A stretch of DNA of 64,000 nucleotides from assembly GCA_964354815.1 (NCBI GenBank), contig CAYHBG010000001.1:10803-74802 (forward strand). Reading direction: 5' to 3'. A program made the position numbers and the translations under genes. This document shows positions 1-64,000 of this stretch, piece after piece (position 1 is the stretch's first letter; the number at the start of each line of letters is the position of its first letter). The notes beneath the pieces were generated by a model, which worked only from the letters and a program-made list of their open reading frames with translations, was not told the DNA's origin and did not search any database. This DNA is from an uncultured Thermotogae bacterium. Its GTDB lineage: Bacteria; Bipolaricaulota; Bipolaricaulia; UBA7950; UBA9294.

Positions 1-223
1 GATCTACGAGAGCTCCAAGGCGGGAGCCAGCGTCCTCGCCGTGTTCAGCGGGGTCAACGGCTACCGCGACCTGTCGATGGGCTACGCCGAGGAGATCGCC
101 GTCGAGGAGGGTGCCCGCATCTGGAAGTCCGACCAGCACGGCTACGAGCGCGAGGAGAAGGTCTCCGCCAAGCGCGAGTGGGTCACTCCCGAGCTCGGGT
201 CGGGGAAGAAGGGGAAGAAGTAG
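1..223 (+). CDS. hypothetical protein, C-terminal fragment (gene starts upstream of window)
   Basis: Open frame runs from position 2 to TAG at 221-223 with coding-like composition; the next gene starts at overlapping GTG 223. Confidence 0.4.
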   Translation, partial: IYESSKAGASVLAVFSGVNGYRDLSMGYAEEIAVEEGARIWKSDQHGYEREEKVSAKREWVTPELGSGKKGKK

Positions 224-549
224 TGCCGATCAAGCTGAACATCGAGATCGTCACCCCCATGACGGCCGACGACCGGGATCTCCTCACGGGGATCTCGGTC
301 ATGGTCCTCGCCATCGCCAACCGGGAGATGGCCGAGAACCGCTTCCCGGACACCTTCCAGCCCGACGAGGAGGAGACGCCTCCCACCCCGCAGGCGGAGG
401 AGTACGTCGCCGGCCAGGCCAAGCCCTGCGGCGACCTGGAGTACACGGTTCGCCCCGGGTCCCAGGTCGCGGAGGCAACGGGGAACCTCTGCGTCAGCCC
501 GGTGGGCCACCGTGGTCGCCACAAGTACCGCTCCCTGGGGTTGAACTGA
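223..549 (+). CDS. hypothetical protein (about 108 aa)
   Basis: GTG start overlapping the upstream TAG (tagtg); ends TGA 547-549 overlapping the next ATG (tgatg); acidic protein VPIKLNIEIVTPMTADDRDLL... Confidence 0.45.
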   Translation: MPIKLNIEIVTPMTADDRDLLTGISVMVLAIANREMAENRFPDTFQPDEEETPPTPQAEEYVAGQAKPCGDLEYTVRPGSQVAEATGNLCVSPVGHRGRHKYRSLGLN

Positions 550-821
550 TGCCTCCCAAGCCCGCCGAGAGGATGTCGCAGACGGAGCTGCTCCAGCGGC
601 TCCGCTACGCCATTGACACCGCCATCGCCTACCCCTCAACCAAGAACGTCGAGGCCGCCACCAGCCTGGCCCTCGACCACCCCCGGGCCCTTCAGTCCAG
701 CCACCTCACCCACAACCTGGGAACGAGGCGTTGGACCTGGCTCGAACAGCACGGCATCCACGAAGCCGCCGGCAGCATCGCCCTCAAGGCGGTGATCAGC
801 ACGCCGGACTTCACGACGTGA
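549..821 (+). CDS. hypothetical protein (90 aa)
   Basis: ATG 549 in ATGA-type overlap with upstream stop; protein MPPKPAERMSQTELLQRLRYAIDTAIAY...; the listed ORF 111..821 is an over-extension of this frame. Confidence 0.45.
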   Translation: MPPKPAERMSQTELLQRLRYAIDTAIAYPSTKNVEAATSLALDHPRALQSSHLTHNLGTRRWTWLEQHGIHEAAGSIALKAVISTPDFTT

Positions 822-994
822 TCCACATCAGCCAGGAACGCGACGACTATCTCCGCACGCCTGGCCGGCGGGCCAACCTGTACATCGGGCCGTTCGAGCT
901 CTACCTCTCGACGGCCGACGAGGGCTGGCTCGCCTTCACCATCTCGATCCCGGGCTGGTTCCGGGTCGGCTGGGATTGGCAGGGTAGGCCGTGA
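818..994 (+). CDS. small hypothetical protein (58 aa)
   Basis: GTG 818 overlaps stop 819-821; ends TGA 992-994 overlapping GTG 991 of the nuclease gene (translational coupling chain). Confidence 0.3.
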   Translation: MIHISQERDDYLRTPGRRANLYIGPFELYLSTADEGWLAFTISIPGWFRVGWDWQGRP

Positions 995-1728
995 GCGAGC
1001 GCCCGGTCGTCTTCTCCTCCTCCAGCGTCAACGCCTACCAGGAGTGCCACCTCCGGTGGTACTTCAGCTACATCCTGGGTCAGGAGGGGACACAGTCCGA
1101 GGCCCAGGTGGTGGGGATCGCGGTCCACGACGCCGCCGAGCAGATCCTTCGCAAGAAGCTGCCGGCGGACGCCTTCGACGCCATGCCGCCCATCGACGGC
1201 CTGATGAAGGTCTTCGCCCGTGACATCCTGCCCACCTACCGCGACCCGGTCCTCGTCGAGGCACCGTTCCAGATCGAGGTGGACGGGATCCCGTTCTCCG
1301 GGATCATCGACAGCGTGGACCGCCAGGACGTGCCCGGCCCCGACTGGTCGCCGGCCGACGGCCTCGACGTGCCCGACCACGCCAACATCCTGCGCGACCT
1401 CAAGACCACCGGCAGCCGGCCCTCCGCCGGCAAGTACCGCTTCAACATGATCGGGTACTTCCTCGGGGCCCGCGAGCTGGGCTACGAGATCGCCATCATG
1501 CAGCTCGACTACATCGTGCGAACCAAGACGCCCTACTACTGGCCCGAGGCCCAGCAGATCCCGGACGACGACGAGGTCGCCGGCTGGGCCGGCACCCTGC
1601 ACGCCGCCGCCAACGGCGTGGCACGGGGCGACTACAACCCCACGGGCCTGGGCACCCGCGCCTGCGCCTCGTGCCCCCACAAGGCCCTCTGTGGGCCCTA
1701 CCAGCGATACCAGGAGGTCACAACGTGA
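991..1728 (+). CDS. PD-(D/E)XK Cas4/RecB-family exonuclease with 4Fe-4S cysteine cluster
   Basis: N-terminal Cys (ECHLRWYF), D..IID and D-L-K motifs, QLDY (QxxxY) motif, C-terminal C-x2-C-x5-C (ACASCPHKALC); classic Cas4-like phage exonuclease architecture. Confidence 0.75.
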   Translation: MSERPVVFSSSSVNAYQECHLRWYFSYILGQEGTQSEAQVVGIAVHDAAEQILRKKLPADAFDAMPPIDGLMKVFARDILPTYRDPVLVEAPFQIEVDGIPFSGIIDSVDRQDVPGPDWSPADGLDVPDHANILRDLKTTGSRPSAGKYRFNMIGYFLGARELGYEIAIMQLDYIVRTKTPYYWPEAQQIPDDDEVAGWAGTLHAAANGVARGDYNPTGLGTRACASCPHKALCGPYQRYQEVTT

Positions 1729-2552
1729 CAGTCAAGGCCGAGGAGCCCAAGCCCAGCCTCATCGCCAAGCTGGCGGAGGTCACGGGACTCATGGCAGGCA
1801 TCCCCAAGGAGGGGTGGAACGCCAACCAGAAGTACAAGTTCGTCCGCGAGACGGACGTGGCGGAGAAGGTCAGCAAGCTCCTCGCAGAGCGCAGCGTGTT
1901 CCTCTCCCAGACCGTCCTCACGAGCTCCCGCGAGGCCCTCTACGTCACGTCCTCCGGGGCCACGATGTGGATGAGCCACGTCGAGATGGCCTTCCAGTTC
2001 ATCGACGGCCAGACGGGCGAGGTCACCCCCGTGGCGACGTTCCCTGGGGATGGCGCGGACACCGGGGACAAGGGCATCTACAAGGCCATGACCGGGGCCG
2101 AGAAGTACTTCCTGATGAAGACCTTCCTGGTCTCCACCGGGGACGATCCCGAGGCCGACGAGAAGGTGGACAAGGCGGCTGCAGCTGCCGGCGCTGCCGC
2201 CGGCCCGGTCATCACCAAGAGCGCCCAGAAGGGCGTCCAGCGGGGCGGCAAGAGCGCCAACGCGACGACGGCCCAGATCACCGAGATCGCCCGCCTCGCG
2301 AAGCACCTCGAGCTCGACGCCGACTCCATCGTCCCGGTCATCAAGAAGATCGTCGGGACGGAGCCCGCCGAGGGCCAGAACCTCCGCGAGTGGCTGGGGG
2401 CACTCACCTCCGAGCAGGCCTCCGGCATCGTCATGGCCCTCACGGCGATGGAGACCTTCGAGGTCCCGGTGGAGGGCGTGGGCGAGGTTGTCCACAGCGA
2501 GTCCACCGATGTGGACAACGACGACGACACGGGGCCGGTGCCCGTCGCCTAG
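1725..2552 (+). CDS. putative single-strand annealing protein (ERF-like) with Ala-rich linker and acidic C-terminal tail
   Basis: GTG 1725 with AGGAGG RBS, overlapping the nuclease stop; ~150-aa conserved N-domain, AAAAAGAAAG linker, acidic tail DVDNDDDTGPV; partnered with an upstream exonuclease as a recombination module. Confidence 0.5.
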   Translation: MTVKAEEPKPSLIAKLAEVTGLMAGIPKEGWNANQKYKFVRETDVAEKVSKLLAERSVFLSQTVLTSSREALYVTSSGATMWMSHVEMAFQFIDGQTGEVTPVATFPGDGADTGDKGIYKAMTGAEKYFLMKTFLVSTGDDPEADEKVDKAAAAAGAAAGPVITKSAQKGVQRGGKSANATTAQITEIARLAKHLELDADSIVPVIKKIVGTEPAEGQNLREWLGALTSEQASGIVMALTAMETFEVPVEGVGEVVHSESTDVDNDDDTGPVPVA

Positions 2553-2589
2553 ACTCTCTGGGCGACCCGCAACGTCGCAACCACGGCCG

Positions 2590-2620
2590 AGGGGGAGGGG
2601 TCCGACAGCCCCTCCCCCGA
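2590..2620 (+). terminator. GC-rich inverted repeat (gggggagggg-N8-cccctccccc), putative terminator/attenuator between recombination and replication genes
   Basis: Perfect 10-bp inverted repeat seen directly in the intergenic sequence. Confidence 0.35.
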
Positions 2621-2648
2621 AGCCCCCTTGCTGTCGGAAGGGCACTCC

Positions 2649-3596
2649 ATGACCTATGACCCGCTCCAGGTTGCCACCGTCTACGCGGCCACGTTCCCGG
2701 CCCGCGACGACGTGTACAGCCGGTGGACAGACCAAGGCTGGAGGCCCGTCCGCGAGCCCCTCACCGGGGAAGTCATCCTCGCCGGACTCACGGGTACGGG
2801 CCCCAGCATCAGCGGCTACATGATCGCGCCGGGCAGCGTCTCCCACGTCCTGGCCTACGACTTCGACACCGACAACGGCTTCGAGCAGGCGTTCCAGCTC
2901 GCCCTGTTCATGGAGAAAGAGGGACTGCCGGCCTACGTCGAGACCTCACGCCGTGGGGCCCACCTCTGGTGCGTCATGGACCAGGTCAAGCCCGCCGTCG
3001 CCATCAGGGCAGCAGCCCGGGGCCTCCTCCAGGCCGCCGACCTCCCGGACCAGGACGAGCACATCGAGATCCGCCCCGGATCCGACCGTGTCGATGCCGA
3101 GTGGCACACCCACGTCAGCGGGGCGGTCGTCGGCACCGGCCTGGGCCACGCCCTGCGGCTGCCCCTGATGCCCCACCCCAAGACGGGGAAGACCGGCCGG
3201 ATGCTGCACCCCAACGGCAGCAGGCTGGGGGCCACGATGGCCGAGATCCTGCTGACGATGGAGTGGGCGTCGGCCGACAGCCTTGTCGAGTGGGGGTCTC
3301 GCTGGCGACGGCCACCTCTCACCCACCTCCCGCCCGAGTACCACAACCCACACGACTTCCCAGAGGACACCTCGACCGCGTCGGAGATCCTGCGCGAGCT
3401 CTGGGGCGTCCACAACGCGAGACCCGGAGCCAGCGTCCGCTGCCCGGCCCACGAGGACAAGATGCCATCGCTCTCGATCCTGCGGGACGACCGCCGGGCC
3501 ATCTGCAAGGCCGGCCATTGCGTCCTGAACAACAACGACCACGGCCGTGGAACCTACGAGCTCCGCAAGCTCGCACCCGTGGCCGCCAATGGCTGA
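2649..3596 (+). CDS. bifunctional DNA primase-polymerase (Prim-Pol domain) with C-terminal zinc finger
   Basis: ATG 2649 with GGAAGGG RBS; YDFDTDNG acidic motif and GAHLWC motif typical of Prim-Pol; C-terminal C-P-A-H...C-K-A-G-H-C zinc-binding cluster. Confidence 0.65.
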   Translation: MTYDPLQVATVYAATFPARDDVYSRWTDQGWRPVREPLTGEVILAGLTGTGPSISGYMIAPGSVSHVLAYDFDTDNGFEQAFQLALFMEKEGLPAYVETSRRGAHLWCVMDQVKPAVAIRAAARGLLQAADLPDQDEHIEIRPGSDRVDAEWHTHVSGAVVGTGLGHALRLPLMPHPKTGKTGRMLHPNGSRLGATMAEILLTMEWASADSLVEWGSRWRRPPLTHLPPEYHNPHDFPEDTSTASEILRELWGVHNARPGASVRCPAHEDKMPSLSILRDDRRAICKAGHCVLNNNDHGRGTYELRKLAPVAANG

Positions 3597-4896
3597 CAGG
3601 TGGCAGTTCGAGAAGCTCGGGATGGGCTACCGGTGCTGGAGTGACGCCAGCCAGACGGAGTTCCACCTCACCCACCTCAAGCGCAGCAGGGGAGACCTCC
3701 AGGGGGAGCTCTCGGTCTCCACCAACCTCGCGGCAGCGAAGACCCACAAGGGTGTCCTCCACGTCGCCCGCTTCAACGTCCTCTCCTCGACCTCCCGCTC
3801 CAGCCTCGCCAAGATGCTGGAGAAGCGCACCCCGGGCATGGACATGGACTGGTTCGACGGCCTCGAGTGGCTGTGCCAGAACGTCATCCTGTCGGAGACG
3901 CAGGGGGAGCCGATCAGCGAGGTGGGCACGGCGGCCCCGACACCGCCGGGGCACCAGTACATGGTCGAGCCCCTGATCCTAAAGGGCCGGCCGGCGCTCC
4001 TCTTCGGTCCCGGCGGAGTAGGCAAGAGCCTGCTCGCGCTGACGTGCGGCCTGTCCGTGGCCTGCGGCCGGGAGATCATCCCCGGCATCGCTCCGTCGGT
4101 CCACGCACCCGTCCTGTACCTCGACTGGGAAACGACCCACGACGTGATCAACGACAGGATCGTCGCCATCTCCCAGGGGCACGGCTTCAAGCCCCAGAAC
4201 ATGTTCTACCGCCGCTGTGTCCGGCCCCTGGCCGACGACGCGGAGGAGCTCTCGGCCGTCGTCGCCCAGAAGGGCATCAAGCTCGTCATCGTGGACTCGG
4301 CCGCCTACGCGATGGGGGCCCAGGGCGAGTACGGGGACGCCAACGAGGCGGTGCTCCGAATGCACGAGGCGCTGCGCCTCATCGGGGTGACCAGCCAGAT
4401 CGTCGATCACGTCAACAAGACCGACGCACGCGGAAAGGGCGGCACCGCCACCCCCTACGGCAGCGCCTACAAGACCAACGCCGCCCGCATCTCGTGGGAG
4501 GTCCGCAAGGCACCCTCCGCGAATGGCCTGGCGATCAACCTGTACCACGCCAAGAGCAACGACACCCGCCTCCTGGCACCCATCGGCCTCTCGCTGGACT
4601 GGGAGCAGGACAGCATCACCTTCCGCTCGATGGAGGTGGTCGAGGAGGAGGAGACCTCGCGCAGCGACAAGACGGCGGCGGAGATGATCCTCGAGGTGAT
4701 GGCCGGCGGAGACCATTGGAAGCTCCAGACCATCGCCGAGATGCTGCCCGACATCAAGTACGACACCGTCAAGCACAAGGTGTCCGACCTCGTCAGGATG
4801 GGGAAGCTCTTCAAGGACCCAGACGGCCTCTTCTACGTTCCCCCCAAGCCCGGGATCATGCTCCGCAGCATCAACACGAGGGCCCTCGATGCCTGA
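3589..4896 (+). CDS. RecA-fold replicative helicase / AAA_25 (RepA-DnaB-like) ATPase
   Basis: ATG 3589 overlaps the primase stop (ATGGCTGA); Walker A GPGGVGKS, Walker B LVIVDSAAY; C-terminal winged-helix-like tail; immediately downstream of the primase gene. Confidence 0.65.
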   Translation: MADRWQFEKLGMGYRCWSDASQTEFHLTHLKRSRGDLQGELSVSTNLAAAKTHKGVLHVARFNVLSSTSRSSLAKMLEKRTPGMDMDWFDGLEWLCQNVILSETQGEPISEVGTAAPTPPGHQYMVEPLILKGRPALLFGPGGVGKSLLALTCGLSVACGREIIPGIAPSVHAPVLYLDWETTHDVINDRIVAISQGHGFKPQNMFYRRCVRPLADDAEELSAVVAQKGIKLVIVDSAAYAMGAQGEYGDANEAVLRMHEALRLIGVTSQIVDHVNKTDARGKGGTATPYGSAYKTNAARISWEVRKAPSANGLAINLYHAKSNDTRLLAPIGLSLDWEQDSITFRSMEVVEEEETSRSDKTAAEMILEVMAGGDHWKLQTIAEMLPDIKYDTVKHKVSDLVRMGKLFKDPDGLFYVPPKPGIMLRSINTRALDA

Positions 4897-4918
4897 TGTT
4901 CGGAACATTCCAGGCGCA

Positions 4919-5124
4919 GGGGACACCTCGTCCCCAAGTGTCCCCTGGGGACGGTGTCCCGAGGGGGCTCTGAAAGGGCTTCGCAGACATGTCGGAGGGG
5001 ACACCTAATGGGCCATTCTGAGATCAAGGGGACACCAGGGGACACCATCCCCTACTGTCCCCTCGCCCCCACCAGGGGACAGGGGACGGGGACACCCCCC
5101 CCTATAAGGGGTGTCCCTGTCCCC
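4919..5124. repeat. cluster of >=11 GGGGACA(CC)/TGTCCCC iteron-like half-sites in both orientations (candidate origin or multi-operator region)
   Basis: Copies at about 4919, 4938(inv), 4947-4960(palindrome), 4997, 5028, 5038 (tandem 10-bp period), 5056(inv), 5075, 5083, 5088, 5108-5124(inv pair); TATAAG at 5103; non-coding stretch between helicase and HNH genes. Confidence 0.6.
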
Positions 5125-5156
5125 TGCCTCATGGGCCGTCCCGGAAAGAGTCCCGT

Positions 5157-5513
5157 ATGACGACCTCCATCCCGAAGAGAGTGAGGGAGGCTGTCCTCCG
5201 ACGTGACGGCTATCGCTGCATCGCCCCCCAGATCGACGGCCTCTCCGGCTGGTGCCGTGATGCGTGGGGCAACGTCATCACCCATTGGCCCGGCAGGGAC
5301 ACAGGGCCCGTGTACCTCCAGATGTCGCACACCAAGGAGCAGGGCGAGCTGGCGATGAGCCAGAAGGCGGACTCCGACATCGAGCACCTCGTCACCCTCT
5401 GCCCGTTCCACCACACCGGCACCACCGCCGGCTCTAACTGGGAGGCCGTGAACCGGAACAGGATCAGGCACTTCCTCGACGACCTCTACCGCCCTTCGAG
5501 GAGAAGGCCGTGA
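5157..5513 (+). CDS. HNH endonuclease
   Basis: C-x-x-C...H-x-x-x...C-P-F-H-H arrangement (RDGYRCIAP...HTKEQG...HLVTLCPFHH) in 118 aa. Confidence 0.7.
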   Translation: MTTSIPKRVREAVLRRDGYRCIAPQIDGLSGWCRDAWGNVITHWPGRDTGPVYLQMSHTKEQGELAMSQKADSDIEHLVTLCPFHHTGTTAGSNWEAVNRNRIRHFLDDLYRPSRRRP

Positions 5514-5671
5514 AGCACGTCCGTATCGGGGTCCTCTTCGCGGCCGGCGTCATCGGTGCCGGCGTCGTCTGGCAGTTGCTGGGACCGATGGCCGCGCCAA
5601 CCATCGCCCTGGCCCTTGTTGGCGGCGTTATCTTGGCGGTAATCGACTACATCACCGAGAAGGAGACCTAG
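5510..5671 (+). CDS. small membrane protein (53 aa, two predicted TM helices)
   Basis: GTG 5510 overlapping the HNH stop; VKHVRIGVLFAAGVIGAGVVWQLLGPMAAPTIALALVGGVILAV; followed by GGAG RBS for the next gene; below the ORF-track length cutoff. Confidence 0.35.
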   Translation: MKHVRIGVLFAAGVIGAGVVWQLLGPMAAPTIALALVGGVILAVIDYITEKET

Positions 5672-6481
5672 ATGGCCGTCTACAGGCCAGAGTTCGTCAA
5701 GCAATGGAACGACCCCACCACCACCCTCGACTGGAAGAACTGCACGATGGCAGCCGGGGCGATGGCGCTGGACTTCGACACCCTGGGTCACGTCCAGGTG
5801 CTGGGTGGGCAGCTCCGCAGCGTGTCCGGCGACAAGATCGGAGGGACCGGCCTTGGTAGCCCCGGCCTGACGAGGGCCTGGGCCCACTACGGCCAGGAGC
5901 TCCATGTCGAGAGCGGTGACGATTGGGCGGCGGTCATGGCCGCCCTCCGGGCGTACCGGGGCGTCGTCCTCCAGGGCATGTACGGGGCACTTCCCAAGGA
6001 GTACCGCAGCCCTCTCAACAGCCTCTCCTACCGGGGCCCTCACGGCGTCTACCTGACTCCCGAGATCAACGGCTCGGGATCCATCCTCATGGGCGATCCG
6101 CTCAACGGGAAGTTCATCTGGGTTCCGGCGGGCTACCTCCACAACTTCGCGTCCGCCCTCGGAGCTGTCGAGTACCACTCCTCGAGCAAGCTGTTCTTCG
6201 CGACCAGCGACCCCCACAAGCCGGTCGTCACCGACCCGGTGAAGTACGCCCACACCGTGGTCGTGACCGCCGATCCGTACCTGAACATTCGCGAGACCCC
6301 TTCCGCCGGGGCCAAGGACGTGGGCAACCTCAAGAAGGGGGCCAAGATCAAGACGACCTGGCTGCGCCGTCAGGGTGGCCGGTACATCGTCAATGGCACC
6401 ATGCGGACCGACTGGCTCGGCTTCACCCATGACGGTGAGACCGACTGGATCGCTCGCGCCTACACGAAGGTGGTCATCTGA
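5672..6481 (+). CDS. putative papain-like/CHAP-like cysteine peptidase with C-terminal SH3b domain (candidate cell-wall hydrolase)
   Basis: Cys24 (WKNCTMAAGAM) and His ~124 (GPHGVYL) spaced as in Cys-His peptidases; C-terminal YLNIRETPSAGAKDVGNLKKGAKIKTT...GETDWIARAYTKV resembles bacterial SH3b. Confidence 0.4.
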   Translation: MAVYRPEFVKQWNDPTTTLDWKNCTMAAGAMALDFDTLGHVQVLGGQLRSVSGDKIGGTGLGSPGLTRAWAHYGQELHVESGDDWAAVMAALRAYRGVVLQGMYGALPKEYRSPLNSLSYRGPHGVYLTPEINGSGSILMGDPLNGKFIWVPAGYLHNFASALGAVEYHSSSKLFFATSDPHKPVVTDPVKYAHTVVVTADPYLNIRETPSAGAKDVGNLKKGAKIKTTWLRRQGGRYIVNGTMRTDWLGFTHDGETDWIARAYTKVVI

Positions 6482-6482
6482 C

Positions 6483-6710
6483 ATGGACGTGACCTGGATC
6501 AAGATCGACTCCTGGCACATTCTCGAGGGGACCTGGGTCGAGGGGGCCGTGACGGTCGCCACCACCCGCTGCGGCATCACGCGCCCCTGGGACGGGACGA
6601 GCCTCGACCGCCTCCCCGGTGGGACCGAGACCTCCTGCGAGAACTGCCTCAAGTACAAGCTGGGCGAGCTCGACGAGCCGCCCAAGAAGAGGGCCCGCAA
6701 GGCCAAGTGA
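6483..6710 (+). CDS. small zinc-ribbon protein with basic tail
   Basis: ATG 6483; TTRCGIT...SCENC (CxxC-type pair); KKRARKAK C-terminus. Confidence 0.4.
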   Translation: MDVTWIKIDSWHILEGTWVEGAVTVATTRCGITRPWDGTSLDRLPGGTETSCENCLKYKLGELDEPPKKRARKAK

Positions 6711-7174
6711 GCTGGAGCTTCGTCATCCCCGGCCAGCCCCTCATGGTAACCTTCCCTGTCATGGACGACATCGGAGAGTGCTACGAGCTGTCTGGCGGGA
6801 GCAGGCGCAAGGGCTACGTTCGGGTCGAGTACAAGTATCGGACCCACTCGGCGCACCGGATCGCTTGGATGGCGGTGAACGGGCCGATCCCCGAGAAGGG
6901 GGAGATCCTTCATCGCTGCGACAACCGCTCGTGCATCAGGGCATCGCATCTCTACCTCGGAACGAACGAGGAGAACGTCCGTGATCGGGTCATGCGGCTG
7001 CGGTCATGGCACAAGCTGACCGACGAGGAGGTGCTCGAGATCCGCGCCAAGTACAGCGCCTGGGGAAGGGGCGGGATGACGGGTCGTCAGCTCGCCGCCC
7101 AGTACGGCGTGAGCAAGGCCCAGATCTCGCGCATCGTCACCGGCCAGCGTCGAAAGGACATCGGGGCTGGCTGA
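6707..7174 (+). CDS. HNH homing endonuclease (HNH_3/NUMOD-like) with C-terminal HTH
   Basis: HRIAWMAVNGPIP...HRCDNRSCIRASHLYLGTNEEN signature; C-terminal QLAAQYGVSKAQISRIV helix-turn-helix; the first 11 codons (VSWSFVIPGQP) are a copy of the rusA 5' end. Confidence 0.7.
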   Translation: MSWSFVIPGQPLMVTFPVMDDIGECYELSGGSRRKGYVRVEYKYRTHSAHRIAWMAVNGPIPEKGEILHRCDNRSCIRASHLYLGTNEENVRDRVMRLRSWHKLTDEEVLEIRAKYSAWGRGGMTGRQLAAQYGVSKAQISRIVTGQRRKDIGAG

Positions 7175-7212
7175 TGGGATGGAGCTTCGTCATCCCCGGC
7201 CAGCCCCCGTAG
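6707..7212 (+). mobile_element. free-standing HNH endonuclease insertion flanked by 28-bp direct repeats (TGGAGCTTCGTCATCCCCGGCCAGCCCC at ~6713-6740 and ~7180-7207)
   Basis: Identical 28-nt repeat before and after the HNH ORF, each encoding the RusA-like N-terminus WSFVIPGQP. Confidence 0.55.
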
Positions 7213-7557
7213 CCGTCGGGCAACCACGCCTACAAGATTGGCAAGGGCTACCGGAGGGGCGGCATCAGCTACCCCAGGATCATCAAGACGACCGAGGCGG
7301 AGGCGTACCAGCAGGGCGTGGCCCTGATTGTGCGCTCCGCCAGGCCCAGCGGCTGGTACTGGGGGCCGGGGCAGATGGTGGTGTGCGAGTACAGCTTCTT
7401 CCTCTGGGACGACGCCGACTGCACCAACCTCATCAAGGTCATCGAGGACGGGATCTTCCCGGCGCTCGACATCAACGACTCGTGGGCGCTGCCGCGAGCC
7501 ATCAGCAAGGAGATCGTGCCGAAGGCCTCGGCGCGAGTGGAGGTCACCATCAGGTGA
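7174..7557 (+). pseudogene. rusA: RusA-family Holliday junction resolvase gene interrupted by an in-frame TAG after codon 12
   Basis: MGWSFVIPGQPP-TAG(7210-7212)-PSGNHAYKIGKGYRRGG...WDDADCTNLIKVIEDG aligns with E. coli RusA ITLPWPPSNNRYYR...RDLDNLQK catalytic core; same frame before and after the amber; TAG is an ordinary stop elsewhere in this window. Confidence 0.5.
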
Positions 7558-7630
7558 GACTCATCAAGGACTTCATCGCGTCCGTGGGGATGGTGGGCTG
7601 CTCGCCCACGCCGGCCCCCAGCGCCAACCC

Positions 7631-8212
7631 GTGATCATCGAGCTCGACGAGGCGCAGATGGAGGACGCCAAGACCGTCGCCCGTCGGGTGTACGGCAAGT
7701 ACCACCAGGACGGAGGGCCCAAGACCCGCTACAGCCACGGCCAGATCATGGACATGCGGTACACCCTCAACGGGTTCTGCGCCGAGCTCGCCCTGTCCAT
7801 CCACCTGGGCGAGCGTTGGAACCGTGGCGACTCCAGCAAGGCCGACGTGGGCCGGATCCACGAGGCCCGCTGGACGAGCAAGTACCCACCCGAGCTGCGG
7901 ATCTACGACCCAGCCGACAAGAAGTCGCCCGACTACCAGAAGGCCCAGCGCCGTTTCTGGTTGCTGACCGGCGAGCCTCCGTCCCTCACCCTGCACGGGG
8001 GGACATCCGGCCAGGACATCATCGAACGCGGCGAGCGCCGCGTCAGCCGGGAGGGGATGGCGAGCTGGTTCCTGTCGCTCGAGGCCCTCGAGGGACACCG
8101 ACATGGCTGGGCCAAGGACGAGTCCGGCATCTGGGCCTGCGCTAGCTGCCTCGAGCACTTCGTGGGCCAGGTCCCGGTGGATGTGCTACACCCCGACGGG
8201 AGACAGGCATGA
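7631..8212 (+). CDS. hypothetical protein (193 aa)
   Basis: GTG 7631 overlapping the stop of a 26-codon upstream mini-ORF; coding-like composition; no motif recognised. Confidence 0.5.
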   Translation: MIIELDEAQMEDAKTVARRVYGKYHQDGGPKTRYSHGQIMDMRYTLNGFCAELALSIHLGERWNRGDSSKADVGRIHEARWTSKYPPELRIYDPADKKSPDYQKAQRRFWLLTGEPPSLTLHGGTSGQDIIERGERRVSREGMASWFLSLEALEGHRHGWAKDESGIWACASCLEHFVGQVPVDVLHPDGRQA

Positions 8213-8604
8213 CGGACGAGCTCCACTTCGAGGCGGAGACGAATGAACCGCTCGAGCCGCTCGACACGGGCGAGCCGGGGTTCCGTCTGGCTGGCCTGCG
8301 GGAGGTATCCGGCACGTTCTCCGGCCCCCTCCTGGACGGAGCCCTGCTTGCCATCAACCAGCCGCCGGGGCCCATCGAGCTCTACCTGTACGGGCCGGAC
8401 CCGGAGCTCCCGTGGTGGAAGCATTGGTTCTACCGGATCCGCGAGCGGGTCAGGGGCACGCCGTACCCGACCATCTGCCTCGCCCACGGGCCGGCGATCA
8501 TGGACTTCGAGGAGCCCGTCGAGGACGGTGACGACATCGTGTACGCCGGCACGTTCACCAAGGCCGGCGTCTGGAAGTTCAACGACAGGGAGGTCAACTC
8601 GTGA
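8209..8604 (+). CDS. hypothetical protein (131 aa)
   Basis: ATGA overlap with the upstream stop; acidic N-terminus. Confidence 0.5.
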   Translation: MTDELHFEAETNEPLEPLDTGEPGFRLAGLREVSGTFSGPLLDGALLAINQPPGPIELYLYGPDPELPWWKHWFYRIRERVRGTPYPTICLAHGPAIMDFEEPVEDGDDIVYAGTFTKAGVWKFNDREVNS

Positions 8605-8918
8605 GAACCATCACCATCACCATCCAGGTCCCCGACGGCGTCAACGTCAGCGTCAACCAGAGCGACGGACAGCGGGCCCAGCCGCAGCAGCAGGACCGTC
8701 CGTTCGTGGCCCGGCCGGCTCCGCCCCAGCCTGATGGCGTCTGCCCGGTCCACGACACCGACTGGAAGCTCGTCCCCGCCGGGGTCAGCAAGAAGGTCAC
8801 CAACGCCGACGGCAGCCCGAAGCGGTACAACGCCTTCTGGGCCTGCCCGGAGCGCGGCTGCAACGAGAAGCCGGAGTTCACGCGGTCGGAGGAGCCGAGC
8901 GAGGAGCTCCCGTTCTGA
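8601..8918 (+). CDS. hypothetical protein with C-P-V-H...C-P-E-R-G-C zinc-binding-like motif
   Basis: GTGA overlap start; Gln/Pro-rich linker then DGVCPVHD...FWACPERGCNEKP. Confidence 0.45.
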   Translation: MRTITITIQVPDGVNVSVNQSDGQRAQPQQQDRPFVARPAPPQPDGVCPVHDTDWKLVPAGVSKKVTNADGSPKRYNAFWACPERGCNEKPEFTRSEEPSEELPF

Positions 8919-9265
8919 TGCACACCCTCACCCTTGTGGGTGACCCGAACGACGGCACCCACGGCCTGTACATGAACGGCGTCCTCATCTGTGACAGCGG
9001 CGATGCCGACGCCACCCTCAACAGCCCCGACCTGGACTTCTGGCGCGATGCCCTCGACGCCGCCATCACCGCCCTGGGAGGAGAGCTGGACGAGCAGACC
9101 CGCTACCGCCCAGGCCGGAAGGCCGGCGCTCCGTTCGAGGAGGAGTGGGAGTCCTTCTGGCCCGAGAAGCTCGAGAACATGGGGCCCGTTGAGCCACCCA
9201 TCGGAGAGGAGCCCGTCTTCGAGCTCGACGACGAGGAGCCTGCCAACCCCGACTACATCTTCTGA
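8918..9265 (+). CDS. hypothetical acidic protein (115 aa)
   Basis: TGATG overlap start; strongly acidic C-terminus (EPVFELDDEEPANPDYIF). Confidence 0.45.
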   Translation: MHTLTLVGDPNDGTHGLYMNGVLICDSGDADATLNSPDLDFWRDALDAAITALGGELDEQTRYRPGRKAGAPFEEEWESFWPEKLENMGPVEPPIGEEPVFELDDEEPANPDYIF

Positions 9266-9741
9266 TGCGAGTCGCCATCGCGGGGAGCCGACGCCTGCCG
9301 AAGGGCCAGGCTCCCCGCCTCCTCATCCGTTTCCTCGCGGCGCTGCCGGACGACGCCGTGATCCTCATGCGCCGGCCGAAGGGCGACGGCTCCCTCGCCG
9401 GGTCCCTGCCGGGTCCCTTCGAGATGGACGCGCAGAACCTGTGCGGGATCCTCCACCTCGCGGCGGAGTGGTTCCAGCCGGAGCCGACGGACCATCACCC
9501 GGGGAGGGCCAGCGTCTACCTCCGCGACATCGAGATGATCGAGAAGGCGGATCTGGTGATCCTGTTCGTCCACCCCGACGAGGTGGACACGGGGTACAGC
9601 GGGACCATGCACCTCCTCGACAAGGCTCTCGACGCAGCCCGCCCCTGCTACGCCTACAGCGTGTCCCCGGACGGCAAGGTCGCGAGAGTGGGGGAGTACG
9701 ACCCGGACCACCTCTACGCCGAGATTGCACCTTCCGCTTGA
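9265..9741 (+). CDS. SLOG/DUF2493-like Rossmann-fold protein (DprA/LOG-like fold)
   Basis: MRVAIAGSRRL N-terminus, later DIEMIEKADLVILF, pattern typical of phage DUF2493/SLOG proteins; ends immediately before the promoter and RNA array. Confidence 0.45.
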   Translation: MRVAIAGSRRLPKGQAPRLLIRFLAALPDDAVILMRRPKGDGSLAGSLPGPFEMDAQNLCGILHLAAEWFQPEPTDHHPGRASVYLRDIEMIEKADLVILFVHPDEVDTGYSGTMHLLDKALDAARPCYAYSVSPDGKVARVGEYDPDHLYAEIAPSA

Positions 9742-9767
9742 CATGGCGATATTCGCCAGCGTATTGT
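9738..9767 (+). promoter_or_regulatory. near-consensus sigma-A-type promoter TTGACA-N18-TATTGT at the head of the non-coding RNA array
   Basis: ttgaca 9738-9743, 18-nt spacer, tattgt 9762-9767; only array unit with a full -35/-10 pair. Confidence 0.45.
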
Positions 9768-9822
9768 TCGTGGGCCGTCGCGGTGCGTATGGTGGGGTTA
9801 CTTCCCTTGTAAGGACGAGGTA

Positions 9823-9875
9823 GCGGGTTCGACTCCCGTCACGCCGGAAACGTCGTGTAGCTCATCGGCAGAGCG
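9823..9875 (+). ncRNA. tRNA-like module 1 (permuted: T-arm -> acceptor-type hairpin -> D-arm), candidate Y-RNA-like tRNA mimic
   Basis: gcggg-TTCGACT-cccgt T-arm (9823-9839), cacgccg/gaaa/cgtcgtg hairpin (6 of 7 bp), ta + gctc-atcggca-gagc D-arm (9858-9874); no anticodon arm in canonical position. Confidence 0.4.
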
Positions 9876-9974
9876 CGAAACATCCTCGCCAGACCTGTTC
9901 TCGTCGCGGCACTTGACAATCGAATAGTGGTGGCGGTGCGAAGGCCAGGGATACTTCGATGGGATCTGTGGGTC

Positions 9975-10031
9975 GCGGGTTCGAGTCCCGTCCCCCTGTA
10001 CATGCAGGGGGTAGCTCAGTCTGGTAGAGCA
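9975..10031 (+). ncRNA. tRNA-like module 2 (permuted T-arm -> perfect 7-bp acceptor-type hairpin -> canonical D-arm), candidate Y-RNA-like tRNA mimic
   Basis: gcggg-TTCGAGT-cccgt T-arm (9975-9991), ccccctg/tacatg/caggggg perfect hairpin (9992-10011), ta + GCTC-AGTCTGGTA-GAGC D-arm (10012-10030). Confidence 0.45.
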
Positions 10032-10561
10032 ATAGATGTGAAAGACCTTGACCGACCAGTCCTCGCCTCCACAACAACCGTGCTGACGGTGCGTAGCCTG
10101 GGGATACTTCTCTTGAAAGGAACCTCTGGCGACCTGTCCTCGTCAGCAACAACCGTGCTGACGGTGCGTAGGGTGGGGGTTACTTCCCCTTCTTGGAGAC
10201 AAGGTTCGACTCCTTCGGGTGACCTCGGTCACCTGTAGGCGGGGGTGGCCCCGCGTAGACACCCCTCCGCCCGCTTGATCTCGTCAGCAACAACCGTCTC
10301 GGCGGTGCGTAGACAGGGGTTACTTCGTTGGTTGACACTTCCCCCTTCAACAAGGGGAAGCGGGCGGCTCGACTCCGCCAAGCTGCCTCCGTCGCCTTGA
10401 TCTCGCCGGGACAACATCAACGCCAGCGGTGCGTAGGAGAGGGTTACTTCGGTGCCAGGGCTTCGGCCCACCGACGGTCTACCGGACCGTCAACCCCGCA
10501 AGGGGTCGTCTCCTTCTCCGACTTGACCTCGCTGGCAACAGCCTGAAAGGCAGACGCTTGA

Positions 10562-12160
10562 ATGGGCAAGCTCGCCACGCGGCCGAAGGCCGCACCGAAG
10601 GCCGCGATCCGCTCCACGAAGGGGCGGAAGCCGGACACCAAGACCTTCAACTCTGGTGCCGGGTTCAGCCGCGAGCCGAAGTCGGAGCTGTACCTCCTGG
10701 CCGTGACGAACATGGTCAGCGAGAAGACGTTCTACGAGTCCGCCGAGACTCGTGACCGCCGGTTCAACGACCTCATCCGCCAAGTGGCGCTCGAGGATCC
10801 CGACTGGCTGGCGCGGTTCGTGCCGTACCTCCGCGACACCATGAACATGCGGACGGCCTCCATCGTGATGGCGGCCGAGACGGTCCACGCGAAGCTGACC
10901 AAGCCGGTCCCCGCGTCCACGATCAAGAACCGGACGATCATCGACTCCGCCATCAAGCGGGCCGACGAGCCGGCGGAGATGCTGGGCTACTGGTTCAGCG
11001 AGTGGGGCAAGAACCTCCCGCAGCCGGTGAAGCGCGGCGTGGCCGACGCGGTCCAGCGCCTGTATGGCGAGCGCAGCCTCATCAAGTACGACGGCGGCGA
11101 CAAGGCCATCCGGTTCGCGGATGTGATCGACCTCGTCCACCCGGAGGCGAAGGCCCCCTGGCAGTCGGCCCTGTTCAAGTACGCCCTCGATGACCGCCAC
11201 AAGCGGGAGAACCCGCTGCCCGGCGACCTCGCCATGATCGGTCTCAACCGTCTGGCGATGGGCCTCGGTGACGTTGCGTTCCGGGAGGCGTTCGGACCCT
11301 CGTTCGTGGAGCACGCCGGCCTCACCTGGGAGCAGGCGAGCTCGAAGTACGGCAAGCTCGACGCCCGGTTCTGGGAGGCGATGATCCCCTCGATGGGCAT
11401 CTTCGCCATCGTGCGGAACCTCCGCAACTTCGACGACGCGAAGATCAGCAACGCCGCCCAGGACCTGGTGCGGGCCAAGCTGACCGATGCCGAGACCATC
11501 GCCAAGAGCCGGATGTTCCCGCTCCGCTTCTTCACCGCCTTCCTGGCGACGAAGACGCTGACCTACGCCCGCGAGCTCGAGACCGCCATCGACCTGTCGC
11601 TGGCGAACGTGCCCAGCCTCAAGGGCAAGACGCTGATCCTCGTGGACATCAGCCGGTCGATGGACTGGGCGCTGTCCGCGAAGAGCGACGTGGTCCGGCT
11701 GGCCCCGGCCAGCATCTTCGGCGCGGCGCTCGCGGTCCGGGCGGAGAAGCCGACCCTCGTCGCCTTCACCGACACGAGCGTGGAGATCCACGTCCGCAAG
11801 GGCCAGAGCATCCTGCTCGCGACCAAGGAGATCGCGAACGCCCTGCCCCATCAGGGCACCCAGACCTTCCAGGCGGTGAAGCGCCACTTCAACAGTCACG
11901 ACCGCGTGATCATCATCACCGACGAGCAGGCTGACCCCTCGACGGCCTGGGGCTTCGGGGTGCGGGACACGTCCGACGTGGACCCGTCCGCGATCCTGCC
12001 CGAGACGGTGCCGCTGTTCACCTTCAACGTCGCGGGCTATGCCGCCGGCCACGCGCCGTCGGGGAAGCGCAACCGCTACGCCTTCGGCGGGCTGAACGAC
12101 TCCGCCTTCACCGCCATCGAGCTCCTCGAGAAGGGGCGCGACCAGACCTGGCCCTTCTGA
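10562..12160 (+). CDS. rsr: Ro60-related protein (Rsr): TROVE domain plus C-terminal von Willebrand A domain
   Basis: 532 aa; alpha-helical N-terminal region (FYESAETRDRRFNDLIRQVALEDPDWLARFVPYLRDTMNMRTASIV) typical of TROVE; vWA MIDAS motif LILVDISRSMDW about aa 357; Ro60 orthologs are typically adjacent to Y RNA genes. Confidence 0.7.
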   Translation: MGKLATRPKAAPKAAIRSTKGRKPDTKTFNSGAGFSREPKSELYLLAVTNMVSEKTFYESAETRDRRFNDLIRQVALEDPDWLARFVPYLRDTMNMRTASIVMAAETVHAKLTKPVPASTIKNRTIIDSAIKRADEPAEMLGYWFSEWGKNLPQPVKRGVADAVQRLYGERSLIKYDGGDKAIRFADVIDLVHPEAKAPWQSALFKYALDDRHKRENPLPGDLAMIGLNRLAMGLGDVAFREAFGPSFVEHAGLTWEQASSKYGKLDARFWEAMIPSMGIFAIVRNLRNFDDAKISNAAQDLVRAKLTDAETIAKSRMFPLRFFTAFLATKTLTYARELETAIDLSLANVPSLKGKTLILVDISRSMDWALSAKSDVVRLAPASIFGAALAVRAEKPTLVAFTDTSVEIHVRKGQSILLATKEIANALPHQGTQTFQAVKRHFNSHDRVIIITDEQADPSTAWGFGVRDTSDVDPSAILPETVPLFTFNVAGYAAGHAPSGKRNRYAFGGLNDSAFTAIELLEKGRDQTWPF

Positions 12161-12161
12161 G

Positions 12162-12686
12162 ATGGACGAAACAGCCGAGCGCCCTGATGGGTCATGGACC
12201 CTGAAGGACGCTCGGGCCTGGCTCCGCGAGCAGAGGGTTGATGGCGTCCGCTGTCCCTGCTGCACCCAGTTCGCCAAGATCTACAAGCGTCCCATCAACA
12301 GCCAGCAGACCCGTGCCCTGATCCTCCTCTACCGCCTGCGGGGTCGAGAATGGGCACACATCACCCGCGTGGACAAGAGCCTTGAGGGCAACGGGGGCGA
12401 CATCAGCAAGCTCCGCTACTGGGGCCTGGTCGAAGAGGCCGACGAAACGAGGCCAGACGGTGGCCGGGCAGGATGGTGGCGGATCACAGCCAGGGGCGAA
12501 CAATGGCTCCACGGGCAGCTCCTGGTCCCCAAGTTCGCCTACATCTTCGACACCCGTCTTCTCGAGCTCGATGGCCCGCCAACATCTGTTCGTACCGCTC
12601 TCGGGACGAAGTTCAACTACGAGGAGCTGATGGGTCCCGCCCTATCCAACCGAGACACCTTCTGGGACCTGGATCCCATCGAGTAG
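12162..12686 (+). CDS. hypothetical protein with CPCC motif (174 aa)
   Basis: ATG 2 nt after the rsr stop; VRCPCCTQFAKIYKRP; ends TAG 12684-12686. Confidence 0.5.
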   Translation: MDETAERPDGSWTLKDARAWLREQRVDGVRCPCCTQFAKIYKRPINSQQTRALILLYRLRGREWAHITRVDKSLEGNGGDISKLRYWGLVEEADETRPDGGRAGWWRITARGEQWLHGQLLVPKFAYIFDTRLLELDGPPTSVRTALGTKFNYEELMGPALSNRDTFWDLDPIE

Positions 12687-12696
12687 ACTCCGGGGC

Positions 12697-13137
12697 GTGA
12701 AGGTCCCCTACTCCGACAACACGATGCGCCAGACAGCCCATTGGGCGGAGTGGTTCGCGACGGACTGGAAGAGCGAGTACCCCACCCGCATCCACTCGAC
12801 CGACATCGCGGGAGACGGGTCCCCAGAGTGGCACCCGGACTTCGCGAAGTGGCTGACCAGATCAGGCGGTCAAGGCAGGCGCAACGGAGAACAACGCCTG
12901 CGGACCACCAGGGTCATGCGTCGTCTCAGGCGCGTGGCCGTTCGTGAATACGAGGTCCTCTACAGGATCCTCGTGCTAGGCGAGCGACTCGAGGAGACGA
13001 CGCGATGGCTCAACGAGCGAGCGAGGCGGAACGCGATCCCCTTCCCACCCCACCGCCCGACCGGCCCCCACTACATGGACCGCGACACCCTGGCGATCTT
13101 CATCGCCGGCATCGACTTCGCGAGGGAGTACTGGTAG
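12697..13137 (+). CDS. hypothetical protein (146 aa)
   Basis: GTG start; W-rich protein; no motif recognised. Confidence 0.45.
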   Translation: MKVPYSDNTMRQTAHWAEWFATDWKSEYPTRIHSTDIAGDGSPEWHPDFAKWLTRSGGQGRRNGEQRLRTTRVMRRLRRVAVREYEVLYRILVLGERLEETTRWLNERARRNAIPFPPHRPTGPHYMDRDTLAIFIAGIDFAREYW

Positions 13138-13160
13138 GCCTCGCAGGCCTCGTCTCCCTG

Positions 13161-13718
13161 ATGGTCATGTCCACCGGCACCGTCGGCCGGGAACCATCAC
13201 AGCAGACCATCATCCCCCAGGATCAGCTCAGGGCCGTGGCCCCGGCTCCTCGTCCGAGTCCCACACCCACCGTGGCACCGACTCCATCTGCTCCTGCCGC
13301 TCCCGCCACAGCCTCTCCGTCTCCTCGTCCGACCGCTTCGCCACGACCAGCATCGCCCACACCACGACCACCCAAGCCCCGGCCATCGCCGCGAGCAACC
13401 CAACGACCAGCGCCCAGACCCGCTCCACTTCAGACCTCCAGCTCCGTCAAGGGGACGGCCACATGGTATTGCCTGCCGGGCCAGTCACGATGCACCAGGG
13501 GGCACGCAGGCGGCCTGTACGCCGCGATCAGCCCCGACCTGGACTTCCTGACCGGGAAGCGCATCAGGGTCTGCCACGGGTCTTCCTGCGTCGTCGTCAG
13601 GGTCATAGACTGCAACTGCAAGGCTACGCGGTCGGTGGACTTGTACGCGGACGCCTTCCGGCGCATCGCGCCCCTCTCGGCCGGACGGATCAAGGTGACG
13701 ATCTCGTGGGGATCCTGA
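13161..13718 (+). CDS. RlpA-like double-psi beta-barrel (DPBB) domain protein with Pro/Ala/Thr-rich linker
   Basis: ~80-aa PAPT-rich low-complexity region, then GTATWYCLPG...TRGHAGGLYAAISPDLDF...RIRVCHGSSCVVVRVIDCNC...VDLYADAFRRIA matching the RlpA/expansin-like DPBB pattern. Confidence 0.5.
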   Translation: MVMSTGTVGREPSQQTIIPQDQLRAVAPAPRPSPTPTVAPTPSAPAAPATASPSPRPTASPRPASPTPRPPKPRPSPRATQRPAPRPAPLQTSSSVKGTATWYCLPGQSRCTRGHAGGLYAAISPDLDFLTGKRIRVCHGSSCVVVRVIDCNCKATRSVDLYADAFRRIAPLSAGRIKVTISWGS

Positions 13719-14050
13719 GCTGGCTGTTCTCTGAGCCGCCGAGGCCGACGCTGCGGCCCAACCACGACGACAACCCCCTGAAGCGGTTCATGGCGGACCC
13801 GGCAGCCGACATCGAGGGGATCCCCCTCGACTACTTCTGGAAGAAGGTCGAGGAGGTCCTCCCGGACGACTGGGGCTTCATGCTGGCCGGAGCTCTCGAC
13901 GAGCGCGGGAAGATGTTCTACCTGGCGGAGGCAGCCCTTGGTGGGGAGATGGAGGAGGGCCAGGAGCGTCCGTCGATCTCGTCGGAGCAACGGGAGATGC
14001 CGGAGCGGGCCATCGAGGACCTGTTCTACCGTCTCCGCGACATGCTCTGA
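13706..14050 (+). CDS. hypothetical acidic protein (start ambiguous: GTG 13706 or ATG ~13790)
   Basis: Last plus-strand gene before the convergent junction; KRFMADPAADIEGIPLDYFWKKVEEVLPDDWGFMLAG... Confidence 0.35.
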   Translation: MGILSWLFSEPPRPTLRPNHDDNPLKRFMADPAADIEGIPLDYFWKKVEEVLPDDWGFMLAGALDERGKMFYLAEAALGGEMEEGQERPSISSEQREMPERAIEDLFYRLRDML

Positions 14051-14207
14051 GAACCGAAAAGACCGCCTCCTCGGGAGTGGGACCCTTGCGGGCCTGCCTC
14101 CTGCGGTGACGGTCCTTCGTGCCGCGCCCCTTGCGGGGCTGTCGTCATCACTCCTTGCGGAGATCCCCCGGCGGCCTGCGTAAGGTAGGGGATGTCGGGG
14201 CCGGCTG
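14051..14207. terminator. convergent-arm junction with GC hairpins and three copies of CCTTGCGG (probable bidirectional terminator zone)
   Basis: gggacCCTTGCGGgcc, gcgcCCCTTGCGGggc (5-bp stem gcccc/ggggc), cactCCTTGCGGaga; plus-strand genes end 14050, minus-strand genes end 14208. Confidence 0.3.
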
Positions 14208-14654
14208 TCAACCGAAGATCTGCAGCCAGTTGGCGGAGATGCCCATCACGGTGAGGATGCCCAGGAGGATGATGATGATGTCCTTGCGGCTTCCCCACAC
14301 CCATTGGATCGCGGCCCTGACGGGCTGGACGCGGGCGTCGAACTTGACCTCCTCCTGGTCCTCGATCCGCCAGCGGCGTTCGGCCTCGGCGATGTGGGTC
14401 TCCCAGCGGTCGCAGAGATCCTGTCGTTCCTTGGCATGTTCAAGCTCGTGCTTCGCCCAGCGTTCCTTCGCGGCGGCGCTGTTGGTAGCGAGGTCTTCCC
14501 CGATCTGACCCGTGGCATGGCGCATCCCCTCGATGATCCGAACCTCCGTCTGGTGGAGGAGGCTCGTGAACAGGGTGAGGAGATGGATCAGATCGCCGTT
14601 GGTCGGGATCTCGGGGGGGAGATCTTCTCCACCCGAAAGGTCCGGCATGTCCAC
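14208..14654 (-). CDS. hypothetical tail-anchored membrane protein (coiled-coil N-region, C-terminal TM)
   Basis: GTG start 14654; C-terminus KDIIIILLGILTVMGISANWLQIFG hydrophobic helix; charged helical N-region. Confidence 0.5.
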   Translation of the reverse strand: MDMPDLSGGEDLPPEIPTNGDLIHLLTLFTSLLHQTEVRIIEGMRHATGQIGEDLATNSAAAKERWAKHELEHAKERQDLCDRWETHIAEAERRWRIEDQEEVKFDARVQPVRAAIQWVWGSRKDIIIILLGILTVMGISANWLQIFG

Positions 14655-14655
14655 A

Positions 14656-14832
14656 TCACTTCTTCTTCTTAGGCCGAGTGGAGACCAGCTCTGAGCCGCA
14701 GTTGGGACAGGACCTCATCTTGAGGCCAGGAAGCTTGAGCCAGCGGAAGTCGCACCCGGGCTTCGGGCACTTCATCGGCAACCCGTAGTCCTCGGCCTTG
14801 ATCACGGGGCGGGCAGACCCGCCCGTGGTCAC
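14656..14832 (-). CDS. small zinc-ribbon protein with poly-Lys tail (38-58 aa)
   Basis: Reverse-strand translation ...MKCPKPGCDFRWLKLPGLKMRSCPNCGSELVSTRPKKKK; stop 1 nt before the GTG of the downstream gene; below the ORF-track cutoff. Confidence 0.4.
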   Translation of the reverse strand: MTTGGSARPVIKAEDYGLPMKCPKPGCDFRWLKLPGLKMRSCPNCGSELVSTRPKKKK

Positions 14833-14877
14833 GGGCTGAAGGTGAGGCGCACCCCGTCGGCGCTGTGGATGATCATC

Positions 14878-15231
14878 TCAGACCTGGGGGCCACGGAGAC
14901 CGTTGGCCTCCTTGCTGATGTCGGCGTAGTTCGCCATCGACAGGCGAGCGATCCCGTACCACGCGAGGAACGCGGCGAAGCCCGTGGCGATGTTGAGGGT
15001 GAGGGTCCCGTCGCTCATGCCGGCCGCGACCGCCACCACCACCAGGACGGCAGACAGGACGAAGGCGACGATCCGCTCCTTCCCGTCGATGACGGAGCCG
15101 AGCTGCTTGATGAGCTGGACCAGGCCGGTGATCAGGGCGGAAGCGGCGACGGCTCCGCCGGCCGTGAGAACGAGCGCCAGCGTCAGGGTGGTCTCGTCGG
15201 AGGGCATCGAGGGTACCTCTAGCAGAAGCAC
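14878..15231 (-). CDS. holin-like membrane protein (three predicted TM helices)
   Basis: LTLALVLTAGGAVAASALITGLV / IVAFVLSAVLVVVAVAAGM / LNIATGFAAFLAWYGIA hydrophobic segments in 117 aa; located at the distal end of the tail gene block. Confidence 0.45.
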   Translation of the reverse strand: MLLLEVPSMPSDETTLTLALVLTAGGAVAASALITGLVQLIKQLGSVIDGKERIVAFVLSAVLVVVAVAAGMSDGTLTLNIATGFAAFLAWYGIARLSMANYADISKEANGLRGPQV

Positions 15232-15265
15232 CCCTCCCGGCTGCCTGACGGCATCATACGACGCC

Positions 15266-16768
15266 CTAGAAGCCCCTGATGTCGTTGTCGTCGCGGATCT
15301 GGTGGGAGTGGGCGTAGTTGGGGTCGCTGATGCGCGGCGTGGTCTGGCGGGTCCGCAGGCTGGGCGGGTTGTTGAGGTAGGTCACCTCCACCGCGTCGAT
15401 GTCCCCCCGGTTGATGGAGAAGCGGGTGGTGTCCGCGTCAGGGACGTAGTTCCAGTCGTCGGCCGGGTCGAGGATCTCGCCGTCGAGGGTGTAGACGTTC
15501 AGCGTCCCGCGTGCCGGCGTGGCCGTGGTGTCGAAGTACCTGACCGTCACAGGGCTGTACATCACCTGGATCGGCAGCGTCTCGGTCACCCAGCCCTCGT
15601 GGATGGTTGTTCGGTCGGGCTGCGCGATGGCATTCTTCTTGAAGCCGAAGACCTGGACCCAGTCGATGTCCGCCCACCACGGCTCCGCCTGGAACAGGCT
15701 CCCTCCAGCAGAGAACCCGAGGGCGTCGGGACCGTTGCCGGCGATCTCCCAGGACAGCCCGATGCCGGGGTCCGGGTAGCCCCCGGGACCCCAGATGTAG
15801 ATGCTGTACTGGTCGTAGATATCCCAGACGACGCACCGCTGTCCGCTGATCGTGATCTCCTGGTAGAGGTCAGCCTCGGTGAACCCGGCCGTCAGGGACG
15901 TGAATGTCCAGGTGTCCATGTCCCATTCGCCGTCAGTCCCACGCCTGGTCGGGGTCTCGTAGGGCGGGATGATGTCCACCGTCACGGTCGCGGCAGCGGC
16001 TCCCGCCGCATCTCCGTCGGCCACGTTGATGGTGACGCGGAGGAAGCCCCCGCTGGGCGTCGTCTCTGACACCCCCGCCTCGAGCTCCACGATGTACCAG
16101 GTGTTCGAGGCGATCTCGAAGATGGCCTGGGAGTCCGCAACATCCAGGGACGCGAGGCCGTTGCCCCTGAGGCTGACGGTCCAGGCGTACACCGAGCTCC
16201 TGTTGAGGTAGCCGCTGAAACCAGCCCCCTCCTCGAAGGGGTTGTACATGTCGATCCAGCCCGCCGCCACGTCCTCCTCGGTCAGAAAGTAGAAGTACTC
16301 CCAGAGGAGGCCCTGGTTGTAGCCGTACCTCTGGAAGTGAACGGCCTGGTAGTACATGGGTCGATCCGCGAGGGCGTCCGAGATGCGGACCTTCCACTTG
16401 GCCCGGTAGTGGCCGGTGATCACCGAGGGCGCGGTGAGGCTGATCTCCTGCGTTCCACCACCGGACGACATGTAGGGGATCGCGTAGGGGTAGTAGGTGC
16501 GCGGGGGCTGGTTCTCTTGCCAGGGACGGAGGTCGATGATGCCGATGAAGCGGCTGGCGTTCATGTGGTACCCGATGGCCCCCGGGGGCCACTCACCGAC
16601 GCCGAGATCCTCGACGTAGACGTAGGGCGGAAGCGGGTCGCCCTCCTGCCAGGCGTAGGGGTACAGGTAGATCATCCCGTTCCCGTAGGTGGCGTAGCTG
16701 TAGGGATCGACGGTCGTGATGATCCGGCCGTAGCCGTCCTGGACGATGTAGGGGTAGGGGATGCTCAT
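15266..16768 (-). CDS. minor tail protein / putative receptor- or glycan-binding protein (500 aa)
   Basis: ATG 16768 with GGAG RBS, ATGA overlap with the upstream gene; Trp/Tyr-rich beta-type composition; last large gene of the tail block. Confidence 0.5.
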   Translation of the reverse strand: MSIPYPYIVQDGYGRIITTVDPYSYATYGNGMIYLYPYAWQEGDPLPPYVYVEDLGVGEWPPGAIGYHMNASRFIGIIDLRPWQENQPPRTYYPYAIPYMSSGGGTQEISLTAPSVITGHYRAKWKVRISDALADRPMYYQAVHFQRYGYNQGLLWEYFYFLTEEDVAAGWIDMYNPFEEGAGFSGYLNRSSVYAWTVSLRGNGLASLDVADSQAIFEIASNTWYIVELEAGVSETTPSGGFLRVTINVADGDAAGAAAATVTVDIIPPYETPTRRGTDGEWDMDTWTFTSLTAGFTEADLYQEITISGQRCVVWDIYDQYSIYIWGPGGYPDPGIGLSWEIAGNGPDALGFSAGGSLFQAEPWWADIDWVQVFGFKKNAIAQPDRTTIHEGWVTETLPIQVMYSPVTVRYFDTTATPARGTLNVYTLDGEILDPADDWNYVPDADTTRFSINRGDIDAVEVTYLNNPPSLRTRQTTPRISDPNYAHSHQIRDDNDIRGF

Positions 16769-17574
16769 GGTGTGAGCTCCAGGATGGCCGCGAGTGCGTC
16801 GGGAGCTCCGTTGGGGTGGGGCAAGGGGGTCATGGTTCGTGCCCGCTCGACCGCCGCCGGCACCCAGTCCGGGGCGGCGGCCTGGACGACGGCCTCCCCG
16901 GCGGCGCGGGCGAGCTCGAAGCGAACCTGGCAGTCCTGTGCCAGGAAGAACCCCGCGAACGGCTTCTCGTGGTGGAGCGCCTCGTACATCGTCAGGCCCG
17001 CCTGGCTCACCACGACTCCAGCCGACGCGATCCAGTCCACGGCGTTGGTGCTGACGACGGACGGGACGCCGGCCACCTCGACGGGGGCGACGAGGATGGC
17101 ATCCTCGCCGGCCTCGAGCAGGGCCACGGTGGCCCGCACGAACCAGCCCAGCATTGACCGCGATCCGGTCGCAACCACCACCACATCATGGGCAGGCTGG
17201 GTCTCCACAACGGGGTTGATCCATGCCTCTGTCACGAGACTGGGCCACGGCACCCTCTCGTAGACGCCGGCCGTGATCGTCAGGTCCACGTCCGGCTGCG
17301 CCGTCGGGATGGTGGGCGTCCGACCGACGTACACCGTCCTCTGGCGCGGGGTGTTGATGTAGGTCTGGGACCGCACGTCGAAGATGACGACGGACGAGGG
17401 AGGAGCGAGACGCTGGAACTCGGCCTCCGAGAAGGGCCTGACGGAGCAGTTGGGGGCGGAGTGGGTGTACTCGCTGCCTGACAGGATGACGGCCTCCTCG
17501 GGTGCGATCCTGCCGAGGGCAAGGCAACGCTGGAGCGGCCCGTTGTGTGTCCCTGGAGCATGGAAGAGCCACAT
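16765..17574 (-). CDS. putative glycosyltransferase (MurG/GT28-like C-terminal domain)
   Basis: VVVATGSRSMLGW...AILVAPVEVAGVPSVVS...VVSQAGLTMYEALHHEKPF...AQDCQVRFELARAAGEA resembles the Glyco_tran_28_C pattern (vicRAGa.TvaE...P.i..P...QxxNA); ATG 17574 in ATGA overlap (ORF track shows a longer TTG-started version). Confidence 0.4.
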   Translation of the reverse strand: MWLFHAPGTHNGPLQRCLALGRIAPEEAVILSGSEYTHSAPNCSVRPFSEAEFQRLAPPSSVVIFDVRSQTYINTPRQRTVYVGRTPTIPTAQPDVDLTITAGVYERVPWPSLVTEAWINPVVETQPAHDVVVVATGSRSMLGWFVRATVALLEAGEDAILVAPVEVAGVPSVVSTNAVDWIASAGVVVSQAGLTMYEALHHEKPFAGFFLAQDCQVRFELARAAGEAVVQAAAPDWVPAAVERARTMTPLPHPNGAPDALAAILELTP

Positions 17575-20500
17575 CAGGACGAGGTCCCCGGCGAGTACCA
17601 CCAACGCTCTTCCTCGCGGTCGTTGTCAGCGATGCCGAGCGTGCCCTCGTCTGGTCCCCACGTCCTGCTGAACGTGTCGAGCATGAGCCACTCCTCCTGC
17701 ACCTCGGTCTTCCCCGTTCGGACGAACTTCCGCTGCTTCTTGTCCGACGGCCACGGGAGGTAGTCGTAGATGTTCCACGGGGCCTCAGGGTCGAGGCCCA
17801 GGACCAGATCGTACTGGGGCACGGCGTAGTAGCGGCCCTCGAACGGCTCCTTGCCGACCACGAACCTGAGCGTCATCTGGCGGATCACCAGCTCGTCAGC
17901 CACGCCGTGCGCCGAGGACACCACCTCCGCCACCATGCCGGCCGAGAAGCCCGGGTCGAAGATCGTGGCCTCTGCCTTCACCACAGGGACGCTGTACCGC
18001 TCGTAGATCGAGGTGGCACGGCGGTCGAGCCAGCTCTGGTGGTGGATGTCGTTGCGGAACTCGCCGTACTGCCAGCGCCCGTAGACGCCCTGCGGCGCGT
18101 CCCGCACGGCTGCTGCCTGGGCCTTGCGAAGCTCCTTGAGGTACACCGCGAGGGTCTTCTTGTAGGCGGCCAGGTTGGCCTTCTCCTTGGCCGTCCTCTT
18201 CGACGGGGCCTTCAGCATGATGCGGTCGATCTTGGGCTGGAGGGCCGCGATCTTCCGCTCCCAGTAGTCCACCTGGGTGTTGGAGTCGGCGGGCTGGCGG
18301 GAGAGCATGATCTCGCCCGCCGTCGTGTAGGCGAGCGTGCCCCAGACGAAGGCATCGCTGATCATCGGTCCGATGTCGGAGGAGATCTTCAGGTTCCTGC
18401 TGCTGATCCCGCCGTCGCCGTCGGTGATCGGCCAGGGGGCGGTGACCATGTCGCGGGAGTGGTAGTGGAGCTCCTTGTAGGCGTTGATCCACCACACGCC
18501 CGTGGTCACCATGCTGATCGACTGCATGACCGTCCGCCACGTCGTCCCGGCTTGCATCGTCCAGGGCACCTCGAGGGCCACCTGTTCGACCCGATCCACG
18601 TTGGAGGTGAGGTCGAAGCCCTGTCCCGTGAGGTCCGTCAGGTCGCTGGTGACGATGGACTTGATGATTGTGTCGTCCCACGACCCCTTCGGGAACGGCT
18701 TCCAGTTGCGGTACTCGCCGGTCCCGTTGTGTGCCCTGTCCCACGAGGCGTTGTAGACCACAAGGCGGTCGAACATCACGTTGTAGTCCACCCCGATCAG
18801 GGTAGTCAGCGGCTCGTTGAAGGCGTCGGGGAAGACATAGCCCTTCTCGATCTGGGTGACGTAGCCACCGAAGACCCTGAAGTCGTCGATCTCGACGTGG
18901 ATCTCCTCGCCCCCGACGTACTGGGGGAACGACCCGCGCAGGGTGATACGGAAGGTGCCTGGGCCGGAGCGGGCGGACTGGGTGAACTCTGTCTGGGCCC
19001 ACATCACATCCGGCGTCATGTCGTTCCACGTCTCCGCGTCTGGTCGGGACCAGAGGATGGCAACCTGGAAGCGTCGTGTGATGACAGGAGGGTGGTCGTC
19101 ACCCAGCGGGTCCGTCGGTGAGCCAGAGGGGATGTACCAGGGGATGTTGTGGCCGGAGGCCTCGAGGACCGGCGTCACCGTGATGGTGTGGTCGTCGATC
19201 ACCGCCGTGATCGTGTACTCGACGCCGTCGATCACGATGCGCTGGCCGACCATCGTCGGGTCGAACTCGCCCGACTCCGCGTAGAAGGTGCTGGTCCCCC
19301 GGACCTCCCCGTCCGACCCCTCCTGGCTGGGCGGGAACACGACGTAGTTGGTGCCCATGATGTAGGCACCGACGGTGAAGTAGGGCTGGATGAAGGCGTC
19401 TGCCGTGAAGGTCGGCATGACGTAGGCGGAGAGCGTGAAGTCCCTCTGTGGGGTGCCTACGATGTGGGCCAGGACCTCGATCTCCCCGTACACCGTGCCG
19501 GCGAGCTGGGCGTCGAGCCAGAAGCCCCAGAAACTGCCCAGGTCGTCCACGACGACCGCATCCGCTGTCACACCCAGCTCGGGACTGGAAAGGGCCACAG
19601 CGTCGATCTGGAACGCCCCTGCGCCCTCCAGATAGGTGAGCCAGGCCCCCACCGTGAAGGCCGGCATGATGATCGCGTCGATGGTGAACGGGTAGGCCTG
19701 GACGATGAGGGCCTCGACGTTGAACAGGGCTGTCCACGTCATCCCCAGCCAGGCCCCGGCGGTGAAGGTGCCGCGCTGTTCGTCGGGCGCGTCGATGTCG
19801 GCCTCGAGGGTGAAGGACCCGAGGCGCTCGAGGCCCACGATGGCCGCGTCGATACTGAACTGCTCGCCCGTGAAGCCTTCGATCCAGGCGTCCACCGGCA
19901 CCCCATCGTCGCCCTCGAAGACGGGGTGGTAGACGGGGATCTCCAGCCACGCCCGGACCCGGAAGTAGGCGTAGGGGTGGGTGACTGTGCCGATGATGGC
20001 GTCGGCCGTGAACATCGGCTGCCAGACCACGGCCTCGAGGGGGAAGGAACCCTCCATGTCGTAGCGGAAGAACGCGGCTGCGATCTGGAACCATTGGACC
20101 TTGCGGAGGTGCAGGAGGGTGTCAACGGTGAAGGTGCCGGGCGTCCAGATCGAGGCGAGCTCCGCGTCCAGCGTGAACCACGGCAGGACGAAGGCATCGG
20201 CCGGGAAGCTCGACTCCACGGTGGAGGAGGAGCTGGCGAGGACAGCATCGGTGGCGAACGACCCAGCCTGCTCGAGCAGTAGGATGGCGTCGGTTGTCAG
20301 GCCGCCCGGCTGCGTGGCACGGGTGACGGCGTCGAGAGTGGCAACCCCCGTCGCCGTCAGCCTGACGACCGCATCCCCGCTGAAGGATCCGGGCGTCGTG
20401 GCGGTCAGGACGGCGTCGGAGGTCAGGCCCGACGCGAGCTGGGAGAGAACGAGCGCATCAGCGGTCAGGGACCCGGAAACGGCGGTCCCGAGGACCGCAT

Positions 20501-20615
20501 CCGCCGTGAAGGCCGACTCGTATGTGATCTGGCCTGCGGGGCCGTCCTGCCAGAACCCGTACCAGGCCTGGCCCCGCTCCCAGAAGTTGTCCCAGCGAGC
20601 GTCGAGCCGGGCCAT
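17574..20615 (-). CDS. tail fibre / minor tail protein with N-terminal short tandem GSFTADAV-type repeats (1013 aa)
   Basis: ATG 20615 with AGGAG RBS; N-terminal ~450 aa made of 15-18-aa repeats (SFTADAVL, FTIDAII, FTVGAWL); the same repeat type fills the 2622-aa protein. Confidence 0.6.
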   Translation of the reverse strand: MARLDARWDNFWERGQAWYGFWQDGPAGQITYESAFTADAVLGTAVSGSLTADALVLSQLASGLTSDAVLTATTPGSFSGDAVVRLTATGVATLDAVTRATQPGGLTTDAILLLEQAGSFATDAVLASSSSTVESSFPADAFVLPWFTLDAELASIWTPGTFTVDTLLHLRKVQWFQIAAAFFRYDMEGSFPLEAVVWQPMFTADAIIGTVTHPYAYFRVRAWLEIPVYHPVFEGDDGVPVDAWIEGFTGEQFSIDAAIVGLERLGSFTLEADIDAPDEQRGTFTAGAWLGMTWTALFNVEALIVQAYPFTIDAIIMPAFTVGAWLTYLEGAGAFQIDAVALSSPELGVTADAVVVDDLGSFWGFWLDAQLAGTVYGEIEVLAHIVGTPQRDFTLSAYVMPTFTADAFIQPYFTVGAYIMGTNYVVFPPSQEGSDGEVRGTSTFYAESGEFDPTMVGQRIVIDGVEYTITAVIDDHTITVTPVLEASGHNIPWYIPSGSPTDPLGDDHPPVITRRFQVAILWSRPDAETWNDMTPDVMWAQTEFTQSARSGPGTFRITLRGSFPQYVGGEEIHVEIDDFRVFGGYVTQIEKGYVFPDAFNEPLTTLIGVDYNVMFDRLVVYNASWDRAHNGTGEYRNWKPFPKGSWDDTIIKSIVTSDLTDLTGQGFDLTSNVDRVEQVALEVPWTMQAGTTWRTVMQSISMVTTGVWWINAYKELHYHSRDMVTAPWPITDGDGGISSRNLKISSDIGPMISDAFVWGTLAYTTAGEIMLSRQPADSNTQVDYWERKIAALQPKIDRIMLKAPSKRTAKEKANLAAYKKTLAVYLKELRKAQAAAVRDAPQGVYGRWQYGEFRNDIHHQSWLDRRATSIYERYSVPVVKAEATIFDPGFSAGMVAEVVSSAHGVADELVIRQMTLRFVVGKEPFEGRYYAVPQYDLVLGLDPEAPWNIYDYLPWPSDKKQRKFVRTGKTEVQEEWLMLDTFSRTWGPDEGTLGIADNDREEERWWYSPGTSS

Positions 20616-20623
20616 CGCGGCTC

Positions 20624-21874
20624 CTAGCGGTCAGCTTCGATGTAGATCCGGTTCACGCCGATGGCGACCGTCGTCACCGTGGTGTTGGCCGTGCCGTTGC
20701 TGATCGTCACCTGGGGGCCGAGGAACGTGGAGTCCGCCGGGAGGTTCGTGCTGACGCTGGAGTCGATCAGCGTGGTCCCGGCGTTGATGTCGTCGAGACG
20801 GTAGTGGATCTCGGTGTCGTAGGGCTTGGCGTACATGTAGAAGTCGAAGCCCTGCGCGGCCCCGAGGTTCACGTTGCTGATCGCTGACCCCGTGTTCAGA
20901 GTCGTGCCGTCCTTGGTCGCGAGGTAGAGGACGTTCGCGCCCATCGTGGTGTCGTGCCACAGGCCGATGGTGTTGTTCGTGAAGGTGTCCGATACCGCGA
21001 CCTCTGCGGTGCCCGGCGTCAGGCCCACGAACAGGCGGCAGGAGTCGGCCGCCCACAACTCCACGACGAAGCGGGTGAAGAAGAAGAACCCACCCAGCCC
21101 GGCCGAGGTTCCGCGCCAGAACGCGGGCATGCCCGAGGCGGTGCTGATGATGCCCATGACCTGGTTGGTCGTGGTCACGGCATTCGCGTGCCGCGTCCGC
21201 TTCATCTGGCTGACGATGGCGGGCGTCGTGGAGGCAGGGGTGATGGTGCTGACCGTGCCAGCCGAGCTGCCCTTGGCCCATGTCGTCCCGAAGCCACCCG
21301 TCACCGTCGTGCTGGACATCGGCGTGAACAGCATGATGTTGTTGCCGAACAGGGCAGGCTGGAACCAGGTGTCCACACCCGACGGCCCGATCCACTTCGG
21401 CAGCGTCCGCCCCGAGGTGTTCCTCGCGAACATCCGCAGGCCCGAGGTGGGAGCGGCAGGGTTCGTGATCGCTGCCCATTCGAGGTAGCCGCTGTGGATG
21501 TCGTTGAGCAGCGTGGTGCCGGCGGGGATCTCCGCGAAGTCCCAGCCCTTGCCGTCCTCGTAGGTCGCGGCCCCTCCGGCGGGGAGGTTGATCACGGGCG
21601 TGATCGCGTTCGCGTTCGCCGTTCCGCCACGGAAGAGCTGGAAGGTGTTCGCGCTCACGGTGTCCGTGTTCACCAGGGTGATCGTGCGGACGAAGGTCGG
21701 TCCGTTCGCGGTCGCCGTGTAGATCGTCGCGGCCGAGGCGGCGAGCTGGCCCTGGGCGAGGACCTTGTACGTCTCGGTGGTGCCGTTCAGCTCCATGCCG
21801 AAGATCGTGTAGGTCACCTCCGAGGCAGCAGACGCCACCCCGGCGAGGGTGTCGTTGGCTGCAAGGGTGTACAT
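20624..21874 (-). CDS. minor tail protein (Thr/Ala-rich, 417 aa)
   Basis: ATG 21874 preceded by AGGAGG; the ORF-track N-terminal 131 aa is a low-complexity Pro/Arg over-extension; stop adjacent to the next gene. Confidence 0.5.
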   Translation of the reverse strand: MYTLAANDTLAGVASAASEVTYTIFGMELNGTTETYKVLAQGQLAASAATIYTATANGPTFVRTITLVNTDTVSANTFQLFRGGTANANAITPVINLPAGGAATYEDGKGWDFAEIPAGTTLLNDIHSGYLEWAAITNPAAPTSGLRMFARNTSGRTLPKWIGPSGVDTWFQPALFGNNIMLFTPMSSTTVTGGFGTTWAKGSSAGTVSTITPASTTPAIVSQMKRTRHANAVTTTNQVMGIISTASGMPAFWRGTSAGLGGFFFFTRFVVELWAADSCRLFVGLTPGTAEVAVSDTFTNNTIGLWHDTTMGANVLYLATKDGTTLNTGSAISNVNLGAAQGFDFYMYAKPYDTEIHYRLDDINAGTTLIDSSVSTNLPADSTFLGPQVTISNGTANTTVTTVAIGVNRIYIEADR

Positions 21875-21882
21875 GGGTCCTC

Positions 21883-23451
21883 CTACAGGTTGTGCCAGAC
21901 GTGGTACTCGACGTAGACCTTCCGGCCCCCGGTCGGGTTCGCCGCGAGCTGGAAGATCCCATCCGTGGGGCTGGTCTCGAGGAAGCCTACGGCGCCCGAC
22001 TCCGGGTCCTGCGTACTGATCTGGCGGAGGTTCCCGACGAAGACCGTGATCGAGTCCCGGATGAAGGCGTAGCTGCACTCGTACTTGCGGTTGCCGATGG
22101 AGCGCGGGTACTCCTTGACCAGGGTGTATGCCTCCGCGTTCACGATGGGAGCGTCGGGGTTCTTCCGGCGGTCGATGACGTTGAAGTTGGGGTTCTGGAG
22201 GCCCCTCGTCACCGGCCGCTTGAGGGCCAGCAGCAGGCCCCACGGGTCCTGGGTGTCGTAGCTGCACATGAAGCGGTACTCGACCACGTTGGGCAGCGGG
22301 AAGTTGAACGAGATCGAGCGGATGGGGAAGTTCTCCGTGATCCCGTGTGCGTTCGAGATCACGTTGATGAGCTGGCCTGGGTAGATGGACTCCCCGCCGG
22401 CCCCAAGGCTGTAGGTCGTGAACTCCGCCCGCTTCGCCGGGTCTCCCTGCTGGTAGAGGACTTTCGTGGCGCGGACGTTGACCATCCCCTGGAGCCAGTT
22501 GCTGTTCAGCACCTCGGCGTACTGGAAGCGGCCGTAGGTGTTGATGGAGGTCTGGTTCTTGGCGTGCCTGTAGAGGAGATGGTCAGTCGTCGCCGTGGCA
22601 CGAGGATCGAGGGTCCCGGTGAACACCAGCACGTCGTTCTTGATCTGGCTGATGTCGGTTGTGACCTTGAGGTCCCTCGTCGGGACGCCGAAGACGCCGT
22701 TGTACTCGACGGCGTTGTCCTCGTCGCCCACCCAGTAGGGAGCGTTGTCGCGGTCCTGCTCCATGTAGACGAGGTAGCCGTCGGGGTCGATGTACCAGAT
22801 CGAGGACCCGGGGGTGGACCGCTGGACGTTCGTGGACACGTCCGTCAGGAAGTTGCGGAGCGTGGTGCCGGCGTTGGGCGGGGTGAAGTTGCCGTCGGGG
22901 TTGATCATCCCCACCCGGCTGATCTTCGAGTCCGACCCGTCCCAGCGGATGATGTCGGGCATGTCGAAGTCGTTGAGCATCGCCTTGATGTACTCCCGGT
23001 CGTAGGTGTACCGGGGAACCGTGACGATGTAGCCGTAGGTCACGCCGTTCGCGACCTCCCGGACACGCTTGTACGACCCGCCACCGTCGGGGTAGCGGGT
23101 GGGGTGGGCGTGGTTGTACATCATCAGCTTGTCGAGGAGGATGTTGAGGTCCACCCCATTGAGGATCCAGACACGGTCGCCGGGGTCGTCGGGGAACAGG
23201 TAGCCCTGCTCCACGGTGAACAGGTACCCCCGCCACATCACCTTGTAAGGAACGCTGGCGGTCGAGATCCCGAGGGTGATCATCGAGCCGGGCGTGAACG
23301 AGCGTGACCAGTTGGGGTCGCGGACCACGATCTGGCACGTCCCCGGCTGCGCCCCGGCGGAGATCGTGAAGTTGGTCTGGGCGTAGACCACGTCCTCGCT
23401 GATGTCGCCGTCCGCGACGGTGATCGTGATCTCGGAGAACTCGGGGACCAC
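21883..23451 (-). CDS. minor tail protein (distal tail/baseplate-like; first gene after tape measure)
   Basis: GTG 23451 three nt after the TMP stop; 522 aa; position immediately downstream of TMP as for Dit-like proteins. Confidence 0.5.
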   Translation of the reverse strand: MVPEFSEITITVADGDISEDVVYAQTNFTISAGAQPGTCQIVVRDPNWSRSFTPGSMITLGISTASVPYKVMWRGYLFTVEQGYLFPDDPGDRVWILNGVDLNILLDKLMMYNHAHPTRYPDGGGSYKRVREVANGVTYGYIVTVPRYTYDREYIKAMLNDFDMPDIIRWDGSDSKISRVGMINPDGNFTPPNAGTTLRNFLTDVSTNVQRSTPGSSIWYIDPDGYLVYMEQDRDNAPYWVGDEDNAVEYNGVFGVPTRDLKVTTDISQIKNDVLVFTGTLDPRATATTDHLLYRHAKNQTSINTYGRFQYAEVLNSNWLQGMVNVRATKVLYQQGDPAKRAEFTTYSLGAGGESIYPGQLINVISNAHGITENFPIRSISFNFPLPNVVEYRFMCSYDTQDPWGLLLALKRPVTRGLQNPNFNVIDRRKNPDAPIVNAEAYTLVKEYPRSIGNRKYECSYAFIRDSITVFVGNLRQISTQDPESGAVGFLETSPTDGIFQLAANPTGGRKVYVEYHVWHNL

Positions 23452-23453
23452 GG

Positions 23454-26400
23454 CTACACCGCCGGGGAGCGGAGACCGAGCATCTGGCCCTTCTTCGCGA
23501 GGACGCGCTCAACCTCGTGGGCCACGGCACGAGCCAGGTGCGAGATGTCCTGCTCGCCGCGAACCACGGGGCCGTTGATGTTCACGGTCACGCTGGAGGG
23601 ACCGCCGCCGAACCCGCCGCCCACATCCACCGAACGGGGGTTGCGGAGGATGGCAACCGCCTCGTCTCCCGCCTCGCCCATGATGGCGCGGGTCTTGCCC
23701 TTCGCCATGCCGACAATGCCGGCGGCGTGCGCGATGGTCGGAGCGGTGACGCTCGTCCCGGTCCTCGTCTTCTGGAACGAGAAGCCAAGAGCCTCGAGGA
23801 ACGACCGCATCCCGGTGGATGCCCCGCCGACGTAGTCGCCGAGCGTGGAAAGGTCAGCGTTCGCCTGCTTGATCGTGCCGCCGAACGTGTCGGCGTACTG
23901 CGCCGCCAGGTCCTGGGCGATGGAGTACTTGTTCATCGCGGTGTTGTAGATATCGTCCGCCTTGCCGAGATCGGTAGCGATCTGGGTGTTGAGGGCCGCG
24001 ATGGCGGCCTGGGCCGCCGCCGTCTCGACCTCCGCCGTGTGGGCGGCCTGAGAGGCGGCCCATGCAGCCTGGGCGTCCTGAAGGTTCCGCTGGGCCTGGA
24101 TCTTCCACTCCTCGCCGGTCCCGGCGTAGGACTCCTTGGCATAGCCCAGCTTCTGCTGGCCGATGCCGGCGGTGATGATCGCCTCCTTCTGGCGCATGTA
24201 CCGCTCTTCGCCCGTCTCGCCGGGAGCCTGGAACTGGGCGATGGCGAGCTGGGTCGTGATCTGCCGCTGCTGGAGGGCGAGGTCGAGCGCCTGGCTGGCG
24301 CGGCCGATCTGCCAGAGGTGCCGCTGGAGCTTGCCAAGGGCGGACCCTCCGGCCTGGCCCAGCATGCCGGCCGCGTCCGCGATGCCACGCAGGGCCAGGC
24401 GGGTCGTGTTGGCCCAACTCGCCTGAGAGGCGGTGGCGGACAACTCACCGATCTGACTCTGGAGGTTGGCGACCTCACGACTCGCGTCTTGCGCCGAGGT
24501 CATCAGGCCCTTGTAGCGATCAGCATTGGCCTGGCCGGACGTGGGGAGCATCTGCTTCCCGAACTGGCCTTCACCGAGGGACACCGTCTGCATCGTGCCC
24601 GGACCGGGCTGGCTCTGGATCTCCGCGTAGGCCTTGTCGATGGCCTTCTGGTTGTCGATCTCCTGTGCGACCTGAAGCTCGGTGGCGCGAGCCATGTACC
24701 CGGCCGCCTCCGCTGCGGCTCCCTTGGACAGGCCCATGCCGCCGCCGAACGTGGGCGTTCCGCCCTTGCCGAACTTGACCGTGGGCTTGCCGCTCAGGAT
24801 CTGCTGGTACTCGTCGGTCGCCATGCCCTTGGCCCAGTCGGACCAGCCCTGCTGGTTGCCGAACGAGGCCCCGGCCCTGGTCCGCTGCTTCTGCCAGTAC
24901 GAGATACCAGCCGCCCCCGGCACGACCCCCGATCCGGCGGGGAGATACGGACTCTGGATCCGCTGCATCGCCTGGTTGAGCGGGATCGTCAGGGTCTGGG
25001 TGATCATGCTCGCGATGTCGAGGCGCTCGAACTGCACCGCGACCTTGCGCTCCATCGTCTTGCCCCACTCCGCCGCGTCGGGGATCGTGAGGCCGGTCGT
25101 CCAGTCCTTGAGCGCCTTGTCGATGGTGTTGAAGTCCGTGATGATCTTGCCGGTAGCATCCGTGAAGGCGTACCCGGTGTTCATCAGGTTCTTGACCATC
25201 TGGGGCAGCGCGGCAGCGGCGGGACTCTTGCCCGCATCACGCGCCTCCTGCCCCCGGTACGCCATCGTGGGTCCGGCCGCAGCCCCGACCCGCTTCTGGG
25301 CGCGGGTCATCGCGGCGTTCGTGGAGTCGGTGATGGCGAGTTCGGCATCCATCATCGAGTTGAACTTCTGGGAGACCTCGTTCCAGTTGCCGAACTCCGT
25401 CGGGGAGTAGTACATCTCCTGGACGTTCTTCGGCCGCAGAGCCGGCTCGCCGCCCGGTGTCTGGTTCAGGATGTCCCCGACGATGGCACCGATGCCGCCG
25501 GCGGCAGCACCGCCGACAGCGCCTGCGCCGACGCCGAACGGGGTGGCCGACCACGCCCCGAGACCAGCTCCGGCAGCAGCCCCGGCACCGGCAGCGCCGA
25601 TGTAGCGCCCGATGCCGGTGTCGCCACGGCTGGCCCGGATGGTGTTGACCAACTCCTCGACCGCGCCAGACCCGCCGCCGAACTGGGTCCCGAACAGGGG
25701 TCCGCCCATGACGCCGCCGTAGCCGCCATAAAGGCCCTGGGCCCCACCCTGCATGCTGGCGGCGGCCAGGATCTGGTCCGACGCCTCGGACCACGCCTTG
25801 CCGCCAGCCTTGGCGACGACGGACGCCTTGAGGGCATCTTCCACCCAGCTCCCGACGGAAAGCGAGAGACCAGCCGTCGCAGCCGTTCCAGCGATGGCGG
25901 CCTGGTAGTTACCACCCTGCTGGCGCGTCTGATCAGCGAGGGCGTTCGTGACCTTGGTGGCCGTCGGAGCCATGCCCATCATCACGTCGCCGACACGCTG
26001 CATGGCCGGTAGGGCAGCCTCGTCAATGATCTTCGACGCAGCCTGCATCGCCATGCCGTAGAGGCTGGTCGAGCCAATGATCACGCCCAGGTTGCGGAGC
26101 ACGCCGCCCGTGGTGGGCATCGTCTTCTTGGTGGCGGCATCTAGCTCCTTCTGGTATTGCCTCTCGGCCTGAACCAGCGGCTTGATGGTCTCGCTGTTCT
26201 TCTTCCTGGCCCCCTCGAGCTCCTTCTCCGCGTCGGCTCGTTCGGGCGTTCCCTCCCCGTACTTATCGACCTCGGAGCGGTAGGCATTCAGGTTCGCCAC
26301 GCCCTTCTGGATGGCGTATCCGGTGCGGTTGTGCGCCTGGGTGTACGCCTTCTCCGCCTGGGCGCGGGCGACCATCGCCCGGTCGTATCCCTGGACGCCG

Positions 26401-35293: not shown

Positions 35294-35995
35294 TCATAGC
35301 CGCACCGCGATCTCGATGTCCACGCTGGAGCCCCCGGTGCGGGAGGCCTCCTTCATGGCGTTGGCGATGAGGCCAACGACCTCTTCCCGGCTCTCCTCGG
35401 CGGCGGGGCGAAGGAAGGGGTGGGCACGGTTGTGGCGCGTGCCGAACTCCTGGTACTTCGCGTACTCCGTCGGGGAGATCACCCATGCGGTTGCTGTGGT
35501 GCCGGACACCGAGGGTGCCGTCGCGTGGATCTCTCCCCGCAGGCGACCGCCGATGCTGGCCCCGATGCCCAGGCGAACCCTGTTGCTGCCGATGTACAGC
35601 GCACGCTTGGTCTTCACCTCGCTCGCGCCGCGCTTCGTCAGTTGGGGGCTACCTGGAACGCCGGCCTTGTAGTCCTCGAGCAGGCTCTCCGCCGCAGCCA
35701 GCCGGCGCTTCTCAACGTCGCGCCGCAGGGTCGAACGGAAGCCGCCTGCCTTGAGAGGGGTGGGGGGCTTGACGTGGACCATCCACTCGTCGGCCCCGAT
35801 CTGGCCGCCCCGCGATGCGCGCAGGGCCTCCACATCGCCGATGTACTTGTTGGGCACGAGCTCGTGCTGCGCCCCGAAGATGTTGCGGACCGGGGCCCGC
35901 GCCTTGGCCCTGCCCTCGACGATCACCGCCCCCTGCCCGAGGGCATTCACGGCGGCGTCGAAGATCTCCCGTGCGATGGCCTCGAAGTTGATCAC
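35294..35995 (-). CDS. HK97 gp10-like head-tail joining protein
   Basis: YAKYQEFGTRHNRAHPFLRPA motif typical of the HK97 gp10 family; GTG 35995 in GTGA overlap with the upstream gene. Confidence 0.55.
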   Translation of the reverse strand: MINFEAIAREIFDAAVNALGQGAVIVEGRAKARAPVRNIFGAQHELVPNKYIGDVEALRASRGGQIGADEWMVHVKPPTPLKAGGFRSTLRRDVEKRRLAAAESLLEDYKAGVPGSPQLTKRGASEVKTKRALYIGSNRVRLGIGASIGGRLRGEIHATAPSVSGTTATAWVISPTEYAKYQEFGTRHNRAHPFLRPAAEESREEVVGLIANAMKEASRTGGSSVDIEIAVRL

Positions 35996-36399
35996 TCCCG
36001 CCTCCGCAGGCTGCACGTCAGGAGGGGCAGCCAGGTGGACTCGGCCGTGGTGTCGGAGACCGTGTAGTCGTCAGGCGCGGTGCCGACGTGGACGTGGTCG
36101 CCGGGCGCGATGTCGGTCCCCACGGGGACGAACAGGCGGTAGGTGTTGACCGTGACCACCATCCCCGTGTCCACGTCCTGCTGGGGCGTGGGCGTCGAGT
36201 GGAACCACCCCTTGACCTGGAGCCGCCGGCTCTCGTTCGTGACCGTGTAGGCCAGAAAGTCGTCGCCGTAATCGCCGCCGGCAGGGATCGGTCCCTCACT
36301 CCGCCGCTCGATGGTGATCGTCGTGATCATCCCCAGGAGCGCCACGTCGCGGACCCTATCCAACTGGTTCGGGGTGAGGAACCTGTTCTGGTTCGGCAT
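35992..36399 (-). CDS. head closure / head-tail connector protein (135 aa)
   Basis: ATG 36399 (MPNQNRF...) in ATGA overlap; the ORF-track 358-aa version is an over-extension. Confidence 0.4.
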   Translation of the reverse strand: MPNQNRFLTPNQLDRVRDVALLGMITTITIERRSEGPIPAGGDYGDDFLAYTVTNESRRLQVKGWFHSTPTPQQDVDTGMVVTVNTYRLFVPVGTDIAPGDHVHVGTAPDDYTVSDTTAESTWLPLLTCSLRRRE

Positions 36400-37316
36400 C
36401 AGCGCACCGTGATGTTGTCGGCCCGGAACGAGGAGAGGAGGAGGGCCGCCTCGGGAATGAGGAGGTCCAGGTTCTTGATCAGGCTGGCCGTCGCGCTCGT
36501 CGTGTCGCGGCGCTCCATCGTCACCTCCGCCACCGACAGGCGCGTGAGGTGAGCCATGCCACGGGCGTGGAGCTCGGACTGGCCGTGGAGGTGGGCCACG
36601 ATGTGCCCAGCCCCGTACTGGATGTCCGGCGGGAGCTTGTGGTGGTAGGAGACGCTGACCGTGTCTGTCGCGAGGAGGTTGTCGGTGAAGACGACCGTCC
36701 CCTCCGTCGAGTCCACCGTGAAGCCTGTGGTCTGTTCGGTGCCGTTGAGCTTCACGACCGGCTCGCGGTCGCTGTCGGTGAACCAGAACTGGTTCTGCGC
36801 CCGCCACGTCTGGCCGTCGGAACAGGTGAGGTCCTCGTCGGCGACCTCGAAGTCCCAGCCGTAGGTGTAGTCGGTCTCGGCGATGGGGGTCGCGAGGCCC
36901 ACGTTGGGGATCACGAGGGCGTTGAACAGGCCCTGGCTGGTGATCGCGAGGGAGACCACCTCGGCGTACCGCTCCGTGAAGTTGATCATCAGCTCCGTGG
37001 GTGCGATCTCGAGGTACTGGGTGTTGGTGACCTTGATGCGGAACTGCTGGATGGCGAGGATCGGCCAATGGAAGAAGTAGACCCGCCGCTGCCCCAGGTC
37101 GTTCGGCCAGACGGGGTAGCGCCAGGGGTGCTGCTCGCGCTTGATCGTTCCGCCCAGGAACGAGTGCGCCTGGGGGATCCGGGGCACGTTGCAGTAGCCG
37201 TTGACGACCGTGGTCGCCTGCGCGATGAGCGCAGCCAGCTCCGTGTCGTCGAGCTCGGAGATGTCGATCCCGAAGCCCATCTCGCGGAACCGCTGCGGCG
37301 TCAGATAGACGGCCAT
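36399..37316 (-). CDS. head-tail connector (gp6-like N-terminal region) protein, 305 aa
   Basis: N-terminus MAVYLTPQRFREMGFGIDISELDDTELAALIAQAT resembles gp6-like connector/DNA-packaging proteins; first gene after the capsid terminator. Confidence 0.4.
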   Translation of the reverse strand: MAVYLTPQRFREMGFGIDISELDDTELAALIAQATTVVNGYCNVPRIPQAHSFLGGTIKREQHPWRYPVWPNDLGQRRVYFFHWPILAIQQFRIKVTNTQYLEIAPTELMINFTERYAEVVSLAITSQGLFNALVIPNVGLATPIAETDYTYGWDFEVADEDLTCSDGQTWRAQNQFWFTDSDREPVVKLNGTEQTTGFTVDSTEGTVVFTDNLLATDTVSVSYHHKLPPDIQYGAGHIVAHLHGQSELHARGMAHLTRLSVAEVTMERRDTTSATASLIKNLDLLIPEAALLLSSFRADNITVR

Positions 37317-37320
37317 GCGT

Positions 37321-37353
37321 ACCTCCGGGGATGCGAAGGGACCGCCCCGGAGG
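37321..37353 (-). terminator. strong hairpin (cctccgggg-N14-ccccggagg) immediately downstream of the major capsid gene
   Basis: Perfect 9-bp GC-rich inverted repeat between the MCP stop (37375) and the next gene start (37316). Confidence 0.45.
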
Positions 37354-37374
37354 ACGGCCCCTTCACGCTGTGGC

Positions 37375-38706
37375 CTAGCTGGCGACCTTGACCCGGATCT
37401 TGTTGCTCCAGGGAAGGACCTTCACCGCGAGCCCGTTCATCATGAACACGATGTACAGGTGGGTGAGCTGACCCGAGATGCCGATGGGGATCTCGAGGAC
37501 CGTGGGGCCCGGGCTGCCGAGGTAGGGAAGCGTGATGCTGCCCTCGTCCAGCATGTACAGGTCGCGGTACAGGGTGCCGCCGATGTGGTACGAGGCGATG
37601 GAGTCGCCGGGGACCACCGCGAACGGGACCTGGCCGGCGTAGGTGTTGACCGCCTGCGCGGTGGCACCGACACCGATGTTGACGTACTGCGGGCCGACGA
37701 GCCGGACGTTGGCGTCCTGCTGCTCATCGAACGTGATCTTCTCCTGCGGGTGGCCCCACATGATCGACACGTTGCCGCCGGCCTGGGTGACCGGAAGCAG
37801 CGCCCTGTCCACGCCCTGCCGGAAGTTGCCGGTGGTCGTGGGGTTGGTTGCCGGGTCCAGGTTCACCGCGTTGGTGACCAGGAGCTGCCGCAGCCCGGTG
37901 AAGGCATTGGCGTCGTACAGGCCGAACTCGTCGTCGGCGGTGCCGGAAGCGACTGCAGCGTTGCCGCCGAAGATCTGCTTCTGCATCTTGTGGGACATGG
38001 CGCGGAGGCCACCCTGAAGCTCGATGGCCTCGGGGTTGTAGTTCATCCCGCCCGCCATCACAGCGAACTGCGACTTGAGGGAGATGCCGCGCCGGGTCGC
38101 CAGGATGCCGACGTTCGTGGTCTTCCGCTCGTAGGTGGACGTGTCGTCGCTGACCGTGCCGAGCTCGGCCATGAACTTCGCGTCACCGTAGGCGGTGATC
38201 TGGTTCCAGGCGTGGACCAGGCCGTTGGCCGGCTCCTTGGGGAAGCGGTCGTAGGCCGGGAACTGCCGGATGAAGACCTCGTAGAGCATCGGCTCGAGGT
38301 CCTGGCGGATCAGGGCCGTGGCCCCGCCCGTGTCCAGGGCCTTCGCGATGTCCGGGTCGAGCTGCCCGCCGAGCTGGTTGAAGGCGTTCTGGGCCGCGAA
38401 GCCCGCCGTGTTCAGCCAGAGGTCGAGCGGAATGCCGGTGTCCTTGCGGGCAGCCTGGCGCGTGGTGAGCTCCGCGATCTCGGAGATGGACTTCGTGCGA
38501 AGCACGGCGCTCATCTCGGACCGCTCGTCTGCGGTGATGTACCGCCGGGTGGCGGGTGCCGGAGTGCCCTGGTTCTCGACGCCGGCCGTGACGGCCGTGG
38601 TCGCGACGTTGGGTGCCTCGTTCATGCGGAGGAGCGTCTGACCGATCTGCTCCTGCGTCTCGAGGACACCCTTCAGGAGGGCTTCCAGCTCAGGCGACAT
38701 TGTCAT
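37375..38706 (-). CDS. major capsid protein (HK97 fold)
   Basis: 443 aa following the protease-scaffold gene; typical MCP length and composition; ORF-track N-terminal 120 aa is a GC-frame over-extension, ATG at 38706 (MTMSPELEALLKGV). Confidence 0.75.
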   Translation of the reverse strand: MTMSPELEALLKGVLETQEQIGQTLLRMNEAPNVATTAVTAGVENQGTPAPATRRYITADERSEMSAVLRTKSISEIAELTTRQAARKDTGIPLDLWLNTAGFAAQNAFNQLGGQLDPDIAKALDTGGATALIRQDLEPMLYEVFIRQFPAYDRFPKEPANGLVHAWNQITAYGDAKFMAELGTVSDDTSTYERKTTNVGILATRRGISLKSQFAVMAGGMNYNPEAIELQGGLRAMSHKMQKQIFGGNAAVASGTADDEFGLYDANAFTGLRQLLVTNAVNLDPATNPTTTGNFRQGVDRALLPVTQAGGNVSIMWGHPQEKITFDEQQDANVRLVGPQYVNIGVGATAQAVNTYAGQVPFAVVPGDSIASYHIGGTLYRDLYMLDEGSITLPYLGSPGPTVLEIPIGISGQLTHLYIVFMMNGLAVKVLPWSNKIRVKVAS

Positions 38707-38711
38707 CTGGG

Positions 38712-40013
38712 CTACTGGCCTTTCTTCAGGAGGATGAGGAACTCCTCGCCGTAGACCGACTTCAGGCTCTCGAACTGCTCGTTCGCCTGGCGGACCGTGG
38801 CGCGGCGTCCGACTGGGGTTCGGGACAGGCGACCCAGGATCTCGGCCGTGTTCTTGATGACCTTCTCGGTCACCTCGATGGCCCGATCCCGTTCCGTGAT
38901 CGCGTCGTCCAGGTCCTTCTTCGTGGTGATCAGCTCGCGGGTGATCGCCTTCAGGAGGTCGCTGGAGGTCCGCAGGGAGGCCACGACGGTAGGCTCCAGG
39001 ATCTGGAGCGCCGACTCGACTTCCTCGGTCTCGGTGGGTGCGCTGGAGAGGCCGATGGCTGCCCACGGGTTCACGGGCAGGCTCTCGTCCTCGTCCCCAT
39101 CCTCGGTCTCAGGGGCGCTCGCCAGAGCTTCCTGCGAGGAGCCGCTCGCGGGGGCCTTCTGGCTCCCGCGTCCGGTGTCGATGGAAACGTCCGCATACGG
39201 TGTCTTGATGTTCACCGTCGCGTTCGTGATGGGCGGGGCGACGGTGAACGTCGCCGTCGCCCCGCTGGATGTGGTGGTGGTACTCGCAAGGACCGGCTCG
39301 CCGGGGGCGTCACCCTCGGAGGGTGTCTCAACGACCTCGGGGTCGGCTTCGCCGTCCTCGGGCGGATCATCGGCATGCTCGAGGGTCTCGGCATCGAGCT
39401 CCTTGACGATCTCGGTCGCCTCCTCCGCCGCGTATTCCACGACCTGACCGACCTCGCCGTCGCTCCTCACGCCGAGACCGGCGGGGGCATCGGGATCAGC
39501 CCACGAGACGTTGAGGGACTTCACGGCGTACTCGACCCAGGACCTGGGGTTCGCCGGCACGCCGACGAGGGAGGTCTCGAGGAGCTCGACGTGTTCGATC
39601 TGGTAGGTGCCCGTCTTCCGGTCGCGGCTCGCGCCTCCGTCGGGGATCATCGCCCCGATGGAGAGGCCGAGTTGGGTCCCGCCGTCGATGGCCTCCCACG
39701 CCTTCACGGCGCGGGGGTTGCTCTGGTTGACCACGATGTCCATCGACAGGTCCTTGATCGAGGGGTCCATCGGGTGGGATCGGAGCAGCGCCCGGTCCAC
39801 ATACCCGGCCACGTCCTCGGGGACCTGGTACTCGTGGTTGAGGAAGATCGTCAGATGGTTGTTGGCGCTGCGCTCCATGTCGTCCAGCGCCGAGGTGAGC
39901 ATCACATGCCCCTGGCGGTCCTTGACGGTGGAGCTCGCGATGCCGTGGAGCATCATCCGGTCGCCGTCCATGCTCGCCTTGAGCATCGGCGCGAAGATCT
40001 TGAAGGTGTTCAT
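38712..40013 (-). CDS. prohead serine protease (HK97 gp4 family) fused to an acidic coiled-coil scaffold domain
   Basis: N-terminal ~180 aa with MLHGIASSTVKDRQGHVM and LETSLVGVPANPRSWV motifs of HK97-family proteases; C-terminal 250 aa acidic/helical (scaffold-like); ATGA overlap with the upstream GT4 gene. Confidence 0.65.
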   Translation of the reverse strand: MNTFKIFAPMLKASMDGDRMMLHGIASSTVKDRQGHVMLTSALDDMERSANNHLTIFLNHEYQVPEDVAGYVDRALLRSHPMDPSIKDLSMDIVVNQSNPRAVKAWEAIDGGTQLGLSIGAMIPDGGASRDRKTGTYQIEHVELLETSLVGVPANPRSWVEYAVKSLNVSWADPDAPAGLGVRSDGEVGQVVEYAAEEATEIVKELDAETLEHADDPPEDGEADPEVVETPSEGDAPGEPVLASTTTTSSGATATFTVAPPITNATVNIKTPYADVSIDTGRGSQKAPASGSSQEALASAPETEDGDEDESLPVNPWAAIGLSSAPTETEEVESALQILEPTVVASLRTSSDLLKAITRELITTKKDLDDAITERDRAIEVTEKVIKNTAEILGRLSRTPVGRRATVRQANEQFESLKSVYGEEFLILLKKGQ

Positions 40014-41278
40014 GCGGAAGCCTCCGGCGCTTCAGTACCCACGGGAGGCTCGAAACTGGCGAGCGCCGTGATGTACTCGTCGAACTTGCTGGCCGCGAAG
40101 TCCCAGGTGAAGGTCTTCGCGTGAGCGGCACCCGCTAGACCGAGGTCCCGGCGCAGCCCCTTGGACATGTACAGGCGCTCGATGGCGGCGGTGAACGCCG
40201 GGATGTCGGGCAGCCAGTTGTCGTCGCCAGAGGGCTTCGTGAGGAAATACCCGCTCGGCTCAACGAGGATCCCGCCGGGTCCGACCACCTCGGGGATGGC
40301 GGACACGTTCTGGGCCACGATGGGGATGCCGCACGCGGCGGCCTCGAGGAGGGTCAGGCCGAAGCCCTCTCCCCGTGAGGTGGAGACGAAGCAGTCGAAG
40401 GCGGAGTAGAGGACGTTGAGGTCCTCGATGGCCCAGCCCTCGAAGCTGGTGTGGAGGCCGGGGAAGTGGAACCGCTCCGGGTTCACCTTCTCCGCGTTGC
40501 GGCCCAGCATCGCCTTGAACCGCACCCCCACCGACGGACCCTCGTCCTCGCAATGGAAGTGAACGTCGATGTTGGAGTACTTCTCCATCAGGGGCCAGAG
40601 CGCCTTCACGAGCGCCGGGTAGTCCTTCCGGCCGCTGTTGGTGTCCACCCGCCCGACAAGGAAGCGGTCGGGGTCGTAGCCGAACGCCCTCTTGGCGTCA
40701 GCCCTGGTCCTGCATACGATCCCCGTGCTGGTGGTCTTGGGCTTCTCCCAGATCGGCCAGAACATCTCGTGGTCCAGGCCGTGGTAGACGAGCTTGCTGG
40801 GCTCGTACAGCGACTGCCCCCACTTGCTCATGGCGACGGTGTTCGCCACCTTGGGCATCACGGTCGTCCAGCGGGGCGGGAGGTTCATCGAGTCCACGGG
40901 GACGTACCACAGGATCGGGCGGTACTGGAGGAGCATCTTCGCCGGGTCGAACTGGTCGTTGTCGAACAGGTAGCGGAGGGCGATCTGCGGGTCGTTCAGC
41001 ATCACCACCACGTCCGGCTCGACCTTGCCCAGCATCTCGAGGACCCGGCTGAAGCCGAACATGTCGCCCGCCGCGACGGTGTTGGGGCGGTACAGACGGA
41101 GGGGTGTGACGTGATCGTGCCCGGGTCGTTCGCAGTCCCACGAGTCCCCTCGGTAGTTGACTGCCACAACATGGAGCTCGTGGCCGTACTCCTCGACCAG
41201 TCGTTCGCCAATGGCGTGTGTGACGCGGCTGAAACCTGTCGTGCAGCCTGCGTCCGAGAACCAGAGAACCTTCGCCAC
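40010..41278 (-). CDS. glycosyltransferase family 4 (GT-B fold)
   Basis: STSRGEGFGLTLLEAAACGIPIVA is a textbook GT4 E-x7-E motif region; 422 aa; GTG start 41278. Confidence 0.7.
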   Translation of the reverse strand: MAKVLWFSDAGCTTGFSRVTHAIGERLVEEYGHELHVVAVNYRGDSWDCERPGHDHVTPLRLYRPNTVAAGDMFGFSRVLEMLGKVEPDVVVMLNDPQIALRYLFDNDQFDPAKMLLQYRPILWYVPVDSMNLPPRWTTVMPKVANTVAMSKWGQSLYEPSKLVYHGLDHEMFWPIWEKPKTTSTGIVCRTRADAKRAFGYDPDRFLVGRVDTNSGRKDYPALVKALWPLMEKYSNIDVHFHCEDEGPSVGVRFKAMLGRNAEKVNPERFHFPGLHTSFEGWAIEDLNVLYSAFDCFVSTSRGEGFGLTLLEAAACGIPIVAQNVSAIPEVVGPGGILVEPSGYFLTKPSGDDNWLPDIPAFTAAIERLYMSKGLRRDLGLAGAAHAKTFTWDFAASKFDEYITALASFEPPVGTEAPEASA

Positions 41279-41296
41279 GGTGCCTCCCGTTGAGCG

Positions 41297-41659
41297 TTAC
41301 TCGAGATGGTCGCCGTCCACGAGGAACGGGCAGATGAAGTGCCTCCAGGCGTTCTCGCGCCTGCGGTAGGCGGCGACCGCCACCTTGGGGTCAACCCCCT
41401 CGAGGACAGCCAGTTGCGCCTCCTGGGCGAGGTCGAGTCGCAGCTCGTCCTCCCAGTAGGAGATCGCGGTTCCGTGCTGGAGCGCCGGCATCAGCGGCAT
41501 CAGCGGCTCGAACCGGGGTGCGGGCTTGCGTTGCCCCCGGTCCTTGCGGCGCTCCTCAGGTGTCATCGCCCGGCGGCGGGCTGCCCTTCTGGCAGCTTCA
41601 CGCTTTCGGTAGTCGGGGTGGGCCGCCCGGTAGGCGCGGTAGTAGGCCGCGTCGGGCAC
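41297..41659 (-). CDS. hypothetical basic protein (120 aa)
   Basis: GTG start; Arg-rich N-terminus (YRKREAARRAARRRAMTPEERRKDRGQRK). Confidence 0.4.
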   Translation of the reverse strand: MPDAAYYRAYRAAHPDYRKREAARRAARRRAMTPEERRKDRGQRKPAPRFEPLMPLMPALQHGTAISYWEDELRLDLAQEAQLAVLEGVDPKVAVAAYRRRENAWRHFICPFLVDGDHLE

Positions 41660-41985
41660 TACTGCCGGCGGACGTTGATCGTCACCTCAGGACTGGTGGT
41701 CTGAACGCGACCGCCCTGGTAAGTGATCTCCCATTGGACGATGTACGTCCCTGGGACCGCGAGGTCGTTGGGACCCCACGAGTAGCTGACCTTGCCTGCT
41801 GGGCCGTCGAGGACCACACCCCCGGCATTCACCGTGTAGCGGTGGTCGTCCGCCTTCCGCATCTGGAACTTGACCCCGCTGACGTAGGCGGGGGAGCAGT
41901 CGAGGATGGACGACGGGTCGTCCTCTTCGTGGATGATGGCCGTGATGTCCGGGGCGGTGTCGCCCTGGACGAAGGTCAGGCTCAT
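41659..41985 (-). CDS. small beta-rich hypothetical protein (108 aa), possible Ig-like accessory domain protein
   Basis: ATG 41985 in ATGA overlap with the giant gene stop (41982-41984); ORF-track 352-aa version is a GC-frame over-extension. Confidence 0.4.
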   Translation of the reverse strand: MSLTFVQGDTAPDITAIIHEEDDPSSILDCSPAYVSGVKFQMRKADDHRYTVNAGGVVLDGPAGKVSYSWGPNDLAVPGTYIVQWEITYQGGRVQTTSPEVTINVRRQ

Positions 41986-44900
41986 GCGATCTCCGCGTCG
42001 AGGGTGAAGGTGCCGGCGATCCACGCCCCGGTCCTGAAGTAGTTCCGGCGGGTGAAGAGCCAGGTGAAGTCGAGCGTCCGCGCCGAGAGGGCCGGCGCGA
42101 TGGTGGCTGCGGTGTGGTCGCCCTCGATGGTCCCGGCCCACAGGTCGGGAGCAAGGGTTGCGGCGCTGAAGGTCCCCTCGATCTCGACCGTGATCCGCAG
42201 GCTGATCGAGGCGTCGATCCCGAACGTCCCGGTCCCAGCCGAGCCGATGACCGCGTCGAGCGTGAAGGAGACCGCCCCGAAGCCCGTGATCAGGGCGTCG
42301 AGGGTGAACGATGAGACAGGGCTGGAGCTGATCGAGGCGTCGGCCGTGAGGGTTCCGACGGAGCTCGCGAGGATGGTCGCCGCCGCATCGAAGGCGGAGG
42401 AGGGAGACCCCGTGATGACGGCGGCGACCGGGAAGGATCCGGTGACGGCCCCGACCACGATCTCGGCGGCGGCCGGGAAGGAGGAGGTCTGAGGGGACAG
42501 GGAGACGGCGTCGGTGGCGAACCCGCCCATTCGGGTGGCTGCCACGACCGCCTGGGTCGTGAAGCCTGCCTGCTGCGCCGTCTTCAGGACTGCGGCTGCG
42601 CCGAACCCACCGGGATAGGTCCGACGCAGGATCGCGTCCACGGAAACTGTAACAGAGCGCGTGCGCTTGACAACAGCGTCTGCAGCGAAAGCTCCGGCGT
42701 TCGCCCCGAAGATCCACGCCGCCGCGCTGAACGTCGAGACTGACTGGAAACTGATCACCGCGTCAGCGGCGACGGTTCCCGAGTTGTGGCGCAGCAGGAT
42801 CGCGTCGGTCGTGAACGAGCCGCCCTCCGCGACGGGCGCGACGATCCACGCTTCCGTGGTGAACGACCCGCCGACGGAGGCCTCCACCAGGGCCGAGACG
42901 GTCAGGACGCCAGCGCCCTGATGGGCGATGATGGCGTCGGTCGTCAGGGACGCTGGTGCCGTCCGGTGGATGACGGCGTCGGCTTGGACATGGGACGACG
43001 CCGTTCCCCTGACGACCGCATCCGCAGAGAAGGCGCTGGTCCCGGCCCCAGCCACCAGGGCCGCCACGCCGAAGGAGGTCAACGTGGGCTTGAGGACGAT
43101 GCTGTCCGAGGCGAAGGACGCCTGGACCGGACGCAGGATGGAGGCGTCGGCCGCGAAGCTCGACGTGGCGCTCGAGACGACCATCGCGCTCAACGAGAAC
43201 GCGCTCGCCCTGCTCGACATGATCGCCGAGTCGATCCTGAGCAGCCCCACCGCGCTCGAGCGGATGACCGCGTCCGCTGACAGGCTCGACACAGCCGCCG
43301 AACGGATCACCGCGTCGGTCGTGAAGGCGGAGGAGGCGCTCGAGCGGATGACCGCGTTGGCAGCGAAGGTCGAGGACGCCGTCGCGAGGAACAGCGCGTC
43401 CAGCGTGACCGGAGCTGACGCCTGGGTCCTGAGGAGCGCGGCATCCAACGTGACCGAGGCGTAGACCGGGCCCGCGATCCAGGCGTCGAGGTTGAAGAAG
43501 CCCGCCCGCCCAGCCCGGATGAAGGCATCGACGCTGATCGCGCCAGCCAGCCAGGAGCCAACCGTGAAGGTGCCCGAGAGCCACGCCCCGACCGGGAAGC
43601 TATGTGCGGTCTCTGACCGGATGACCGCATCCGCAGATAGACCGGAGATAGACGTGCGCCCGACGGTCGCGGAGGCCGTGAAGAAGGTCTGCGACGAGGA
43701 GCGGATGACCGCGCTCGCGGCCAGGGTCGCGGCGACGTTCCTGGAGATGATGGCCGAGGACGTGAAGGAGCTGGCGGTGGACCGCCGGACGACCGCATCC
43801 ACCGAGAAGGAGTAGGTCTTGGACGTGCGAACGAGGGCGGCGACGTTGAAGGTGAAGGCGACGTTCCTCGCCAACACCGCGTCGGACGTGAAGGTGAAGA
43901 TGGCCGCGCTGCGGATGATCGCGTCCATCGAGAAGGTCGAGGCGGCCGAGTCCCGCTTGACGGCAGCAGCCGAGAACGTGAAGGAGGCGCTGCTCCTGAT
44001 GACCGCGTCCGCAGCCGCGCTCGACGATGCCGTGGAGCGCAGCACCGACGCGACCGCGAAGGTGTTCGACTGACCCTTGGCGAGGACGGCCCCGGCGAAG
44101 AACGTCCCGGTGGCGGTCCGCTTGCTGATCGCAGCGGCGGTGAAGCTGCCGGCGGCCGTGCCCCTGATGACGGCGTTCACCGTCAGGGCCGACGAGACCG
44201 TCCTCTTGATGACCGCGTTCGCGGTGAAGGAGCCAGCGGTCGTCTCCCCGACGAGGGCAGCGACCGTGAACGACCCCGCCAGATGCCCCAGGACGGCCGC
44301 ATCCGCCGTCCACGCCGTACCACTCCGGGTTCCCCGCAGGATCGCGTAGGCGACGGTGCTGGAGGCCCTGGGGGCCAGGATCGTGGCGTTGGTCTGCCAG
44401 AAGCCCGAGGCGGAGACCTTCAGGACCGCGTTCGCGGTCAGGCTCCCCGTGTTCGTCTTCTGGATCCACGCCGCCGTTGTGAAAGCACCCGTGCGTGGGG
44501 CCTTGAATACGGCATCGGCCGTGAACGTCCTGCTAACGGTCCCCTTCACAACGGCGTTGGCCGAGGTGGCGCTCGTGGCCGTGGCCTTGACGAGGGCGTA
44601 GAGGGTCGTCGCGCCGCTGGCGCTGCCCTTGATGACCGCGTTCGCGGAGAAGGTTCCCGTCGGGACCCGGATCAGCCAGGCAGAAGCGGTCGTGGAGCCG
44701 GTCGAGGACCGCAGCAGGGTGGCGCTGGCGGTGAACGAGGCAGCCTGGGTGCGCTTCAGGACGGCGCTCACGCCGAAGGTGCCCGCCGTCGCGCCGTAGA
44801 TCAGGGCGGAGGCGGTGAAGGACCCGGACCTGGTGGCCTTCAGGGTCGCGGCTGCGGTGAACGTCCCGGCATTGGTCTTCTGGATCCACGCGGCTGCGGT

Positions 44901-46080
44901 GAAGGTGCCTGCCTGCGACCGCTTGATCACTGCGTTCGCCGTGGTGCTGCCGCTCGCGGACGCCTTGACCAAGGCCGCTGCCGTGAAGGTGCCGGAGGCG
45001 CTCGAGCGGATGACCGCGTTGGCCGTCAGGGATCCGCTGACTGTGGCCTTGATGCAGGCAGACGCGCTGAACGTGCCCGAAACGGGCTTCTGGAGCCACG
45101 AAGATGCAGTCAGGCTGCCGTTTCGGGTCGTCCTGACCACCGCGTTCGCGGTCAGGGAGGCGGTCGTAGAGGCCTTGACGAGAGCGGCAGCCGTGAACGA
45201 TCCCGCCTGACCCCGCTTCAGGACGGCGTTGGCCGTGAGGCCCGAGCTCGCCGTCCCCTTGACCACGGCCGCAGCCGTGAACGTCGAGGCGACCGTCTTC
45301 TGGACCCACGCCGCTGCCGCGAAGCTCGATGACGCCGGCCGCTGCACCACCGCAGCGGCGGTGAACGACCCTGCGGCGGTTGCCTTGACGAGGGCGGCAG
45401 CGGTGAACGTGCCCGCCTGGGTCCGCCGCACCACCGCATCGGCCTTGGTCGAGCCTGCGGCGGTCGCCTTGACGACCGCGTTGGCGGTGGTCGAGGAGGC
45501 GTAGGTCTTCTGGATCCACGCGCTCGCCGTGAACGTCGAGGACAGCGTGGCCTTGCGGACGGCATCGGCCGTGAAGGTGCCCGACCTCGTCGCCTTCAGG
45601 ACGGCGTTGGCGGTCGTGGACGAGGTGGCCGTCCCCTTGACCACCGCGTTCGCCGTGAGCGACGACGAGATCGTCGCCTTTCGCACGGCGTCTGCCGTGA
45701 AGGTCTTCGTGGACGACGTGGCCTTGATGACCGCGTTCGCGGTCGTGCTGCCGCTGGTGGTCCTCTTCAGGATCGAGTCGGCCTTCAGGGTCGAGGCTGT
45801 GACCGTCGCCTTGACCACGGCTGCCGCCGTGAACGTCCCGGTGCGGGTGCCCTTCAGGACCGCGTTGGCGGTCAGGGACCCCGCCTGGGTGCGCTTCAGG
45901 ACGGCGTTCGCCGTCAGGGCCGACGAGACCGTCCTCTTGATGACCGCGTTCGCGGTGAATGCCCCGCTGGCCGTCGTCCGGCGGATGGCGTCGGCGGTGA
46001 ACGAGCCCGACTGCGTCTTCCGCAGGATTGCATCAGCGGTGAGACCGACGATGCCACCCTTGCCCGTGATGTAGTGCGCG
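41982..46080 (-). repeat. about 4.1 kb of in-frame tandem ~48-51-nt coding repeats (FTADAV/FTANAV peptide repeats)
   Basis: Periodic ...gcgtc.gcggtgaa.g...c.g... pattern visible on the plus strand; translated repeats are listed in the ORF track. Confidence 0.7.
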
Positions 46081-49000
46081 GCGACTCGCGTGCTCGACAG
46101 CGCCGTGGCGTAAATCGCTACTTCGTCGTAGTCACCCCTGAAGAAGTCAGCGGGGAAGTAGTACATATTGCTGTCGGCCCATGTGAGCCCGGTCTTCGTA
46201 TCTCCCTGCACGCCATCGACGTAGATGGTGAAATCGGACGCCGCCTTGACACAGACAATGTGATGCCAGTTGGTGTCGGTGATGGCCTGAGAGGACAGCG
46301 CGCCAGAACCAGAATGCCCATGAGGCCAGAACCGAATCCGATCATCCCCCTCGATTTCGATAATCGGCGCGTCGTCAGCCGTCTGGTTGAGTAGGTACTC
46401 CTCGGCCCCCGAGCGGGTTCTCTTGAACCACATCTCGATGGATTGCGGGTTGTTCCCGAACTTGAGAACAGCCGGAGCAGGATCGATACGAAGCCTACCG
46501 TTGTTGTTCGCGCCGGTATTCAGCGCGGTGTTCGAATCGCCAACAATGGCACCCGTGATACCGAACAACGGGTCGGTCGGCCCCGGCAACTCCCCTGTGC
46601 CATACCACGTCGCCGTGACGGCACCCATCTCATCGACAGGTGGGTTGGCCTTACTTGCCTCGCCCAGCCGCCAGTACGCGACAGGTGAGTCTCCGAGAAC
46701 CAGCCCGTGATAGGGCTGCATGGTCTTCTTGAGGACGGCGTTCGCCGTCAGGGACCCGGCCTGGGCCCGCTTCAAGACCGCATCGGCCTTGGTGGACCCG
46801 GTGATCGTCTGGGCGGTCACGGCCAGCACGGCGTCGGCAGAGAGCGACCCCGCCTGTGTCCGCTTCAGAACGGCGTCAGACGAGAATGTCCCGCCGGTCG
46901 GCGGCGTACCGATGTAGGAGTCGAGGGTGATCCCGCCGGAAGACTCGCTGTAGAGCTCGAAGCCCCACACGTCGAGGCCGGCGTAGTTCACAGTCGCAAC
47001 GCTGACGATGCGGTAGTAGCGGAAGGACGCTGCGTCCCACGAGAACTCGGTGACGCTGTGGTCGGCGTGGTAGTAGCCGTAGTTGCCCGAGGAATGAACG
47101 GACCTGTGGTTGGTGTGATCTGCCGGACCAGCCAGGGTGGTGTATGAGCTGAAGGCGGAGTCGCTCGAGCCGTCGATCCTCAGGGCACCCGTGAGGGTGG
47201 TTTCCGTGACCGCAGAGGCGTCCAGCATTGCCCCGACGGTGGACTTGGCAGACCCCAGATCGAAGTACATGTCGATCCGGTTGCCGAGCTGAACCTTGGT
47301 GTTAGGGTCCTCGTCCACGATGGCGGCCGGGTCCCCGACGACAAGGCCGTCAGTCGAGTGGTAGGCGTAGGGGACGAGCCGGTAGACGAGGTTGGCCTTG
47401 CCCTTGGTCACCCGCCCGATGCCGATCCAGGCATCGACGGTGAAGGACCCCGGAGCCCGGATCGTGAGGTCGTCAAGGTACGTCCAGGAGAAAGGTTCTG
47501 CCGACCCGGCGTGGGTGGTGACGATGCCGACGTTCCCCGGTCGCTGGAGGGACGCCTCGGAGTCCTCGACGGAGAGGTTCCAGCCTGCCGGCTCAGAGCC
47601 CCCCGTGGCCCAGTACTTCACCTTCAGGACGGTTGGGTTGACCCCCTGCACCCTGACCCGCATGTAGAAGGGGGCCGTGGGCCAGCCGTTCGTATCCTCC
47701 GCGATGCTGGTGGGACCGCTGTAGAGGCCGTCAGTCCACTTGCCGATGGTGGGGTTGTAGATGCTGAAGCTGGGGTTCGAGCCGATGACATAGGAGGCGT
47801 TGGGGCGGTAGAAGGAGCCGCTGAAGGATCCAGACGTGTAGTACATGTACTGCCAGGCCTGGATGCGCGAGGCGAACCAGAACGCGCTGTCCCAGCCCGC
47901 TGTGTTGACGGTGACCAGAAACTCCACGTCCTGAGGCCGGTACTGGCCTCCCGTGTCGCTCTGGATGTAGGTCATCTCCTTGGGCTGGGTATAGCCACCC
48001 GACGCGAGGTAGAGGGTGTTGCTCGAGATCGTGGAATAGCCGCCGTAGGCGTTGTGGGGGGTGCGCCACTTCACGCCGATGGTGTCAGGGGTCCGACCCT
48101 CGAGGTAGGTCCCGTCCGTCCCCGCGAACGTGTCCCAGGTGATCAGCTTGTAGCCGGTGCCCTTCTCGATGGCCGCGCCGACCGTGAACGAGCTGCTGAC
48201 ACCCGTCTTCTTGATGACGGCGTTGGTGGTGAAGAACGGTTGGATCCAGGCGTTGAGACGGAAGTACCTCTCCTGGATCACGGCCCCAGCCGCGAAGCCC
48301 AGGAACTCCAGCCCCGTAGCGGAGAAGGTGGCCGACGCGTGTGTCCCCTGGATGCCCTTCAGGACGTGGTAGGGGACGAGGTTCCAGCCGGAGTCCCCGC
48401 CGTAGACCTCGAGCGATGGGTAGGCGGTGACCAGCCCCAGCCCGCCACCGTTGCCGGTCGAGGTGCCTACGTCGTAGATCTCGGTGAGCTTGTTGTCGAG
48501 GTAGCCGCTGCTGGTGGCGTTGATCGGTGTCCAGGCGCTGAAGCGTGGTAGATCGCTATCAACCGGGTCGGAGAAGGCGTAGAGCAGGAGGGCGTTCTGC
48601 CAGCAATGCTCTTCGTGATCGAGGTCGGCGGTTGCGAGCGACGAGACGGTGGCAACGCTCGTATCGCTGAAGTTCCACGCCCCAGCGATGAAGTTGAGAC
48701 CCATCTCCGAGGAGTCGCCTCCGCCCGTGTTCTGGGCGTTGTAGGTGGGTCCACCCACGCCACCGAACGCCAGGATCACGCCGTAGACGTGGTTGGCGGC
48801 GGGACTGAACGAGATGGCGGCCGATGACTCCGTGCCGCCGTGCGTCCCCTTGCGGGTCGCATAGATCGCGATGGCCGTCTCGGTCGTGAGGACGCCGGTC
48901 CCCGTAGAACTCTGGATACCGATGACATACCAGGGGTAGCCGTTGGTGACGAGGTCCGTGGACGCGGTGAAGTCGTTCATCCCAGCGCACTCGATGAACG

Positions 49001-49850
49001 CGACCAGGAGATCGCCGTCGTTCGAGGCGGGGATGGTCATCGTCAGGCTGCTGGTGCCCGACGCTGCCGTGCCCAAGGAGCGGACGAACGGCCTGCCACC
49101 GTACTGGGTCCTCTTGATGACCGCGTCAACCTTGAACGTGGGCACGGCGCGCACGCCGAAGAGGACGCTCGCCACGCGTTCTGCGGCAGACAGGGTGGCC
49201 GTGACCGTGATGGTCTGTCCCGAGGCAACACCGGTCGAGGCGACCCGGTAGATCAGGTCCGCAGCCATGTCGTTGCCGGTCGTGGACGACAGGTGTGTGG
49301 CCGGGTACTCGACGACGTTCGCGCCCCACGACGGACCGCCAGAGATCGCGGTCGTGGCGCGAGTGAAGGTGGCGCTGTCGTCGGCGACACCCGTCAGGGC
49401 GAAGACGAGCTGGTTGATGTTGATGAAGCCCGTCGTCGTGAGGGTGTGGGACATCGCCGTGCTGCCCATCGCCTGCTCGACGGAGTTGGCGAGCTTCGCG
49501 ATGTCCCAGCCTTCGGTCGCGGCCTTCTGGAGGACGATGATGACCGAGCCTGCGGGGGTGATCGCGCCCGAGCGGGTCAGGGTCGGGTTGTTCGTCTCCG
49601 ATGCGCCGAGGATCTTCCAGGCGACATAGACGCGGGATGAACCAACGCCGATGCCGTTCGCCGTTGACCCCGGCGTCTCGTCGATGATCTCCGTCCACGA
49701 CTGGTCGATGGTCGCGGTGACGCTGTACGGCCTCCAGGCCGCGACGAGGATGCCGAGGTCACCGGCCGAGTAGCCGCCGGGGATCGTGGTCGCGACGTTC
49801 TGGGTGGTGGTGGCAGCCCAGGTTCCTGCGGCGCGAACGGAGATCGCCAT
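41982..49850 (-). CDS. giant 2622-aa fibrous repeat protein with LamG/concanavalin-A-like lectin domain
   Basis: Single ORF; N-terminal ~900 aa globular; LamG-like segment ...NWHHIVCVKAASDFTIYVDGVQGDTKTG...FRGDYDEVAIYATALSSTRVAAHY (nt ~46090-46730); C-terminal ~1350 aa are ~80 degenerate 16-17-aa repeats (GSFTANAVLKRTQA-like). Confidence 0.7.
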   Translation of the reverse strand: MAISVRAAGTWAATTTQNVATTIPGGYSAGDLGILVAAWRPYSVTATIDQSWTEIIDETPGSTANGIGVGSSRVYVAWKILGASETNNPTLTRSGAITPAGSVIIVLQKAATEGWDIAKLANSVEQAMGSTAMSHTLTTTGFININQLVFALTGVADDSATFTRATTAISGGPSWGANVVEYPATHLSSTTGNDMAADLIYRVASTGVASGQTITVTATLSAAERVASVLFGVRAVPTFKVDAVIKRTQYGGRPFVRSLGTAASGTSSLTMTIPASNDGDLLVAFIECAGMNDFTASTDLVTNGYPWYVIGIQSSTGTGVLTTETAIAIYATRKGTHGGTESSAAISFSPAANHVYGVILAFGGVGGPTYNAQNTGGGDSSEMGLNFIAGAWNFSDTSVATVSSLATADLDHEEHCWQNALLLYAFSDPVDSDLPRFSAWTPINATSSGYLDNKLTEIYDVGTSTGNGGGLGLVTAYPSLEVYGGDSGWNLVPYHVLKGIQGTHASATFSATGLEFLGFAAGAVIQERYFRLNAWIQPFFTTNAVIKKTGVSSSFTVGAAIEKGTGYKLITWDTFAGTDGTYLEGRTPDTIGVKWRTPHNAYGGYSTISSNTLYLASGGYTQPKEMTYIQSDTGGQYRPQDVEFLVTVNTAGWDSAFWFASRIQAWQYMYYTSGSFSGSFYRPNASYVIGSNPSFSIYNPTIGKWTDGLYSGPTSIAEDTNGWPTAPFYMRVRVQGVNPTVLKVKYWATGGSEPAGWNLSVEDSEASLQRPGNVGIVTTHAGSAEPFSWTYLDDLTIRAPGSFTVDAWIGIGRVTKGKANLVYRLVPYAYHSTDGLVVGDPAAIVDEDPNTKVQLGNRIDMYFDLGSAKSTVGAMLDASAVTETTLTGALRIDGSSDSAFSSYTTLAGPADHTNHRSVHSSGNYGYYHADHSVTEFSWDAASFRYYRIVSVATVNYAGLDVWGFELYSESSGGITLDSYIGTPPTGGTFSSDAVLKRTQAGSLSADAVLAVTAQTITGSTKADAVLKRAQAGSLTANAVLKKTMQPYHGLVLGDSPVAYWRLGEASKANPPVDEMGAVTATWYGTGELPGPTDPLFGITGAIVGDSNTALNTGANNNGRLRIDPAPAVLKFGNNPQSIEMWFKRTRSGAEEYLLNQTADDAPIIEIEGDDRIRFWPHGHSGSGALSSQAITDTNWHHIVCVKAASDFTIYVDGVQGDTKTGLTWADSNMYYFPADFFRGDYDEVAIYATALSSTRVAAHYITGKGGIVGLTADAILRKTQSGSFTADAIRRTTASGAFTANAVIKRTVSSALTANAVLKRTQAGSLTANAVLKGTRTGTFTAAAVVKATVTASTLKADSILKRTTSGSTTANAVIKATSSTKTFTADAVRKATISSSLTANAVVKGTATSSTTANAVLKATRSGTFTADAVRKATLSSTFTASAWIQKTYASSTTANAVVKATAAGSTKADAVVRRTQAGTFTAAALVKATAAGSFTAAAVVQRPASSSFAAAAWVQKTVASTFTAAAVVKGTASSGLTANAVLKRGQAGSFTAAALVKASTTASLTANAVVRTTRNGSLTASSWLQKPVSGTFSASACIKATVSGSLTANAVIRSSASGTFTAAALVKASASGSTTANAVIKRSQAGTFTAAAWIQKTNAGTFTAAATLKATRSGSFTASALIYGATAGTFGVSAVLKRTQAASFTASATLLRSSTGSTTASAWLIRVPTGTFSANAVIKGSASGATTLYALVKATATSATSANAVVKGTVSRTFTADAVFKAPRTGAFTTAAWIQKTNTGSLTANAVLKVSASGFWQTNATILAPRASSTVAYAILRGTRSGTAWTADAAVLGHLAGSFTVAALVGETTAGSFTANAVIKRTVSSALTVNAVIRGTAAGSFTAAAISKRTATGTFFAGAVLAKGQSNTFAVASVLRSTASSSAAADAVIRSSASFTFSAAAVKRDSAASTFSMDAIIRSAAIFTFTSDAVLARNVAFTFNVAALVRTSKTYSFSVDAVVRRSTASSFTSSAIISRNVAATLAASAVIRSSSQTFFTASATVGRTSISGLSADAVIRSETAHSFPVGAWLSGTFTVGSWLAGAISVDAFIRAGRAGFFNLDAWIAGPVYASVTLDAALLRTQASAPVTLDALFLATASSTFAANAVIRSSASSAFTTDAVIRSAAVSSLSADAVIRSSAVGLLRIDSAIMSSRASAFSLSAMVVSSATSSFAADASILRPVQASFASDSIVLKPTLTSFGVAALVAGAGTSAFSADAVVRGTASSHVQADAVIHRTAPASLTTDAIIAHQGAGVLTVSALVEASVGGSFTTEAWIVAPVAEGGSFTTDAILLRHNSGTVAADAVISFQSVSTFSAAAWIFGANAGAFAADAVVKRTRSVTVSVDAILRRTYPGGFGAAAVLKTAQQAGFTTQAVVAATRMGGFATDAVSLSPQTSSFPAAAEIVVGAVTGSFPVAAVITGSPSSAFDAAATILASSVGTLTADASISSSPVSSFTLDALITGFGAVSFTLDAVIGSAGTGTFGIDASISLRITVEIEGTFSAATLAPDLWAGTIEGDHTAATIAPALSARTLDFTWLFTRRNYFRTGAWIAGTFTLDAEIA

Positions 49851-49990
49851 CAGCAGTCACCGGACACAGCGAAGCCCCGGCCGAGAATGGGCCGGGGCCT
49901 GGAGATGTTCGTGTTGCCCGAGAAGTCGGCCATTGGATTGGCCCTTCGTCGGACGCCGCATGGGATTGCGGCGGCCTATGTCAGCTCGGG

Positions 49991-50491
49991 TCAGCGACCC
50001 TCAAGCATCCTCGACGCGATGGTGTCCACGTCGTCTCCCCCGCAGATTACTCCGTTGGGCAAGAGCCAGAGGCGCTCGTACCGCTCGGTCTGGGTGACGA
50101 CCCTCTTGGGCTTGCGGCCCTTCGTCATGTGCCACCTGGCGGGGACCTTCTTCCCGATCCCCACCGCCATGATCTCGGATCCTGCCATCAGGTTGCCGAC
50201 GTGGTGCTTCACGAAGTAGCCCTGCTCGCCCTCCTCGAGGACGAGGCAGACGATGGGCCGGCCGCTGGCCTTGTGGTGCAGCCACCACGTTCCCGGCGAC
50301 CGCATCAGCTCCTTGTGCTTCTCGATCCAGCCAGGCTCGTCGAGGTCGATCCCGACGTTGCCCGTGGCGGAGTCGGTCTCGATGACGAGGAAGAAGGGGC
50401 TGTCGCCCTCCCATCCCGGCTGGGTCTCGACGGTCAGGGTCTCGACGGCCGTCTCGTCAAGGCGGACGGCGGTGCCTTCGATCACTTCCAC
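49991..50491 (-). CDS. hypothetical protein (166 aa)
   Basis: Complete ORF between the GT2 gene and the giant gene; no motif recognised. Confidence 0.4.
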   Translation of the reverse strand: MEVIEGTAVRLDETAVETLTVETQPGWEGDSPFFLVIETDSATGNVGIDLDEPGWIEKHKELMRSPGTWWLHHKASGRPIVCLVLEEGEQGYFVKHHVGNLMAGSEIMAVGIGKKVPARWHMTKGRKPKRVVTQTERYERLWLLPNGVICGGDDVDTIASRMLEGR

Positions 50492-51348
50492 CCGAGCTTC
50501 TCCAGGGCCTCTTCGCGGGTCAGGATCTCCTGGTCGATCTCCGCCAGGACGGCTGCCCGGAACTCGCTGGCCTGCGGATCGCGGAACGCGATCTCGCGCA
50601 GGAAGGTCGCCTCCGTGATGGCCTGCTCACCTACGTGGGCGATCTTCACGGACGTGTCCACGAAGATCCGGCAGCCGGCGGCGACGGCCTCGCGGCAGAA
50701 CAGGAAGTCCTCGCCCCACTCCTCCTCCCAGCGGAAGAACGGTGCCGGGCGCTGCTTCTGGCGCTCCTCGAAGGTCCCGAAGGACTCCTTGGCCTGCGCC
50801 TGGAGGATGCGGTCGAAGACCCTCTTGTGGACGAGGCAGAAGGCCATGCCCGTGGCATCCACCTCAACGGCGGAGTCCTCGGGCCACTTCTCCATGTAGG
50901 TGTAGCCGTGGGCACCGTGGGGGGCGAGCTTGTACATCGTCGGCTGGTAGGGATCGCCACGCTGGAAGCAGAGGCCGCCCAGGATGTCGAGGTCGAACTT
51001 CTCGCGAGTCTCGACCAGCACCCTGACGGCCTCAGGCTGCCAGGCCATGTCGGAGTCGATGAACAGGATCCAGTCCCCCTCCATCTCGTTGATGCAGGAG
51101 TTGCGCTGGAAGGTCAGGACGTTGCCGACGATGATGAACTTCTTGATGTACTGGCCGGGCTTGAGGTACGTCGTGTCGGTCATCATCAGCGAGACCGCCG
51201 TCGGGGCGGCGATCTTGTCCCGCGTGATCATGGCGATGGTGCCTACGCACTCGCTCTTGCCGGCCTCGACGATCTCGAACTTCTCCATCTCGAGACCGTC
51301 CGTGACCCCGGCCCGCCTGGGGTGGCGGGCCTTAGGCTGGGTGGTCAT
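50482..51348 (-). CDS. glycosyltransferase family 2 (GT-A fold)
   Basis: DxD motif in LFIDSDMAWQPEAV; GT-A type N-terminal Rossmann region; 288 aa. Confidence 0.65.
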   Translation of the reverse strand: MTTQPKARHPRRAGVTDGLEMEKFEIVEAGKSECVGTIAMITRDKIAAPTAVSLMMTDTTYLKPGQYIKKFIIVGNVLTFQRNSCINEMEGDWILFIDSDMAWQPEAVRVLVETREKFDLDILGGLCFQRGDPYQPTMYKLAPHGAHGYTYMEKWPEDSAVEVDATGMAFCLVHKRVFDRILQAQAKESFGTFEERQKQRPAPFFRWEEEWGEDFLFCREAVAAGCRIFVDTSVKIAHVGEQAITEATFLREIAFRDPQASEFRAAVLAEIDQEILTREEALEKLGWK

Positions 51349-51687
51349 CTACGCGACGACGATGGTCGCGGGGTCGAGGACGGCGGACTCGGAGAGGGGA
51401 TTGGTCACGTCGTAGAGCTGGACGGTCCAGGTGCCGGCGGACGGGAAGATGTACGAGTTGAACTGGAACGCGCCGTCCGGCGTGGTGCCGAAGACCTGGC
51501 TCTGCCCCTGGGTCGCGCCGAGAACCGTCATCCTCAGGACGTAACGCTTCTCGGGAGAGGTCGGGTAGAGGAGCGGATCGTAGCTCCCCGTGTCGTTGGG
51601 GTCGGTGCCTGCGATGGCGAAGGTGCAGACATCCTTCTTGGCGGTGATGGCCCCCGAGGCGGGGGTGACGGTGATCGTTGCGGCCAT
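51349..51687 (-). CDS. small Ig-like/beta-sandwich protein (112 aa)
   Basis: MAATITVTPASGAIT...TWTVQLYDVTNPLSE; ATG 51687 in ATGA overlap; sits between two GT2 genes. Confidence 0.35.
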   Translation of the reverse strand: MAATITVTPASGAITAKKDVCTFAIAGTDPNDTGSYDPLLYPTSPEKRYVLRMTVLGATQGQSQVFGTTPDGAFQFNSYIFPSAGTWTVQLYDVTNPLSESAVLDPATIVVA

Positions 51688-52493
51688 CAGGTGGACTCCT
51701 TCTCGAGGGTGAACTCGGATCGACTGTACGGGATCACGACCCGCTCCGACATGGTCAAGCCCAGCACGTTGACGGGCTTTCGGCACGGGCACTCCTCGCA
51801 CACGTCGAAGTCGTGACCGTTGACCGTCTGGCGAACCATCCGATGCTCTTCCATGATCTCCCCGCGAGCTCGGGAGGGGAAGAGGTCCACTTCAGGGTGC
51901 CAGGCGAATGGTGGCTCGTGGACGAACGACCGGAAGTCGTTCCCGACCCCCAGCCGACGCCCGAGTTGCTGGTCCTCGGACCCGTGGTGTCCGAGGTAGG
52001 CGAGGTCGAACCCGCCGACCTTCCAGAAGAGGTTCCGGCGGATCGCCAGCAGGCCAGCGTAGCTGCTCTGCCAGCCGTGCCAGGTGTTGACGGCGGTCTC
52101 CCTCGAGCGTCCCACGAAGGAGGGAAGTTCGAGCAGTTTCTCCCGCCCGTAGCGGGCGAAGTCGATGAAGCGGTGATGGCCCCAGCAGAAGTCATCCTTC
52201 AGCGCGATGCGAGTCGCCTCCTCCAGCATCTCCCTCGGGGCGATGAGATCGTCGTCGAGGAAGACGAGGACATCGGAGGTTGCCACGTCGGCTCCGATGT
52301 TCCGGCGAAGCCCGGCATCACCGTGTCCAATGGGCTGCGTGTCGCTGGCGAAGCGGACAAGAGTCACACCCTCGACAGCCACCTCGTTGCTGACCACCAC
52401 GACCTCGTCAGGCTTCAGCGTGCCTTGACCCAGGCTCCAGACGAGATCGTCCACCGTCGATCTCGTGGTCGGCACGATGACGGAGGTGGTCAT
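51687..52493 (-). CDS. glycosyltransferase family 2 (GT-A fold)
   Basis: VIVPT...N N-terminal and VLVFLDDDLI DxD motif; 268 aa. Confidence 0.6.
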   Translation of the reverse strand: MTTSVIVPTTRSTVDDLVWSLGQGTLKPDEVVVVSNEVAVEGVTLVRFASDTQPIGHGDAGLRRNIGADVATSDVLVFLDDDLIAPREMLEEATRIALKDDFCWGHHRFIDFARYGREKLLELPSFVGRSRETAVNTWHGWQSSYAGLLAIRRNLFWKVGGFDLAYLGHHGSEDQQLGRRLGVGNDFRSFVHEPPFAWHPEVDLFPSRARGEIMEEHRMVRQTVNGHDFDVCEECPCRKPVNVLGLTMSERVVIPYSRSEFTLEKEST

Positions 52494-53152
52494 GACGCGA
52501 GGATGAGCTCGGACCTGGCCCGGAACAGGGCCTCGTCCTGGTCCCAGCCCTTCTGGACATCGCGGTAGGTCGAGTCCCAGGGGAGCGAGTTGGAAGACCC
52601 GAACAGGGGATGGAGATGCTCCACGATGGACTCCATCGCCCTCGCGATCTCACCACGCCGGAGAGCCGTGAGGAACATCTCGTTGTCGGCGAAGTTGTGG
52701 GCGTAGCCGGGGTGGAACGCGAGGCCGGGGGCGTCGAACACCGCCCGCTCGAGATACTCCCGGCGGATCAGCGCCTGGGTCCCGTTGGCGTTGTGGAGAT
52801 CGTTCACGACCACGACCGAGGGACCCGCGTCCATCACCCGCAGCGCGGACGTGAGCCAGCCGGCATGGTGGATCACGTCGTCAGAACCGAAGAAGATCGT
52901 CTTCGCGTCGTCGAGCCAGCGCACCAGCTTGTTCATGCGGGTGACGTAGCGGCGGTCGTCGCAGTCGCTGTCATCGACGTACCACTCCCCCAGCTCGTCC
53001 AGGATCGTCATGGACTCGGGGTCGCTGACCATGAACAGGATGAAGTGGGACTCGGGCGTGTTCTGGTGGATGTTGGAAACCACGTCCCGGATCCGCTGGG
53101 GACGGTCGAGGGAGGGCACCAGGATGGCGCAGGGGAGGAGGTCAGAGATCAC
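52490..53152 (-). CDS. GT-A-like glycosyltransferase (third paralog-type, 220 aa)
   Basis: ILVPSLDRP N-terminal beta-strand-Asp pattern and FFGSDDV DxD-like motif. Confidence 0.45.
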   Translation of the reverse strand: MISDLLPCAILVPSLDRPQRIRDVVSNIHQNTPESHFILFMVSDPESMTILDELGEWYVDDSDCDDRRYVTRMNKLVRWLDDAKTIFFGSDDVIHHAGWLTSALRVMDAGPSVVVVNDLHNANGTQALIRREYLERAVFDAPGLAFHPGYAHNFADNEMFLTALRRGEIARAMESIVEHLHPLFGSSNSLPWDSTYRDVQKGWDQDEALFRARSELILAS

Positions 53153-53969
53153 GGAACGTCTCCGACTCGCGCCAGAAGACCCTCGGCTCCCAGCCTGGCA
53201 CGTTGTTGTGGCCGACGTAGCTCCGGGAGTCGCCGTACCGCTCGGGACCGTGGACGTAGTCGAGATCCAGGTAGTTCGCCATGTCGTTGACGGTCACCAC
53301 GTTGGCCGATCCGCCACCCACGTCCCAGGTCTGGGTCGCGTAGAGCTTCGGGTCCGACATCTGGAGCAGCAACAGGTTGACGTAGTCGCTGACGTGGAGG
53401 AGGTCGCGGCGCTGGAGACCATCGCCGTTGACGACGACCTCCTTCCCCTCCTTCTTCGCCTGGAGGAACCAGGCGATCCAGCCTGACTCGAACGACCCGG
53501 CCTGTCCCGGACCGTAGATGGTGCCAGGGCGGTTGATGACCAGCGGGAACTCGAAGCTGCGGGACATCTCGAGGCACCAGGTCTCGACCATCTGCTTAGC
53601 CGCTCCGTAGGGCGTCATCCCGTCGCGGGCCTTCACCGAGCTGGTGAGGAGCAGCGGGATGTCGAGGCTGGCTGCCACCTGGGCGACCGTGACCGCAGAC
53701 ATCACCGTGTCGCGGAACGTGTCGTAGGGCCGGCTGATGCTGCCCAGCGTCGAGCAGGACCCTGCGAGGTGGATGATGAGGTCCGGCTCCTTGATGGTGA
53801 GTTGCCCGGCGGACCATCTCGAGGCCAGGTCCATCCCGGTCGTCTTGTCAGCGGAGATGACCCCGATCCCGCGATCCTTCAGCGCCTTGACGGTGTGCCG
53901 GCCGACGAACCCGTCGGACCCGGTGACGAGAACCCTCACTTCCTCACCATCCAGAAGCTCCCCGGCCAA
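53142..53969 (-). CDS. NAD-dependent epimerase/dehydratase (extended SDR)
   Basis: VLVTGSDGFVG (GxxGxxG) and YGAAK (YxxxK); TTG start per ORF track; 275 aa. Confidence 0.65.
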   Translation of the reverse strand: MAGELLDGEEVRVLVTGSDGFVGRHTVKALKDRGIGVISADKTTGMDLASRWSAGQLTIKEPDLIIHLAGSCSTLGSISRPYDTFRDTVMSAVTVAQVAASLDIPLLLTSSVKARDGMTPYGAAKQMVETWCLEMSRSFEFPLVINRPGTIYGPGQAGSFESGWIAWFLQAKKEGKEVVVNGDGLQRRDLLHVSDYVNLLLLQMSDPKLYATQTWDVGGGSANVVTVNDMANYLDLDYVHGPERYGDSRSYVGHNNVPGWEPRVFWRESETFRDL

Positions 53970-54577
53970 CGCTGGGGGGTGAACGACGGGAACACCTTCA
54001 ACTCCTCACGGGACGCCTGGTGACTCGACCACAACACCTCCCACGACCCGGTGTCGAGGGCTTGCTGGAGGTGGTCCTGTTCATCGTAGCCACGGTCGCT
54101 CCACGTTTCCGGGTAGGGATCGGGGAGGAAGATGTCGTGGACGTGGACGACGACACCAGGGCGCAGCGTCGGCAGGATCTCGTGGTACAGGATGTCCACG
54201 TCGTTCCCGGCAGCCCACTTGTGGCTGGAGTCGATGAACAGGATGTCCCCCTCGACGAGCCAGTCGAACAGCTCCCGTGGGGCATCCTCGAGACGTACCC
54301 GGCGGTGATCGACAACGGGATCGAGGGTCGTCCTCGGGTCTGGGTCGATGGCAACCAGCGTGCCTCCGTAACCGTCCCGGAGGTTGGACCGCATGGCCGC
54401 GAGCGAGACTGCGGTGGAGTGACCGGCCCCGACCTCGATGATCCTGCCGGGGTGGTACTTGATCACCATCGCGTACAGGACCTCGGCATCGACCGACCCG
54501 AACCAGGTGTTCTCGATGTCGTATCCGATGCCCTCGAAGCCCTCCTGCCACCTGGCAAGGTTCGCGGCGGTGATCAT
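53936..54577 (-). CDS. class I SAM-dependent methyltransferase (TylF/macrocin-O-methyltransferase-like sugar O-MTase)
   Basis: EVGAGHST motif I, LFIDSSHKW motif; 213 aa; ATGA overlap with the upstream epimerase. Confidence 0.6.
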   Translation of the reverse strand: MITAANLARWQEGFEGIGYDIENTWFGSVDAEVLYAMVIKYHPGRIIEVGAGHSTAVSLAAMRSNLRDGYGGTLVAIDPDPRTTLDPVVDHRRVRLEDAPRELFDWLVEGDILFIDSSHKWAAGNDVDILYHEILPTLRPGVVVHVHDIFLPDPYPETWSDRGYDEQDHLQQALDTGSWEVLWSSHQASREELKVFPSFTPQRWPGSFWMVRK

Positions 54578-55479
54578 CCGAGGTAGGACTTGTAGTAGGC
54601 CACGGTGTTCGCCACACCCATCTCGAGGGGCAGGAGCTCCCAGTCCCCGATCAGGGGCTTCAGGGTCTCGGGGTTGCCCACGACGACGGACTTCTCGTCC
54701 TCGCCGGCACGCATCGGGAGGTGGGTGATCTCCACCGCCCGGTTGGTCACCTTCGTCACCTCGTCGGCCACGATGGCGGCGATGTCGTTGACGGTCGTCC
54801 TCCGGCCCGTCCCGGCCTCTGCCGTCGCCTGCGGACCGCCGATGGTCTCCTCGAGGGCCGCCACGAGGATGTGGGCCACGTCGGTGACGTAGATCATGTC
54901 CATGATCTGGGAGCCGTCGCCGTAGATCTCGATGGGCATCCCGGTCAGGGCGCGGCAGATGAAGCTGGGCATGATCTTGCGGACCTTGGACGGACCGAAC
55001 GGCTCTGCGGCAACCTGGCGGGGACCGTAGGCGTTCAGCGCCCGGACCACCGACATCCTGCTGTGGCGGAAGCGGACGTGCATGTCCACGAACCGCTCGA
55101 TGGTGTTCTTGGTGATCGAGTAGGTGTTGTTCATCCAGTAGTTGCCGACGGCGATGTTGACCAGCGGCACGTCGTACTGGGCGCAGGCCTCGAGGACGTT
55201 CAGGCCCCCCAGGATGTTCGTCTCAGCCGCCGGCCGAGGGTTCTTGACCGTCTCCTGAGTGCCGAGGACGCCAGCCAGGTGGATGACTCCATCGGCATGG
55301 GCGACAGCCTCGGTGACGGCGGTTGCATCACGGACATCTCCAAGAACGAGCTGCGCTCCTGCTGCTGGCTCCCGGTAGCGGGTGTCGAGGACGGCGGGCG
55401 AGTATCCAAGGTGGGAGAGCTCCTCCACGACGTAGCGGCCGATGAACCCGTTGCCACCTGTGACTAGGACTGTCTTCAC
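54574..55479 (-). CDS. NAD-dependent epimerase/dehydratase (UDP-sugar 4-epimerase or 4,6-dehydratase type)
   Basis: VLVTGGNGFIGRY (GxxGxxG), YSITK (YxxxK); 301 aa; first gene of the glycan block downstream of the terminator. Confidence 0.7.
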   Translation of the reverse strand: MKTVLVTGGNGFIGRYVVEELSHLGYSPAVLDTRYREPAAGAQLVLGDVRDATAVTEAVAHADGVIHLAGVLGTQETVKNPRPAAETNILGGLNVLEACAQYDVPLVNIAVGNYWMNNTYSITKNTIERFVDMHVRFRHSRMSVVRALNAYGPRQVAAEPFGPSKVRKIMPSFICRALTGMPIEIYGDGSQIMDMIYVTDVAHILVAALEETIGGPQATAEAGTGRRTTVNDIAAIVADEVTKVTNRAVEITHLPMRAGEDEKSVVVGNPETLKPLIGDWELLPLEMGVANTVAYYKSYLG

Positions 55480-55519
55480 GATCCCTCCCGAGGATGAGGA
55501 GTGCGGGCGGGGACCTGGG

Positions 55520-55552
55520 GGAAGCCCCCGCCCGAGTGGAAGGCTACGCCTC
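55520..55552 (-). terminator. hairpin gggcgggg-N12-ccccgccc downstream of the Thr-rich small gene
   Basis: 8-bp GC inverted repeat in the 64-nt gap between 55544 and 55479. Confidence 0.4.
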
Positions 55553-56035
55553 GTCGTAGCTGTAGTTGACGGTCTGCTGGGTCCAGTTGCCCGGTCCAGC
55601 AGTCGCGCCCACAGCGAGCTGCATCACGAGGTACTTGGTGTACGAGCCGGTCTGGGCGGCCGTGTACTGGGCGTTGTCCCAGACCGCCTTCGCGCCGGAC
55701 GTGTAGCTCGTCGCCACCGCGTTGGCGATGGTGGAGGTGGCCGTGGTGCCCTGCTGGTACGTCACATAGGCCCCGGTGAAGTTCAGCGTGGTGGACGTGT
55801 CCACGGTGCTGTTGAACCACACCTTGAAGCTCTGGACGTAGTTCGCGGGGGTCGCGGTGATCTTGAGCCGGATCCACTTCTCGTAGGAGTTGGTGCCGAC
55901 CGTGATCGGGTTGGCCTGGCGGTTCGCCAGGCTGTTGGTGCTGTTGTCGGCCGAGATCAGGTCCACGCCGGTCACGGAGTCCGTGACGGTGGGGCCTGCC
56001 CCGTAGGAGACAGCGACAACGAGGGTTGCGGCCAT
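55544..56035 (-). CDS. Thr/Ser-rich beta-type structural protein (163 aa), candidate decoration protein or glycosylation substrate
   Basis: ATG 56035 with AGGAG RBS; about 25% Thr+Ser; immediately downstream of portal and upstream of the glycan enzyme genes; followed by a terminator hairpin. Confidence 0.45.
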   Translation of the reverse strand: MAATLVVAVSYGAGPTVTDSVTGVDLISADNSTNSLANRQANPITVGTNSYEKWIRLKITATPANYVQSFKVWFNSTVDTSTTLNFTGAYVTYQQGTTATSTIANAVATSYTSGAKAVWDNAQYTAAQTGSYTKYLVMQLAVGATAGPGNWTQQTVNYSYDEA

Positions 56036-56084
56036 TCAGGTTGCTCCTGTGCTGAAGCCCTGCCTACGACGGCTCGGCTGGAGT

Positions 56085-57491
56085 CTAGGACCGCTCGATC
56101 AGGCCCTTGGCGATGTCGTCCCGGCGCTCCATGTACCCCCTCACGAGGGCCTCAAGCTCGGGCGACATGTCCTTGGTGCTGCTGGCGGGCTTCGACTGTC
56201 CAGCCGCCGGAGCGGGCGGAGGAGTGGCGACCTCCTTGGCGGAGAGAACGTCATCGACGGTCACGACGCCGAGGGGAGTGTTCGCCATGAGCTTGTTGTA
56301 CGGGTTGTTCTCGTCGTTGGGGTCCCCCAGCGGAGGCCGACCCTCGTCCATCCGGGCCTCGTTGACTGGCTTCCAAGGCATGCCTGCGAGCGCCAACTTG
56401 TTGATGTTGGCCTTGGACATGGACTCCTTGATGTTCAGCCGCGTGAACCTGAAGGCGAGGTTGTTGCGGTTCCCTCCGTAGGCGTCGTCCCAGACGATCT
56501 CCCGTGTGAAGTAGTCCTGCACGAGCGCCAGAAGTGGCCGGAGACCCTGGTCCTCGGTCATCTCGAGCTGACTCTCAGCGGTGGCCCGGTTGATGTCCAT
56601 CGTGATGCCCAGGTCCTGCGGTGAGATCAGGTAGACCGCGCAGATCTTGAGGACGAGGTACTTGAGCCACTCCTGGTACTGCATCTCTCGGTTGCTGCCA
56701 CGGAACGGGACGAACTTCGCCCCCTTCGTGCCACCGATGAAGGCCATCGCCCCCTTGCCGGCCACCTCGTACTGCCAGTACGACTTGAAGCCCTCGACCT
56801 GTTCCGGCCGAGCGCCCTCGCCCAGGTCAAGCATCCCGTCGGGGGCAGCGTTGGTGACCTGGCGGGTGTTGTACTGGGAGCCGGTCAGCTCCGCGTCCAC
56901 GGTCATCTTGAGGGTCTCGAGGGGAGACAGGCCGACGACCGAGTACGTCCTGGGGTTCGCCATGATGTAGACGATGTCCTCGTTCTTGAACGGGACCTCG
57001 TAGGTGGGGGTGGGGACCCAGAAGTAGCGTGGCTCGTCAGGATCACCGTCCCACAGGGAGTTGACCTTGATCTTGGCCCCGTCCACCGCGTGGAGGGCGG
57101 CCAGGCTGCCGCCGAGGGTGCGCTCCTTCTCGATGCTGCCGGCGTCGAGGACCAGGATGTCCTCCACGATGGGTTCGACCCAGGAACGGAAGGACTCCAC
57201 CGCCGGATTGGGGCGGATGAACAGGTCGCGGAGCTCCTCCTGCATCGCCTCGTTGAAGGGCTTCGCCTGGTCGAAGGGGACGATGTCCCACTCCGCCGAG
57301 GAGACCTGGGCCTTGCGGACGTTGATCGCGGCCCGGATCCACTCCGAGTGCTCGGCCCAGTTGCGGAACAGGGCACTCGAGCTCTTGCCGACCTTCCCCC
57401 GCTCCTGGAAGACCAGGTTGGCGCTCCCCGGCGGGAGGTTCTTGGGGCTGGTCTTGTAGGACCACGTCAGGAGGTTGGAGATCAGGCCCAT
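56085..57491 (-). CDS. portal protein
   Basis: 468 aa directly downstream of TerL (with a 71-aa gene between them); typical portal size and position; ATG 57491. Confidence 0.75.
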   Translation of the reverse strand: MGLISNLLTWSYKTSPKNLPPGSANLVFQERGKVGKSSSALFRNWAEHSEWIRAAINVRKAQVSSAEWDIVPFDQAKPFNEAMQEELRDLFIRPNPAVESFRSWVEPIVEDILVLDAGSIEKERTLGGSLAALHAVDGAKIKVNSLWDGDPDEPRYFWVPTPTYEVPFKNEDIVYIMANPRTYSVVGLSPLETLKMTVDAELTGSQYNTRQVTNAAPDGMLDLGEGARPEQVEGFKSYWQYEVAGKGAMAFIGGTKGAKFVPFRGSNREMQYQEWLKYLVLKICAVYLISPQDLGITMDINRATAESQLEMTEDQGLRPLLALVQDYFTREIVWDDAYGGNRNNLAFRFTRLNIKESMSKANINKLALAGMPWKPVNEARMDEGRPPLGDPNDENNPYNKLMANTPLGVVTVDDVLSAKEVATPPPAPAAGQSKPASSTKDMSPELEALVRGYMERRDDIAKGLIERS

Positions 57492-57706
57492 CAGCGGAGC
57501 TCCCGAAAGTGCGCCGCAAGAAGATGGTCTTGCTGGGCGTTGAGGAAGTTGGACTCCTGCTGCTTGTTCCCGGCCTCGATGGCCTCCTCGTAGGTGAGGC
57601 GGTGGGTGTCGATCCCGGCCAGGATCACGGCGAGGTATGCAGGGACCTGGCGCTTCCCGTCTCGGAACTCGTATTCGATCCAGGGCTGTCCCAGGTCTAG
57701 CATCAT
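57491..57706 (-). CDS. small hypothetical protein (71 aa) between terminase and portal
   Basis: ATG 57706; ATGA overlap with the portal start; ORF-track N-terminus is an over-extension. Confidence 0.35.
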   Translation of the reverse strand: MMLDLGQPWIEYEFRDGKRQVPAYLAVILAGIDTHRLTYEEAIEAGNKQQESNFLNAQQDHLLAAHFRELR

Positions 57707-57710
57707 CACC

Positions 57711-59213
57711 TCAAGCTGCTGCTCGGACGCTGCCGAAGAAGAACGTGTCGCCACCCATGTCCATCGAGTACCCGAGGGAGTCCACGAAGTCGTCGTGCCC
57801 CTTGTGGAAGGACAGCAGCTCGACCTCGAAGGCCGTGCCACGCAGGGAGGCGTGGTGGAGGACCTTGTGCCCCTCGTACTTGGCGGCGACGGCCCGACCA
57901 CGGGTGACCTTGTCGCCATCCGCCGGCTTCCCCTCGATGGGGATGCGGGGGTAGTCCTCCATGACCTCCTGGATCAGGGTGGACTGGAACTGGACCTTCT
58001 CGACGAGAACCAGGCTGATGCTGGGGTAGGCCATCCAGCCGTCGTAGACGAACTCGGCATGATGACTCTCGCGCTTGTCGCGGTAGGCGGAGAGGACGTA
58101 GAACATGCCCCGCAGCATGCAGCCGCTCTGGCACACGTCCTCGGCGGTCGTCACGCGGGCGGTGAAGTCGGCCCTTTCCTTGGTCGAGCTCGCCAGGTCC
58201 ACGCCCATGCGGATCGTGTACTGGTGCCCCTCGGGAAGGGTCGTGAAGTGCTCGAACGGGCCGTGGAAGATGTTGCCCTCGAGCAGGCCCGAGATGTCGT
58301 TCTGGTAGGAGCACGAGAAGAGGGCCGACCCCATCTCCTCCTTCTCCTTGAGCAGCCGGTCCACCGACCAGTACTCCGGCCAGTAGCTGTGAAGCTGCCC
58401 CCGCTCGTCTTCGGTCAGAGCGGACACGACGTGGCTCTTCCACCCGAAGCCCCCGTCGTAGGTGGGCTTCATGAACTGCTCGTAGAGGTCTTCCTCGCCC
58501 CACCTGGTGCCGATCACGACGACCACGCCGTCGGGGGCCAGGCAGGGCTTGAGGGTCTTCTTGAACCAGACCTCGACATCCTCACGCTGGTCCACGCTCT
58601 GCGTGTTCTCCTCGTCGAGGATGTCGTCCATGAGGATGAGGTCGAACCGCTTGCTGATGATCGCGCCGCCGACCCCGACGGCGAACAGCGTCACGTCCTT
58701 GCTGCCCAGCCACCTCGAGCCGGCGCAGAGCCACTCCTTGTCGGTCCACTTGGCGGCCGACGGCTTCGACTCCGGGAAGACGAGCCTGTGGGCGCTGTTC
58801 TGCTCGACGGTGTACTTGATCGCCCGGCTGAAGTCCTTGGCCTGGGTGTCGGTGTTGGACACCATCCCGATGCGGATGTCGGGGTACTTGCCGACCAGCC
58901 AGGAGCACAGGATCGTGTTGTCCCAGGTGGTCTTGGCCCCGCCCCGGGGAAGGAGGTAGACCTCGTGCTCTCGGTAGAGGATCGACTCGAGCGTCTCCGC
59001 GACCATGTCGCGGTGATGCTGGGCGGGGATGTAGCCGAAGACGAGCTCGCCGTAGGCGAAGACGGCGTCCGGGCCGTCAGTTCTCGCCAGTTCGACTAAG
59101 GCGAGGGATCGGAGATCGTTCAGCGTTCGAGGGGGCAAGCCCTCGAGTTGCTTCAACAATGCCTCGAAGAAGGTCGGTTCCGACTGCTCCAGAGGCAGAT
59201 AGGCTGACACCAA
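57711..59213 (-). CDS. terminase large subunit
   Basis: Walker A variant LLPRGGAKTT, Walker B-like DLILMDD, C-terminal RNaseH-like nuclease region (GVDLASS...D); 500 aa. Confidence 0.8.
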   Translation of the reverse strand: MVSAYLPLEQSEPTFFEALLKQLEGLPPRTLNDLRSLALVELARTDGPDAVFAYGELVFGYIPAQHHRDMVAETLESILYREHEVYLLPRGGAKTTWDNTILCSWLVGKYPDIRIGMVSNTDTQAKDFSRAIKYTVEQNSAHRLVFPESKPSAAKWTDKEWLCAGSRWLGSKDVTLFAVGVGGAIISKRFDLILMDDILDEENTQSVDQREDVEVWFKKTLKPCLAPDGVVVVIGTRWGEEDLYEQFMKPTYDGGFGWKSHVVSALTEDERGQLHSYWPEYWSVDRLLKEKEEMGSALFSCSYQNDISGLLEGNIFHGPFEHFTTLPEGHQYTIRMGVDLASSTKERADFTARVTTAEDVCQSGCMLRGMFYVLSAYRDKRESHHAEFVYDGWMAYPSISLVLVEKVQFQSTLIQEVMEDYPRIPIEGKPADGDKVTRGRAVAAKYEGHKVLHHASLRGTAFEVELLSFHKGHDDFVDSLGYSMDMGGDTFFFGSVRAAA

Positions 59214-59646
59214 GGGAACGCTCCTCCGTGATGTTCGACGGGTGGCCGAACAGGACGTTCAGGCGGTCGATGAGGATGGCGATGTCCTGGGGCCGCACGA
59301 CGACAACGGTCTCCTCGACCCAGTCGTTGTTCCGCATCACCATCCGGGTGGCCTTCATGTCGGCCCGCATCTTCGTGATCGCCTCGTCGATGGCCTCGAT
59401 GGCGTTGTCGCGGACGCGCATCTCCTGGGCCCGTCGCATCCCCTCGGCGTCGGCCATGTAGACCACGGCCTTCTCGGACGCCCCACGGCGATATTCGTCA
59501 CGCTTCCGCACCCACTCCCGGGCCTTGCTCTGGGCCACGACGACGGAGTGGTTGGAGATGCCGTGGGAGCGGGCGAGCTCCCGCAGCCCCATGTCCCCGG
59601 TGACGTATTCGCGCTCAAGGAGGGCGTAGTCGTGCTTCGTGTTCAC
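59077..59646 (-). CDS. terminase small subunit (HTH N-terminus), 3' end overlapping terL
   Basis: GTG 59646 in GTGA overlap with the upstream gene; MGLRELARSHGISNHSV helix-turn-helix; position immediately upstream of TerL; about 136-nt overlap with the annotated TerL start. Confidence 0.5.
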   Translation of the reverse strand: MNTKHDYALLEREYVTGDMGLRELARSHGISNHSVVVAQSKAREWVRKRDEYRRGASEKAVVYMADAEGMRRAQEMRVRDNAIEAIDEAITKMRADMKATRMVMRNNDWVEETVVVVRPQDIAILIDRLNVLFGHPSNITEERSLGVSLSASGAVGTDLLRGIVEATRGLAPSNAERSPIPRLSRTGEN

Positions 59647-59969
59647 CTGATGTCCCTTGTCACCCCGTGCCGGAAGTCGGGCTCCCACCAGACCTCGACG
59701 CGGGTGATCTTGGGGTGGTTGATCAGCAGCCGTTCCATGACCCAGGAGGCGATGCCCTGCCCTGTCTGGGAGCCCCCGATGAGCATGTCCCCCAAGCTGT
59801 GGAGGTGGAGCTCGGCGCAGATGTTCGCCAGGTTCGACTGGAGCTTCGTGGTGACCTCGGTCTGCTCCGTCACCTCCACCTCGAAGTGGTGGCCGTGAAG
59901 GTGCAGGCTCTCGAGGGGGTCGTTATGGGTCGCGTCGAAGCTGTCTCTCGCGAGGACGTATCGACTCAC
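59643..59969 (-). CDS. QueD/6-pyruvoyl-tetrahydropterin synthase (PTPS)-fold enzyme
   Basis: SFDATHNDP and ESLHLHGHHFEVEVT align with E. coli QueD FTFEAAHRLP and CGRLHGHSFMVRLE; His triad present, the conserved Cys is replaced (E/S). Confidence 0.55.
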   Translation of the reverse strand: MSRYVLARDSFDATHNDPLESLHLHGHHFEVEVTEQTEVTTKLQSNLANICAELHLHSLGDMLIGGSQTGQGIASWVMERLLINHPKITRVEVWWEPDFRHGVTRDIR

Positions 59970-60143
59970 GAATGGGATCCTCCGGCATGAAAAGAGGACG
60001 GGCCGGCCACAGCAATGACCGACCCGTCCATTCGGGGCTACCGGCGCTCGACCATCCTGGAGGTCAACCGGGAGAGGGGGAGCGCCAGACGAAGACCCTA
60101 TGCAGTTGTACCACGAAGCCTACAGCGCGGGGAAGATGCTGCG

Positions 60144-60395
60144 CTAGCCCTCCTGGTTGGCTTCTGGTGCGTTCAGGTCGTACCAGCGGTCTGTTTCGAC
60201 CCTGTAACGGTAGTCCACGGTGAAGTCGGTGACCTTGATCTCCGCGATCTCGCCGTTCTCGAGGACCACGATCCCGTAGAGCTCGTCGTCCTGGGTGTTC
60301 TCCATCCCGATCAACAGCCCGTTCCTGCCGTCGATCCAGGAGGCCTTGATGGAGACCCTCGGGGGATCCCCGAACAGGGAGATGGGTGCGCTCAC
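60144..60395 (-). CDS. hypothetical protein (83 aa)
   Basis: Complete ORF, mixed composition (MSAPISLFGDPPRVSIKASWIDGRNGLLIGMENTQDDELYGIVVLENGEIAEIKV). Confidence 0.45.
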   Translation of the reverse strand: MSAPISLFGDPPRVSIKASWIDGRNGLLIGMENTQDDELYGIVVLENGEIAEIKVTDFTVDYRYRVETDRWYDLNAPEANQEG

Positions 60396-60538
60396 AGCCT
60401 GCCCTCGATGGTGAAGGTTCCACGGTCAACCAGGTAGACCGGCCTCGAGTCCGACCGGGTGGTCACCTCGGTGAAGGAGCGGTCGAAGCTGATCTTGATG
60501 TCGTCGGTCTCGATGGTCAGGACACTCCCGTCAGGCAT
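60392..60538 (-). CDS. small hypothetical protein (48 aa); N-terminal extension in ORF track rejected
   Basis: Only the C-terminal MPDGSVLTIETDDIKISFDRSFTEVTTRSDSRPVYLVDRGTFTIEGRL part has protein-like composition. Confidence 0.2.
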   Translation of the reverse strand: MPDGSVLTIETDDIKISFDRSFTEVTTRSDSRPVYLVDRGTFTIEGRL

Positions 60539-60788
60539 CGAGATCACGATCTGCGCCTTCGGACCGCCGGGCTTCAGCTCGAGCTCTCGCGGCGGCGTAG
60601 GACGCGCTGATGGCAGCGACCACCTGGGGGTCGGGGACAGGTTCGTGGGGCTGGTCGTAGACCCCGGCCGGAACATATCCCGAAGCTCGGAGATCTCGTG
60701 CGTCGTGATACCACGTTCCCCGGAAGTCCCGGATGACCCTGAGGCCGCAGTCCTCGACCTGGCAGATGCTCTCGCCATGAAAGCTCAC
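60531..60788 (-). CDS. hypothetical protein (85 aa)
   Basis: Codon-position GC check over 60600-60670 supports this frame (3rd position ~88% GC, 2nd ~48%); GTG 60788 in GTGA overlap with the upstream Zn-finger gene. Confidence 0.3.
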   Translation of the reverse strand: MSFHGESICQVEDCGLRVIRDFRGTWYHDARDLRASGYVPAGVYDQPHEPVPDPQVVAAISASYAAARARAEARRSEGADRDLDA

Positions 60789-61048
60789 CGGATCCCGGAG
60801 CACTTGGCGCACAGGGACGGGCACGCGATCAGGTCCCCCAGGCCGACGTAGAAGCAGATCCTCCGCTGGCCGCAGGCGGCGCACTTCTGGCGGGCCGTGC
60901 GGTGGAGCTTGATCGTGATCGAGATCGCCATCGGGCTGTCCGGTCCGGCGGCGAAGCTGGTGTCGATTGCCGACGCGAACATGCCCAACTGGTCGGGGTG
61001 GTGCGGTACCGGGGCTCGCAGAGGTGAAACGGTAGCTCCAGGTGCCAT
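60785..61048 (-). CDS. zinc-finger protein (87 aa)
   Basis: QKCAACGQRRICFYVGLGDLIACPSLCAKCSGIR (CxxC ... CxxxC). Confidence 0.4.
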   Translation of the reverse strand: MAPGATVSPLRAPVPHHPDQLGMFASAIDTSFAAGPDSPMAISITIKLHRTARQKCAACGQRRICFYVGLGDLIACPSLCAKCSGIR

Positions 61049-61050
61049 GT

Positions 61051-61539
61051 TCAGTCCCTCAGGATGGCTGGTGTGCCGGGGCCGGCGTAGAGGCCCACGG
61101 TGTTGAACTCGAGGTACTCCCGGGCGTCTTCGTCGGACATCACGTCGCCGTCCGTCAGGATGGCGACCATCTTCTCGTAGCTGTAGACGAGGAAGTAGCG
61201 ATGACCGCCCTCCTCGAACCTCTCGGCCACGCCCACGAAGGCGTCCTCCATGCCGTCGAACAGGACGAGCTCCTCCTCGTCGAGCCCAGGAAACTCCGCG
61301 ATCCGCTCCAGGATGTCGTCGCGGATCATCTTCTTCTTCGCGCCCCTGGTCACCGTCTTGCTCAGGATGTACGCCCGAACGTCCTTGCCGTCGTATCGAC
61401 GGTCCCCGCGAGACCCCACGCGGAAGTAGGGGAGCTCCTCGGGCGGGATCCGCTTCACGGTGTTGCCGTGGATGCCGAGGAGGGCAGCGACATCGTCAAC
61501 ATTGAGGACGTAGTCGCCCCTGGCCTGCCCGTTGCTCAC
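61051..61539 (-). CDS. DNA-binding protein with N-terminal excisionase/MerR-type HTH
   Basis: YVLNVDDVAALLGIHGNTVKRIPPEELPYFRVGSRGDRRYDGKDVRAYI matches the Xis/MerR-family HTH pattern; 162 aa. Confidence 0.5.
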   Translation of the reverse strand: MSNGQARGDYVLNVDDVAALLGIHGNTVKRIPPEELPYFRVGSRGDRRYDGKDVRAYILSKTVTRGAKKKMIRDDILERIAEFPGLDEEELVLFDGMEDAFVGVAERFEEGGHRYFLVYSYEKMVAILTDGDVMSDEDAREYLEFNTVGLYAGPGTPAILRD

Positions 61540-62381
61540 AGGAGATCCCCCTGCCCGCGGACCAGGTACATCGCGAAGGACACCGCGTGGGCCCAGGTGT
61601 TGCCCGAGTGGCCGGGATCGATCCAGGGGAAGAGGGACTCGAGGAGCTTGTACTGGTAGTTGTTGGGGGCACCGTTGATCGCGTCGATGGCGAGCAAGCG
61701 GTTCTCGGGGGTGTCCACCCAGTCGGTGATGCCGACGCCCTTGGGCTGGTCCCAGGATCTGATCGTGACGTCACCCAGCTTGATCTTGTTGGCCTTGAGC
61801 AGAATGCCCGTCGCGGGGTCCATCGCGGCCTTGTACAGCCTGCCGGCCTCGGAACAGGCCGCCATCTCGTAGGCCTCCTCCTTCCAGCGGAAGTCGGGGT
61901 CCTCGGCCCGGAACCTGTCGATCCGGCGCTTGAGGGCCGGCGGCAGCGCGTCGTACTCGGCGTCGAGCTCGGTGACGTGGTCCACGAAGTCCTGGCGCTG
62001 CTTCTTCTGGTGGTCCGCGATCCAGGCGGCGTGTTCCACGTCCATCTCGCGCTTGGTCTTGTAGTAGACGTGGACGGGCTCTGTGTAGCGCCCATGCATG
62101 TCCGGTGCCAGCAGATCCACGCCGTGGTTCTGGTTGCCGTTGCTCCAGACGCGGATGAGCATGCCCTTCTTCGGACGGGGCGAGATCGGCCAGGGCATCC
62201 TGGTTGTCCAGCCGCCGAAGGTGTTCTTGCCGGCGACGGAGTCACGGGAAACGGTGACGGTCGCGGACTCGCCGTCGTCACCCTCCACCTCTGCGATGAG
62301 GAAGTCGCCCCAGTTGCTGTCGGCCTCACGCTCGGCGGCGCGTTCCTTGGGGTCCGCGAGGATGATCGGGTCTCGCATCAT
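61536..62381 (-). CDS. hypothetical protein (about 281 aa)
   Basis: ATG ~62381 (MMRDPIILADPKERAAER...); the ORF-track N-terminal 57 aa are low complexity. Confidence 0.45.
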   Translation of the reverse strand: MMRDPIILADPKERAAEREADSNWGDFLIAEVEGDDGESATVTVSRDSVAGKNTFGGWTTRMPWPISPRPKKGMLIRVWSNGNQNHGVDLLAPDMHGRYTEPVHVYYKTKREMDVEHAAWIADHQKKQRQDFVDHVTELDAEYDALPPALKRRIDRFRAEDPDFRWKEEAYEMAACSEAGRLYKAAMDPATGILLKANKIKLGDVTIRSWDQPKGVGITDWVDTPENRLLAIDAINGAPNNYQYKLLESLFPWIDPGHSGNTWAHAVSFAMYLVRGQGDLL

Positions 62382-62635
62382 CGGTCTCCATCCAGGGTGC
62401 GGGCCTCGAGGTGGGAGTCCACCGGCTGGCCGAAGTAGATGCCCAGGGCCTCGAGCTGCTCGAGGGTCTCGCCATCGCGCTCCGGGGAGCGAAGCAATGG
62501 CATCTCCCGCGCCACCCACGGCCGAGGCCAGGGGCTGATGTGGGAGAGCCACTCCTCCAGGTGGATGCCTTGCCAGGGACCGCCGACGGTCACGCCGGTA
62601 CCCACGAGATCTCCTTCACGCGGCGCTCCAGCCAC
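62378..62635 (-). CDS. hypothetical protein (85 aa)
   Basis: Complete ORF overlapping neighbours by 4 nt. Confidence 0.35.
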   Translation of the reverse strand: MAGAPREGDLVGTGVTVGGPWQGIHLEEWLSHISPWPRPWVAREMPLLRSPERDGETLEQLEALGIYFGQPVDSHLEARTLDGDR

Positions 62636-62805
62636 GCCATGTCCGTCTCCGGCCTTGGCATGGCCTCGACGGCCTTGGGGGCCTCCCAGCCACCGTAGGC
62701 CGGGTAGTAGGTCGGGCTGGTGTAGATGACGTTGCTGACCGTGGACGTGCTGGAGTTGGACCAGTTGGTGTTGTAGGTCAGGACGGTGTCGTAGATTGCC
62801 ATCAC
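62590..62805 (-). CDS. hypothetical protein (71 aa) with C-terminal DMAWLERRVKEI motif
   Basis: Shares its C-terminal motif with the adjacent upstream gene (EMAWLKRRVDEI). Confidence 0.35.
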   Translation of the reverse strand: MMAIYDTVLTYNTNWSNSSTSTVSNVIYTSPTYYPAYGGWEAPKAVEAMPRPETDMAWLERRVKEISWVPA

Positions 62806-63257
62806 CTCAACCTCCAGAGACAGATCTCATCGACGCGGCGCTTCAGCCACGCCATCTCGGACTCGCCCACGTTGCGGACGGAGTTAGGGGAGGGCTTGTC
62901 CACGAGGCGGGTGACCGCCTCCGGGCGGCCATCAGCGCCGACCCGGAAGACGGTCTCGACGTTGCTGCTGTCGCTGATCGTCCCGTCGGGCATCAGCCAG
63001 CTCCGATCCTTGTCCCCGAAGGTGGCGACCTCAAGGGGCCGGCGGCCGGCCTCGAGTTGACCGGAGATCTGGCCCCAGAGGTCCTTGTCGGACATCCCCT
63101 TGAGGTTGAGGTTCTGGCGGTCTGCCATCTCCTGCGCGTGCTCCCATCCCCGCTGTGCAAGCGTCTTGCCGACCCGGTTGCCCATCACGATCAACGTGTC
63201 GGGCATCCAGGGCGTCGTGTACACCGGCAACCCGTAGAGAAACGGGTCTCCAGGCAT
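62802..63257 (-). CDS. hypothetical protein (151 aa), paralogous C-terminus to the adjacent gene
   Basis: C-terminal VGESEMAWLKRRVDEICLWRL. Confidence 0.4.
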   Translation of the reverse strand: MPGDPFLYGLPVYTTPWMPDTLIVMGNRVGKTLAQRGWEHAQEMADRQNLNLKGMSDKDLWGQISGQLEAGRRPLEVATFGDKDRSWLMPDGTISDSSNVETVFRVGADGRPEAVTRLVDKPSPNSVRNVGESEMAWLKRRVDEICLWRLR

Positions 63258-63763
63258 CAGACCGTCTTCTTGGTCGTCTCGTTGATCTGGCGGTCCACGG
63301 TGACGGTGGGCAGGCGGTCGAGGATCTGGCCCATGAGGTCCTTGAGGTAGCCGACCTCCTGGGAGAACCGCTCCTCGCGGAACTTCATCTCCTTGACGAA
63401 GGCGATGCGCTCGGTCTCGAGGTTCTCACGCTGGACCTCGAGGATGGCCTCCTTGCGGGCGTGCTCGATGCCCTTCTTGGACTGCTCGGCCTCGAACTCC
63501 TGCCGCTTCCGCTCCAGGCCGACCATGTGGGTCGTCTCGCGGATCTTGCGGTCGTTGTCCTCGACAATCTTGCCCTTGTCGATCTCCAGGCGGCTGATCT
63601 GCTCCTGGAGGCTCTTGATGCGCTTGACGGCGTCACGCTCGGTGGTGACGGCCGCCCGCTCGGCCTTCAGGTCCGCGATCTGGTCCTTGAGGGCCGCGAT
63701 TGTGGTCTCGAGCTCCGCTGTCGCGGTGTCCAGTTGCTTCGTCTGCTTGTCGAACAGTCCCAC
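63257..63763 (-). CDS. coiled-coil protein (168 aa)
   Basis: Heptad-rich Glu/Lys/Arg/Leu sequence throughout (LETTIAALKDQIADLKAERAAV...). Confidence 0.45.
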   Translation of the reverse strand: MGLFDKQTKQLDTATAELETTIAALKDQIADLKAERAAVTTERDAVKRIKSLQEQISRLEIDKGKIVEDNDRKIRETTHMVGLERKRQEFEAEQSKKGIEHARKEAILEVQRENLETERIAFVKEMKFREERFSQEVGYLKDLMGQILDRLPTVTVDRQINETTKKTV

Positions 63764-63833
63764 GGGGTCCTCCCTGATGGTTGGCGAATATCGCCAGCAT
63801 GATGGACCGCACCAGACGGTCCGTCAAGGGCCT

Positions 63834-63959
63834 CTACTTCTTCTTGGTGCCCAACTTTCTCTCGAAGAACTCCCTGTCCTGCTTGGGGAGGCCGGCGAAG
63901 GGGTTGTCGGACGTGCTGCGGGGTCGGAGGGGGTCCGAGGGGGTCCTGGGGTTGGTCAT
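63834..63959 (-). CDS. small basic protein (41 aa)
   Basis: Reverse translation MTNPRTPSDPLRPRSTSDNPFAGLPKQDREFFERKLGTKKK; below the ORF-track cutoff. Confidence 0.2.
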   Translation of the reverse strand: MTNPRTPSDPLRPRSTSDNPFAGLPKQDREFFERKLGTKKK

Positions 63960-64000
63960 GACGGCCACGGCGTCCACCACAACCGGGGGACGGGCTGCGA

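What the first reader, a model, noticed from the sequence alone, without database searches (positions are those of the whole stretch)
9823..10031. Circularly permuted tRNA-like topology: T-arm, then an acceptor-type stem closed by a short loop, then a D-arm (twice)
Two modules show a canonical T-arm, a 7-bp acceptor-like helix whose two strands are joined by a 4-6-nt loop, and a near-consensus D-arm:
- 9823-9875: GCGGG-TTCGACT-CCCGT; helix with 6 of 7 base pairs.
- 9975-10031: GCGGG-TTCGAGT-CCCGT; ccccctg/caggggg perfect 7-bp helix; D-arm GTAGCTCAGTCTGGTAGAGC.
No anticodon arm follows at tRNA spacing. This order is what a Y-RNA-type tRNA mimic would look like, not a transferable tRNA. It could recruit tRNA-processing or modifying enzymes, or serve as a processing signal for a polycistronic precursor.
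Basis: seen in the sequence. Interest (0 to 1): 0.8.

Follow-up and report, generated by a model that had tools for sequence, protein, structure and literature searches.

The report
Phage Y RNAs that mimic tRNA
The two "permuted tRNA" modules are real, but they belong to a known class: YrlA-type Y RNAs, tRNA mimics that partner the Ro60 protein, here as the first two of six Y-RNA-like units just upstream of a phage Ro60 gene.

Summary
At 9823-9874 and 9975-10030 there is a canonical T-arm, a 7-bp acceptor-type hairpin (6/7 and 7/7 pairs; loops of 4 and 6 nt) and a near-consensus D-arm. ARAGORN calls no tRNA anywhere in the window.

Both modules are the best local Rfam hits to YrlA (RF02553, E 1e-8 and 8e-5, below the gathering score). 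A TROVE/Ro60 gene (10562-12160) lies about 530 nt downstream on the same strand. The same T/acceptor-hairpin/D order sits upstream of the Ro60 gene in 50 of 66 related actinobacterial and viral loci. In those modules the acceptor hairpin covaries (91.7% paired, against 40-50% out of register).

Each module sits inside a larger RNA (U1 9774-9910, U2 9927-10072). Two covarying stems close each RNA around a conserved UGCG(U/A)A internal loop, the likely Ro60-binding site. Four more units with the same core but other inserts follow (U3-U6, to 10537). All six lie behind one promoter-like site.

This matches published YrlA/YrlB biology, including the 7-bp acceptor stem that makes M. smegmatis YrlA an RNase P and CCA-adding substrate. 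It is a new member of a known kind. The six-unit array is the only modestly new aspect.

The parts
9738..9767 (+). Promoter-like site TTGACA-18 nt-TATTGT, ending about 7 nt before unit 1
   Evidence: Consensus scan gives 10 of 12 matches and this is the only site in 9500-12400. A near-identical TTGACA...TTATTGT or TATCGT element precedes the arrays in relatives L005 and L002. Function is inferred.
9774..9910 (+). Unit U1: YrlA-type Y RNA (137 nt). It has a terminal stem, UGCGUA internal loop, second stem, UUACUUC, a V-like hairpin, the tRNA-like module and the closing strands.
   Evidence: Coordinates. The MFE fold reproduces both closing stems plus the V, T, acceptor and D hairpins in one multiloop. 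Core model R1 scores 53.6 bits.
9823..9874 (+). tRNA-like module of U1: T-arm 9823-9839, acceptor-type hairpin 9840-9857 (6/7 bp, GAAA loop), UA, D-arm 9860-9874
   Evidence: Rfam YrlA 32 bits, E 7.9e-5. Parsed.
9927..10072 (+). Unit U2: YrlA-type Y RNA (146 nt) with UGCGAA in the internal loop
   Evidence: Coordinates. R1 scores 59.1 bits. The MFE fold gives the T, acceptor and D hairpins and the terminal stem, but not the second closing stem.
9975..10030 (+). tRNA-like module of U2: T-arm 9975-9991, perfect 7-bp acceptor-type hairpin 9992-10011 (loop UACAUG), UA, D-arm 10014-10030
   Evidence: Rfam YrlA 45.4 bits, E 1.1e-8. Parsed.
10080..10148 (+). Unit U3: minimal Y-RNA-like unit (69 nt), the core stems plus a 19-nt apical region
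   Evidence: R1 scores 67.6 bits. Fold z-score is -2.27.
10155..10289 (+). Unit U4: Y-RNA-like unit with a T-arm-like hairpin (AAGG-UUCGACU-CCUU, 10201-10215) and two GC-rich hairpins, but no D-arm or acceptor hairpin
   Evidence: Coordinates. GGTTCGACTCC at 10203-10213. Fold z-score is -2.92 with both closing stems in the MFE. R1 finds only the 3' part.
10296..10411 (+). Unit U5: Y-RNA-like unit with a T-arm-like hairpin GGCGG-CUCGACU-CCGCC (10363-10379)
   Evidence: R1 scores 62.7 bits. GGCTCGACTCC at 10366-10376. The MFE fold does not reproduce the second stem.
10420..10537 (+). Unit U6: Y-RNA-like unit with three hairpins in the insert and no T-arm
   Evidence: R1 scores 62.5 bits. Fold z-score is -3.88 with both closing stems in the MFE. 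A similar last unit is present in L005.
10562..12160 (+). Ro60/Rsr homologue (532 aa; TROVE plus a vWA-like domain)
   Evidence: Pfam TROVE E 6.6e-14, and vWA_Ro60 at 19 bits, below its cut-off. It is 37-44% identical over its full length to proteins annotated 'Ro-like RNA binding protein' in Streptomyces, Gordonia and Arthrobacter phages. The best solved relative is Thermus phage phiLo Ro60, PDB 9KOP/9L5Y, E 6e-23.

Best explanation
The two modules are the tRNA-like effector domains of two YrlA-type Y RNAs. These are the first two members of a six-unit Y RNA array (9774-10537), probably transcribed from one promoter together with the phage's Ro60 gene.

Each unit is closed by two helices that flank a conserved internal loop: 5' UGCG(U/A)A and 3' G-C-(C/U)UG-type. 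By homology with other Y RNAs, this is where the Ro60 ring binds. The variable insert is the effector or partner-binding end.

In U1 and U2 the insert is an L-shaped tRNA mimic in which the acceptor stem is closed by a loop and the anticodon-stem position leads into the Ro-binding stem. Both acceptor-type stems have the full 7 bp. They are therefore probably cut in the loop by host RNase P, trimmed and given CCA, as in M. smegmatis YrlA, which would leave two-piece Y RNAs held together on Ro60.

The RNP probably gates Ro60 and tethers it to a host partner such as PNPase during infection.

Shown here: the sequence anatomy, covariation of the stems, linkage to Ro60, and family resemblance. Inferred: transcription, Ro60 binding, RNase P/CCA processing, and the partner and its role in infection.
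For: - Rfam YrlA is the top local hit for both modules.
- A Ro60/TROVE gene lies on the same strand about 530 nt downstream.
- Alignment-free test on 60 distinct T/acceptor/D modules next to Ro60 genes: the 7 nt after the T-arm pair with the 7 nt before UA-GCUC in 91.7% of cells, against 40-50% when shifted, with many pair types per position.
- The six units share a core whose two stems covary among the paralogues: 92.3% paired, 11 of 18 pairs changed on both sides, slid controls 48-56%.
- A covariance model of that core finds nothing else in the 64-kb window. It finds 89 hits at E<=1 in the 66 loci. All but four weak ones (E>=0.006) lie on the Ro60 strand upstream of the Ro60 match, and most Ro60 loci have at least one.
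- 51 of these hits give 91% pairing against 41-54% slid.
- The MFE fold of U1 reproduces the whole architecture.
- Published definition and biochemistry of YrlA/YrlB: PMC4201824. [quoted passage not shown] A phage Ro60 binding two upstream Y-like RNAs and host PNPase: PMC12135203.
- The window is a phage genome: portal, ERF recombinase, HNH endonuclease, primase/helicase.
Against: - Both Rfam YrlA hits are below the gathering score (45.4 and 32 against 69). They cover only model positions 23-89 of 114, so the Ro-binding ends do not match Rfam's model. However, no YrlA hit reached that score in 19 related loci, including cellular actinobacterial ones.
- The published 5' motif GNCGAAN0-1G is not matched literally. 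U2 has UGCGAAG, and U1 and U3-U6 have UGCGUA(G/U).
- Folding energies of U1, U2 and U5 are no better than shuffles.
- The alignment used was fitted to the model, which favours the structure.
- There are no expression, binding or processing data for this phage.
Confidence: 0.9

Rival explanations
1. Remnants of tandem tRNA genes or tRNA pseudogenes. On this view the T-arm and 3' acceptor strand come from one decayed tRNA and the 5' acceptor strand and D-arm from the next, with no present function.
For: Related phages such as BRock, L006, L007, L012 and L018 place Ro60 inside true tRNA gene arrays. The general tRNA model gives a near-threshold hit over 9781-9847 (26.2 bits against 29).
Against: In real neighbouring tRNAs the two strands belong to different molecules and need not pair. 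Here they pair 6/7 and 7/7 across 4-6-nt loops. Across 60 modules the pairing is 91.7% with covariation. The few regex hits with only 2-4 of 7 pairs have long loops, and I read them as neighbouring tRNAs rather than modules; this was not checked. The modules are enclosed by covarying stems shared with four other units. The array order is conserved in relatives at 53-71% Ro60 identity.
Confidence: 0.03
2. Circularly permuted tRNA genes, as in some red algae and archaea. The transcript would be circularised and re-cut to give a functional decoding tRNA.
For: The 3' half precedes the 5' half. U2 has a 5-bp helix at the anticodon-stem position (by eye). U1 has a hairpin with an anticodon-loop-like CUUGUAA.
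Against: No 7-nt anticodon loop closes the anticodon-stem position; the strands continue into the Ro-binding stems. ARAGORN calls nothing. The U1 hairpin sits at the variable-arm position, as described for YrlA, and folds differently in the MFE. From general knowledge, the bulge-helix-bulge splicing machinery this pathway needs is not known in bacteria.
Confidence: 0.02
3. A repeated regulatory DNA or leader element, such as repeated promoters or operators with TTGAC-like and TAGGGT-like boxes, or attenuators. On this view it controls Ro60 expression and does not produce stable RNAs.
For: The units contain TTGA(C/T)C and TAG-type hexamers. One good sigma-70-like promoter precedes the array. 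Nothing is known about expression.
Against: What is conserved is base pairing, not sequence: compensatory changes occur in 11 of 18 pairs among the six units. The promoter scan finds no further sites inside the array. The T- and D-arm sequences are those of YrlA.
Confidence: 0.05

Closest known systems
YrlA (Y RNA-like A; Rfam RF02553), especially the actinobacterial form typified by Mycobacterium smegmatis YrlA
   Same: The module order V, T-arm, acceptor-type stem-loop, D-arm is the same, and so are the conserved T- and D-stem sequences (GCGGG/CCCG(C/U); GCUC/GAGC). The YUAY-like UUAC/AUAC precedes the module. The RNA is encoded just upstream of Ro60 on the same strand. The acceptor-type stem is 7 bp, as in M. 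smegmatis.
   Different: The score is below Rfam's gathering threshold and the Ro-binding ends do not match Rfam's model. The 5' motif is UGCG(U/A)A rather than a literal GNCGAA. There are two YrlA-type units in one array, which is also seen in about 10 of the 66 related loci. The setting is phage, not cellular.
YrlB of M. smegmatis and S. Typhimurium (a second Ro60-bound Y RNA, with a possible T-arm)
   Same: U4 and U5 share the Ro-binding core and carry only a T-arm-like hairpin. They lie between YrlA and the Ro60 gene, and YrlB is reported to be co-processed with YrlA from one precursor.
   Different: The window has four non-YrlA units rather than one.
Thermus phage phiLo Ro60 with Yrl1/Yrl2 (PMC12135203; PDB 9KOP, 9L5Y)
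   Same: It is a phage-encoded Ro60, and the closest solved relative of this one (E 6e-23). Y-like RNAs lie upstream of the gene, defined by a 5'-3' stem flanking an internal loop with a CGAA motif.
   Different: phiLo has two units, and that paper does not mention a tRNA-like module. Only U2 here has CGAA; the others have CGUA. The host phylum differs.
Metazoan Y RNAs and D. radiodurans Yrn1
   Same: They are modular: closing stems with a conserved bulged or internal-loop Ro60 site, plus a variable effector end. From my own knowledge of the human Y1 sequence, the 5' strand GGUGCGAAGG...AUACUUC resembles GGUCCGAAGG...UUAUCUC. This resemblance was not tested here.
   Different: Metazoan Y RNAs lack a tRNA-like domain. 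Yrn1 has its T and D elements in a different orientation.

Membership tests
YrlA-type bacterial/phage Y RNA | Encoded within about 4 kb of a Ro60 (TROVE) gene, on the same strand (Chen et al. 2014) | tested here: met
   Units lie at 9774-10537 (+) and the TROVE protein gene at 10562-12160 (+).
YrlA-type bacterial/phage Y RNA | Nearly invariant T and D stem-loops resembling the tRNA T- and D-arms | tested here: met
   GCGGG-UUCGA(C/G)U-CCCGU and GUAGCUCA...GAGC align to the YrlA consensus. The same sequences occur in 60 modules from related Ro60 loci.
YrlA-type bacterial/phage Y RNA | A stem-loop between T and D that takes the place of the acceptor stem, conserved in pairing rather than sequence | tested here: met
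   The stems form 6/7 and 7/7 pairs. The family-wide figure is 91.7% paired against 40-50% shifted, with 4-6 standard pair types per position for pairs 1-6.
YrlA-type bacterial/phage Y RNA | 5' GNCGAAN0-1G motif (the likely Ro60 contact) in a stem/internal-loop module formed by the 5' and 3' ends | tested here: inconclusive
   The stem/internal-loop module is present and covaries. The motif itself is UGCGAAGG in U2 and UGCGUAUGG in U1, so it is not a literal match. GCG(A/U)AG is the form found across the related actinobacterial and viral loci.
YrlA-type bacterial/phage Y RNA | Score at or above Rfam RF02553 gathering threshold (69 bits) | tested here: not met
   Scores are 45.4 and 32 bits, and there is no hit at gathering threshold. 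None of 19 related Ro60 loci, including Streptomyces, Nocardia, Actinomadura and other cellular ones, gave a YrlA hit at the threshold either. The threshold therefore appears too strict for this clade and does not exclude membership.
YrlA-type bacterial/phage Y RNA | Bound by Ro60/Rsr in vivo; carries pseudouridine-55 and dihydrouridine; RNase P/CCA processing when the stem is 7 bp | not testable with these tools
   This needs immunoprecipitation, modification mapping and cleavage assays.
Canonical tRNA | Cloverleaf with an anticodon stem-loop and an open acceptor stem with a free 3' end | tested here: not met
   ARAGORN genes in the window. The Rfam tRNA model scores 26.2 bits against 29, only over 9781-9847. 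The acceptor strands are joined by a loop.
Circularly permuted tRNA gene | Ends of the precursor form a complete anticodon arm or intron junction, so that circularisation and re-cutting yield a normal tRNA | tested here: not met
   The strands flanking the module run into the covarying Ro-binding stems with no 7-nt anticodon loop.
tmRNA (one- or two-piece) | tRNA-like domain plus a tag-peptide reading frame | tested here: not met
   ARAGORN, which searches for tmRNA, finds none. There is no Rfam tmRNA hit.

The most novel reading that the evidence does not exclude
The phage carries an operon of six structurally different Y RNAs: two RNase-P-cleavable tRNA mimics, two T-arm-only units, one minimal unit and one three-hairpin unit. 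This was the largest array among the 67 Ro60 loci I looked at. Its unit types and order recur, in part, in uncultured relatives. The array could be a set of interchangeable adaptors that point one phage Ro60 ring at several host partners. Alternatively it could act as decoys for host tRNA-directed enzymes or defence nucleases during infection. Either would be a use of Y RNAs that has not been described.
Probability: 0.15. Interest if true: 0.6.

Novelty: new member of a known kind. Interest (0 to 1): 0.3.

Why it matters
The practical value is for annotation. The region is non-coding RNA, not tRNA genes and not small ORFs, and Rfam's threshold misses the actinobacterial and phage branch of the family. 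[quoted passage not shown] It also shows that some actinophage lineages carry multi-unit Y RNA arrays (four to six units) behind one promoter with Ro60. That makes the open question of what the variable Y RNA modules recruit easier to approach by comparison. It does not change the current picture of Y RNAs.

Tried and rejected
- ARAGORN on the whole window found nothing.
- Rfam at gathering thresholds found nothing. The family became visible only with an E-value search of 1 kb.
- A fixed-spacing pattern for the 5' motif found nothing because the spacing varies. A flexible regular expression worked.
- Tandem Repeats Finder does not see the array, because the units are too divergent.
- Running the core model with filters off gave worse, truncated alignments for units with long inserts, so I did not use it.
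- The core model barely detects Gordonia phage Trax (13.4 bits), so it is specific to this clade and is not a general Y RNA detector.
- NCBIfam gave no name for Ro60 or its neighbours. Pfam and PHROGs gave no informative function for the flanking genes 9265-9741 and 12162-12686.
- No RtcB, RtcA or PNPase gene turned up among the ORFs I scanned in the window.
- A second Ro60 copy in the window was looked for and not found.
- Folding-energy z-scores do not support U1, U2 and U5.
- The review PMC10870794 is not held, so I could not check whether arrays of more than two bacterial or phage Y RNAs have been reviewed. A literature search for actinophage Y RNA arrays found nothing specific.
- The readings as tRNA pseudogene, permuted tRNA gene, tmRNA and repeated promoter were considered and rejected, as set out under the rival explanations.

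Full report
**1. The observation**

| Element | Module 1 | Module 2 |
|---|---|---|
| T-arm | GCGGG-TTCGACT-CCCGT, 9823-9839 | GCGGG-TTCGAGT-CCCGT, 9975-9991 |
| Acceptor-type hairpin | CACGCCG-GAAA-CGTCGTG, 9840-9857, 6 of 7 pairs | CCCCCTG-TACATG-CAGGGGG, 9992-10011, 7 of 7 pairs |
| Linker | UA | UA |
| D-arm | GCTC-ATCGGCA-GAGC, 9860-9874 | GCTC-AGTCTGGTA-GAGC, 10014-10030 |

ARAGORN reports no tRNA or tmRNA anywhere in the 64-kb window. Rfam at curated thresholds reports nothing.

**2. What the modules are**

- An E-value search of 1 kb around the finding against all Rfam families puts YrlA (RF02553, 'Y RNA-like') first for both modules. The scores are 45.4 bits (E 1.1e-8) at 9967-10038 and 32 bits (E 7.9e-5) at 9816-9877.
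- In both cases only model positions 23-89 of 114 are matched, which is the tRNA-like domain.
- The next ORF downstream on the same strand (10562-12160, 532 aa) has a TROVE domain (Pfam E 6.6e-14) and a weak Ro60-type vWA match.
- This protein is 37-44% identical over its full length to proteins annotated 'Ro-like RNA binding protein' in Streptomyces, Gordonia and Arthrobacter phages.
- Its closest solved relative is the Ro60 of Thermus phage phiLo, E 6e-23.
- The window itself is a phage genome of about 66% G+C, with a portal protein, ERF recombinase, HNH endonuclease and primase/helicase.

**3. The larger RNAs and the array**

Each module sits inside a longer unit with the same layout:
- a terminal stem;
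- a conserved 5' UGCG(U/A)A;
- a second stem ending in GGG;
- (U/A)UACUUC;
- a variable insert;
- the 3' strand of the second stem;
- a conserved G-C-(C/U)UG-type stretch;
- CUCG and the 3' strand of the terminal stem.

Six such units follow one another.

| Unit | Coordinates | Insert |
|---|---|---|
| U1 | 9774-9910 | T/acceptor/D module, preceded by a V-like hairpin |
| U2 | 9927-10072 | T/acceptor/D module |
| U3 | 10080-10148 | Minimal, 12 nt |
| U4 | 10155-10289 | T-arm-like hairpin only, with a UUCGACU loop |
| U5 | 10296-10411 | T-arm-like hairpin only, with a CUCGACU loop |
| U6 | 10420-10537 | Three other hairpins |

Evidence that the core is a real RNA structure:
- In an alignment of the six cores (real 5' and 3' halves joined by an artificial GAAA), the two stems are 92.3% paired. 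Eleven of 18 pairs are changed on both sides, against 48-56% pairing when the partner is slid by 1-3 columns.
- A covariance model of this core finds only these six places in the window; U4 is found only in part.
- One sigma-70-like promoter (TTGACA-18-TATTGT, 9738-9767) precedes U1. No terminator-like site lies downstream of it, between the array and the Ro60 gene.
- MFE folds reproduce the full architecture for U1, U3, U4 and U6.
- Folding energy is not better than shuffles for U1, U2 and U5, so the support is comparative.

**4. Relatives**

I collected 26 viral and 39 cellular loci encoding relatives of this Ro60, plus Streptomyces phage BRock.
- The core model gives 89 hits at E<=1 in these loci. 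All but four weak ones (E>=0.006) lie on the Ro60 strand upstream of the Ro60 match, mostly within about 1 kb.
- 51 strong hits give 91% pairing against 41-54% slid. The caveat is that this alignment was fitted to the model.
- A pattern for T-loop, 12-45 nt, then D-arm finds the permuted module in 50 of the 66 loci, always on the Ro60 strand, giving 60 distinct modules.
- Without any alignment, the 7 nt that follow the T-arm pair with the 7 nt that precede UA-GCUC in 91.7% of cells, against 40-50% out of register. Forty of the 60 have all 7 pairs, most loops are 4-7 nt, and each of positions 1-6 has four to six standard pair types.
- About ten loci have two such modules.
- The closest relatives are uncultured viral contigs at 53-71% Ro60 identity (L002-L005). 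They have the same promoter element, arrays of about four to five units, and some of the same unit types in a similar order.
- Cellular loci mostly show one or two units.
- No YrlA hit reached Rfam's gathering score in 19 of these loci.

**5. Comparison with what is known**

- Chen et al. 2014 (PMC4201824) defined YrlA RNAs by a 5' GNCGAAN0-1G motif, a YUAY, and V, T, AS (acceptor-like) and D stem-loops, encoded within 4 kb of Ro60 on the same strand. They found them in 254 bacteria and 22 phages.
- They showed that M. smegmatis YrlA, uniquely among those tested, has a 7-bp acceptor stem. It is cut by RNase P and receives CCA. A second RNA, YrlB, with a possible T-arm lies between YrlA and rsr and comes from the same precursor.
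- A phage Ro60 that binds two upstream Y-like RNAs and host PNPase has been characterised.

The finding is therefore a member of this family. Two defining features were not cleanly met: the Rfam threshold, which also fails for the relatives, and the literal 5' motif, where the form here is UGCG(U/A)A.

**6. Mechanism**

- Shown: anatomy, covariation, linkage to Ro60, and conservation.
- Inferred, by homology with published systems: co-transcription with Ro60 and processing into single units. The A/C-rich spacers between units may be the cleavage sites.
- Also inferred: binding of Ro60 at the internal-loop module, and RNase P cleavage in the acceptor loops of U1 and U2 followed by trimming and CCA addition.
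- Also inferred: use of the variable ends to gate Ro60 or tether it to a host partner such as PNPase.
- I put 0.9 on the identification as Ro60-associated Y RNAs and about 0.5 on the RNase P/CCA step.

**7. Verdict**

This is a new member of a known kind. The six-unit array is the part that may not have been described, but I could not check the main review, and the closest relatives show about four to five units by my count, so it is a modest extension.

Noticed in passing
window 10073-10079, 10149-10154, 10290-10295, 10412-10419: The spacers between units are short and A/C-rich (AACAACC three times, then CAACAUCA). ACAAC-type spacers also separate units in L003 and L004. They may be single-stranded processing sites for the precursor.
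   Followed up: partly
window 9781-9847: The general tRNA model gives a near-threshold hit (26.2 bits against 29). It pairs the conserved 5' CGGUGCG with the acceptor 3' strand and uses a hairpin with an anticodon-like loop CUUGUAA. Similar sequence (CCC..(A)AGG(A/U)(C)G(U)GG) occurs at the same position in L002, L003 and L004 units, where YrlA has its V arm. The MFE folds it differently. An alternative tRNA-like conformer is not excluded.
   Followed up: partly
window 10275-10283, 10396-10404, 10522-10530: The 3' internal-loop strand of U4-U6 reads CUUGAUC or CUUGACC. From memory this resembles the UUGAC of the 3' strand of the metazoan Ro60-binding helix. U1-U3 have CCUGU(U/C)C or CCAGUCC instead. 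Chen et al. say the 3' strand is not recognisable in Salmonella or M. smegmatis Y RNAs.
   Followed up: no
L067 (Gordonia phage Trax MK967378.1) 260-1073; also phages Neville and Rabbitrun: Five tiny 'hypothetical protein' CDSs (34-66 aa) are annotated in the roughly 900 nt upstream of the Ro-like gene. The blastn match to this window's U1 T/acceptor/D module falls under gp93. These are probably Y RNAs annotated as ORFs. In this window, spurious ORFs such as 9927-10238 (+) and 9862-10152 (-) cover the array in the same way.
   Followed up: partly
L002 and L005 (IMGVR_UViG_3300028802_000007, 130,935 bp): One viral contig carries two Ro60 genes about 75 kb apart, each 71% identical to the window's and each with its own promoter and Y RNA array. 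This could be two real paralogous loci or an assembly or concatemer effect.
   Followed up: no
L001 (Streptomyces phage BRock), L006, L007, L012, L018: In these phages the Ro60 gene and Y-RNA-like units are interleaved with real tRNA genes. In L018, for example, units and tRNAs alternate. This window has no tRNA gene at all.
   Followed up: partly
window 23454-33029 (-) and 41982-49850 (-): There are two very long ORFs. One is 3191 aa with no Pfam match. The other is 2622 aa with a Laminin_G_3/concanavalin-like domain and no PHROG match. They may be giant structural or tail proteins, but in 66% G+C DNA long ORFs also arise by chance.
   Followed up: partly
window 9744-9758: A 6-bp hairpin (TGGCGA-TAT-TCGCCA) sits between the -35 and -10 hexamers of the array promoter. 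The scan flagged it as terminator-like. It could be an operator, or the terminator of the upstream gene.
   Followed up: no

What the first reader, a model, noticed from the sequence alone, without database searches (positions are those of the whole stretch)
50482..56035. Sugar-modification and glycosyltransferase cassette inserted between portal and prohead-protease genes
On one strand, with overlapping stops and starts, and immediately after the portal gene, lie:
- two NAD-dependent epimerase/dehydratases (GxxGxxG, YxxxK);
- a TylF-like SAM O-methyltransferase;
- three GT-A/GT2 glycosyltransferases (DxD);
- a small Ig-like protein.
A GT4 (40010..41278) lies just before the protease gene and a MurG-like GT (16765..17574) lies among the tail fibre genes. 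Virion glycosylation by one or two phage GTs is known in a few actinophages. A full nucleotide-sugar modification and methylation pathway inside the head module is much more elaborate. It suggests the phage builds its own methylated glycan on a virion component.
Basis: partly seen in the sequence, partly recalled or inferred. Interest (0 to 1): 0.8.

Follow-up and report, generated by a model that had tools for sequence, protein, structure and literature searches.

The report
Swappable glycan genes in phage head-module
An uncultivated high-GC tailed phage carries sugar-modifying, methylating and sugar-transferring enzymes between its portal and head-protease genes, most likely to coat a virion protein with its own glycan; this layout is already known from mycobacteriophage Corndog, but here the enzyme set is larger and is exchanged wholesale between close relatives.

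Summary
On the minus strand, after the portal gene, lie:
- two extended-SDR nucleotide-sugar enzymes;
- a class-I SAM methyltransferase;
- three GT-A-type glycosyltransferases;
- two small beta-rich proteins.

Most adjacent genes overlap by 1-11 bases. A GT4 gene overlaps the start of the prohead protease gene.

"TylF-like" is not shown. "MurG-like" has only sub-threshold support.

The layout is not new. Corndog has a methyltransferase and three glycosyltransferases at the same position, and its capsid and tail tube are glycosylated. S-CBS4, phiPsal1 and TJE1 carry similar annotated cassettes.

Comparison with more than 100 metagenomic relatives adds something new. The enzymes between p163 and p113 form a replaceable island, with about 20 gene-content versions among 27 loci and breakpoints at gene boundaries. 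The flanks, GTc288 and GT4 stay conserved.

Most likely this is cytoplasmic glycosylation of a virion protein with a diversifying glycan. The acceptor is unknown. No biochemical evidence exists.

Verdict: new variant of a known kind, moderate interest.

The parts
56085..57491 (-). Portal protein (468 aa); conserved upstream flank of the locus.
   Evidence: Pfam Phage_portal 5e-32 and phrog_2662 1e-49. It is 54-87% identical in 80 IMG/VR loci.
55544..56035 (-). p163: small, 25% Ser/Thr, all-beta protein of unknown function. It is the conserved left border of the variable island. It may be an abundant capsid-associated protein or a glycan acceptor.
   Evidence: No Pfam, PHROG, NCBIfam or PDB match. 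There are 595 homologues, all metagenomic and unnamed. In the closer relatives (portal at least 66% identical) it is 70-91% identical, about as conserved as the portal; in more distant loci it is 50-66% identical. The AlphaFold2 model is all-beta but poor (pLDDT 57), and the fold search gave nothing significant.
55504..55534 (-). 13-bp GC-rich stem-loop directly after the p163 stop codon. It may be an attenuator or an mRNA-stabilising hairpin separating p163 from the enzyme genes.
   Evidence: The 65-nt stretch containing it folds at -33.5 kcal/mol, z = -2.2. Strong hairpins of different sequence occur at the same place in relatives; 17 of 61 fall below the 5th percentile of coding-region controls.
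54574..55479 (-). SDR1: extended-SDR nucleotide-sugar epimerase or reductase-type enzyme (301 aa).
   Evidence: PF01370 1e-38 and phrog_540 2e-54. The nearest structures are 6WJB/6WJ9 and 4ZRM, which are UDP-hexose 4-epimerases. No NCBIfam equivalog reaches its cut-off. GGNGFIG and YSITK are present. The usual catalytic Ser/Thr is not evident, and there is no TDE signature.
53936..54577 (-). Class-I SAM-dependent methyltransferase (213 aa).
   Evidence: Pfam Methyltransf_24 1e-13. There is no single-sequence PDB hit. A family profile weakly matches O-methyltransferase Rv1220c, CmcI and YrrM (E 0.03-0.16). No TylF (PF05711) hit was found.
53142..53939 (-). SDR2: second extended-SDR nucleotide-sugar enzyme (265 aa from the GTG that overlaps the methyltransferase stop codon).
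   Evidence: PF01370 1e-34. The nearest structures are 4ZRM and CDP-tyvelose 2-epimerase 1ORR. GSDGFVG, TSS and YGAAK are present. There is no TDE signature.
52490..53152 (-). GTa220: probable GT-A glycosyltransferase (220 aa).
   Evidence: No Pfam or NCBIfam hit. phrog_14945 'glycosyltransferase' matches at 1e-11. The motif 'FFGSDDV' is invariant in 7 homologues. A family profile finds nothing in PDB.
51687..52493 (-). GTb268: GT2-family glycosyltransferase (268 aa).
   Evidence: Pfam Glycos_transf_2 2e-7 and Glyco_tranf_2_2 6e-8, both above the gathering score. DDD motif present.
51349..51687 (-). p113: 112-aa Ig-like beta-sandwich protein. It is the conserved right border of the variable island.
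   Evidence: AlphaFold2 pLDDT 90.2. Foldseek finds Ig/FN3/MG-type domains with TM 0.5-0.6 and E about 3e-3. There are 63 homologues. It is present even in the minimal relative L074.
50482..51348 (-). GTc288: conserved GT2-family glycosyltransferase (288 aa), outside the variable island.
   Evidence: Glycos_transf_2 2e-6, above the gathering score; phrog_1574 and phrog_34859 also match. It is 39-83% identical and syntenic in relatives.
49991..50491 (-). p166: conserved protein of unknown function that always follows GTc288.
   Evidence: No family hit. It is syntenic in relatives at 31-61% identity.
41982..49850 (-). Giant 2622-aa protein. The N-terminal ~1000 aa are variable. A LamG lectin-type domain follows. 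About 90 tandem 14-aa Ser/Thr/Ala-rich repeats span aa 1270-2560. It is a candidate capsid fibre and candidate O-glycosylation substrate.
   Evidence: Pfam Laminin_G_3 2e-16 at aa 1129-1257 is the only hit. The repeat part is conserved in relatives and the N-terminal part is not. No match in cultured phages.
41297..41659 (-). p120: small basic protein of unknown function.
   Evidence: No family hit. Weakly conserved in L095.
40010..41278 (-). GT4 (GT-B, retaining-type family) glycosyltransferase (422 aa). Its stop codon overlaps the protease start codon. It is conserved across the whole lineage.
   Evidence: Glyco_trans_1_4 3e-17, Glycos_transf_1 1e-13 and phrog_2170 4e-30. EX7E motif present. 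It is 70-82% identical and always directly upstream of the protease gene in most relatives, and 52-58% identical in the distant loci L074 and L106. It is 24-28% identical to the GT4s of TJE1, phiPsal1 and S-CBS4.
38712..40013 (-). Prohead protease fused to a scaffold-like C-terminal part (433 aa); downstream flank.
   Evidence: Peptidase_S78 5e-5 and phrog_80 4e-10.
37375..38706 (-). Major capsid protein.
   Evidence: phrog_752 1e-12. The start codon was set.
16765..17574 (-). Support is weak.
   Evidence: No hit on its own. Only 6 representatives exist among 1.8 billion proteins. The family profile matches the UGT2B and CalG2 C-terminal signature at E about 0.01, and one member matches Glyco_tran_28_C at 0.003.

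Best explanation
The locus is a phage-encoded system that glycosylates a virion protein. It sits in the head-assembly operon of an uncultivated, high-GC, long-tailed phage.

Proposed mechanism (inferred, not shown):
1. Late in infection the genes are transcribed together with the portal, protease and capsid genes.
2. The two SDR enzymes convert host nucleotide-sugars into other sugars by epimerisation or reduction, not by 4,6-dehydration.
3. The conserved GT4 and GTc288, together with the cassette-specific GTa220 and GTb268, add sugars stepwise in the cytoplasm. The acceptor is a Ser/Thr-rich or capsid-associated protein.
4. The methyltransferase caps or decorates a sugar.

Candidate acceptors are the capsid protein, the small beta-sandwich proteins p163 and p113, and the 2622-residue Ser/Thr-rich repeat protein with a lectin domain. 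Which one is used is unknown.

The enzymes between p163 and p113 form a replaceable island. Related phages carry different sets of epimerases, reductases, methyltransferases, acetyltransferases and glycosyltransferases there. The lineage would therefore display different glycans on an otherwise conserved particle.
For: Shown here:
- Enzyme classes were identified by HMM.
- Most adjacent genes overlap by 1-11 bases, and the GT4 stop codon overlaps the protease start codon.
- No protein in the locus has a membrane-spanning segment, and no flippase, polymerase or polyprenyl-phosphate transferase is present.
- The core order portal, p163, [island], p113, GTc288, p166, giant repeat protein, GT4, protease, capsid is kept in IMG/VR and MAG relatives.
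- Distant relatives (portal 34-38% identical) have the protease about 1 kb after the portal. The 16-kb block is therefore an insertion into a standard head module.
- Island content differs in about 20 ways among 27 loci where both flanks are present. Families found include RmlD, RMNT_CmcI rhamnosyl-O-methyltransferase type, GT17-like, hexapeptide acyltransferase and several GT2s and methyltransferases.
- DNA homology breaks exactly at the p163 stop codon and resumes at the p113 start codon. L044 and L045 are 94-98% identical yet differ by one swapped gene.

Precedent:
- Corndog has an O-methyltransferase and three GTs between portal and protease. The enzymes are made in infected cells but are absent from virions (PMC4351075).
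- Capsid and tail-tube glycosylation of Che8, Corndog and Myrna is reported by Freeman 2023, as summarised in PMC12363180 and PMC11256854.
- In chlorovirus PBCV-1, soluble virus-encoded GTs and methyltransferases glycosylate the capsid protein (PMC9614988).
Against: - There is no biochemical or proteomic evidence that any virion protein of this phage carries a glycan.
- The enzymes show no detectable sequence similarity to Corndog gp35-38. The parallel rests on position and enzyme class, not homology.
- The acceptor is unidentified. The p163 model is too poor to interpret. The capsid protein has no obvious Ser/Thr-rich extension.
- The minimal relative L074 keeps the p113-like protein, a GT2 and GT4, but tblastn finds no p163, GTc288, p166 or giant-protein repeats there. 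The giant protein therefore cannot be the only acceptor for GT4.
- Soluble GT2 and GT4 enzymes also act on lipid-linked cell-wall precursors at the inner face of the membrane. Lack of membrane segments therefore does not exclude a host-envelope target.
- Sugar identity cannot be derived: no NCBIfam equivalog reached its cut-off.
- The host is unknown.
Confidence: 0.6

Rival explanations
1. The enzymes remodel a host cell-envelope glycan (cell-wall polysaccharide, teichoic-acid-like polymer or O-chain). This would block superinfection by competing phages or stop progeny from re-adsorbing to lysing cells. The island varies because host surface glycans vary.
For: - Hypervariable islands rich in glycosyltransferases inside the structural regions of pelagimyophages and cyanomyophages have been interpreted this way (PMC7029224).
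- The gene families in the island are those typical of O-antigen and cell-wall polysaccharide loci: SDR epimerases, RmlD, GT2, GT4, methyl- and acetyltransferases.
- Cytoplasmic-face GT2 and GT4 enzymes that act on lipid-linked intermediates are also soluble (established knowledge).
Against: - No initiating polyprenyl-phosphate transferase, flippase, polymerase or GtrA/GtrB-like membrane protein is present, and no membrane segments are predicted.
- The genes sit in the late head operon, and GT4 is translationally coupled to the protease-scaffold gene. That timing suits superinfection exclusion poorly.
- The island is bracketed by conserved small beta-sandwich proteins and a giant repeat protein, not by lysis or early genes.
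Confidence: 0.15
2. The enzymes glycosylate phage DNA, as T-even glucosyltransferases or arabinosyl-hydroxymethylcytosine systems do, to evade restriction.
For: - Phage GTs that modify DNA are the classical case (PMC9614988).
- A variable sugar on DNA could also be under diversifying selection.
- A sub-threshold nucleoside 2-deoxyribosyltransferase-like hit exists at 9265-9741 (E 0.001, below the cut-off).
Against: - No hydroxymethylase or thymidylate-synthase-like enzyme, or other base-hypermodification enzyme, was found among about 30 non-structural ORFs scanned. About 12 kb of the 76.6-kb genome lies outside the window, so this is incomplete.
- The genes are in the head operon, not with the replication genes on the opposite strand (1-13 kb).
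- Four or five GTs plus a methyltransferase is far more than known DNA-sugar systems need.
Confidence: 0.05
3. The cassette is a mobile 'moron' island with no role in the virion. It would be parked at a recombination-tolerant site by homing endonucleases, and it would make a soluble glycoside or modify a host protein.
For: - An HNH_3+HTH endonuclease gene lies directly after p163 in 20 relatives.
- S-CBS4 also has an HNH gene in its cassette.
- Sharp breakpoints at gene boundaries fit cassette mobility.
Against: - GT4, GTc288 and p113 are conserved and syntenic across the lineage, down to 39-58% identity in the most distant loci. That argues for a core function tied to head assembly.
- Every version of the island found encodes glycan-building enzymes rather than random cargo.
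- The window itself has no endonuclease in the locus.
Confidence: 0.08

Closest known systems
Mycobacteriophage Corndog (cluster O) gp35-gp38: an O-methyltransferase and three glycosyltransferases between portal gp34 and protease gp39
   Same: - Same position (portal to protease) and same operon.
- Same enzyme classes: a methyltransferase plus several GT-A-type GTs.
- Corndog's enzymes are made in infected cells but are not packaged (PMC4351075). Its virions are reported to be glycosylated (Freeman 2023 via PMC12363180).
   Different: - No detectable sequence similarity.
- The window adds two nucleotide-sugar SDRs, a GT4 coupled to the protease gene, two small beta-sandwich proteins and a 2622-aa repeat protein.
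- The block is 16 kb here against about 2.8 kb in Corndog.
- The enzyme set here is a swappable island.
Mycobacteriophages Che8 (cluster F1) and Myrna (cluster C2): virion glycosylation
   Same: Phage-encoded GTs glycosylate capsid and tail-tube subunits and shield them from antibodies (as summarised in PMC12363180 and PMC11256854).
   Different: - The F1-cluster phage Maravista, a close relative of Che8, carries its GT genes near the right genome end, not in the head module (PMC11256854).
- No nucleotide-sugar enzymes are described in the summaries available here.
- Those cases are proven experimentally. This one is not.
Annotated cassettes in cultured phages: Synechococcus phage S-CBS4 (gp13-17), Pontimonas phage phiPsal1 (gp10-12) and Tetrasphaera phage TJE1 (orf9-14)
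   Same: - Their GT4s are homologous to the window's GT4 (24-28% identity; E 1e-16 to 5e-26).
- S-CBS4: portal, hypothetical, GT4, GalT, MT, HNH, then protease and capsid.
- phiPsal1: capsid, GT4, MT, GT2, neck.
- TJE1: nucleotidyltransferase, kinase, epimerase, MT, GT, next to the terminase.
   Different: - They are smaller (2-5 enzymes).
- They have no giant repeat protein and no p163 or p113 flanks.
- No functional study was found in the literature searched here.
Chlorovirus PBCV-1 capsid glycosylation (A064R, A061L, A111/114R, GMD and others)
   Same: Soluble, virus-encoded GTs and SAM methyltransferases, plus nucleotide-sugar enzymes, build a methylated glycan on the capsid protein in the cytoplasm. 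Glycan variants define antigenic classes (PMC9614988).
   Different: - It is a eukaryotic giant virus.
- The glycans are N-linked.
- The genes are dispersed and expressed early.
- There is no sequence relationship.
Hypervariable 'host recognition cluster' islands with glycosyltransferases in pelagimyophages and cyanomyophages
   Same: A non-syntenic island rich in LPS-type sugar enzymes lies inside the structural region of otherwise syntenic phage genomes (PMC7029224).
   Different: - Those are T4-like myoviruses.
- Their island is 34-45 kb and mixed with tail fibres.
- It was interpreted as host O-chain modification.
- Here the island is 2-5.5 kb, sits in the head module and has sharply defined conserved borders.
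Bacterial cytoplasmic O-glycosylation of Ser/Thr-rich surface proteins: serine-rich-repeat adhesins with GtfA/GtfB (GT4), and flagellin glycosylation islands (from my own knowledge, plus PMC7591256 listed)
   Same: - A GT4 plus further GTs modify a Ser/Thr-rich repeat protein or filament subunit in the cytoplasm before assembly.
- Flagellin glycosylation islands vary between strains.
- The window's GT4 gives a sub-threshold NCBIfam hit to GtfA (8e-7, far below the cut-off).
   Different: - No accessory Sec system or flagellar genes are present.
- The link between these GTs and the giant repeat protein is only adjacency.

Membership tests
Phage virion-glycosylation cassette of the Corndog type | Glycosyltransferase and methyltransferase genes lie inside the virion structural operon, between the portal and maturation-protease genes. 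| tested here: met
   comparison with PMC4351075 and the Corndog record.
Phage virion-glycosylation cassette of the Corndog type | Sequence homology to the proven enzymes (Corndog gp35-38). | tested here: not met
   BLASTP gives no hit better than E = 0.15. tblastn of GTc288 and GT4 against 50,697 phage records returns no mycobacteriophage.
Phage virion-glycosylation cassette of the Corndog type | Glycans are covalently attached to capsid or tail subunits. | not testable with these tools
   This needs virions, glycoprotein staining and mass spectrometry.
Extended SDR nucleotide-sugar epimerase/dehydratase (PF01370) | HMM score above the gathering score, a GxxGxxG Rossmann motif and a YxxxK catalytic pair. 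| tested here: met
   133 and 120 bits against a cut-off of 20.9. The motifs were read from the translations.
Extended SDR nucleotide-sugar epimerase/dehydratase (PF01370) | 4,6-dehydratase subclass: a Thr-Asp-Glu triad before YxxxK. | tested here: not met
   SDR1 has 'NIAVGN' and SDR2 has 'LTSS' at that position. All dehydratase equivalog models score far below their cut-offs.
Extended SDR nucleotide-sugar epimerase/dehydratase (PF01370) | Assignment to a specific enzyme such as GalE, RmlD or UXS. | tested here: inconclusive
   The best NCBIfam scores are 91 and 44 bits, while the cut-offs of the matched models range from 207 to 1509. The nearest structures are UDP-hexose 4-epimerases and CDP-tyvelose 2-epimerase.
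GT-A fold, GT2 family glycosyltransferase | Pfam GT2 model above the gathering score, plus a DxD motif. | tested here: met
   GTb268 scores 31.4 and 32.9 bits, and GTc288 scores 28.5 bits, against cut-offs of 23.3 and 27.3. DDD and DSD motifs are present.
GT-A fold, GT2 family glycosyltransferase | The same criteria applied to the third enzyme, GTa220. | tested here: inconclusive
   No Pfam, NCBIfam or PDB hit, even with a family profile. Support is only phrog_14945 at 1e-11 and an invariant SDD motif.
GT4 (GT-B, Glycos_transf_1) | Pfam model above the gathering score, plus the EX7E motif. | tested here: met
   Glyco_trans_1_4 scores 63.7 bits against 27, and Glycos_transf_1 scores 51.2 against 26.4. 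'EGFGLTLLE' is present in the translation.
TylF-type macrocin/sugar O-methyltransferase (PF05711) | A match to the TylF model or to TylF/MycF/NovP structures. | tested here: not met
   Only Methyltransf_24 matches at E <= 0.01. PDB profile hits are Rv1220c, CmcI and YrrM at E 0.03-0.16.
MurG / GT28 glycosyltransferase (ORF 16765-17574) | A match to Glyco_transf_28 or Glyco_tran_28_C, or to a GT-B structure. | tested here: inconclusive
   The window protein has no hit. The family profile matches UGT2B7/15/17 and CalG2 over 45-90 residues at E 0.01-0.04. One of 7 members matches Glyco_tran_28_C at 0.003.
Gtr-type / O-antigen serotype-conversion module | Membrane proteins: a GtrA flippase, a GtrB bactoprenol GT with transmembrane helices, and a polytopic type-specific GT. 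| tested here: not met
   Among the enzymes, the highest 19-residue Kyte-Doolittle mean is 1.63, in SDR2. The giant repeat protein reaches 1.81. No flippase or polymerase family was hit.
DNA base glycosylation system (T-even type) | A base hydroxymethylase or other hypermodification enzyme together with a DNA glucosyltransferase. | tested here: inconclusive
   None was found among the ORFs scanned. About 12 kb of the genome lies outside the window and small ORFs were not all scanned.

The most novel reading that the evidence does not exclude
A widespread, so far uncultivated phage lineage carries an O-antigen-like, freely exchangeable glycan-synthesis island inside its head operon. The product would decorate a capsid-borne, mucin-like fibre (the 2622-residue protein with about 90 Ser/Thr-rich 14-residue repeats and a lectin domain), the small beta-sandwich proteins p163 and p113, or both. 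These phages would then exist as glycan 'serotypes' of one conserved particle, under diversifying selection from something that recognises the virion surface.
Probability: 0.25. Interest if true: 0.8.

Novelty: new variant of a known kind. Interest (0 to 1): 0.55.

Why it matters
Phage virion glycosylation was shown experimentally only recently, in three mycobacteriophages. There it changes antibody recognition, which matters for phage therapy.

This locus suggests the trait is widespread in environmental phages:
- p163 has hundreds of metagenomic homologues.
- The locus can include its own sugar-tailoring enzymes.
- The glycan is a rapidly exchanged character, as it is in bacterial O-antigens, capsules and flagellin islands.

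If this is confirmed, it raises a concrete question: what selects for glycan diversity on a virus particle outside an animal host? Candidates include host defences, adsorption to non-host surfaces, grazers, enzymes and particle stability.

It would also provide:
- a natural toolbox of soluble protein-glycosylating enzymes with defined acceptor modules;
- a second puzzle, the giant repeat-plus-lectin protein in the head module, which has no counterpart in cultured phages.

Tried and rejected
- **Near-identical phage.** Megablast of the cassette against 50,697 phage records found nothing. The portal is only about 26% identical to cultured phages.
- **p163 identity.** Pfam, PHROGs, NCBIfam and a PDB profile search gave nothing. 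AlphaFold2 reached only pLDDT 57, and Foldseek gave no hit better than E = 0.02. I draw no conclusion beyond 'all-beta'.
- **p113.** It has a generic Ig-like fold with no specific relative. A resemblance to Wzt carbohydrate-binding domains (TM 0.6) is too weak to use.
- **Host.**
  - There are no tRNAs.
  - A single-sequence portal scan of GTDB genomes found nothing.
  - The profile scan found only MAG contigs: one binned as Lysinibacter and one as Patescibacteria. These are binning-level hints only.
  - I therefore do not adopt 'actinophage'.
- **Giant protein.** It has no match in cultured phages. The idea that it forms a beta-spiral or beta-helix fibre is untested speculation.
- **Sugar identity.** NCBIfam equivalogs all fall far below their cut-offs, so I name no sugar.
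- **Freeman 2023.** The paper is not held. I used only what citing papers state.
- **Shared 'MSPELEAL' motif.** The portal C-terminus and capsid N-terminus share this motif in the window. The relatives with a portal region that I checked (L051, L061, L045, L119) lack it. L095 and L093 keep it at the capsid N-terminus. I dropped it.
- **Giant protein as sole acceptor.** I rejected this because tblastn finds none of its repeats in relative L074, which still keeps GT4, a GT2 and the p113-like protein.

Full report
**What the window is.** The window has 65-70% G+C. It encodes a tailed-phage genome with two arms. Replication and recombination genes lie on the plus strand at 1-13 kb: a PD-(D/E)XK nuclease, ERF, an AEP primase, a DnaB-like ATPase, an HNH endonuclease and a TROVE-domain protein. 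A long structural operon lies on the minus strand from about 59 kb down to about 13 kb. It runs TerL, portal, the locus in question, protease-scaffold, capsid protein, connector and tail genes, and a 3191-residue tape measure. The exact p163 protein is on record on a 76,653-bp NCBI contig and in two Logan runs. No cultured phage is close. The cassette gives no megablast hit among 50,697 phage records, and the portal is only about 26% identical to any of them.

**Checking the observation.**
- p163 (55544-56035).
- SDR1 (54574-55479), PF01370 at 1e-38.
- A class-I SAM methyltransferase (53936-54577), Methyltransf_24 at 1e-13.
- SDR2 (53142-53939), PF01370 at 1e-34.
- GTa220 (52490-53152), supported only by PHROG 14945 at 1e-11 and an invariant SDD motif.
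- GTb268 (51687-52493), GT2 above the gathering score.
- p113 (51349-51687).
- GTc288 (50482-51348), GT2 above the gathering score.

From SDR1 to p166, adjacent genes overlap or abut by 0-11 bases. The p113 start was corrected to the ATG at 51687, read from the translation. The GT4 at 40010-41278 is solid (Glyco_trans_1_4 3e-17; EX7E motif), and its stop codon overlaps the protease start codon.

'Ig-like' is supported at fold level for p113. An AlphaFold2 model built on 53 homologues has pLDDT 90 and is a seven-strand beta-sandwich. Its best matches are Ig, FN3 and macroglobulin domains at TM 0.5-0.6.

Two labels are not borne out:
- 'TylF-like'. Only Methyltransf_24 matches. A family profile gives weak PDB hits to cation-dependent O-methyltransferases and CmcI.
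- 'MurG-like' for 16765-17574. The protein has no hit on its own and only six relatives among 1.8 billion representatives. A profile of these matches the C-terminal donor-binding signature of GT1 enzymes (UGT2B, CalG2) at E about 0.01. One member hits Glyco_tran_28_C at 0.003. This is suggestive but below threshold.

The portal-to-protease gap is 16 kb, not 5.5 kb. After GTc288 come:
- p166 (49991-50491);
- a 2622-residue ORF (41982-49850);
- p120 (41297-41659);
- GT4.

The giant protein's only Pfam hit is a Laminin_G_3 (concanavalin-like lectin) domain at residues 1129-1257. Residues 1270-2560 consist of about 90 tandem 14-residue units with the consensus [FL]-T-[AT]-[DN]-A-[VI]-[VIL]-K-[RA]-T-x-x-G-S. 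These are 25-33% Ser+Thr, and isolated copies punctuate the N-terminal domains. It has no match in cultured phages.

**Relatives.** A portal-based scan of IMG/VR returned 80 loci at 54-87% identity. A capsid-based scan gave 29 more. GTDB genomes yielded seven MAG contigs.

tblastn mapping shows a conserved scaffold: TerL, portal, p163, [variable stretch], p113, GTc288, p166, giant repeat protein, (p120), GT4, protease, capsid protein, p305, p240.
- In the closer relatives (portal at least 66% identical) p163 is 70-91% identical, about as conserved as the portal. It drops to 50-66% in more distant loci.
- GT4 is 70-82% identical and always abuts the protease gene in most loci. It is 52-58% identical in the distant loci L074 and L106.
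- The repeat part of the giant protein is conserved. Its first ~1000 residues are not.
- Contigs whose portal is only 34-38% identical have the protease about 1 kb after the portal.
- One intermediate relative, L074 (portal 56%), has a minimal version: portal, hexapeptide acyltransferase, ORF, GT2, ORF, p113-like protein, ORF, GT4, protease. tblastn finds no p163, GTc288, p166 or giant-protein repeats there.

**The variable island.** I called ORFs between p163 and p113 in every locus and clustered them. This gave 35 families, 20 of them recurrent. Among the 27 loci where both flanks are present there are about 20 different gene-content strings. Only L061 has the window's order; L025 has it plus an extra methyltransferase.

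Pfam scans of representatives found:
- further SDR epimerases;
- an RmlD-type reductase (5e-64);
- RMNT_CmcI rhamnosyl-O-methyltransferase-type enzymes (8e-30);
- Methyltransf_11/24/25 enzymes;
- several GT2s;
- a GT17-like enzyme (8e-17);
- hexapeptide acyltransferases (7e-25 and 8e-31);
- an HNH_3+HTH endonuclease directly after p163 in 20 loci.

At the DNA level, homology between the window and L006 or L014 stops at the p163 stop codon and resumes at the p113 start codon. L044 and L045 are 94-98% identical on both sides, yet differ by one swapped gene. The closest portal relatives of the window (86-87%) carry different islands. The same-island relative L061 has a portal that is 84% identical. 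The island is therefore exchanged independently of the core genome.

A 13-bp GC hairpin follows the p163 stop codon. Hairpins of different sequence recur at that site in relatives. This fits a highly expressed p163 followed by enzyme genes expressed at a lower level.

**Mechanism.**

What is shown:
- the enzyme classes;
- the coupling to the head operon;
- the absence of membrane segments and of lipid-carrier machinery;
- the conservation of GT4, GTc288 and p113;
- the modular replacement of the remaining enzymes.

What follows from established knowledge of these families:
- Extended SDRs act on nucleotide-sugars.
- Neither SDR here has the Thr-Asp-Glu triad of 4,6-dehydratases. Their nearest solved relatives are UDP-hexose 4-epimerases and CDP-tyvelose 2-epimerase.
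- They therefore most likely epimerise or reduce host nucleotide-sugars.
- GT-A and GT-B enzymes then transfer sugars, and the methyltransferase modifies a sugar.

What is inferred: the acceptor is a virion protein modified in the cytoplasm during head assembly. The basis is position, plus precedent:
- Corndog carries an O-methyltransferase and three glycosyltransferases between portal and protease. They are made in infected cells but are not packaged (PMC4351075).
[quoted passage not shown] This is from Freeman 2023, which is not held here, as summarised in PMC12363180 and PMC11256854.

I put this explanation at 0.6. The acceptor is open. The giant Ser/Thr-rich repeat protein is the most eye-catching candidate. 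L074, however, shows that GT4 and p113 persist without it.

**Rivals.**
- Host-envelope remodelling (0.15). This is how similar glycosyltransferase-rich hypervariable islands in pelagimyophages were read (PMC7029224). It is disfavoured by the lack of any membrane or lipid-carrier component and by the late head-operon context. It is not excluded, because soluble GTs also act on lipid-linked precursors.
- DNA glycosylation (0.05). There is no accompanying base-modification enzyme among the ORFs scanned, and it does not fit the genomic context.
- A functionless mobile moron island (0.08). This is contradicted by the conserved GT4, GTc288 and p113 core and by the uniformly glycan-related content of every island version.

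**Comparison with what is known.**
- By position and enzyme class, this works like the Corndog cassette. It is not a sequence relative of it.
- Its GT4 is homologous (24-28% identity) to GT4s in annotated but unstudied cassettes of three cultured phages:
  - S-CBS4: portal, hypothetical, GT4, GalT, MT, HNH, then protease.
  - phiPsal1: capsid, GT4, MT, GT2.
  - TJE1: nucleotidyltransferase, epimerase, MT, GT, next to the terminase.
- Functionally it parallels chlorovirus PBCV-1. There, soluble viral GTs, methyltransferases and nucleotide-sugar enzymes build a methylated capsid glycan, and variants of that glycan define antigenic classes (PMC9614988).

**Novelty.** The core claim, a sugar and methyl cassette between portal and protease, is therefore not new. 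As far as I could find, three things are new:
1. The scale of the locus: five or six transferases, two sugar-tailoring enzymes, two beta-sandwich proteins and a giant repeat/lectin protein.
2. The demonstration that the tailoring part is a sharply bounded, frequently exchanged island in a widespread environmental lineage.
3. The association with an unprecedented 2622-residue repeat protein.

**Verdict.** This is a new variant of a known kind. Interest is 0.55. It would rise to about 0.8 if virion glycan 'serotypes', or a glycosylated giant capsid fibre, were demonstrated.

Noticed in passing
window 41982-49850 (-): A 2622-aa ORF lies in the head module. It has about 90 tandem 14-residue Ser/Thr/Ala-rich repeats (aa 1270-2560) and a LamG lectin-type domain (aa 1129-1257). 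Its N-terminal ~1000 aa differ between relatives, while the repeat part is conserved. Nothing similar was found in cultured phages.
   Followed up: partly
window 55504-55534 (-); same position in L005, L029, L033, L057, L061, L079 and others: A strong GC-rich hairpin follows the p163 stop codon directly. The 65-nt stretch containing it folds at -33.5 kcal/mol. Hairpins of unrelated sequence recur at that site in relatives (17 of 61 below the 5th percentile of coding controls). It may be an attenuator between an abundant protein and the enzyme genes.
   Followed up: partly
L045:11863-12450 and 19 other IMG/VR loci, directly after p163: An HNH_3 endonuclease with an N-terminal HTH occupies the first slot of the variable island in 20 relatives. 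It is absent from the window. S-CBS4 also has an HNH gene inside its cassette. It may drive island exchange.
   Followed up: partly
L044 vs L045 (L044:11592-12204 against L045:13322-14093): Two contigs are 94-98% identical on both sides yet differ by a single swapped gene: a GT2 against an unknown 258-aa protein. This looks like recent single-gene replacement inside the island.
   Followed up: partly
window 16765-17574 (-): This ORF among the tail genes belongs to a family with only 6 representatives among 1.8 billion proteins. The conserved motif 'VVVGGAGxGxLYEALWAGKPLVA...EQ..R...A..AGEA' resembles the GT1/GT28 donor-binding signature (E about 0.01).
   Followed up: yes
window 23454-33029 (-): A tape-measure-sized ORF of 3191 aa implies an unusually long tail.
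   Followed up: no
window 10562-12160 (+): A 532-aa protein with a TROVE (Ro60-like) domain (Pfam 7e-14) lies on the replication arm.
   Followed up: no
window 56085-56170 (portal C-terminus) and 38680-38706 (capsid N-terminus): The portal C-terminus and the capsid protein N-terminus share the motif 'MSPELEAL(V/L)(R/K)G'. The relatives with a portal region that I checked (L051, L061, L045, L119) lack it. L095 and L093 keep it at the capsid N-terminus.
   Followed up: partly
L048/L051 and L108/L112 (IMGVR_UViG_3300028802_000007, 131 kb): One IMG/VR contig carries two portal and capsid gene sets about 65 kb apart. It may be a concatemer or two related genomes joined in assembly.
   Followed up: no
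L119 (JBBAQX010000021.1, 71 kb, MAG labelled Lysinibacter sp.) and L120 (MAG labelled Patescibacteria): Phage-sized or partial contigs with the same portal, p163, p113, GTc288, p166 architecture are binned into bacterial MAGs. In L119 the giant repeat protein follows as well. This is the only, and weak, host hint. No integrated copy was found in GTDB genomes.
   Followed up: partly
window 9265-9741 (+): A sub-threshold match to nucleoside 2-deoxyribosyltransferase (E 0.001, 19.5 bits against a cut-off of 28.8).
   Followed up: no

What the first reader, a model, noticed from the sequence alone, without database searches (positions are those of the whole stretch)
59643..59969. QueD/PTPS-fold enzyme lacking the conserved Cys, encoded immediately upstream of the terminase genes
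Clear PTPS/QueD signature blocks are present (AtHndp; LHGHhFeVeV). The catalytic Cys of QueD is replaced. A lone QueD-like gene next to the packaging genes could be part of a 7-deazaguanine DNA-modification pathway whose other genes (folE, queC, queE, dpdA) lie outside this window. It could also be a diverged PTPS with another role.
Basis: partly seen in the sequence, partly recalled or inferred. Interest (0 to 1): 0.5.

Follow-up and report, generated by a model that had tools for sequence, protein, structure and literature searches.

The report
Cysteine-less QueD-like phage late gene
The small gene just ahead of this phage's DNA-packaging genes encodes a real but divergent QueD/PTPS-type enzyme that keeps the zinc site, has glutamate in place of the catalytic cysteine and has no visible partner genes, so its job is probably not the known QueD reaction.

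Summary
Window 59969-59643 (minus strand) is a real 108-aa gene. It has about 40 homologous contigs, no length variation and dN/dS of about 0.3. Its stop overlaps the start of the small terminase gene (GTGA).

The three zinc-binding histidines are invariant. Three other QueD catalytic positions are changed:
- The catalytic Cys is gone. Ser21 sits in the Cx3HGH register and invariant Glu20 in the Cx4HGH register.
- The Asp-His relay is His-Leu.
- The pterin-anchoring Glu is Trp95.

The protein belongs to a phage-only branch of COG0720. More distant members of that branch still carry CxxxHGH. The gene always sits first or second in the late operon, behind a conserved promoter-like box and a leader hairpin.

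No folE, queC, queE or dpdA was found in the window plus 4 kb of flank, about 68 of the 76.6 kb contig. The roughly 40 related contigs also lack them. The single exception carries a YhhQ-like transporter and a TGT-like gene.

It is most likely a QueD descendant with a new function, not a CPH4 synthase. The substrate is unknown. I rate it a new variant of a known kind, of moderate interest.

The parts
59643..59969 (-). PTPS/QueD-like T-fold gene, 108 aa. Zn triad H15/H25/H27. Ex4HGH motif with E20. S21 at the QueD Cys27 column, H55-L56 at the Asp70-His71 columns, W95 at the Glu110 column.
59077..59646 (-). Small terminase subunit gene, 189 aa. Its GTG start overlaps the TGA stop of the PTPS-like gene (GTGA), which suggests translational coupling.
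   Evidence: phrog_1206, E = 2.2e-9
57711..59213 (-). Large terminase subunit gene. The exact start is uncertain; relatives are 452-463 aa.
   Evidence: phrog_38, E = 6e-76
56085..57491 (-). Portal protein gene. A conserved 71-aa ORF at 57491-57706 lies just upstream of it.
   Evidence: (PF04860, 1.2e-30)
59996..60029 (-). Leader hairpin that looks like an intrinsic terminator. It has 15 pairs and is followed by TCTTTTC (59995-59989). The basal stem GGACGGGTCG/CGACCCGTCC is conserved among relatives. The distal stem varies but stays paired.
60020..60037 (-). Box CCCCGAATGGACGGGTCG. It is conserved upstream of the first late gene even in relatives whose terL is only 53% identical. It overlaps the 5' arm of the hairpin.
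60062..60067 (-). TTGACC, a -35-like hexamer inside the near-invariant block TGGTTGACCTCC. Candidate late promoter. This is an inference: the -10 region is poorly conserved and the consensus promoter scan found nothing.
59978..59983 (-). GGAGGA ribosome-binding site, 8 nt before the GTG start.

Best explanation
SHOWN. This is a genuine gene under purifying selection. It encodes a 12-kDa acidic T-fold protein of the PTPS/QueD superfamily (COG0720). It belongs to a branch found only in one uncultured, high-GC phage lineage. In that lineage the gene is the first or second cistron of the late (packaging and structural) operon. It lies directly behind a conserved promoter-like box and a leader hairpin, and it is usually coupled to the small terminase gene through a 4-base overlap. 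The zinc-binding His triad is invariant, but the other QueD catalytic positions are changed. The catalytic Cys is replaced: Glu20 occupies the position held by Cys in the nearest relatives, and Ser21 the position of E. coli Cys27. The Asp-His relay is His-Leu, and the pterin-anchoring Glu is Trp.

INFERRED. The protein is not a CPH4 synthase. It descends from the QueD gene of an actinophage-type 7-deazaguanine module and survived the loss of the rest of that module because it acquired another job. That job is most likely a zinc-dependent reaction, or tight binding, on a pterin- or purine-like small molecule. Glu20 would act as the general base, in the way Glu replaces Cys in PTPS-III enzymes. 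It is made together with the packaging proteins, but it is an accessory function and not part of the packaging motor. The substrate and product are unknown.
For: - Real gene. 20 close homologs and at least 150 distant ones, nearly all 100-125 aa. No indels across 12 loci, median dN/dS 0.285.
- Residue mapping. H15, H25, H27 and E20 are invariant. S21 aligns with Cys27, H55-L56 with Asp70-His71 and W95 with Glu110.
- Descent from QueD. Relatives carry Cx4HGH (P0023, P0025, L052) or CxxxHGH (P0030, P0046, L058). L032's protein is 37% identical to Sonali QueD, which lies in a full cluster.
- The Cys is required for QueD activity (PMC10516641 section 16; PMC9894224).
- Glu replaces Cys in PTPS-III, signature ExxHGH (PMC5041015).
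- Operon position. Identical synteny in all related loci. Conserved leader.
- Accessory, and not DNA-binding. L054 (terL 78% identical) lacks the gene. Distant relatives have ParB_N and small genes between it and terS. The protein has pI 5.8 and net charge -5.7.
- No pathway partners.
Against: - No biochemical data exist and no ligand can be named.
- The model is a monomer, whereas T-fold active sites form between subunits. The geometry of Glu20 relative to the zinc site was therefore not checked.
- The pterin/purine anchor Glu is lost, so even the class of ligand is uncertain.
- Strict linkage and translational coupling to terS across wide divergence could mean a packaging-related role.
- About 8.6 kb of the contig was not seen.
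- Phage DpdA proteins are hard to detect. Pfam missed the Sonali DpdA.
Confidence: 0.5

Rival explanations
1. The protein is an active enzyme of a 7-deazaguanine DNA-modification route, either QueD-like or a DpdL-like base-modifying enzyme. Its partners (FolE, QueE, QueC, DpdA) would be encoded in the unseen part of the genome or supplied by the host.
For: - The family descends from phage QueD. Sonali has ParB-DpdA-QueC-QueD-QueE-FolE.
- Relatives that keep the Cys have a ParB_N gene beside the PTPS gene.
- The close relative L012 has a Vut_1/YhhQ-like transporter (Pfam 1.7e-9). It also has a homolog of Sonali gp81, which is annotated as 'queuine tRNA-ribosyltransferase'. The model of that homolog matches Cap10, ArcTGT, TGT and DpdA.
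- DpdL is a precedent for a Cys-less QueD paralog in such pathways (PMC10516641).
- 8.6 kb of the contig was not seen.
Against: - No DpdA, gp81-like, QueC, QueE or FolE in 68 kb.
- None in about 40 related contigs except L012. This includes 6.7-8.4 kb of the equivalent upstream region in L022 and L031.
- DpdA has been found in all phages and viruses known to carry these modifications (PMC10516641).
- The Cys, the Asp-His relay and the anchor Glu are all lost.
- The TGT-like fold match for the L012 protein is weak: TM 0.5-0.6, with generic TIM barrels scoring alike.
Confidence: 0.17
2. A non-enzymatic packaging accessory. The T-fold oligomer would work with the small terminase, for example in assembly or in recognising the packaging site. 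The His triad would be structural.
For: - The gene sits immediately upstream of terS with a GTGA overlap in most relatives. The order is conserved while identity drops to about 30%.
- It evolves at about the rate of terS: 55-80% against 56-66% identity.
Against: - L054 has terS, terL and portal but no PTPS-like gene.
- In L030 and L032, two to four other genes, including ParB_N, separate it from terS.
- The protein is acidic, with net charge -5.7.
- The residues that are conserved line the enzyme-type metal and ligand pocket.
- No T-fold packaging factor is known to me (own knowledge).
Confidence: 0.13
3. A host-takeover or counter-defence factor that binds or destroys a host purine- or pterin-derived small molecule. 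Candidates are a deazaguanine precursor used by host Dpd or CBASS type IV systems, or a nucleotide signal.
For: - T-fold proteins bind pterins and purines (PMC10516641 section 16).
- The gene is accessory.
- It is a lone gene without a pathway.
- The ligand-loop region GGSQTGQG is invariant within the clade.
Against: - The gene lies in the late operon, whereas counter-defence genes are usually early (own knowledge).
- There is no direct evidence of any kind.
- The host is unknown.
Confidence: 0.1
4. A decaying relic of a lost QueD gene with no present function.
For: Four of the canonical QueD catalytic and substrate-binding positions are changed, and one lineage has lost the gene.
Against: - dN/dS is about 0.2-0.3, with no frameshift, stop or indel in 12 loci.
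- 30 positions are invariant, including the Zn triad and E20.
- The ribosome-binding site and the coupling to terS are conserved.
Confidence: 0.04

Closest known systems
PH0634 of Pyrococcus horikoshii (PDB 2dj6), a COG0720 protein with the PTPS-III-type signature ExxHGH
   Same: - Same short, roughly 110-aa T-fold.
- Same His triad, no catalytic Cys, and a Glu in the loop before HGH.
- Shared E53, T69, W76 and E79-R80.
   Different: - In PH0634 the Glu is 3 residues before HGH. Here it is 5 before.
- PH0634 keeps the Asp-His pair (ELDHRNL) and the anchor Glu105. Here these are His-Leu and Trp95.
- PH0634 is a cellular, archaeal protein, not a phage late gene.
QueD / PTPS-I (E. coli QueD, PDB 3qn0 and 4ntm), the CPH4 synthase of the preQ0 pathway
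   Different: Cys27 is Ser21, Asp70-His71 is His55-Leu56 and Glu110 is Trp95. The loop between the first His and HGH is 5 residues shorter, and the hairpin after strand 2 is missing. NCBIfam QueD scores 12.9 bits against a cut-off of 89.
QueD (gp89) of Arthrobacter phage Sonali, in a ParB-DpdA-QueC-QueD-QueE-FolE cluster
   Same: It is the only cultured-phage protein found to be related to the wider family. It is 37% identical to the PTPS of L032, at E = 2e-13. A ParB-like gene is a neighbour in both.
   Different: Sonali's protein has CxxxHGH (CSRLHGH), the DH pair and a full pathway around it. The window's protein has none of these, and it gives no tblastn hit to any phage in the phage collection.
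DpdL, a Cys-less QueD paralog of Cellulophaga phage phiST, predicted to be a CDG decarboxylase (PMC10516641)
   Same: Phage-encoded QueD paralog that keeps the metal-binding histidines and has lost the catalytic Cys. It is a precedent for new chemistry on this scaffold.
   Different: DpdL's signature is LxxxHRHxF. Here the sequence is ESLHLHGHHF, with an invariant Gly in HGH and Ser/Thr/Gly at the Cys column. DpdL occurs with DpdA3, FolE, QueD and QueE, none of which is present here. No direct sequence comparison was made.

Membership tests
T-fold / COG0720 (PTPS) superfamily | beta-beta-alpha-alpha-beta-beta tunnelling fold, with significant sequence or profile similarity to PTPS-family proteins | tested here: met
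   [not shown]
T-fold / COG0720 (PTPS) superfamily | Zn-binding His triad: one His in strand 1 plus HGH in strand 2 | tested here: met
   H15, H25 and H27 are invariant in 20 of 20 close homologs and align with QueD H16, H31 and H33. Metal binding itself cannot be tested here.
QueD / PTPS-I (CPH4 synthase) | Signature CxxxHGH with the catalytic Cys (PMC5041015, PMC9894224) | tested here: not met
   The sequence is E20-S21-L-H-L-H25-G-H27. Ser, Thr or Gly occupies the Cys column and there is no Cys anywhere in the loop.
QueD / PTPS-I (CPH4 synthase) | Asp-His relay (E. coli D70/H71) and pterin-anchoring Glu (E110) | tested here: not met
   H55-L56 and W95 align to those columns. The role of His71 is stated in PMC9894224. 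The roles of D70 and E110 rest on my own knowledge of the QueD structures.
QueD / PTPS-I (CPH4 synthase) | Genomic association with queC, queE and folE (and tgt or dpdA) | tested here: not met
   None in the window plus flanks (68 kb) or in the related loci. 8.6 kb of the contig was not seen.
QueD2 (low-zinc paralog) | Cx4HGH motif, second invariant Cys, length 190-300 aa (PMC9894224) | tested here: not met
   [not shown]
PTPS-III (FolB-bypass enzyme) | Signature ExxHGH: Glu three residues before HGH, in place of Cys (PMC5041015) | tested here: not met
   The invariant Glu is five residues before HGH. The -3 position (residue 22) is variable: L, I, H, Q, K and others. The resemblance in principle, Glu as base, remains.
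PTPS-II (6-pyruvoyltetrahydropterin synthase) | Signature CxxxxxHGH (PMC5041015) | tested here: not met
   There is no Cys in the loop. Rat PTPS is matched only by the distant-relative profile, at E = 7e-6.
DpdL (predicted CDG decarboxylase) | Signature LxxxHRHxF, and co-occurrence with DpdA3, FolE, QueD and QueE without QueC (PMC10516641) | tested here: not met
   The motif here is S/T/G-x-x-x-HGH-x-F with invariant G26. None of the partner genes is present. No DpdL sequence was available for a direct alignment.
Phage 7-deazaguanine DNA-modification module | A DpdA-family transglycosylase encoded by the phage, found in all phages and viruses known to carry these modifications (PMC10516641) | tested here: inconclusive
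   No match to Sonali DpdA or gp81, to phrog_887, phrog_7068 or phrog_15826, or to a gp81-family HMM in 68 kb. However, 8.6 kb was not seen and DpdA subfamilies are very divergent. Pfam missed the Sonali DpdA.
Phage 7-deazaguanine DNA-modification module | Modified deoxyguanosine in virion DNA | not testable with these tools
   This needs LC-MS/MS of phage DNA.

The most novel reading that the evidence does not exclude
The Ex4HGH proteins are a new, phage-specific class of zinc T-fold enzymes. A glutamate has taken over from the QueD cysteine and the pterin anchor has been rebuilt (Trp95), so they would carry out a reaction not yet described for COG0720. Candidates are a new step in DNA hypermodification that works on a salvaged host deazapurine or pterin, or the destruction or sequestration of a purine-derived host molecule. 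The reaction would be timed to DNA packaging, because the gene heads the late operon.
Probability: 0.22. Interest if true: 0.7.

Novelty: new variant of a known kind. Interest (0 to 1): 0.4.

Why it matters
COG0720 is a standard example of a family whose members cannot be annotated by similarity alone. Automatic pipelines already label some of these phage proteins '6-pyruvoyl-tetrahydropterin synthase', and that label is almost certainly wrong for this clade.

The family gives a clean natural series inside one phage lineage: CxxxHGH, then Cx4HGH, then Ex4HGH. The gene stays at the same locus throughout, while the rest of a 7-deazaguanine module is absent. That makes it a tractable case for studying how a pathway enzyme is re-used after the pathway is lost.

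If the protein proves to be an active enzyme, it would add a new activity to the T-fold repertoire. It might also reveal a new phage DNA-modification or host-interference chemistry. If it proves inert or ordinary, the practical gain is a corrected annotation rule: no Cys in the Cx3-4HGH register means the protein is not QueD.

Tried and rejected
- Cultured-phage collection (GenBank phage records). DNA of 55000-64000 and tblastn with the protein, and with relative P0030, gave no match. Only two more distant relatives reached Arthrobacter phage Sonali. The best cultured terL hit is 29% identical, so no annotated close relative exists.
- PHROGs and NCBIfam on the protein gave nothing usable.
- GTDB representative genomes. 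A family-pattern scan and an exact 42-mer both found nothing. No prophage copy was found and no host is assigned.
- The 76,653-bp NCBI contig that holds the exact protein could not be fetched. Only Logan contigs came back, adding 1.7 kb on the right and 2.3 kb on the left. About 8.6 kb stays unseen.
- A scan for relatives of the left-edge nuclease, meant to bridge that gap, returned no locus.
- Pfam as a DpdA detector was rejected after a positive control failed: the Sonali DpdA gave no Pfam hit. I switched to PHROGs, tblastn, phmmer and a home-built HMM.
- A PDB sequence search with the gp81-like family found nothing. The fold search gave only weak TGT, DpdA and Cap10 resemblance.
- Rfam on the leader upstream of the gene gave no meaningful hit.
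- The Phillips et al. 2012 paper on COG0720 was not available. The subfamily signatures were taken from PMC5041015.
- A link to the nearby glycosylation cluster was considered and dropped. The terminase and portal genes lie between, and no known PTPS chemistry acts on sugar nucleotides.
- A DNA-binding role was considered and dropped because of the acidic charge.

Full report
**What is at the coordinates**

Window 59969-59643 on the minus strand is an ORF of 108 codons. It starts at GTG 59969 and ends at TGA 59645-59643, with GGAGGA 8 nt upstream of the start.

Codon-position GC is 0.61/0.39/0.92, typical of coding sequence in this 65-69% GC window. The stop overlaps the GTG start of the next gene (GTGA). 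That gene is the small terminase (phrog_1206, E = 2.2e-9). It is followed by the large terminase (phrog_38, 6e-76), a conserved 71-aa ORF and the portal (PF04860, 1.2e-30).

**Is it a real gene, and a real PTPS/QueD relative?**

- A search of 5.8 billion proteins found the identical protein (NCBI and Logan) and 19 homologs at 60-85% identity. Almost all are 108 aa.
- Thirty positions are invariant.
- Across 12 loci there is no indel, and median dN/dS is 0.285.
- Single-sequence Pfam is marginal (PTPS, E = 0.005, 17.2 bits, below the cut-off).
- A profile of the 20 sequences matches the PTPS homolog PH0634 at E = 2.8e-7.
- A profile of more distant relatives matches PH0634 at 2.3e-13, E. coli QueD at 6e-9 and rat PTPS at 7e-6.
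- The AlphaFold model (pLDDT 84, pTM 0.80) has the beta-beta-alpha-alpha-beta-beta T-fold.

**The active site**

From the alignments with E. coli QueD and PH0634:

| QueD feature | E. coli QueD | This protein | Conservation in the clade |
|---|---|---|---|
| Zn ligands | H16, H31, H33 | H15, H25, H27 | invariant |
| Catalytic Cys (Cx3HGH register) | C27 | S21 | Ser, Thr or Gly |
| Asp-His relay | D70, H71 | H55, L56 | H55 mostly kept (D or N in three); L56 varies |
| Pterin-anchoring Glu | E110 | W95 | Trp in 18 of 20 |

The loop between the first His and HGH is 5 residues shorter than in QueD. In the nearest outgroup proteins with the same loop length, a Cys lies five residues before HGH (P0023, P0025, L052), which is the Cx4HGH spacing known from QueD2. 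This clade has an invariant Glu (E20) at exactly that position.

The literature states that the Cys is needed for QueD activity (PMC10516641 section 16) and that it takes part in both catalytic triads (PMC9894224). The protein therefore fails the PTPS-I, PTPS-II, PTPS-III, QueD2 and DpdL signatures (PMC5041015, PMC9894224, PMC10516641) while keeping the metal site. A Glu replacing the Cys is what distinguishes PTPS-III, so a Glu base on this scaffold has a precedent.

**The wider family**

A profile search of 1.84 billion cluster representatives gave at least 150 hits, nearly all 100-125 aa. Many of these keep CxxxHGH, and one has CExxHGH. All share the motifs EML.GG and W[IF][ML]ERL with the window's protein.

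Every member whose context I could read lies in a phage of the same general architecture, just upstream of the packaging genes:
- L031: PTPS-like, terS, terL, portal.
- L030 and L032: PTPS, a 53-55-aa ORF, ParB_N, up to two further small ORFs (L030 only), then terS and terL.

The only cultured relative found is the QueD (gp89) of Arthrobacter phage Sonali. It sits in a complete ParB-DpdA-QueC-QueD-QueE-FolE cluster and is 37% identical to L032's protein. The family therefore descends from the QueD of a phage 7-deazaguanine module.

**Synteny and operon anatomy**

About 40 related contigs show the same gene order: HTH protein, 87-aa ORF, 83-aa ORF, intergenic region, PTPS-like, terS, terL, 71-aa ORF, portal, 163-aa ORF. 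A glycosylation cluster then follows in most contigs long enough to show it. The PTPS-like protein diverges about as fast as terS (55-80% identity) and faster than terL and portal (77-87%).

Upstream of the first late gene every lineage has the same elements:
- a near-invariant block TGGTTGACCTCC;
- about 30 nt further on, CCCCGAATGGACGGGTCG;
- a hairpin whose basal stem is conserved and whose distal stem varies while staying paired;
- a T-run;
- a ribosome-binding site.

In the window these lie at 60067-60062 (TTGACC), 60037-60020 (box), 60029-59996 (hairpin) and 59995-59989 (T-run). I read this as a late promoter followed by a leader terminator, which would imply control by antitermination. 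That is an inference. The consensus promoter scan itself found nothing, and Rfam has no match.

In the window the PTPS-like gene is the first cistron behind this leader. In some relatives a small Cys-containing ORF precedes it.

**Partner genes**

All called genes of the window were scanned against Pfam. No GTP cyclohydrolase I, QueC, radical-SAM QueE or TGT was found.

A positive control then showed that Pfam does not detect the Sonali DpdA, so I added further searches:
- tblastn and phmmer with Sonali DpdA, gp81, QueC, QueE and FolE;
- an HMM of the gp81-like family against all six-frame ORFs of the window plus the recovered flanks (68 kb);
- PHROGs on 18 otherwise unannotated ORFs of 146 aa or more. 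PHROGs recognises the Sonali DpdA as phrog_887.

Nothing was found. The same queries found nothing in the related loci. These include 6.7-8.4 kb of the region that corresponds to the unseen part of this genome in L022 and L031.

There is one exception. L012, whose PTPS-like protein is 77% identical, carries a Vut_1/YhhQ-like transporter (E = 1.7e-9). It also carries a 194-aa homolog of Sonali gp81, which is annotated as 'queuine tRNA-ribosyltransferase'. The confident model of that homolog (pLDDT 93) weakly resembles Cap10, ArcTGT, TGT and DpdA. This keeps a link to deazaguanine alive for the lineage. It is one contig in about 40, and it is not this phage.

**Essential or accessory?**

L054 (terL 78% identical) has 1.9 kb of sequence upstream of terS and no PTPS-like gene. 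Together with the extra genes between PTPS and terS in L030 and L032, and with the protein's acidic charge (pI 5.8, net -5.7), this argues against a required role in the packaging machine.

**Conclusion**

Of the two interpretations, 'diverged PTPS with another role' is favoured. 'Part of a 7-deazaguanine pathway with partners elsewhere' is historically apt but not supported for this phage.

My best account, with confidence about 0.5, is this. The protein is a descendant of phage QueD that acquired a new function. It is probably still a zinc enzyme or ligand binder, with Glu20 as the base. It acts on an unknown pterin- or purine-like molecule and is made as the first product of the late operon.

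It is a new variant within a known superfamily. It is moderately interesting, chiefly as a mis-annotation trap and as a case of an enzyme outliving its pathway.

Noticed in passing
window 9781-10038 and 10562-12160 (+): A TROVE/Ro60-like protein gene (PF05731, E = 2.2e-12) is preceded by an 820-nt ORF-free stretch. That stretch holds two Y-RNA-like (YrlA, RF02553) matches, at 9967-10038 (45 bits, E = 9.7e-9) and 9816-9877 (32 bits), and a tRNA-like match at 9781-9847. All three are below the gathering score. This looks like a phage-borne Ro60/Y-RNA module.
   Followed up: partly
window 59989-60067 (-), and the same region of L003-L059: A strongly conserved non-coding module lies in front of the first late gene: TGGTTGACCTCC, then CCCCGAATGGACGGGTCG, then a hairpin with a conserved base and a variable but still paired top, then a T-run. 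It is more conserved than the neighbouring proteins and is present even where terL is only 53% identical. It could be a late promoter with a leader terminator (antitermination) or a packaging site.
   Followed up: partly
L012 30-1233 (+) (IMGVR_UViG_3300036761_000557): One close relative replaces the HTH gene with a YhhQ/Vut_1-like transporter and a 194-aa TIM-barrel protein. The latter belongs to a very large unannotated family: more than 7,700 homologs, phrog_15826, and homologous to Sonali gp81. Its model weakly resembles Cap10, TGT and DpdA. It may be a compact DNA or RNA transglycosylase.
   Followed up: partly
window 41982-49850 (-) and 23454-33029 (-): Two giant ORFs. The first is 2,622 aa, lies between the glycosylation genes and the capsid module, has a Laminin_G_3 lectin-like domain at aa 1129-1257 and shows unusual codon-position GC (GC1 0.54, lower than GC2 0.58). 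The second is 3,191 aa with no Pfam match and may be a tape measure protein.
   Followed up: partly
window 40010-41278 and 49991-55479 (-): A sugar-modification cluster is embedded in the structural module, directly after the portal. It has two NAD-dependent epimerase/dehydratases, a Methyltransf_24 methyltransferase, GT2-type glycosyltransferases and a GT1. Relatives have it too. It suggests virion glycosylation.
   Followed up: no
window 55544-56035 (-): A 163-aa Thr/Ala-rich protein right after the portal is the most conserved protein of the region (78-91% identity among relatives). It has no Pfam or PHROG match.
   Followed up: no
L054 1-2556 (IMGVR_UViG_3300006055_000022): A relative with terL 78% identical has no PTPS-like gene upstream of terS. 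An 85-aa ORF (1372-1626) lies upstream instead.
   Followed up: partly
L030 7190-7828 and L032 3013-3660: In relatives whose PTPS keeps the Cys, a ParB_N protein lies between the PTPS gene and terS. It is 33% identical to the ParB-like gp86 that precedes DpdA in phage Sonali. This recalls the ParB-like DpdB of bacterial dpd clusters (own knowledge).
   Followed up: no
whole window: The phage has no close cultured relative. There is no DNA match in the phage collection and the best terL hit is 29% identical. No copy was found in GTDB representative genomes, so the host is unknown. High GC and the Arthrobacter-phage link suggest Actinobacteria.
   Followed up: partly
P0021 (representative library): The top hit of the family profile was a 4,579-aa protein with 70 short matches to profile positions 47-81. 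It is probably a repeat or low-complexity artefact. It was not examined.
   Followed up: no
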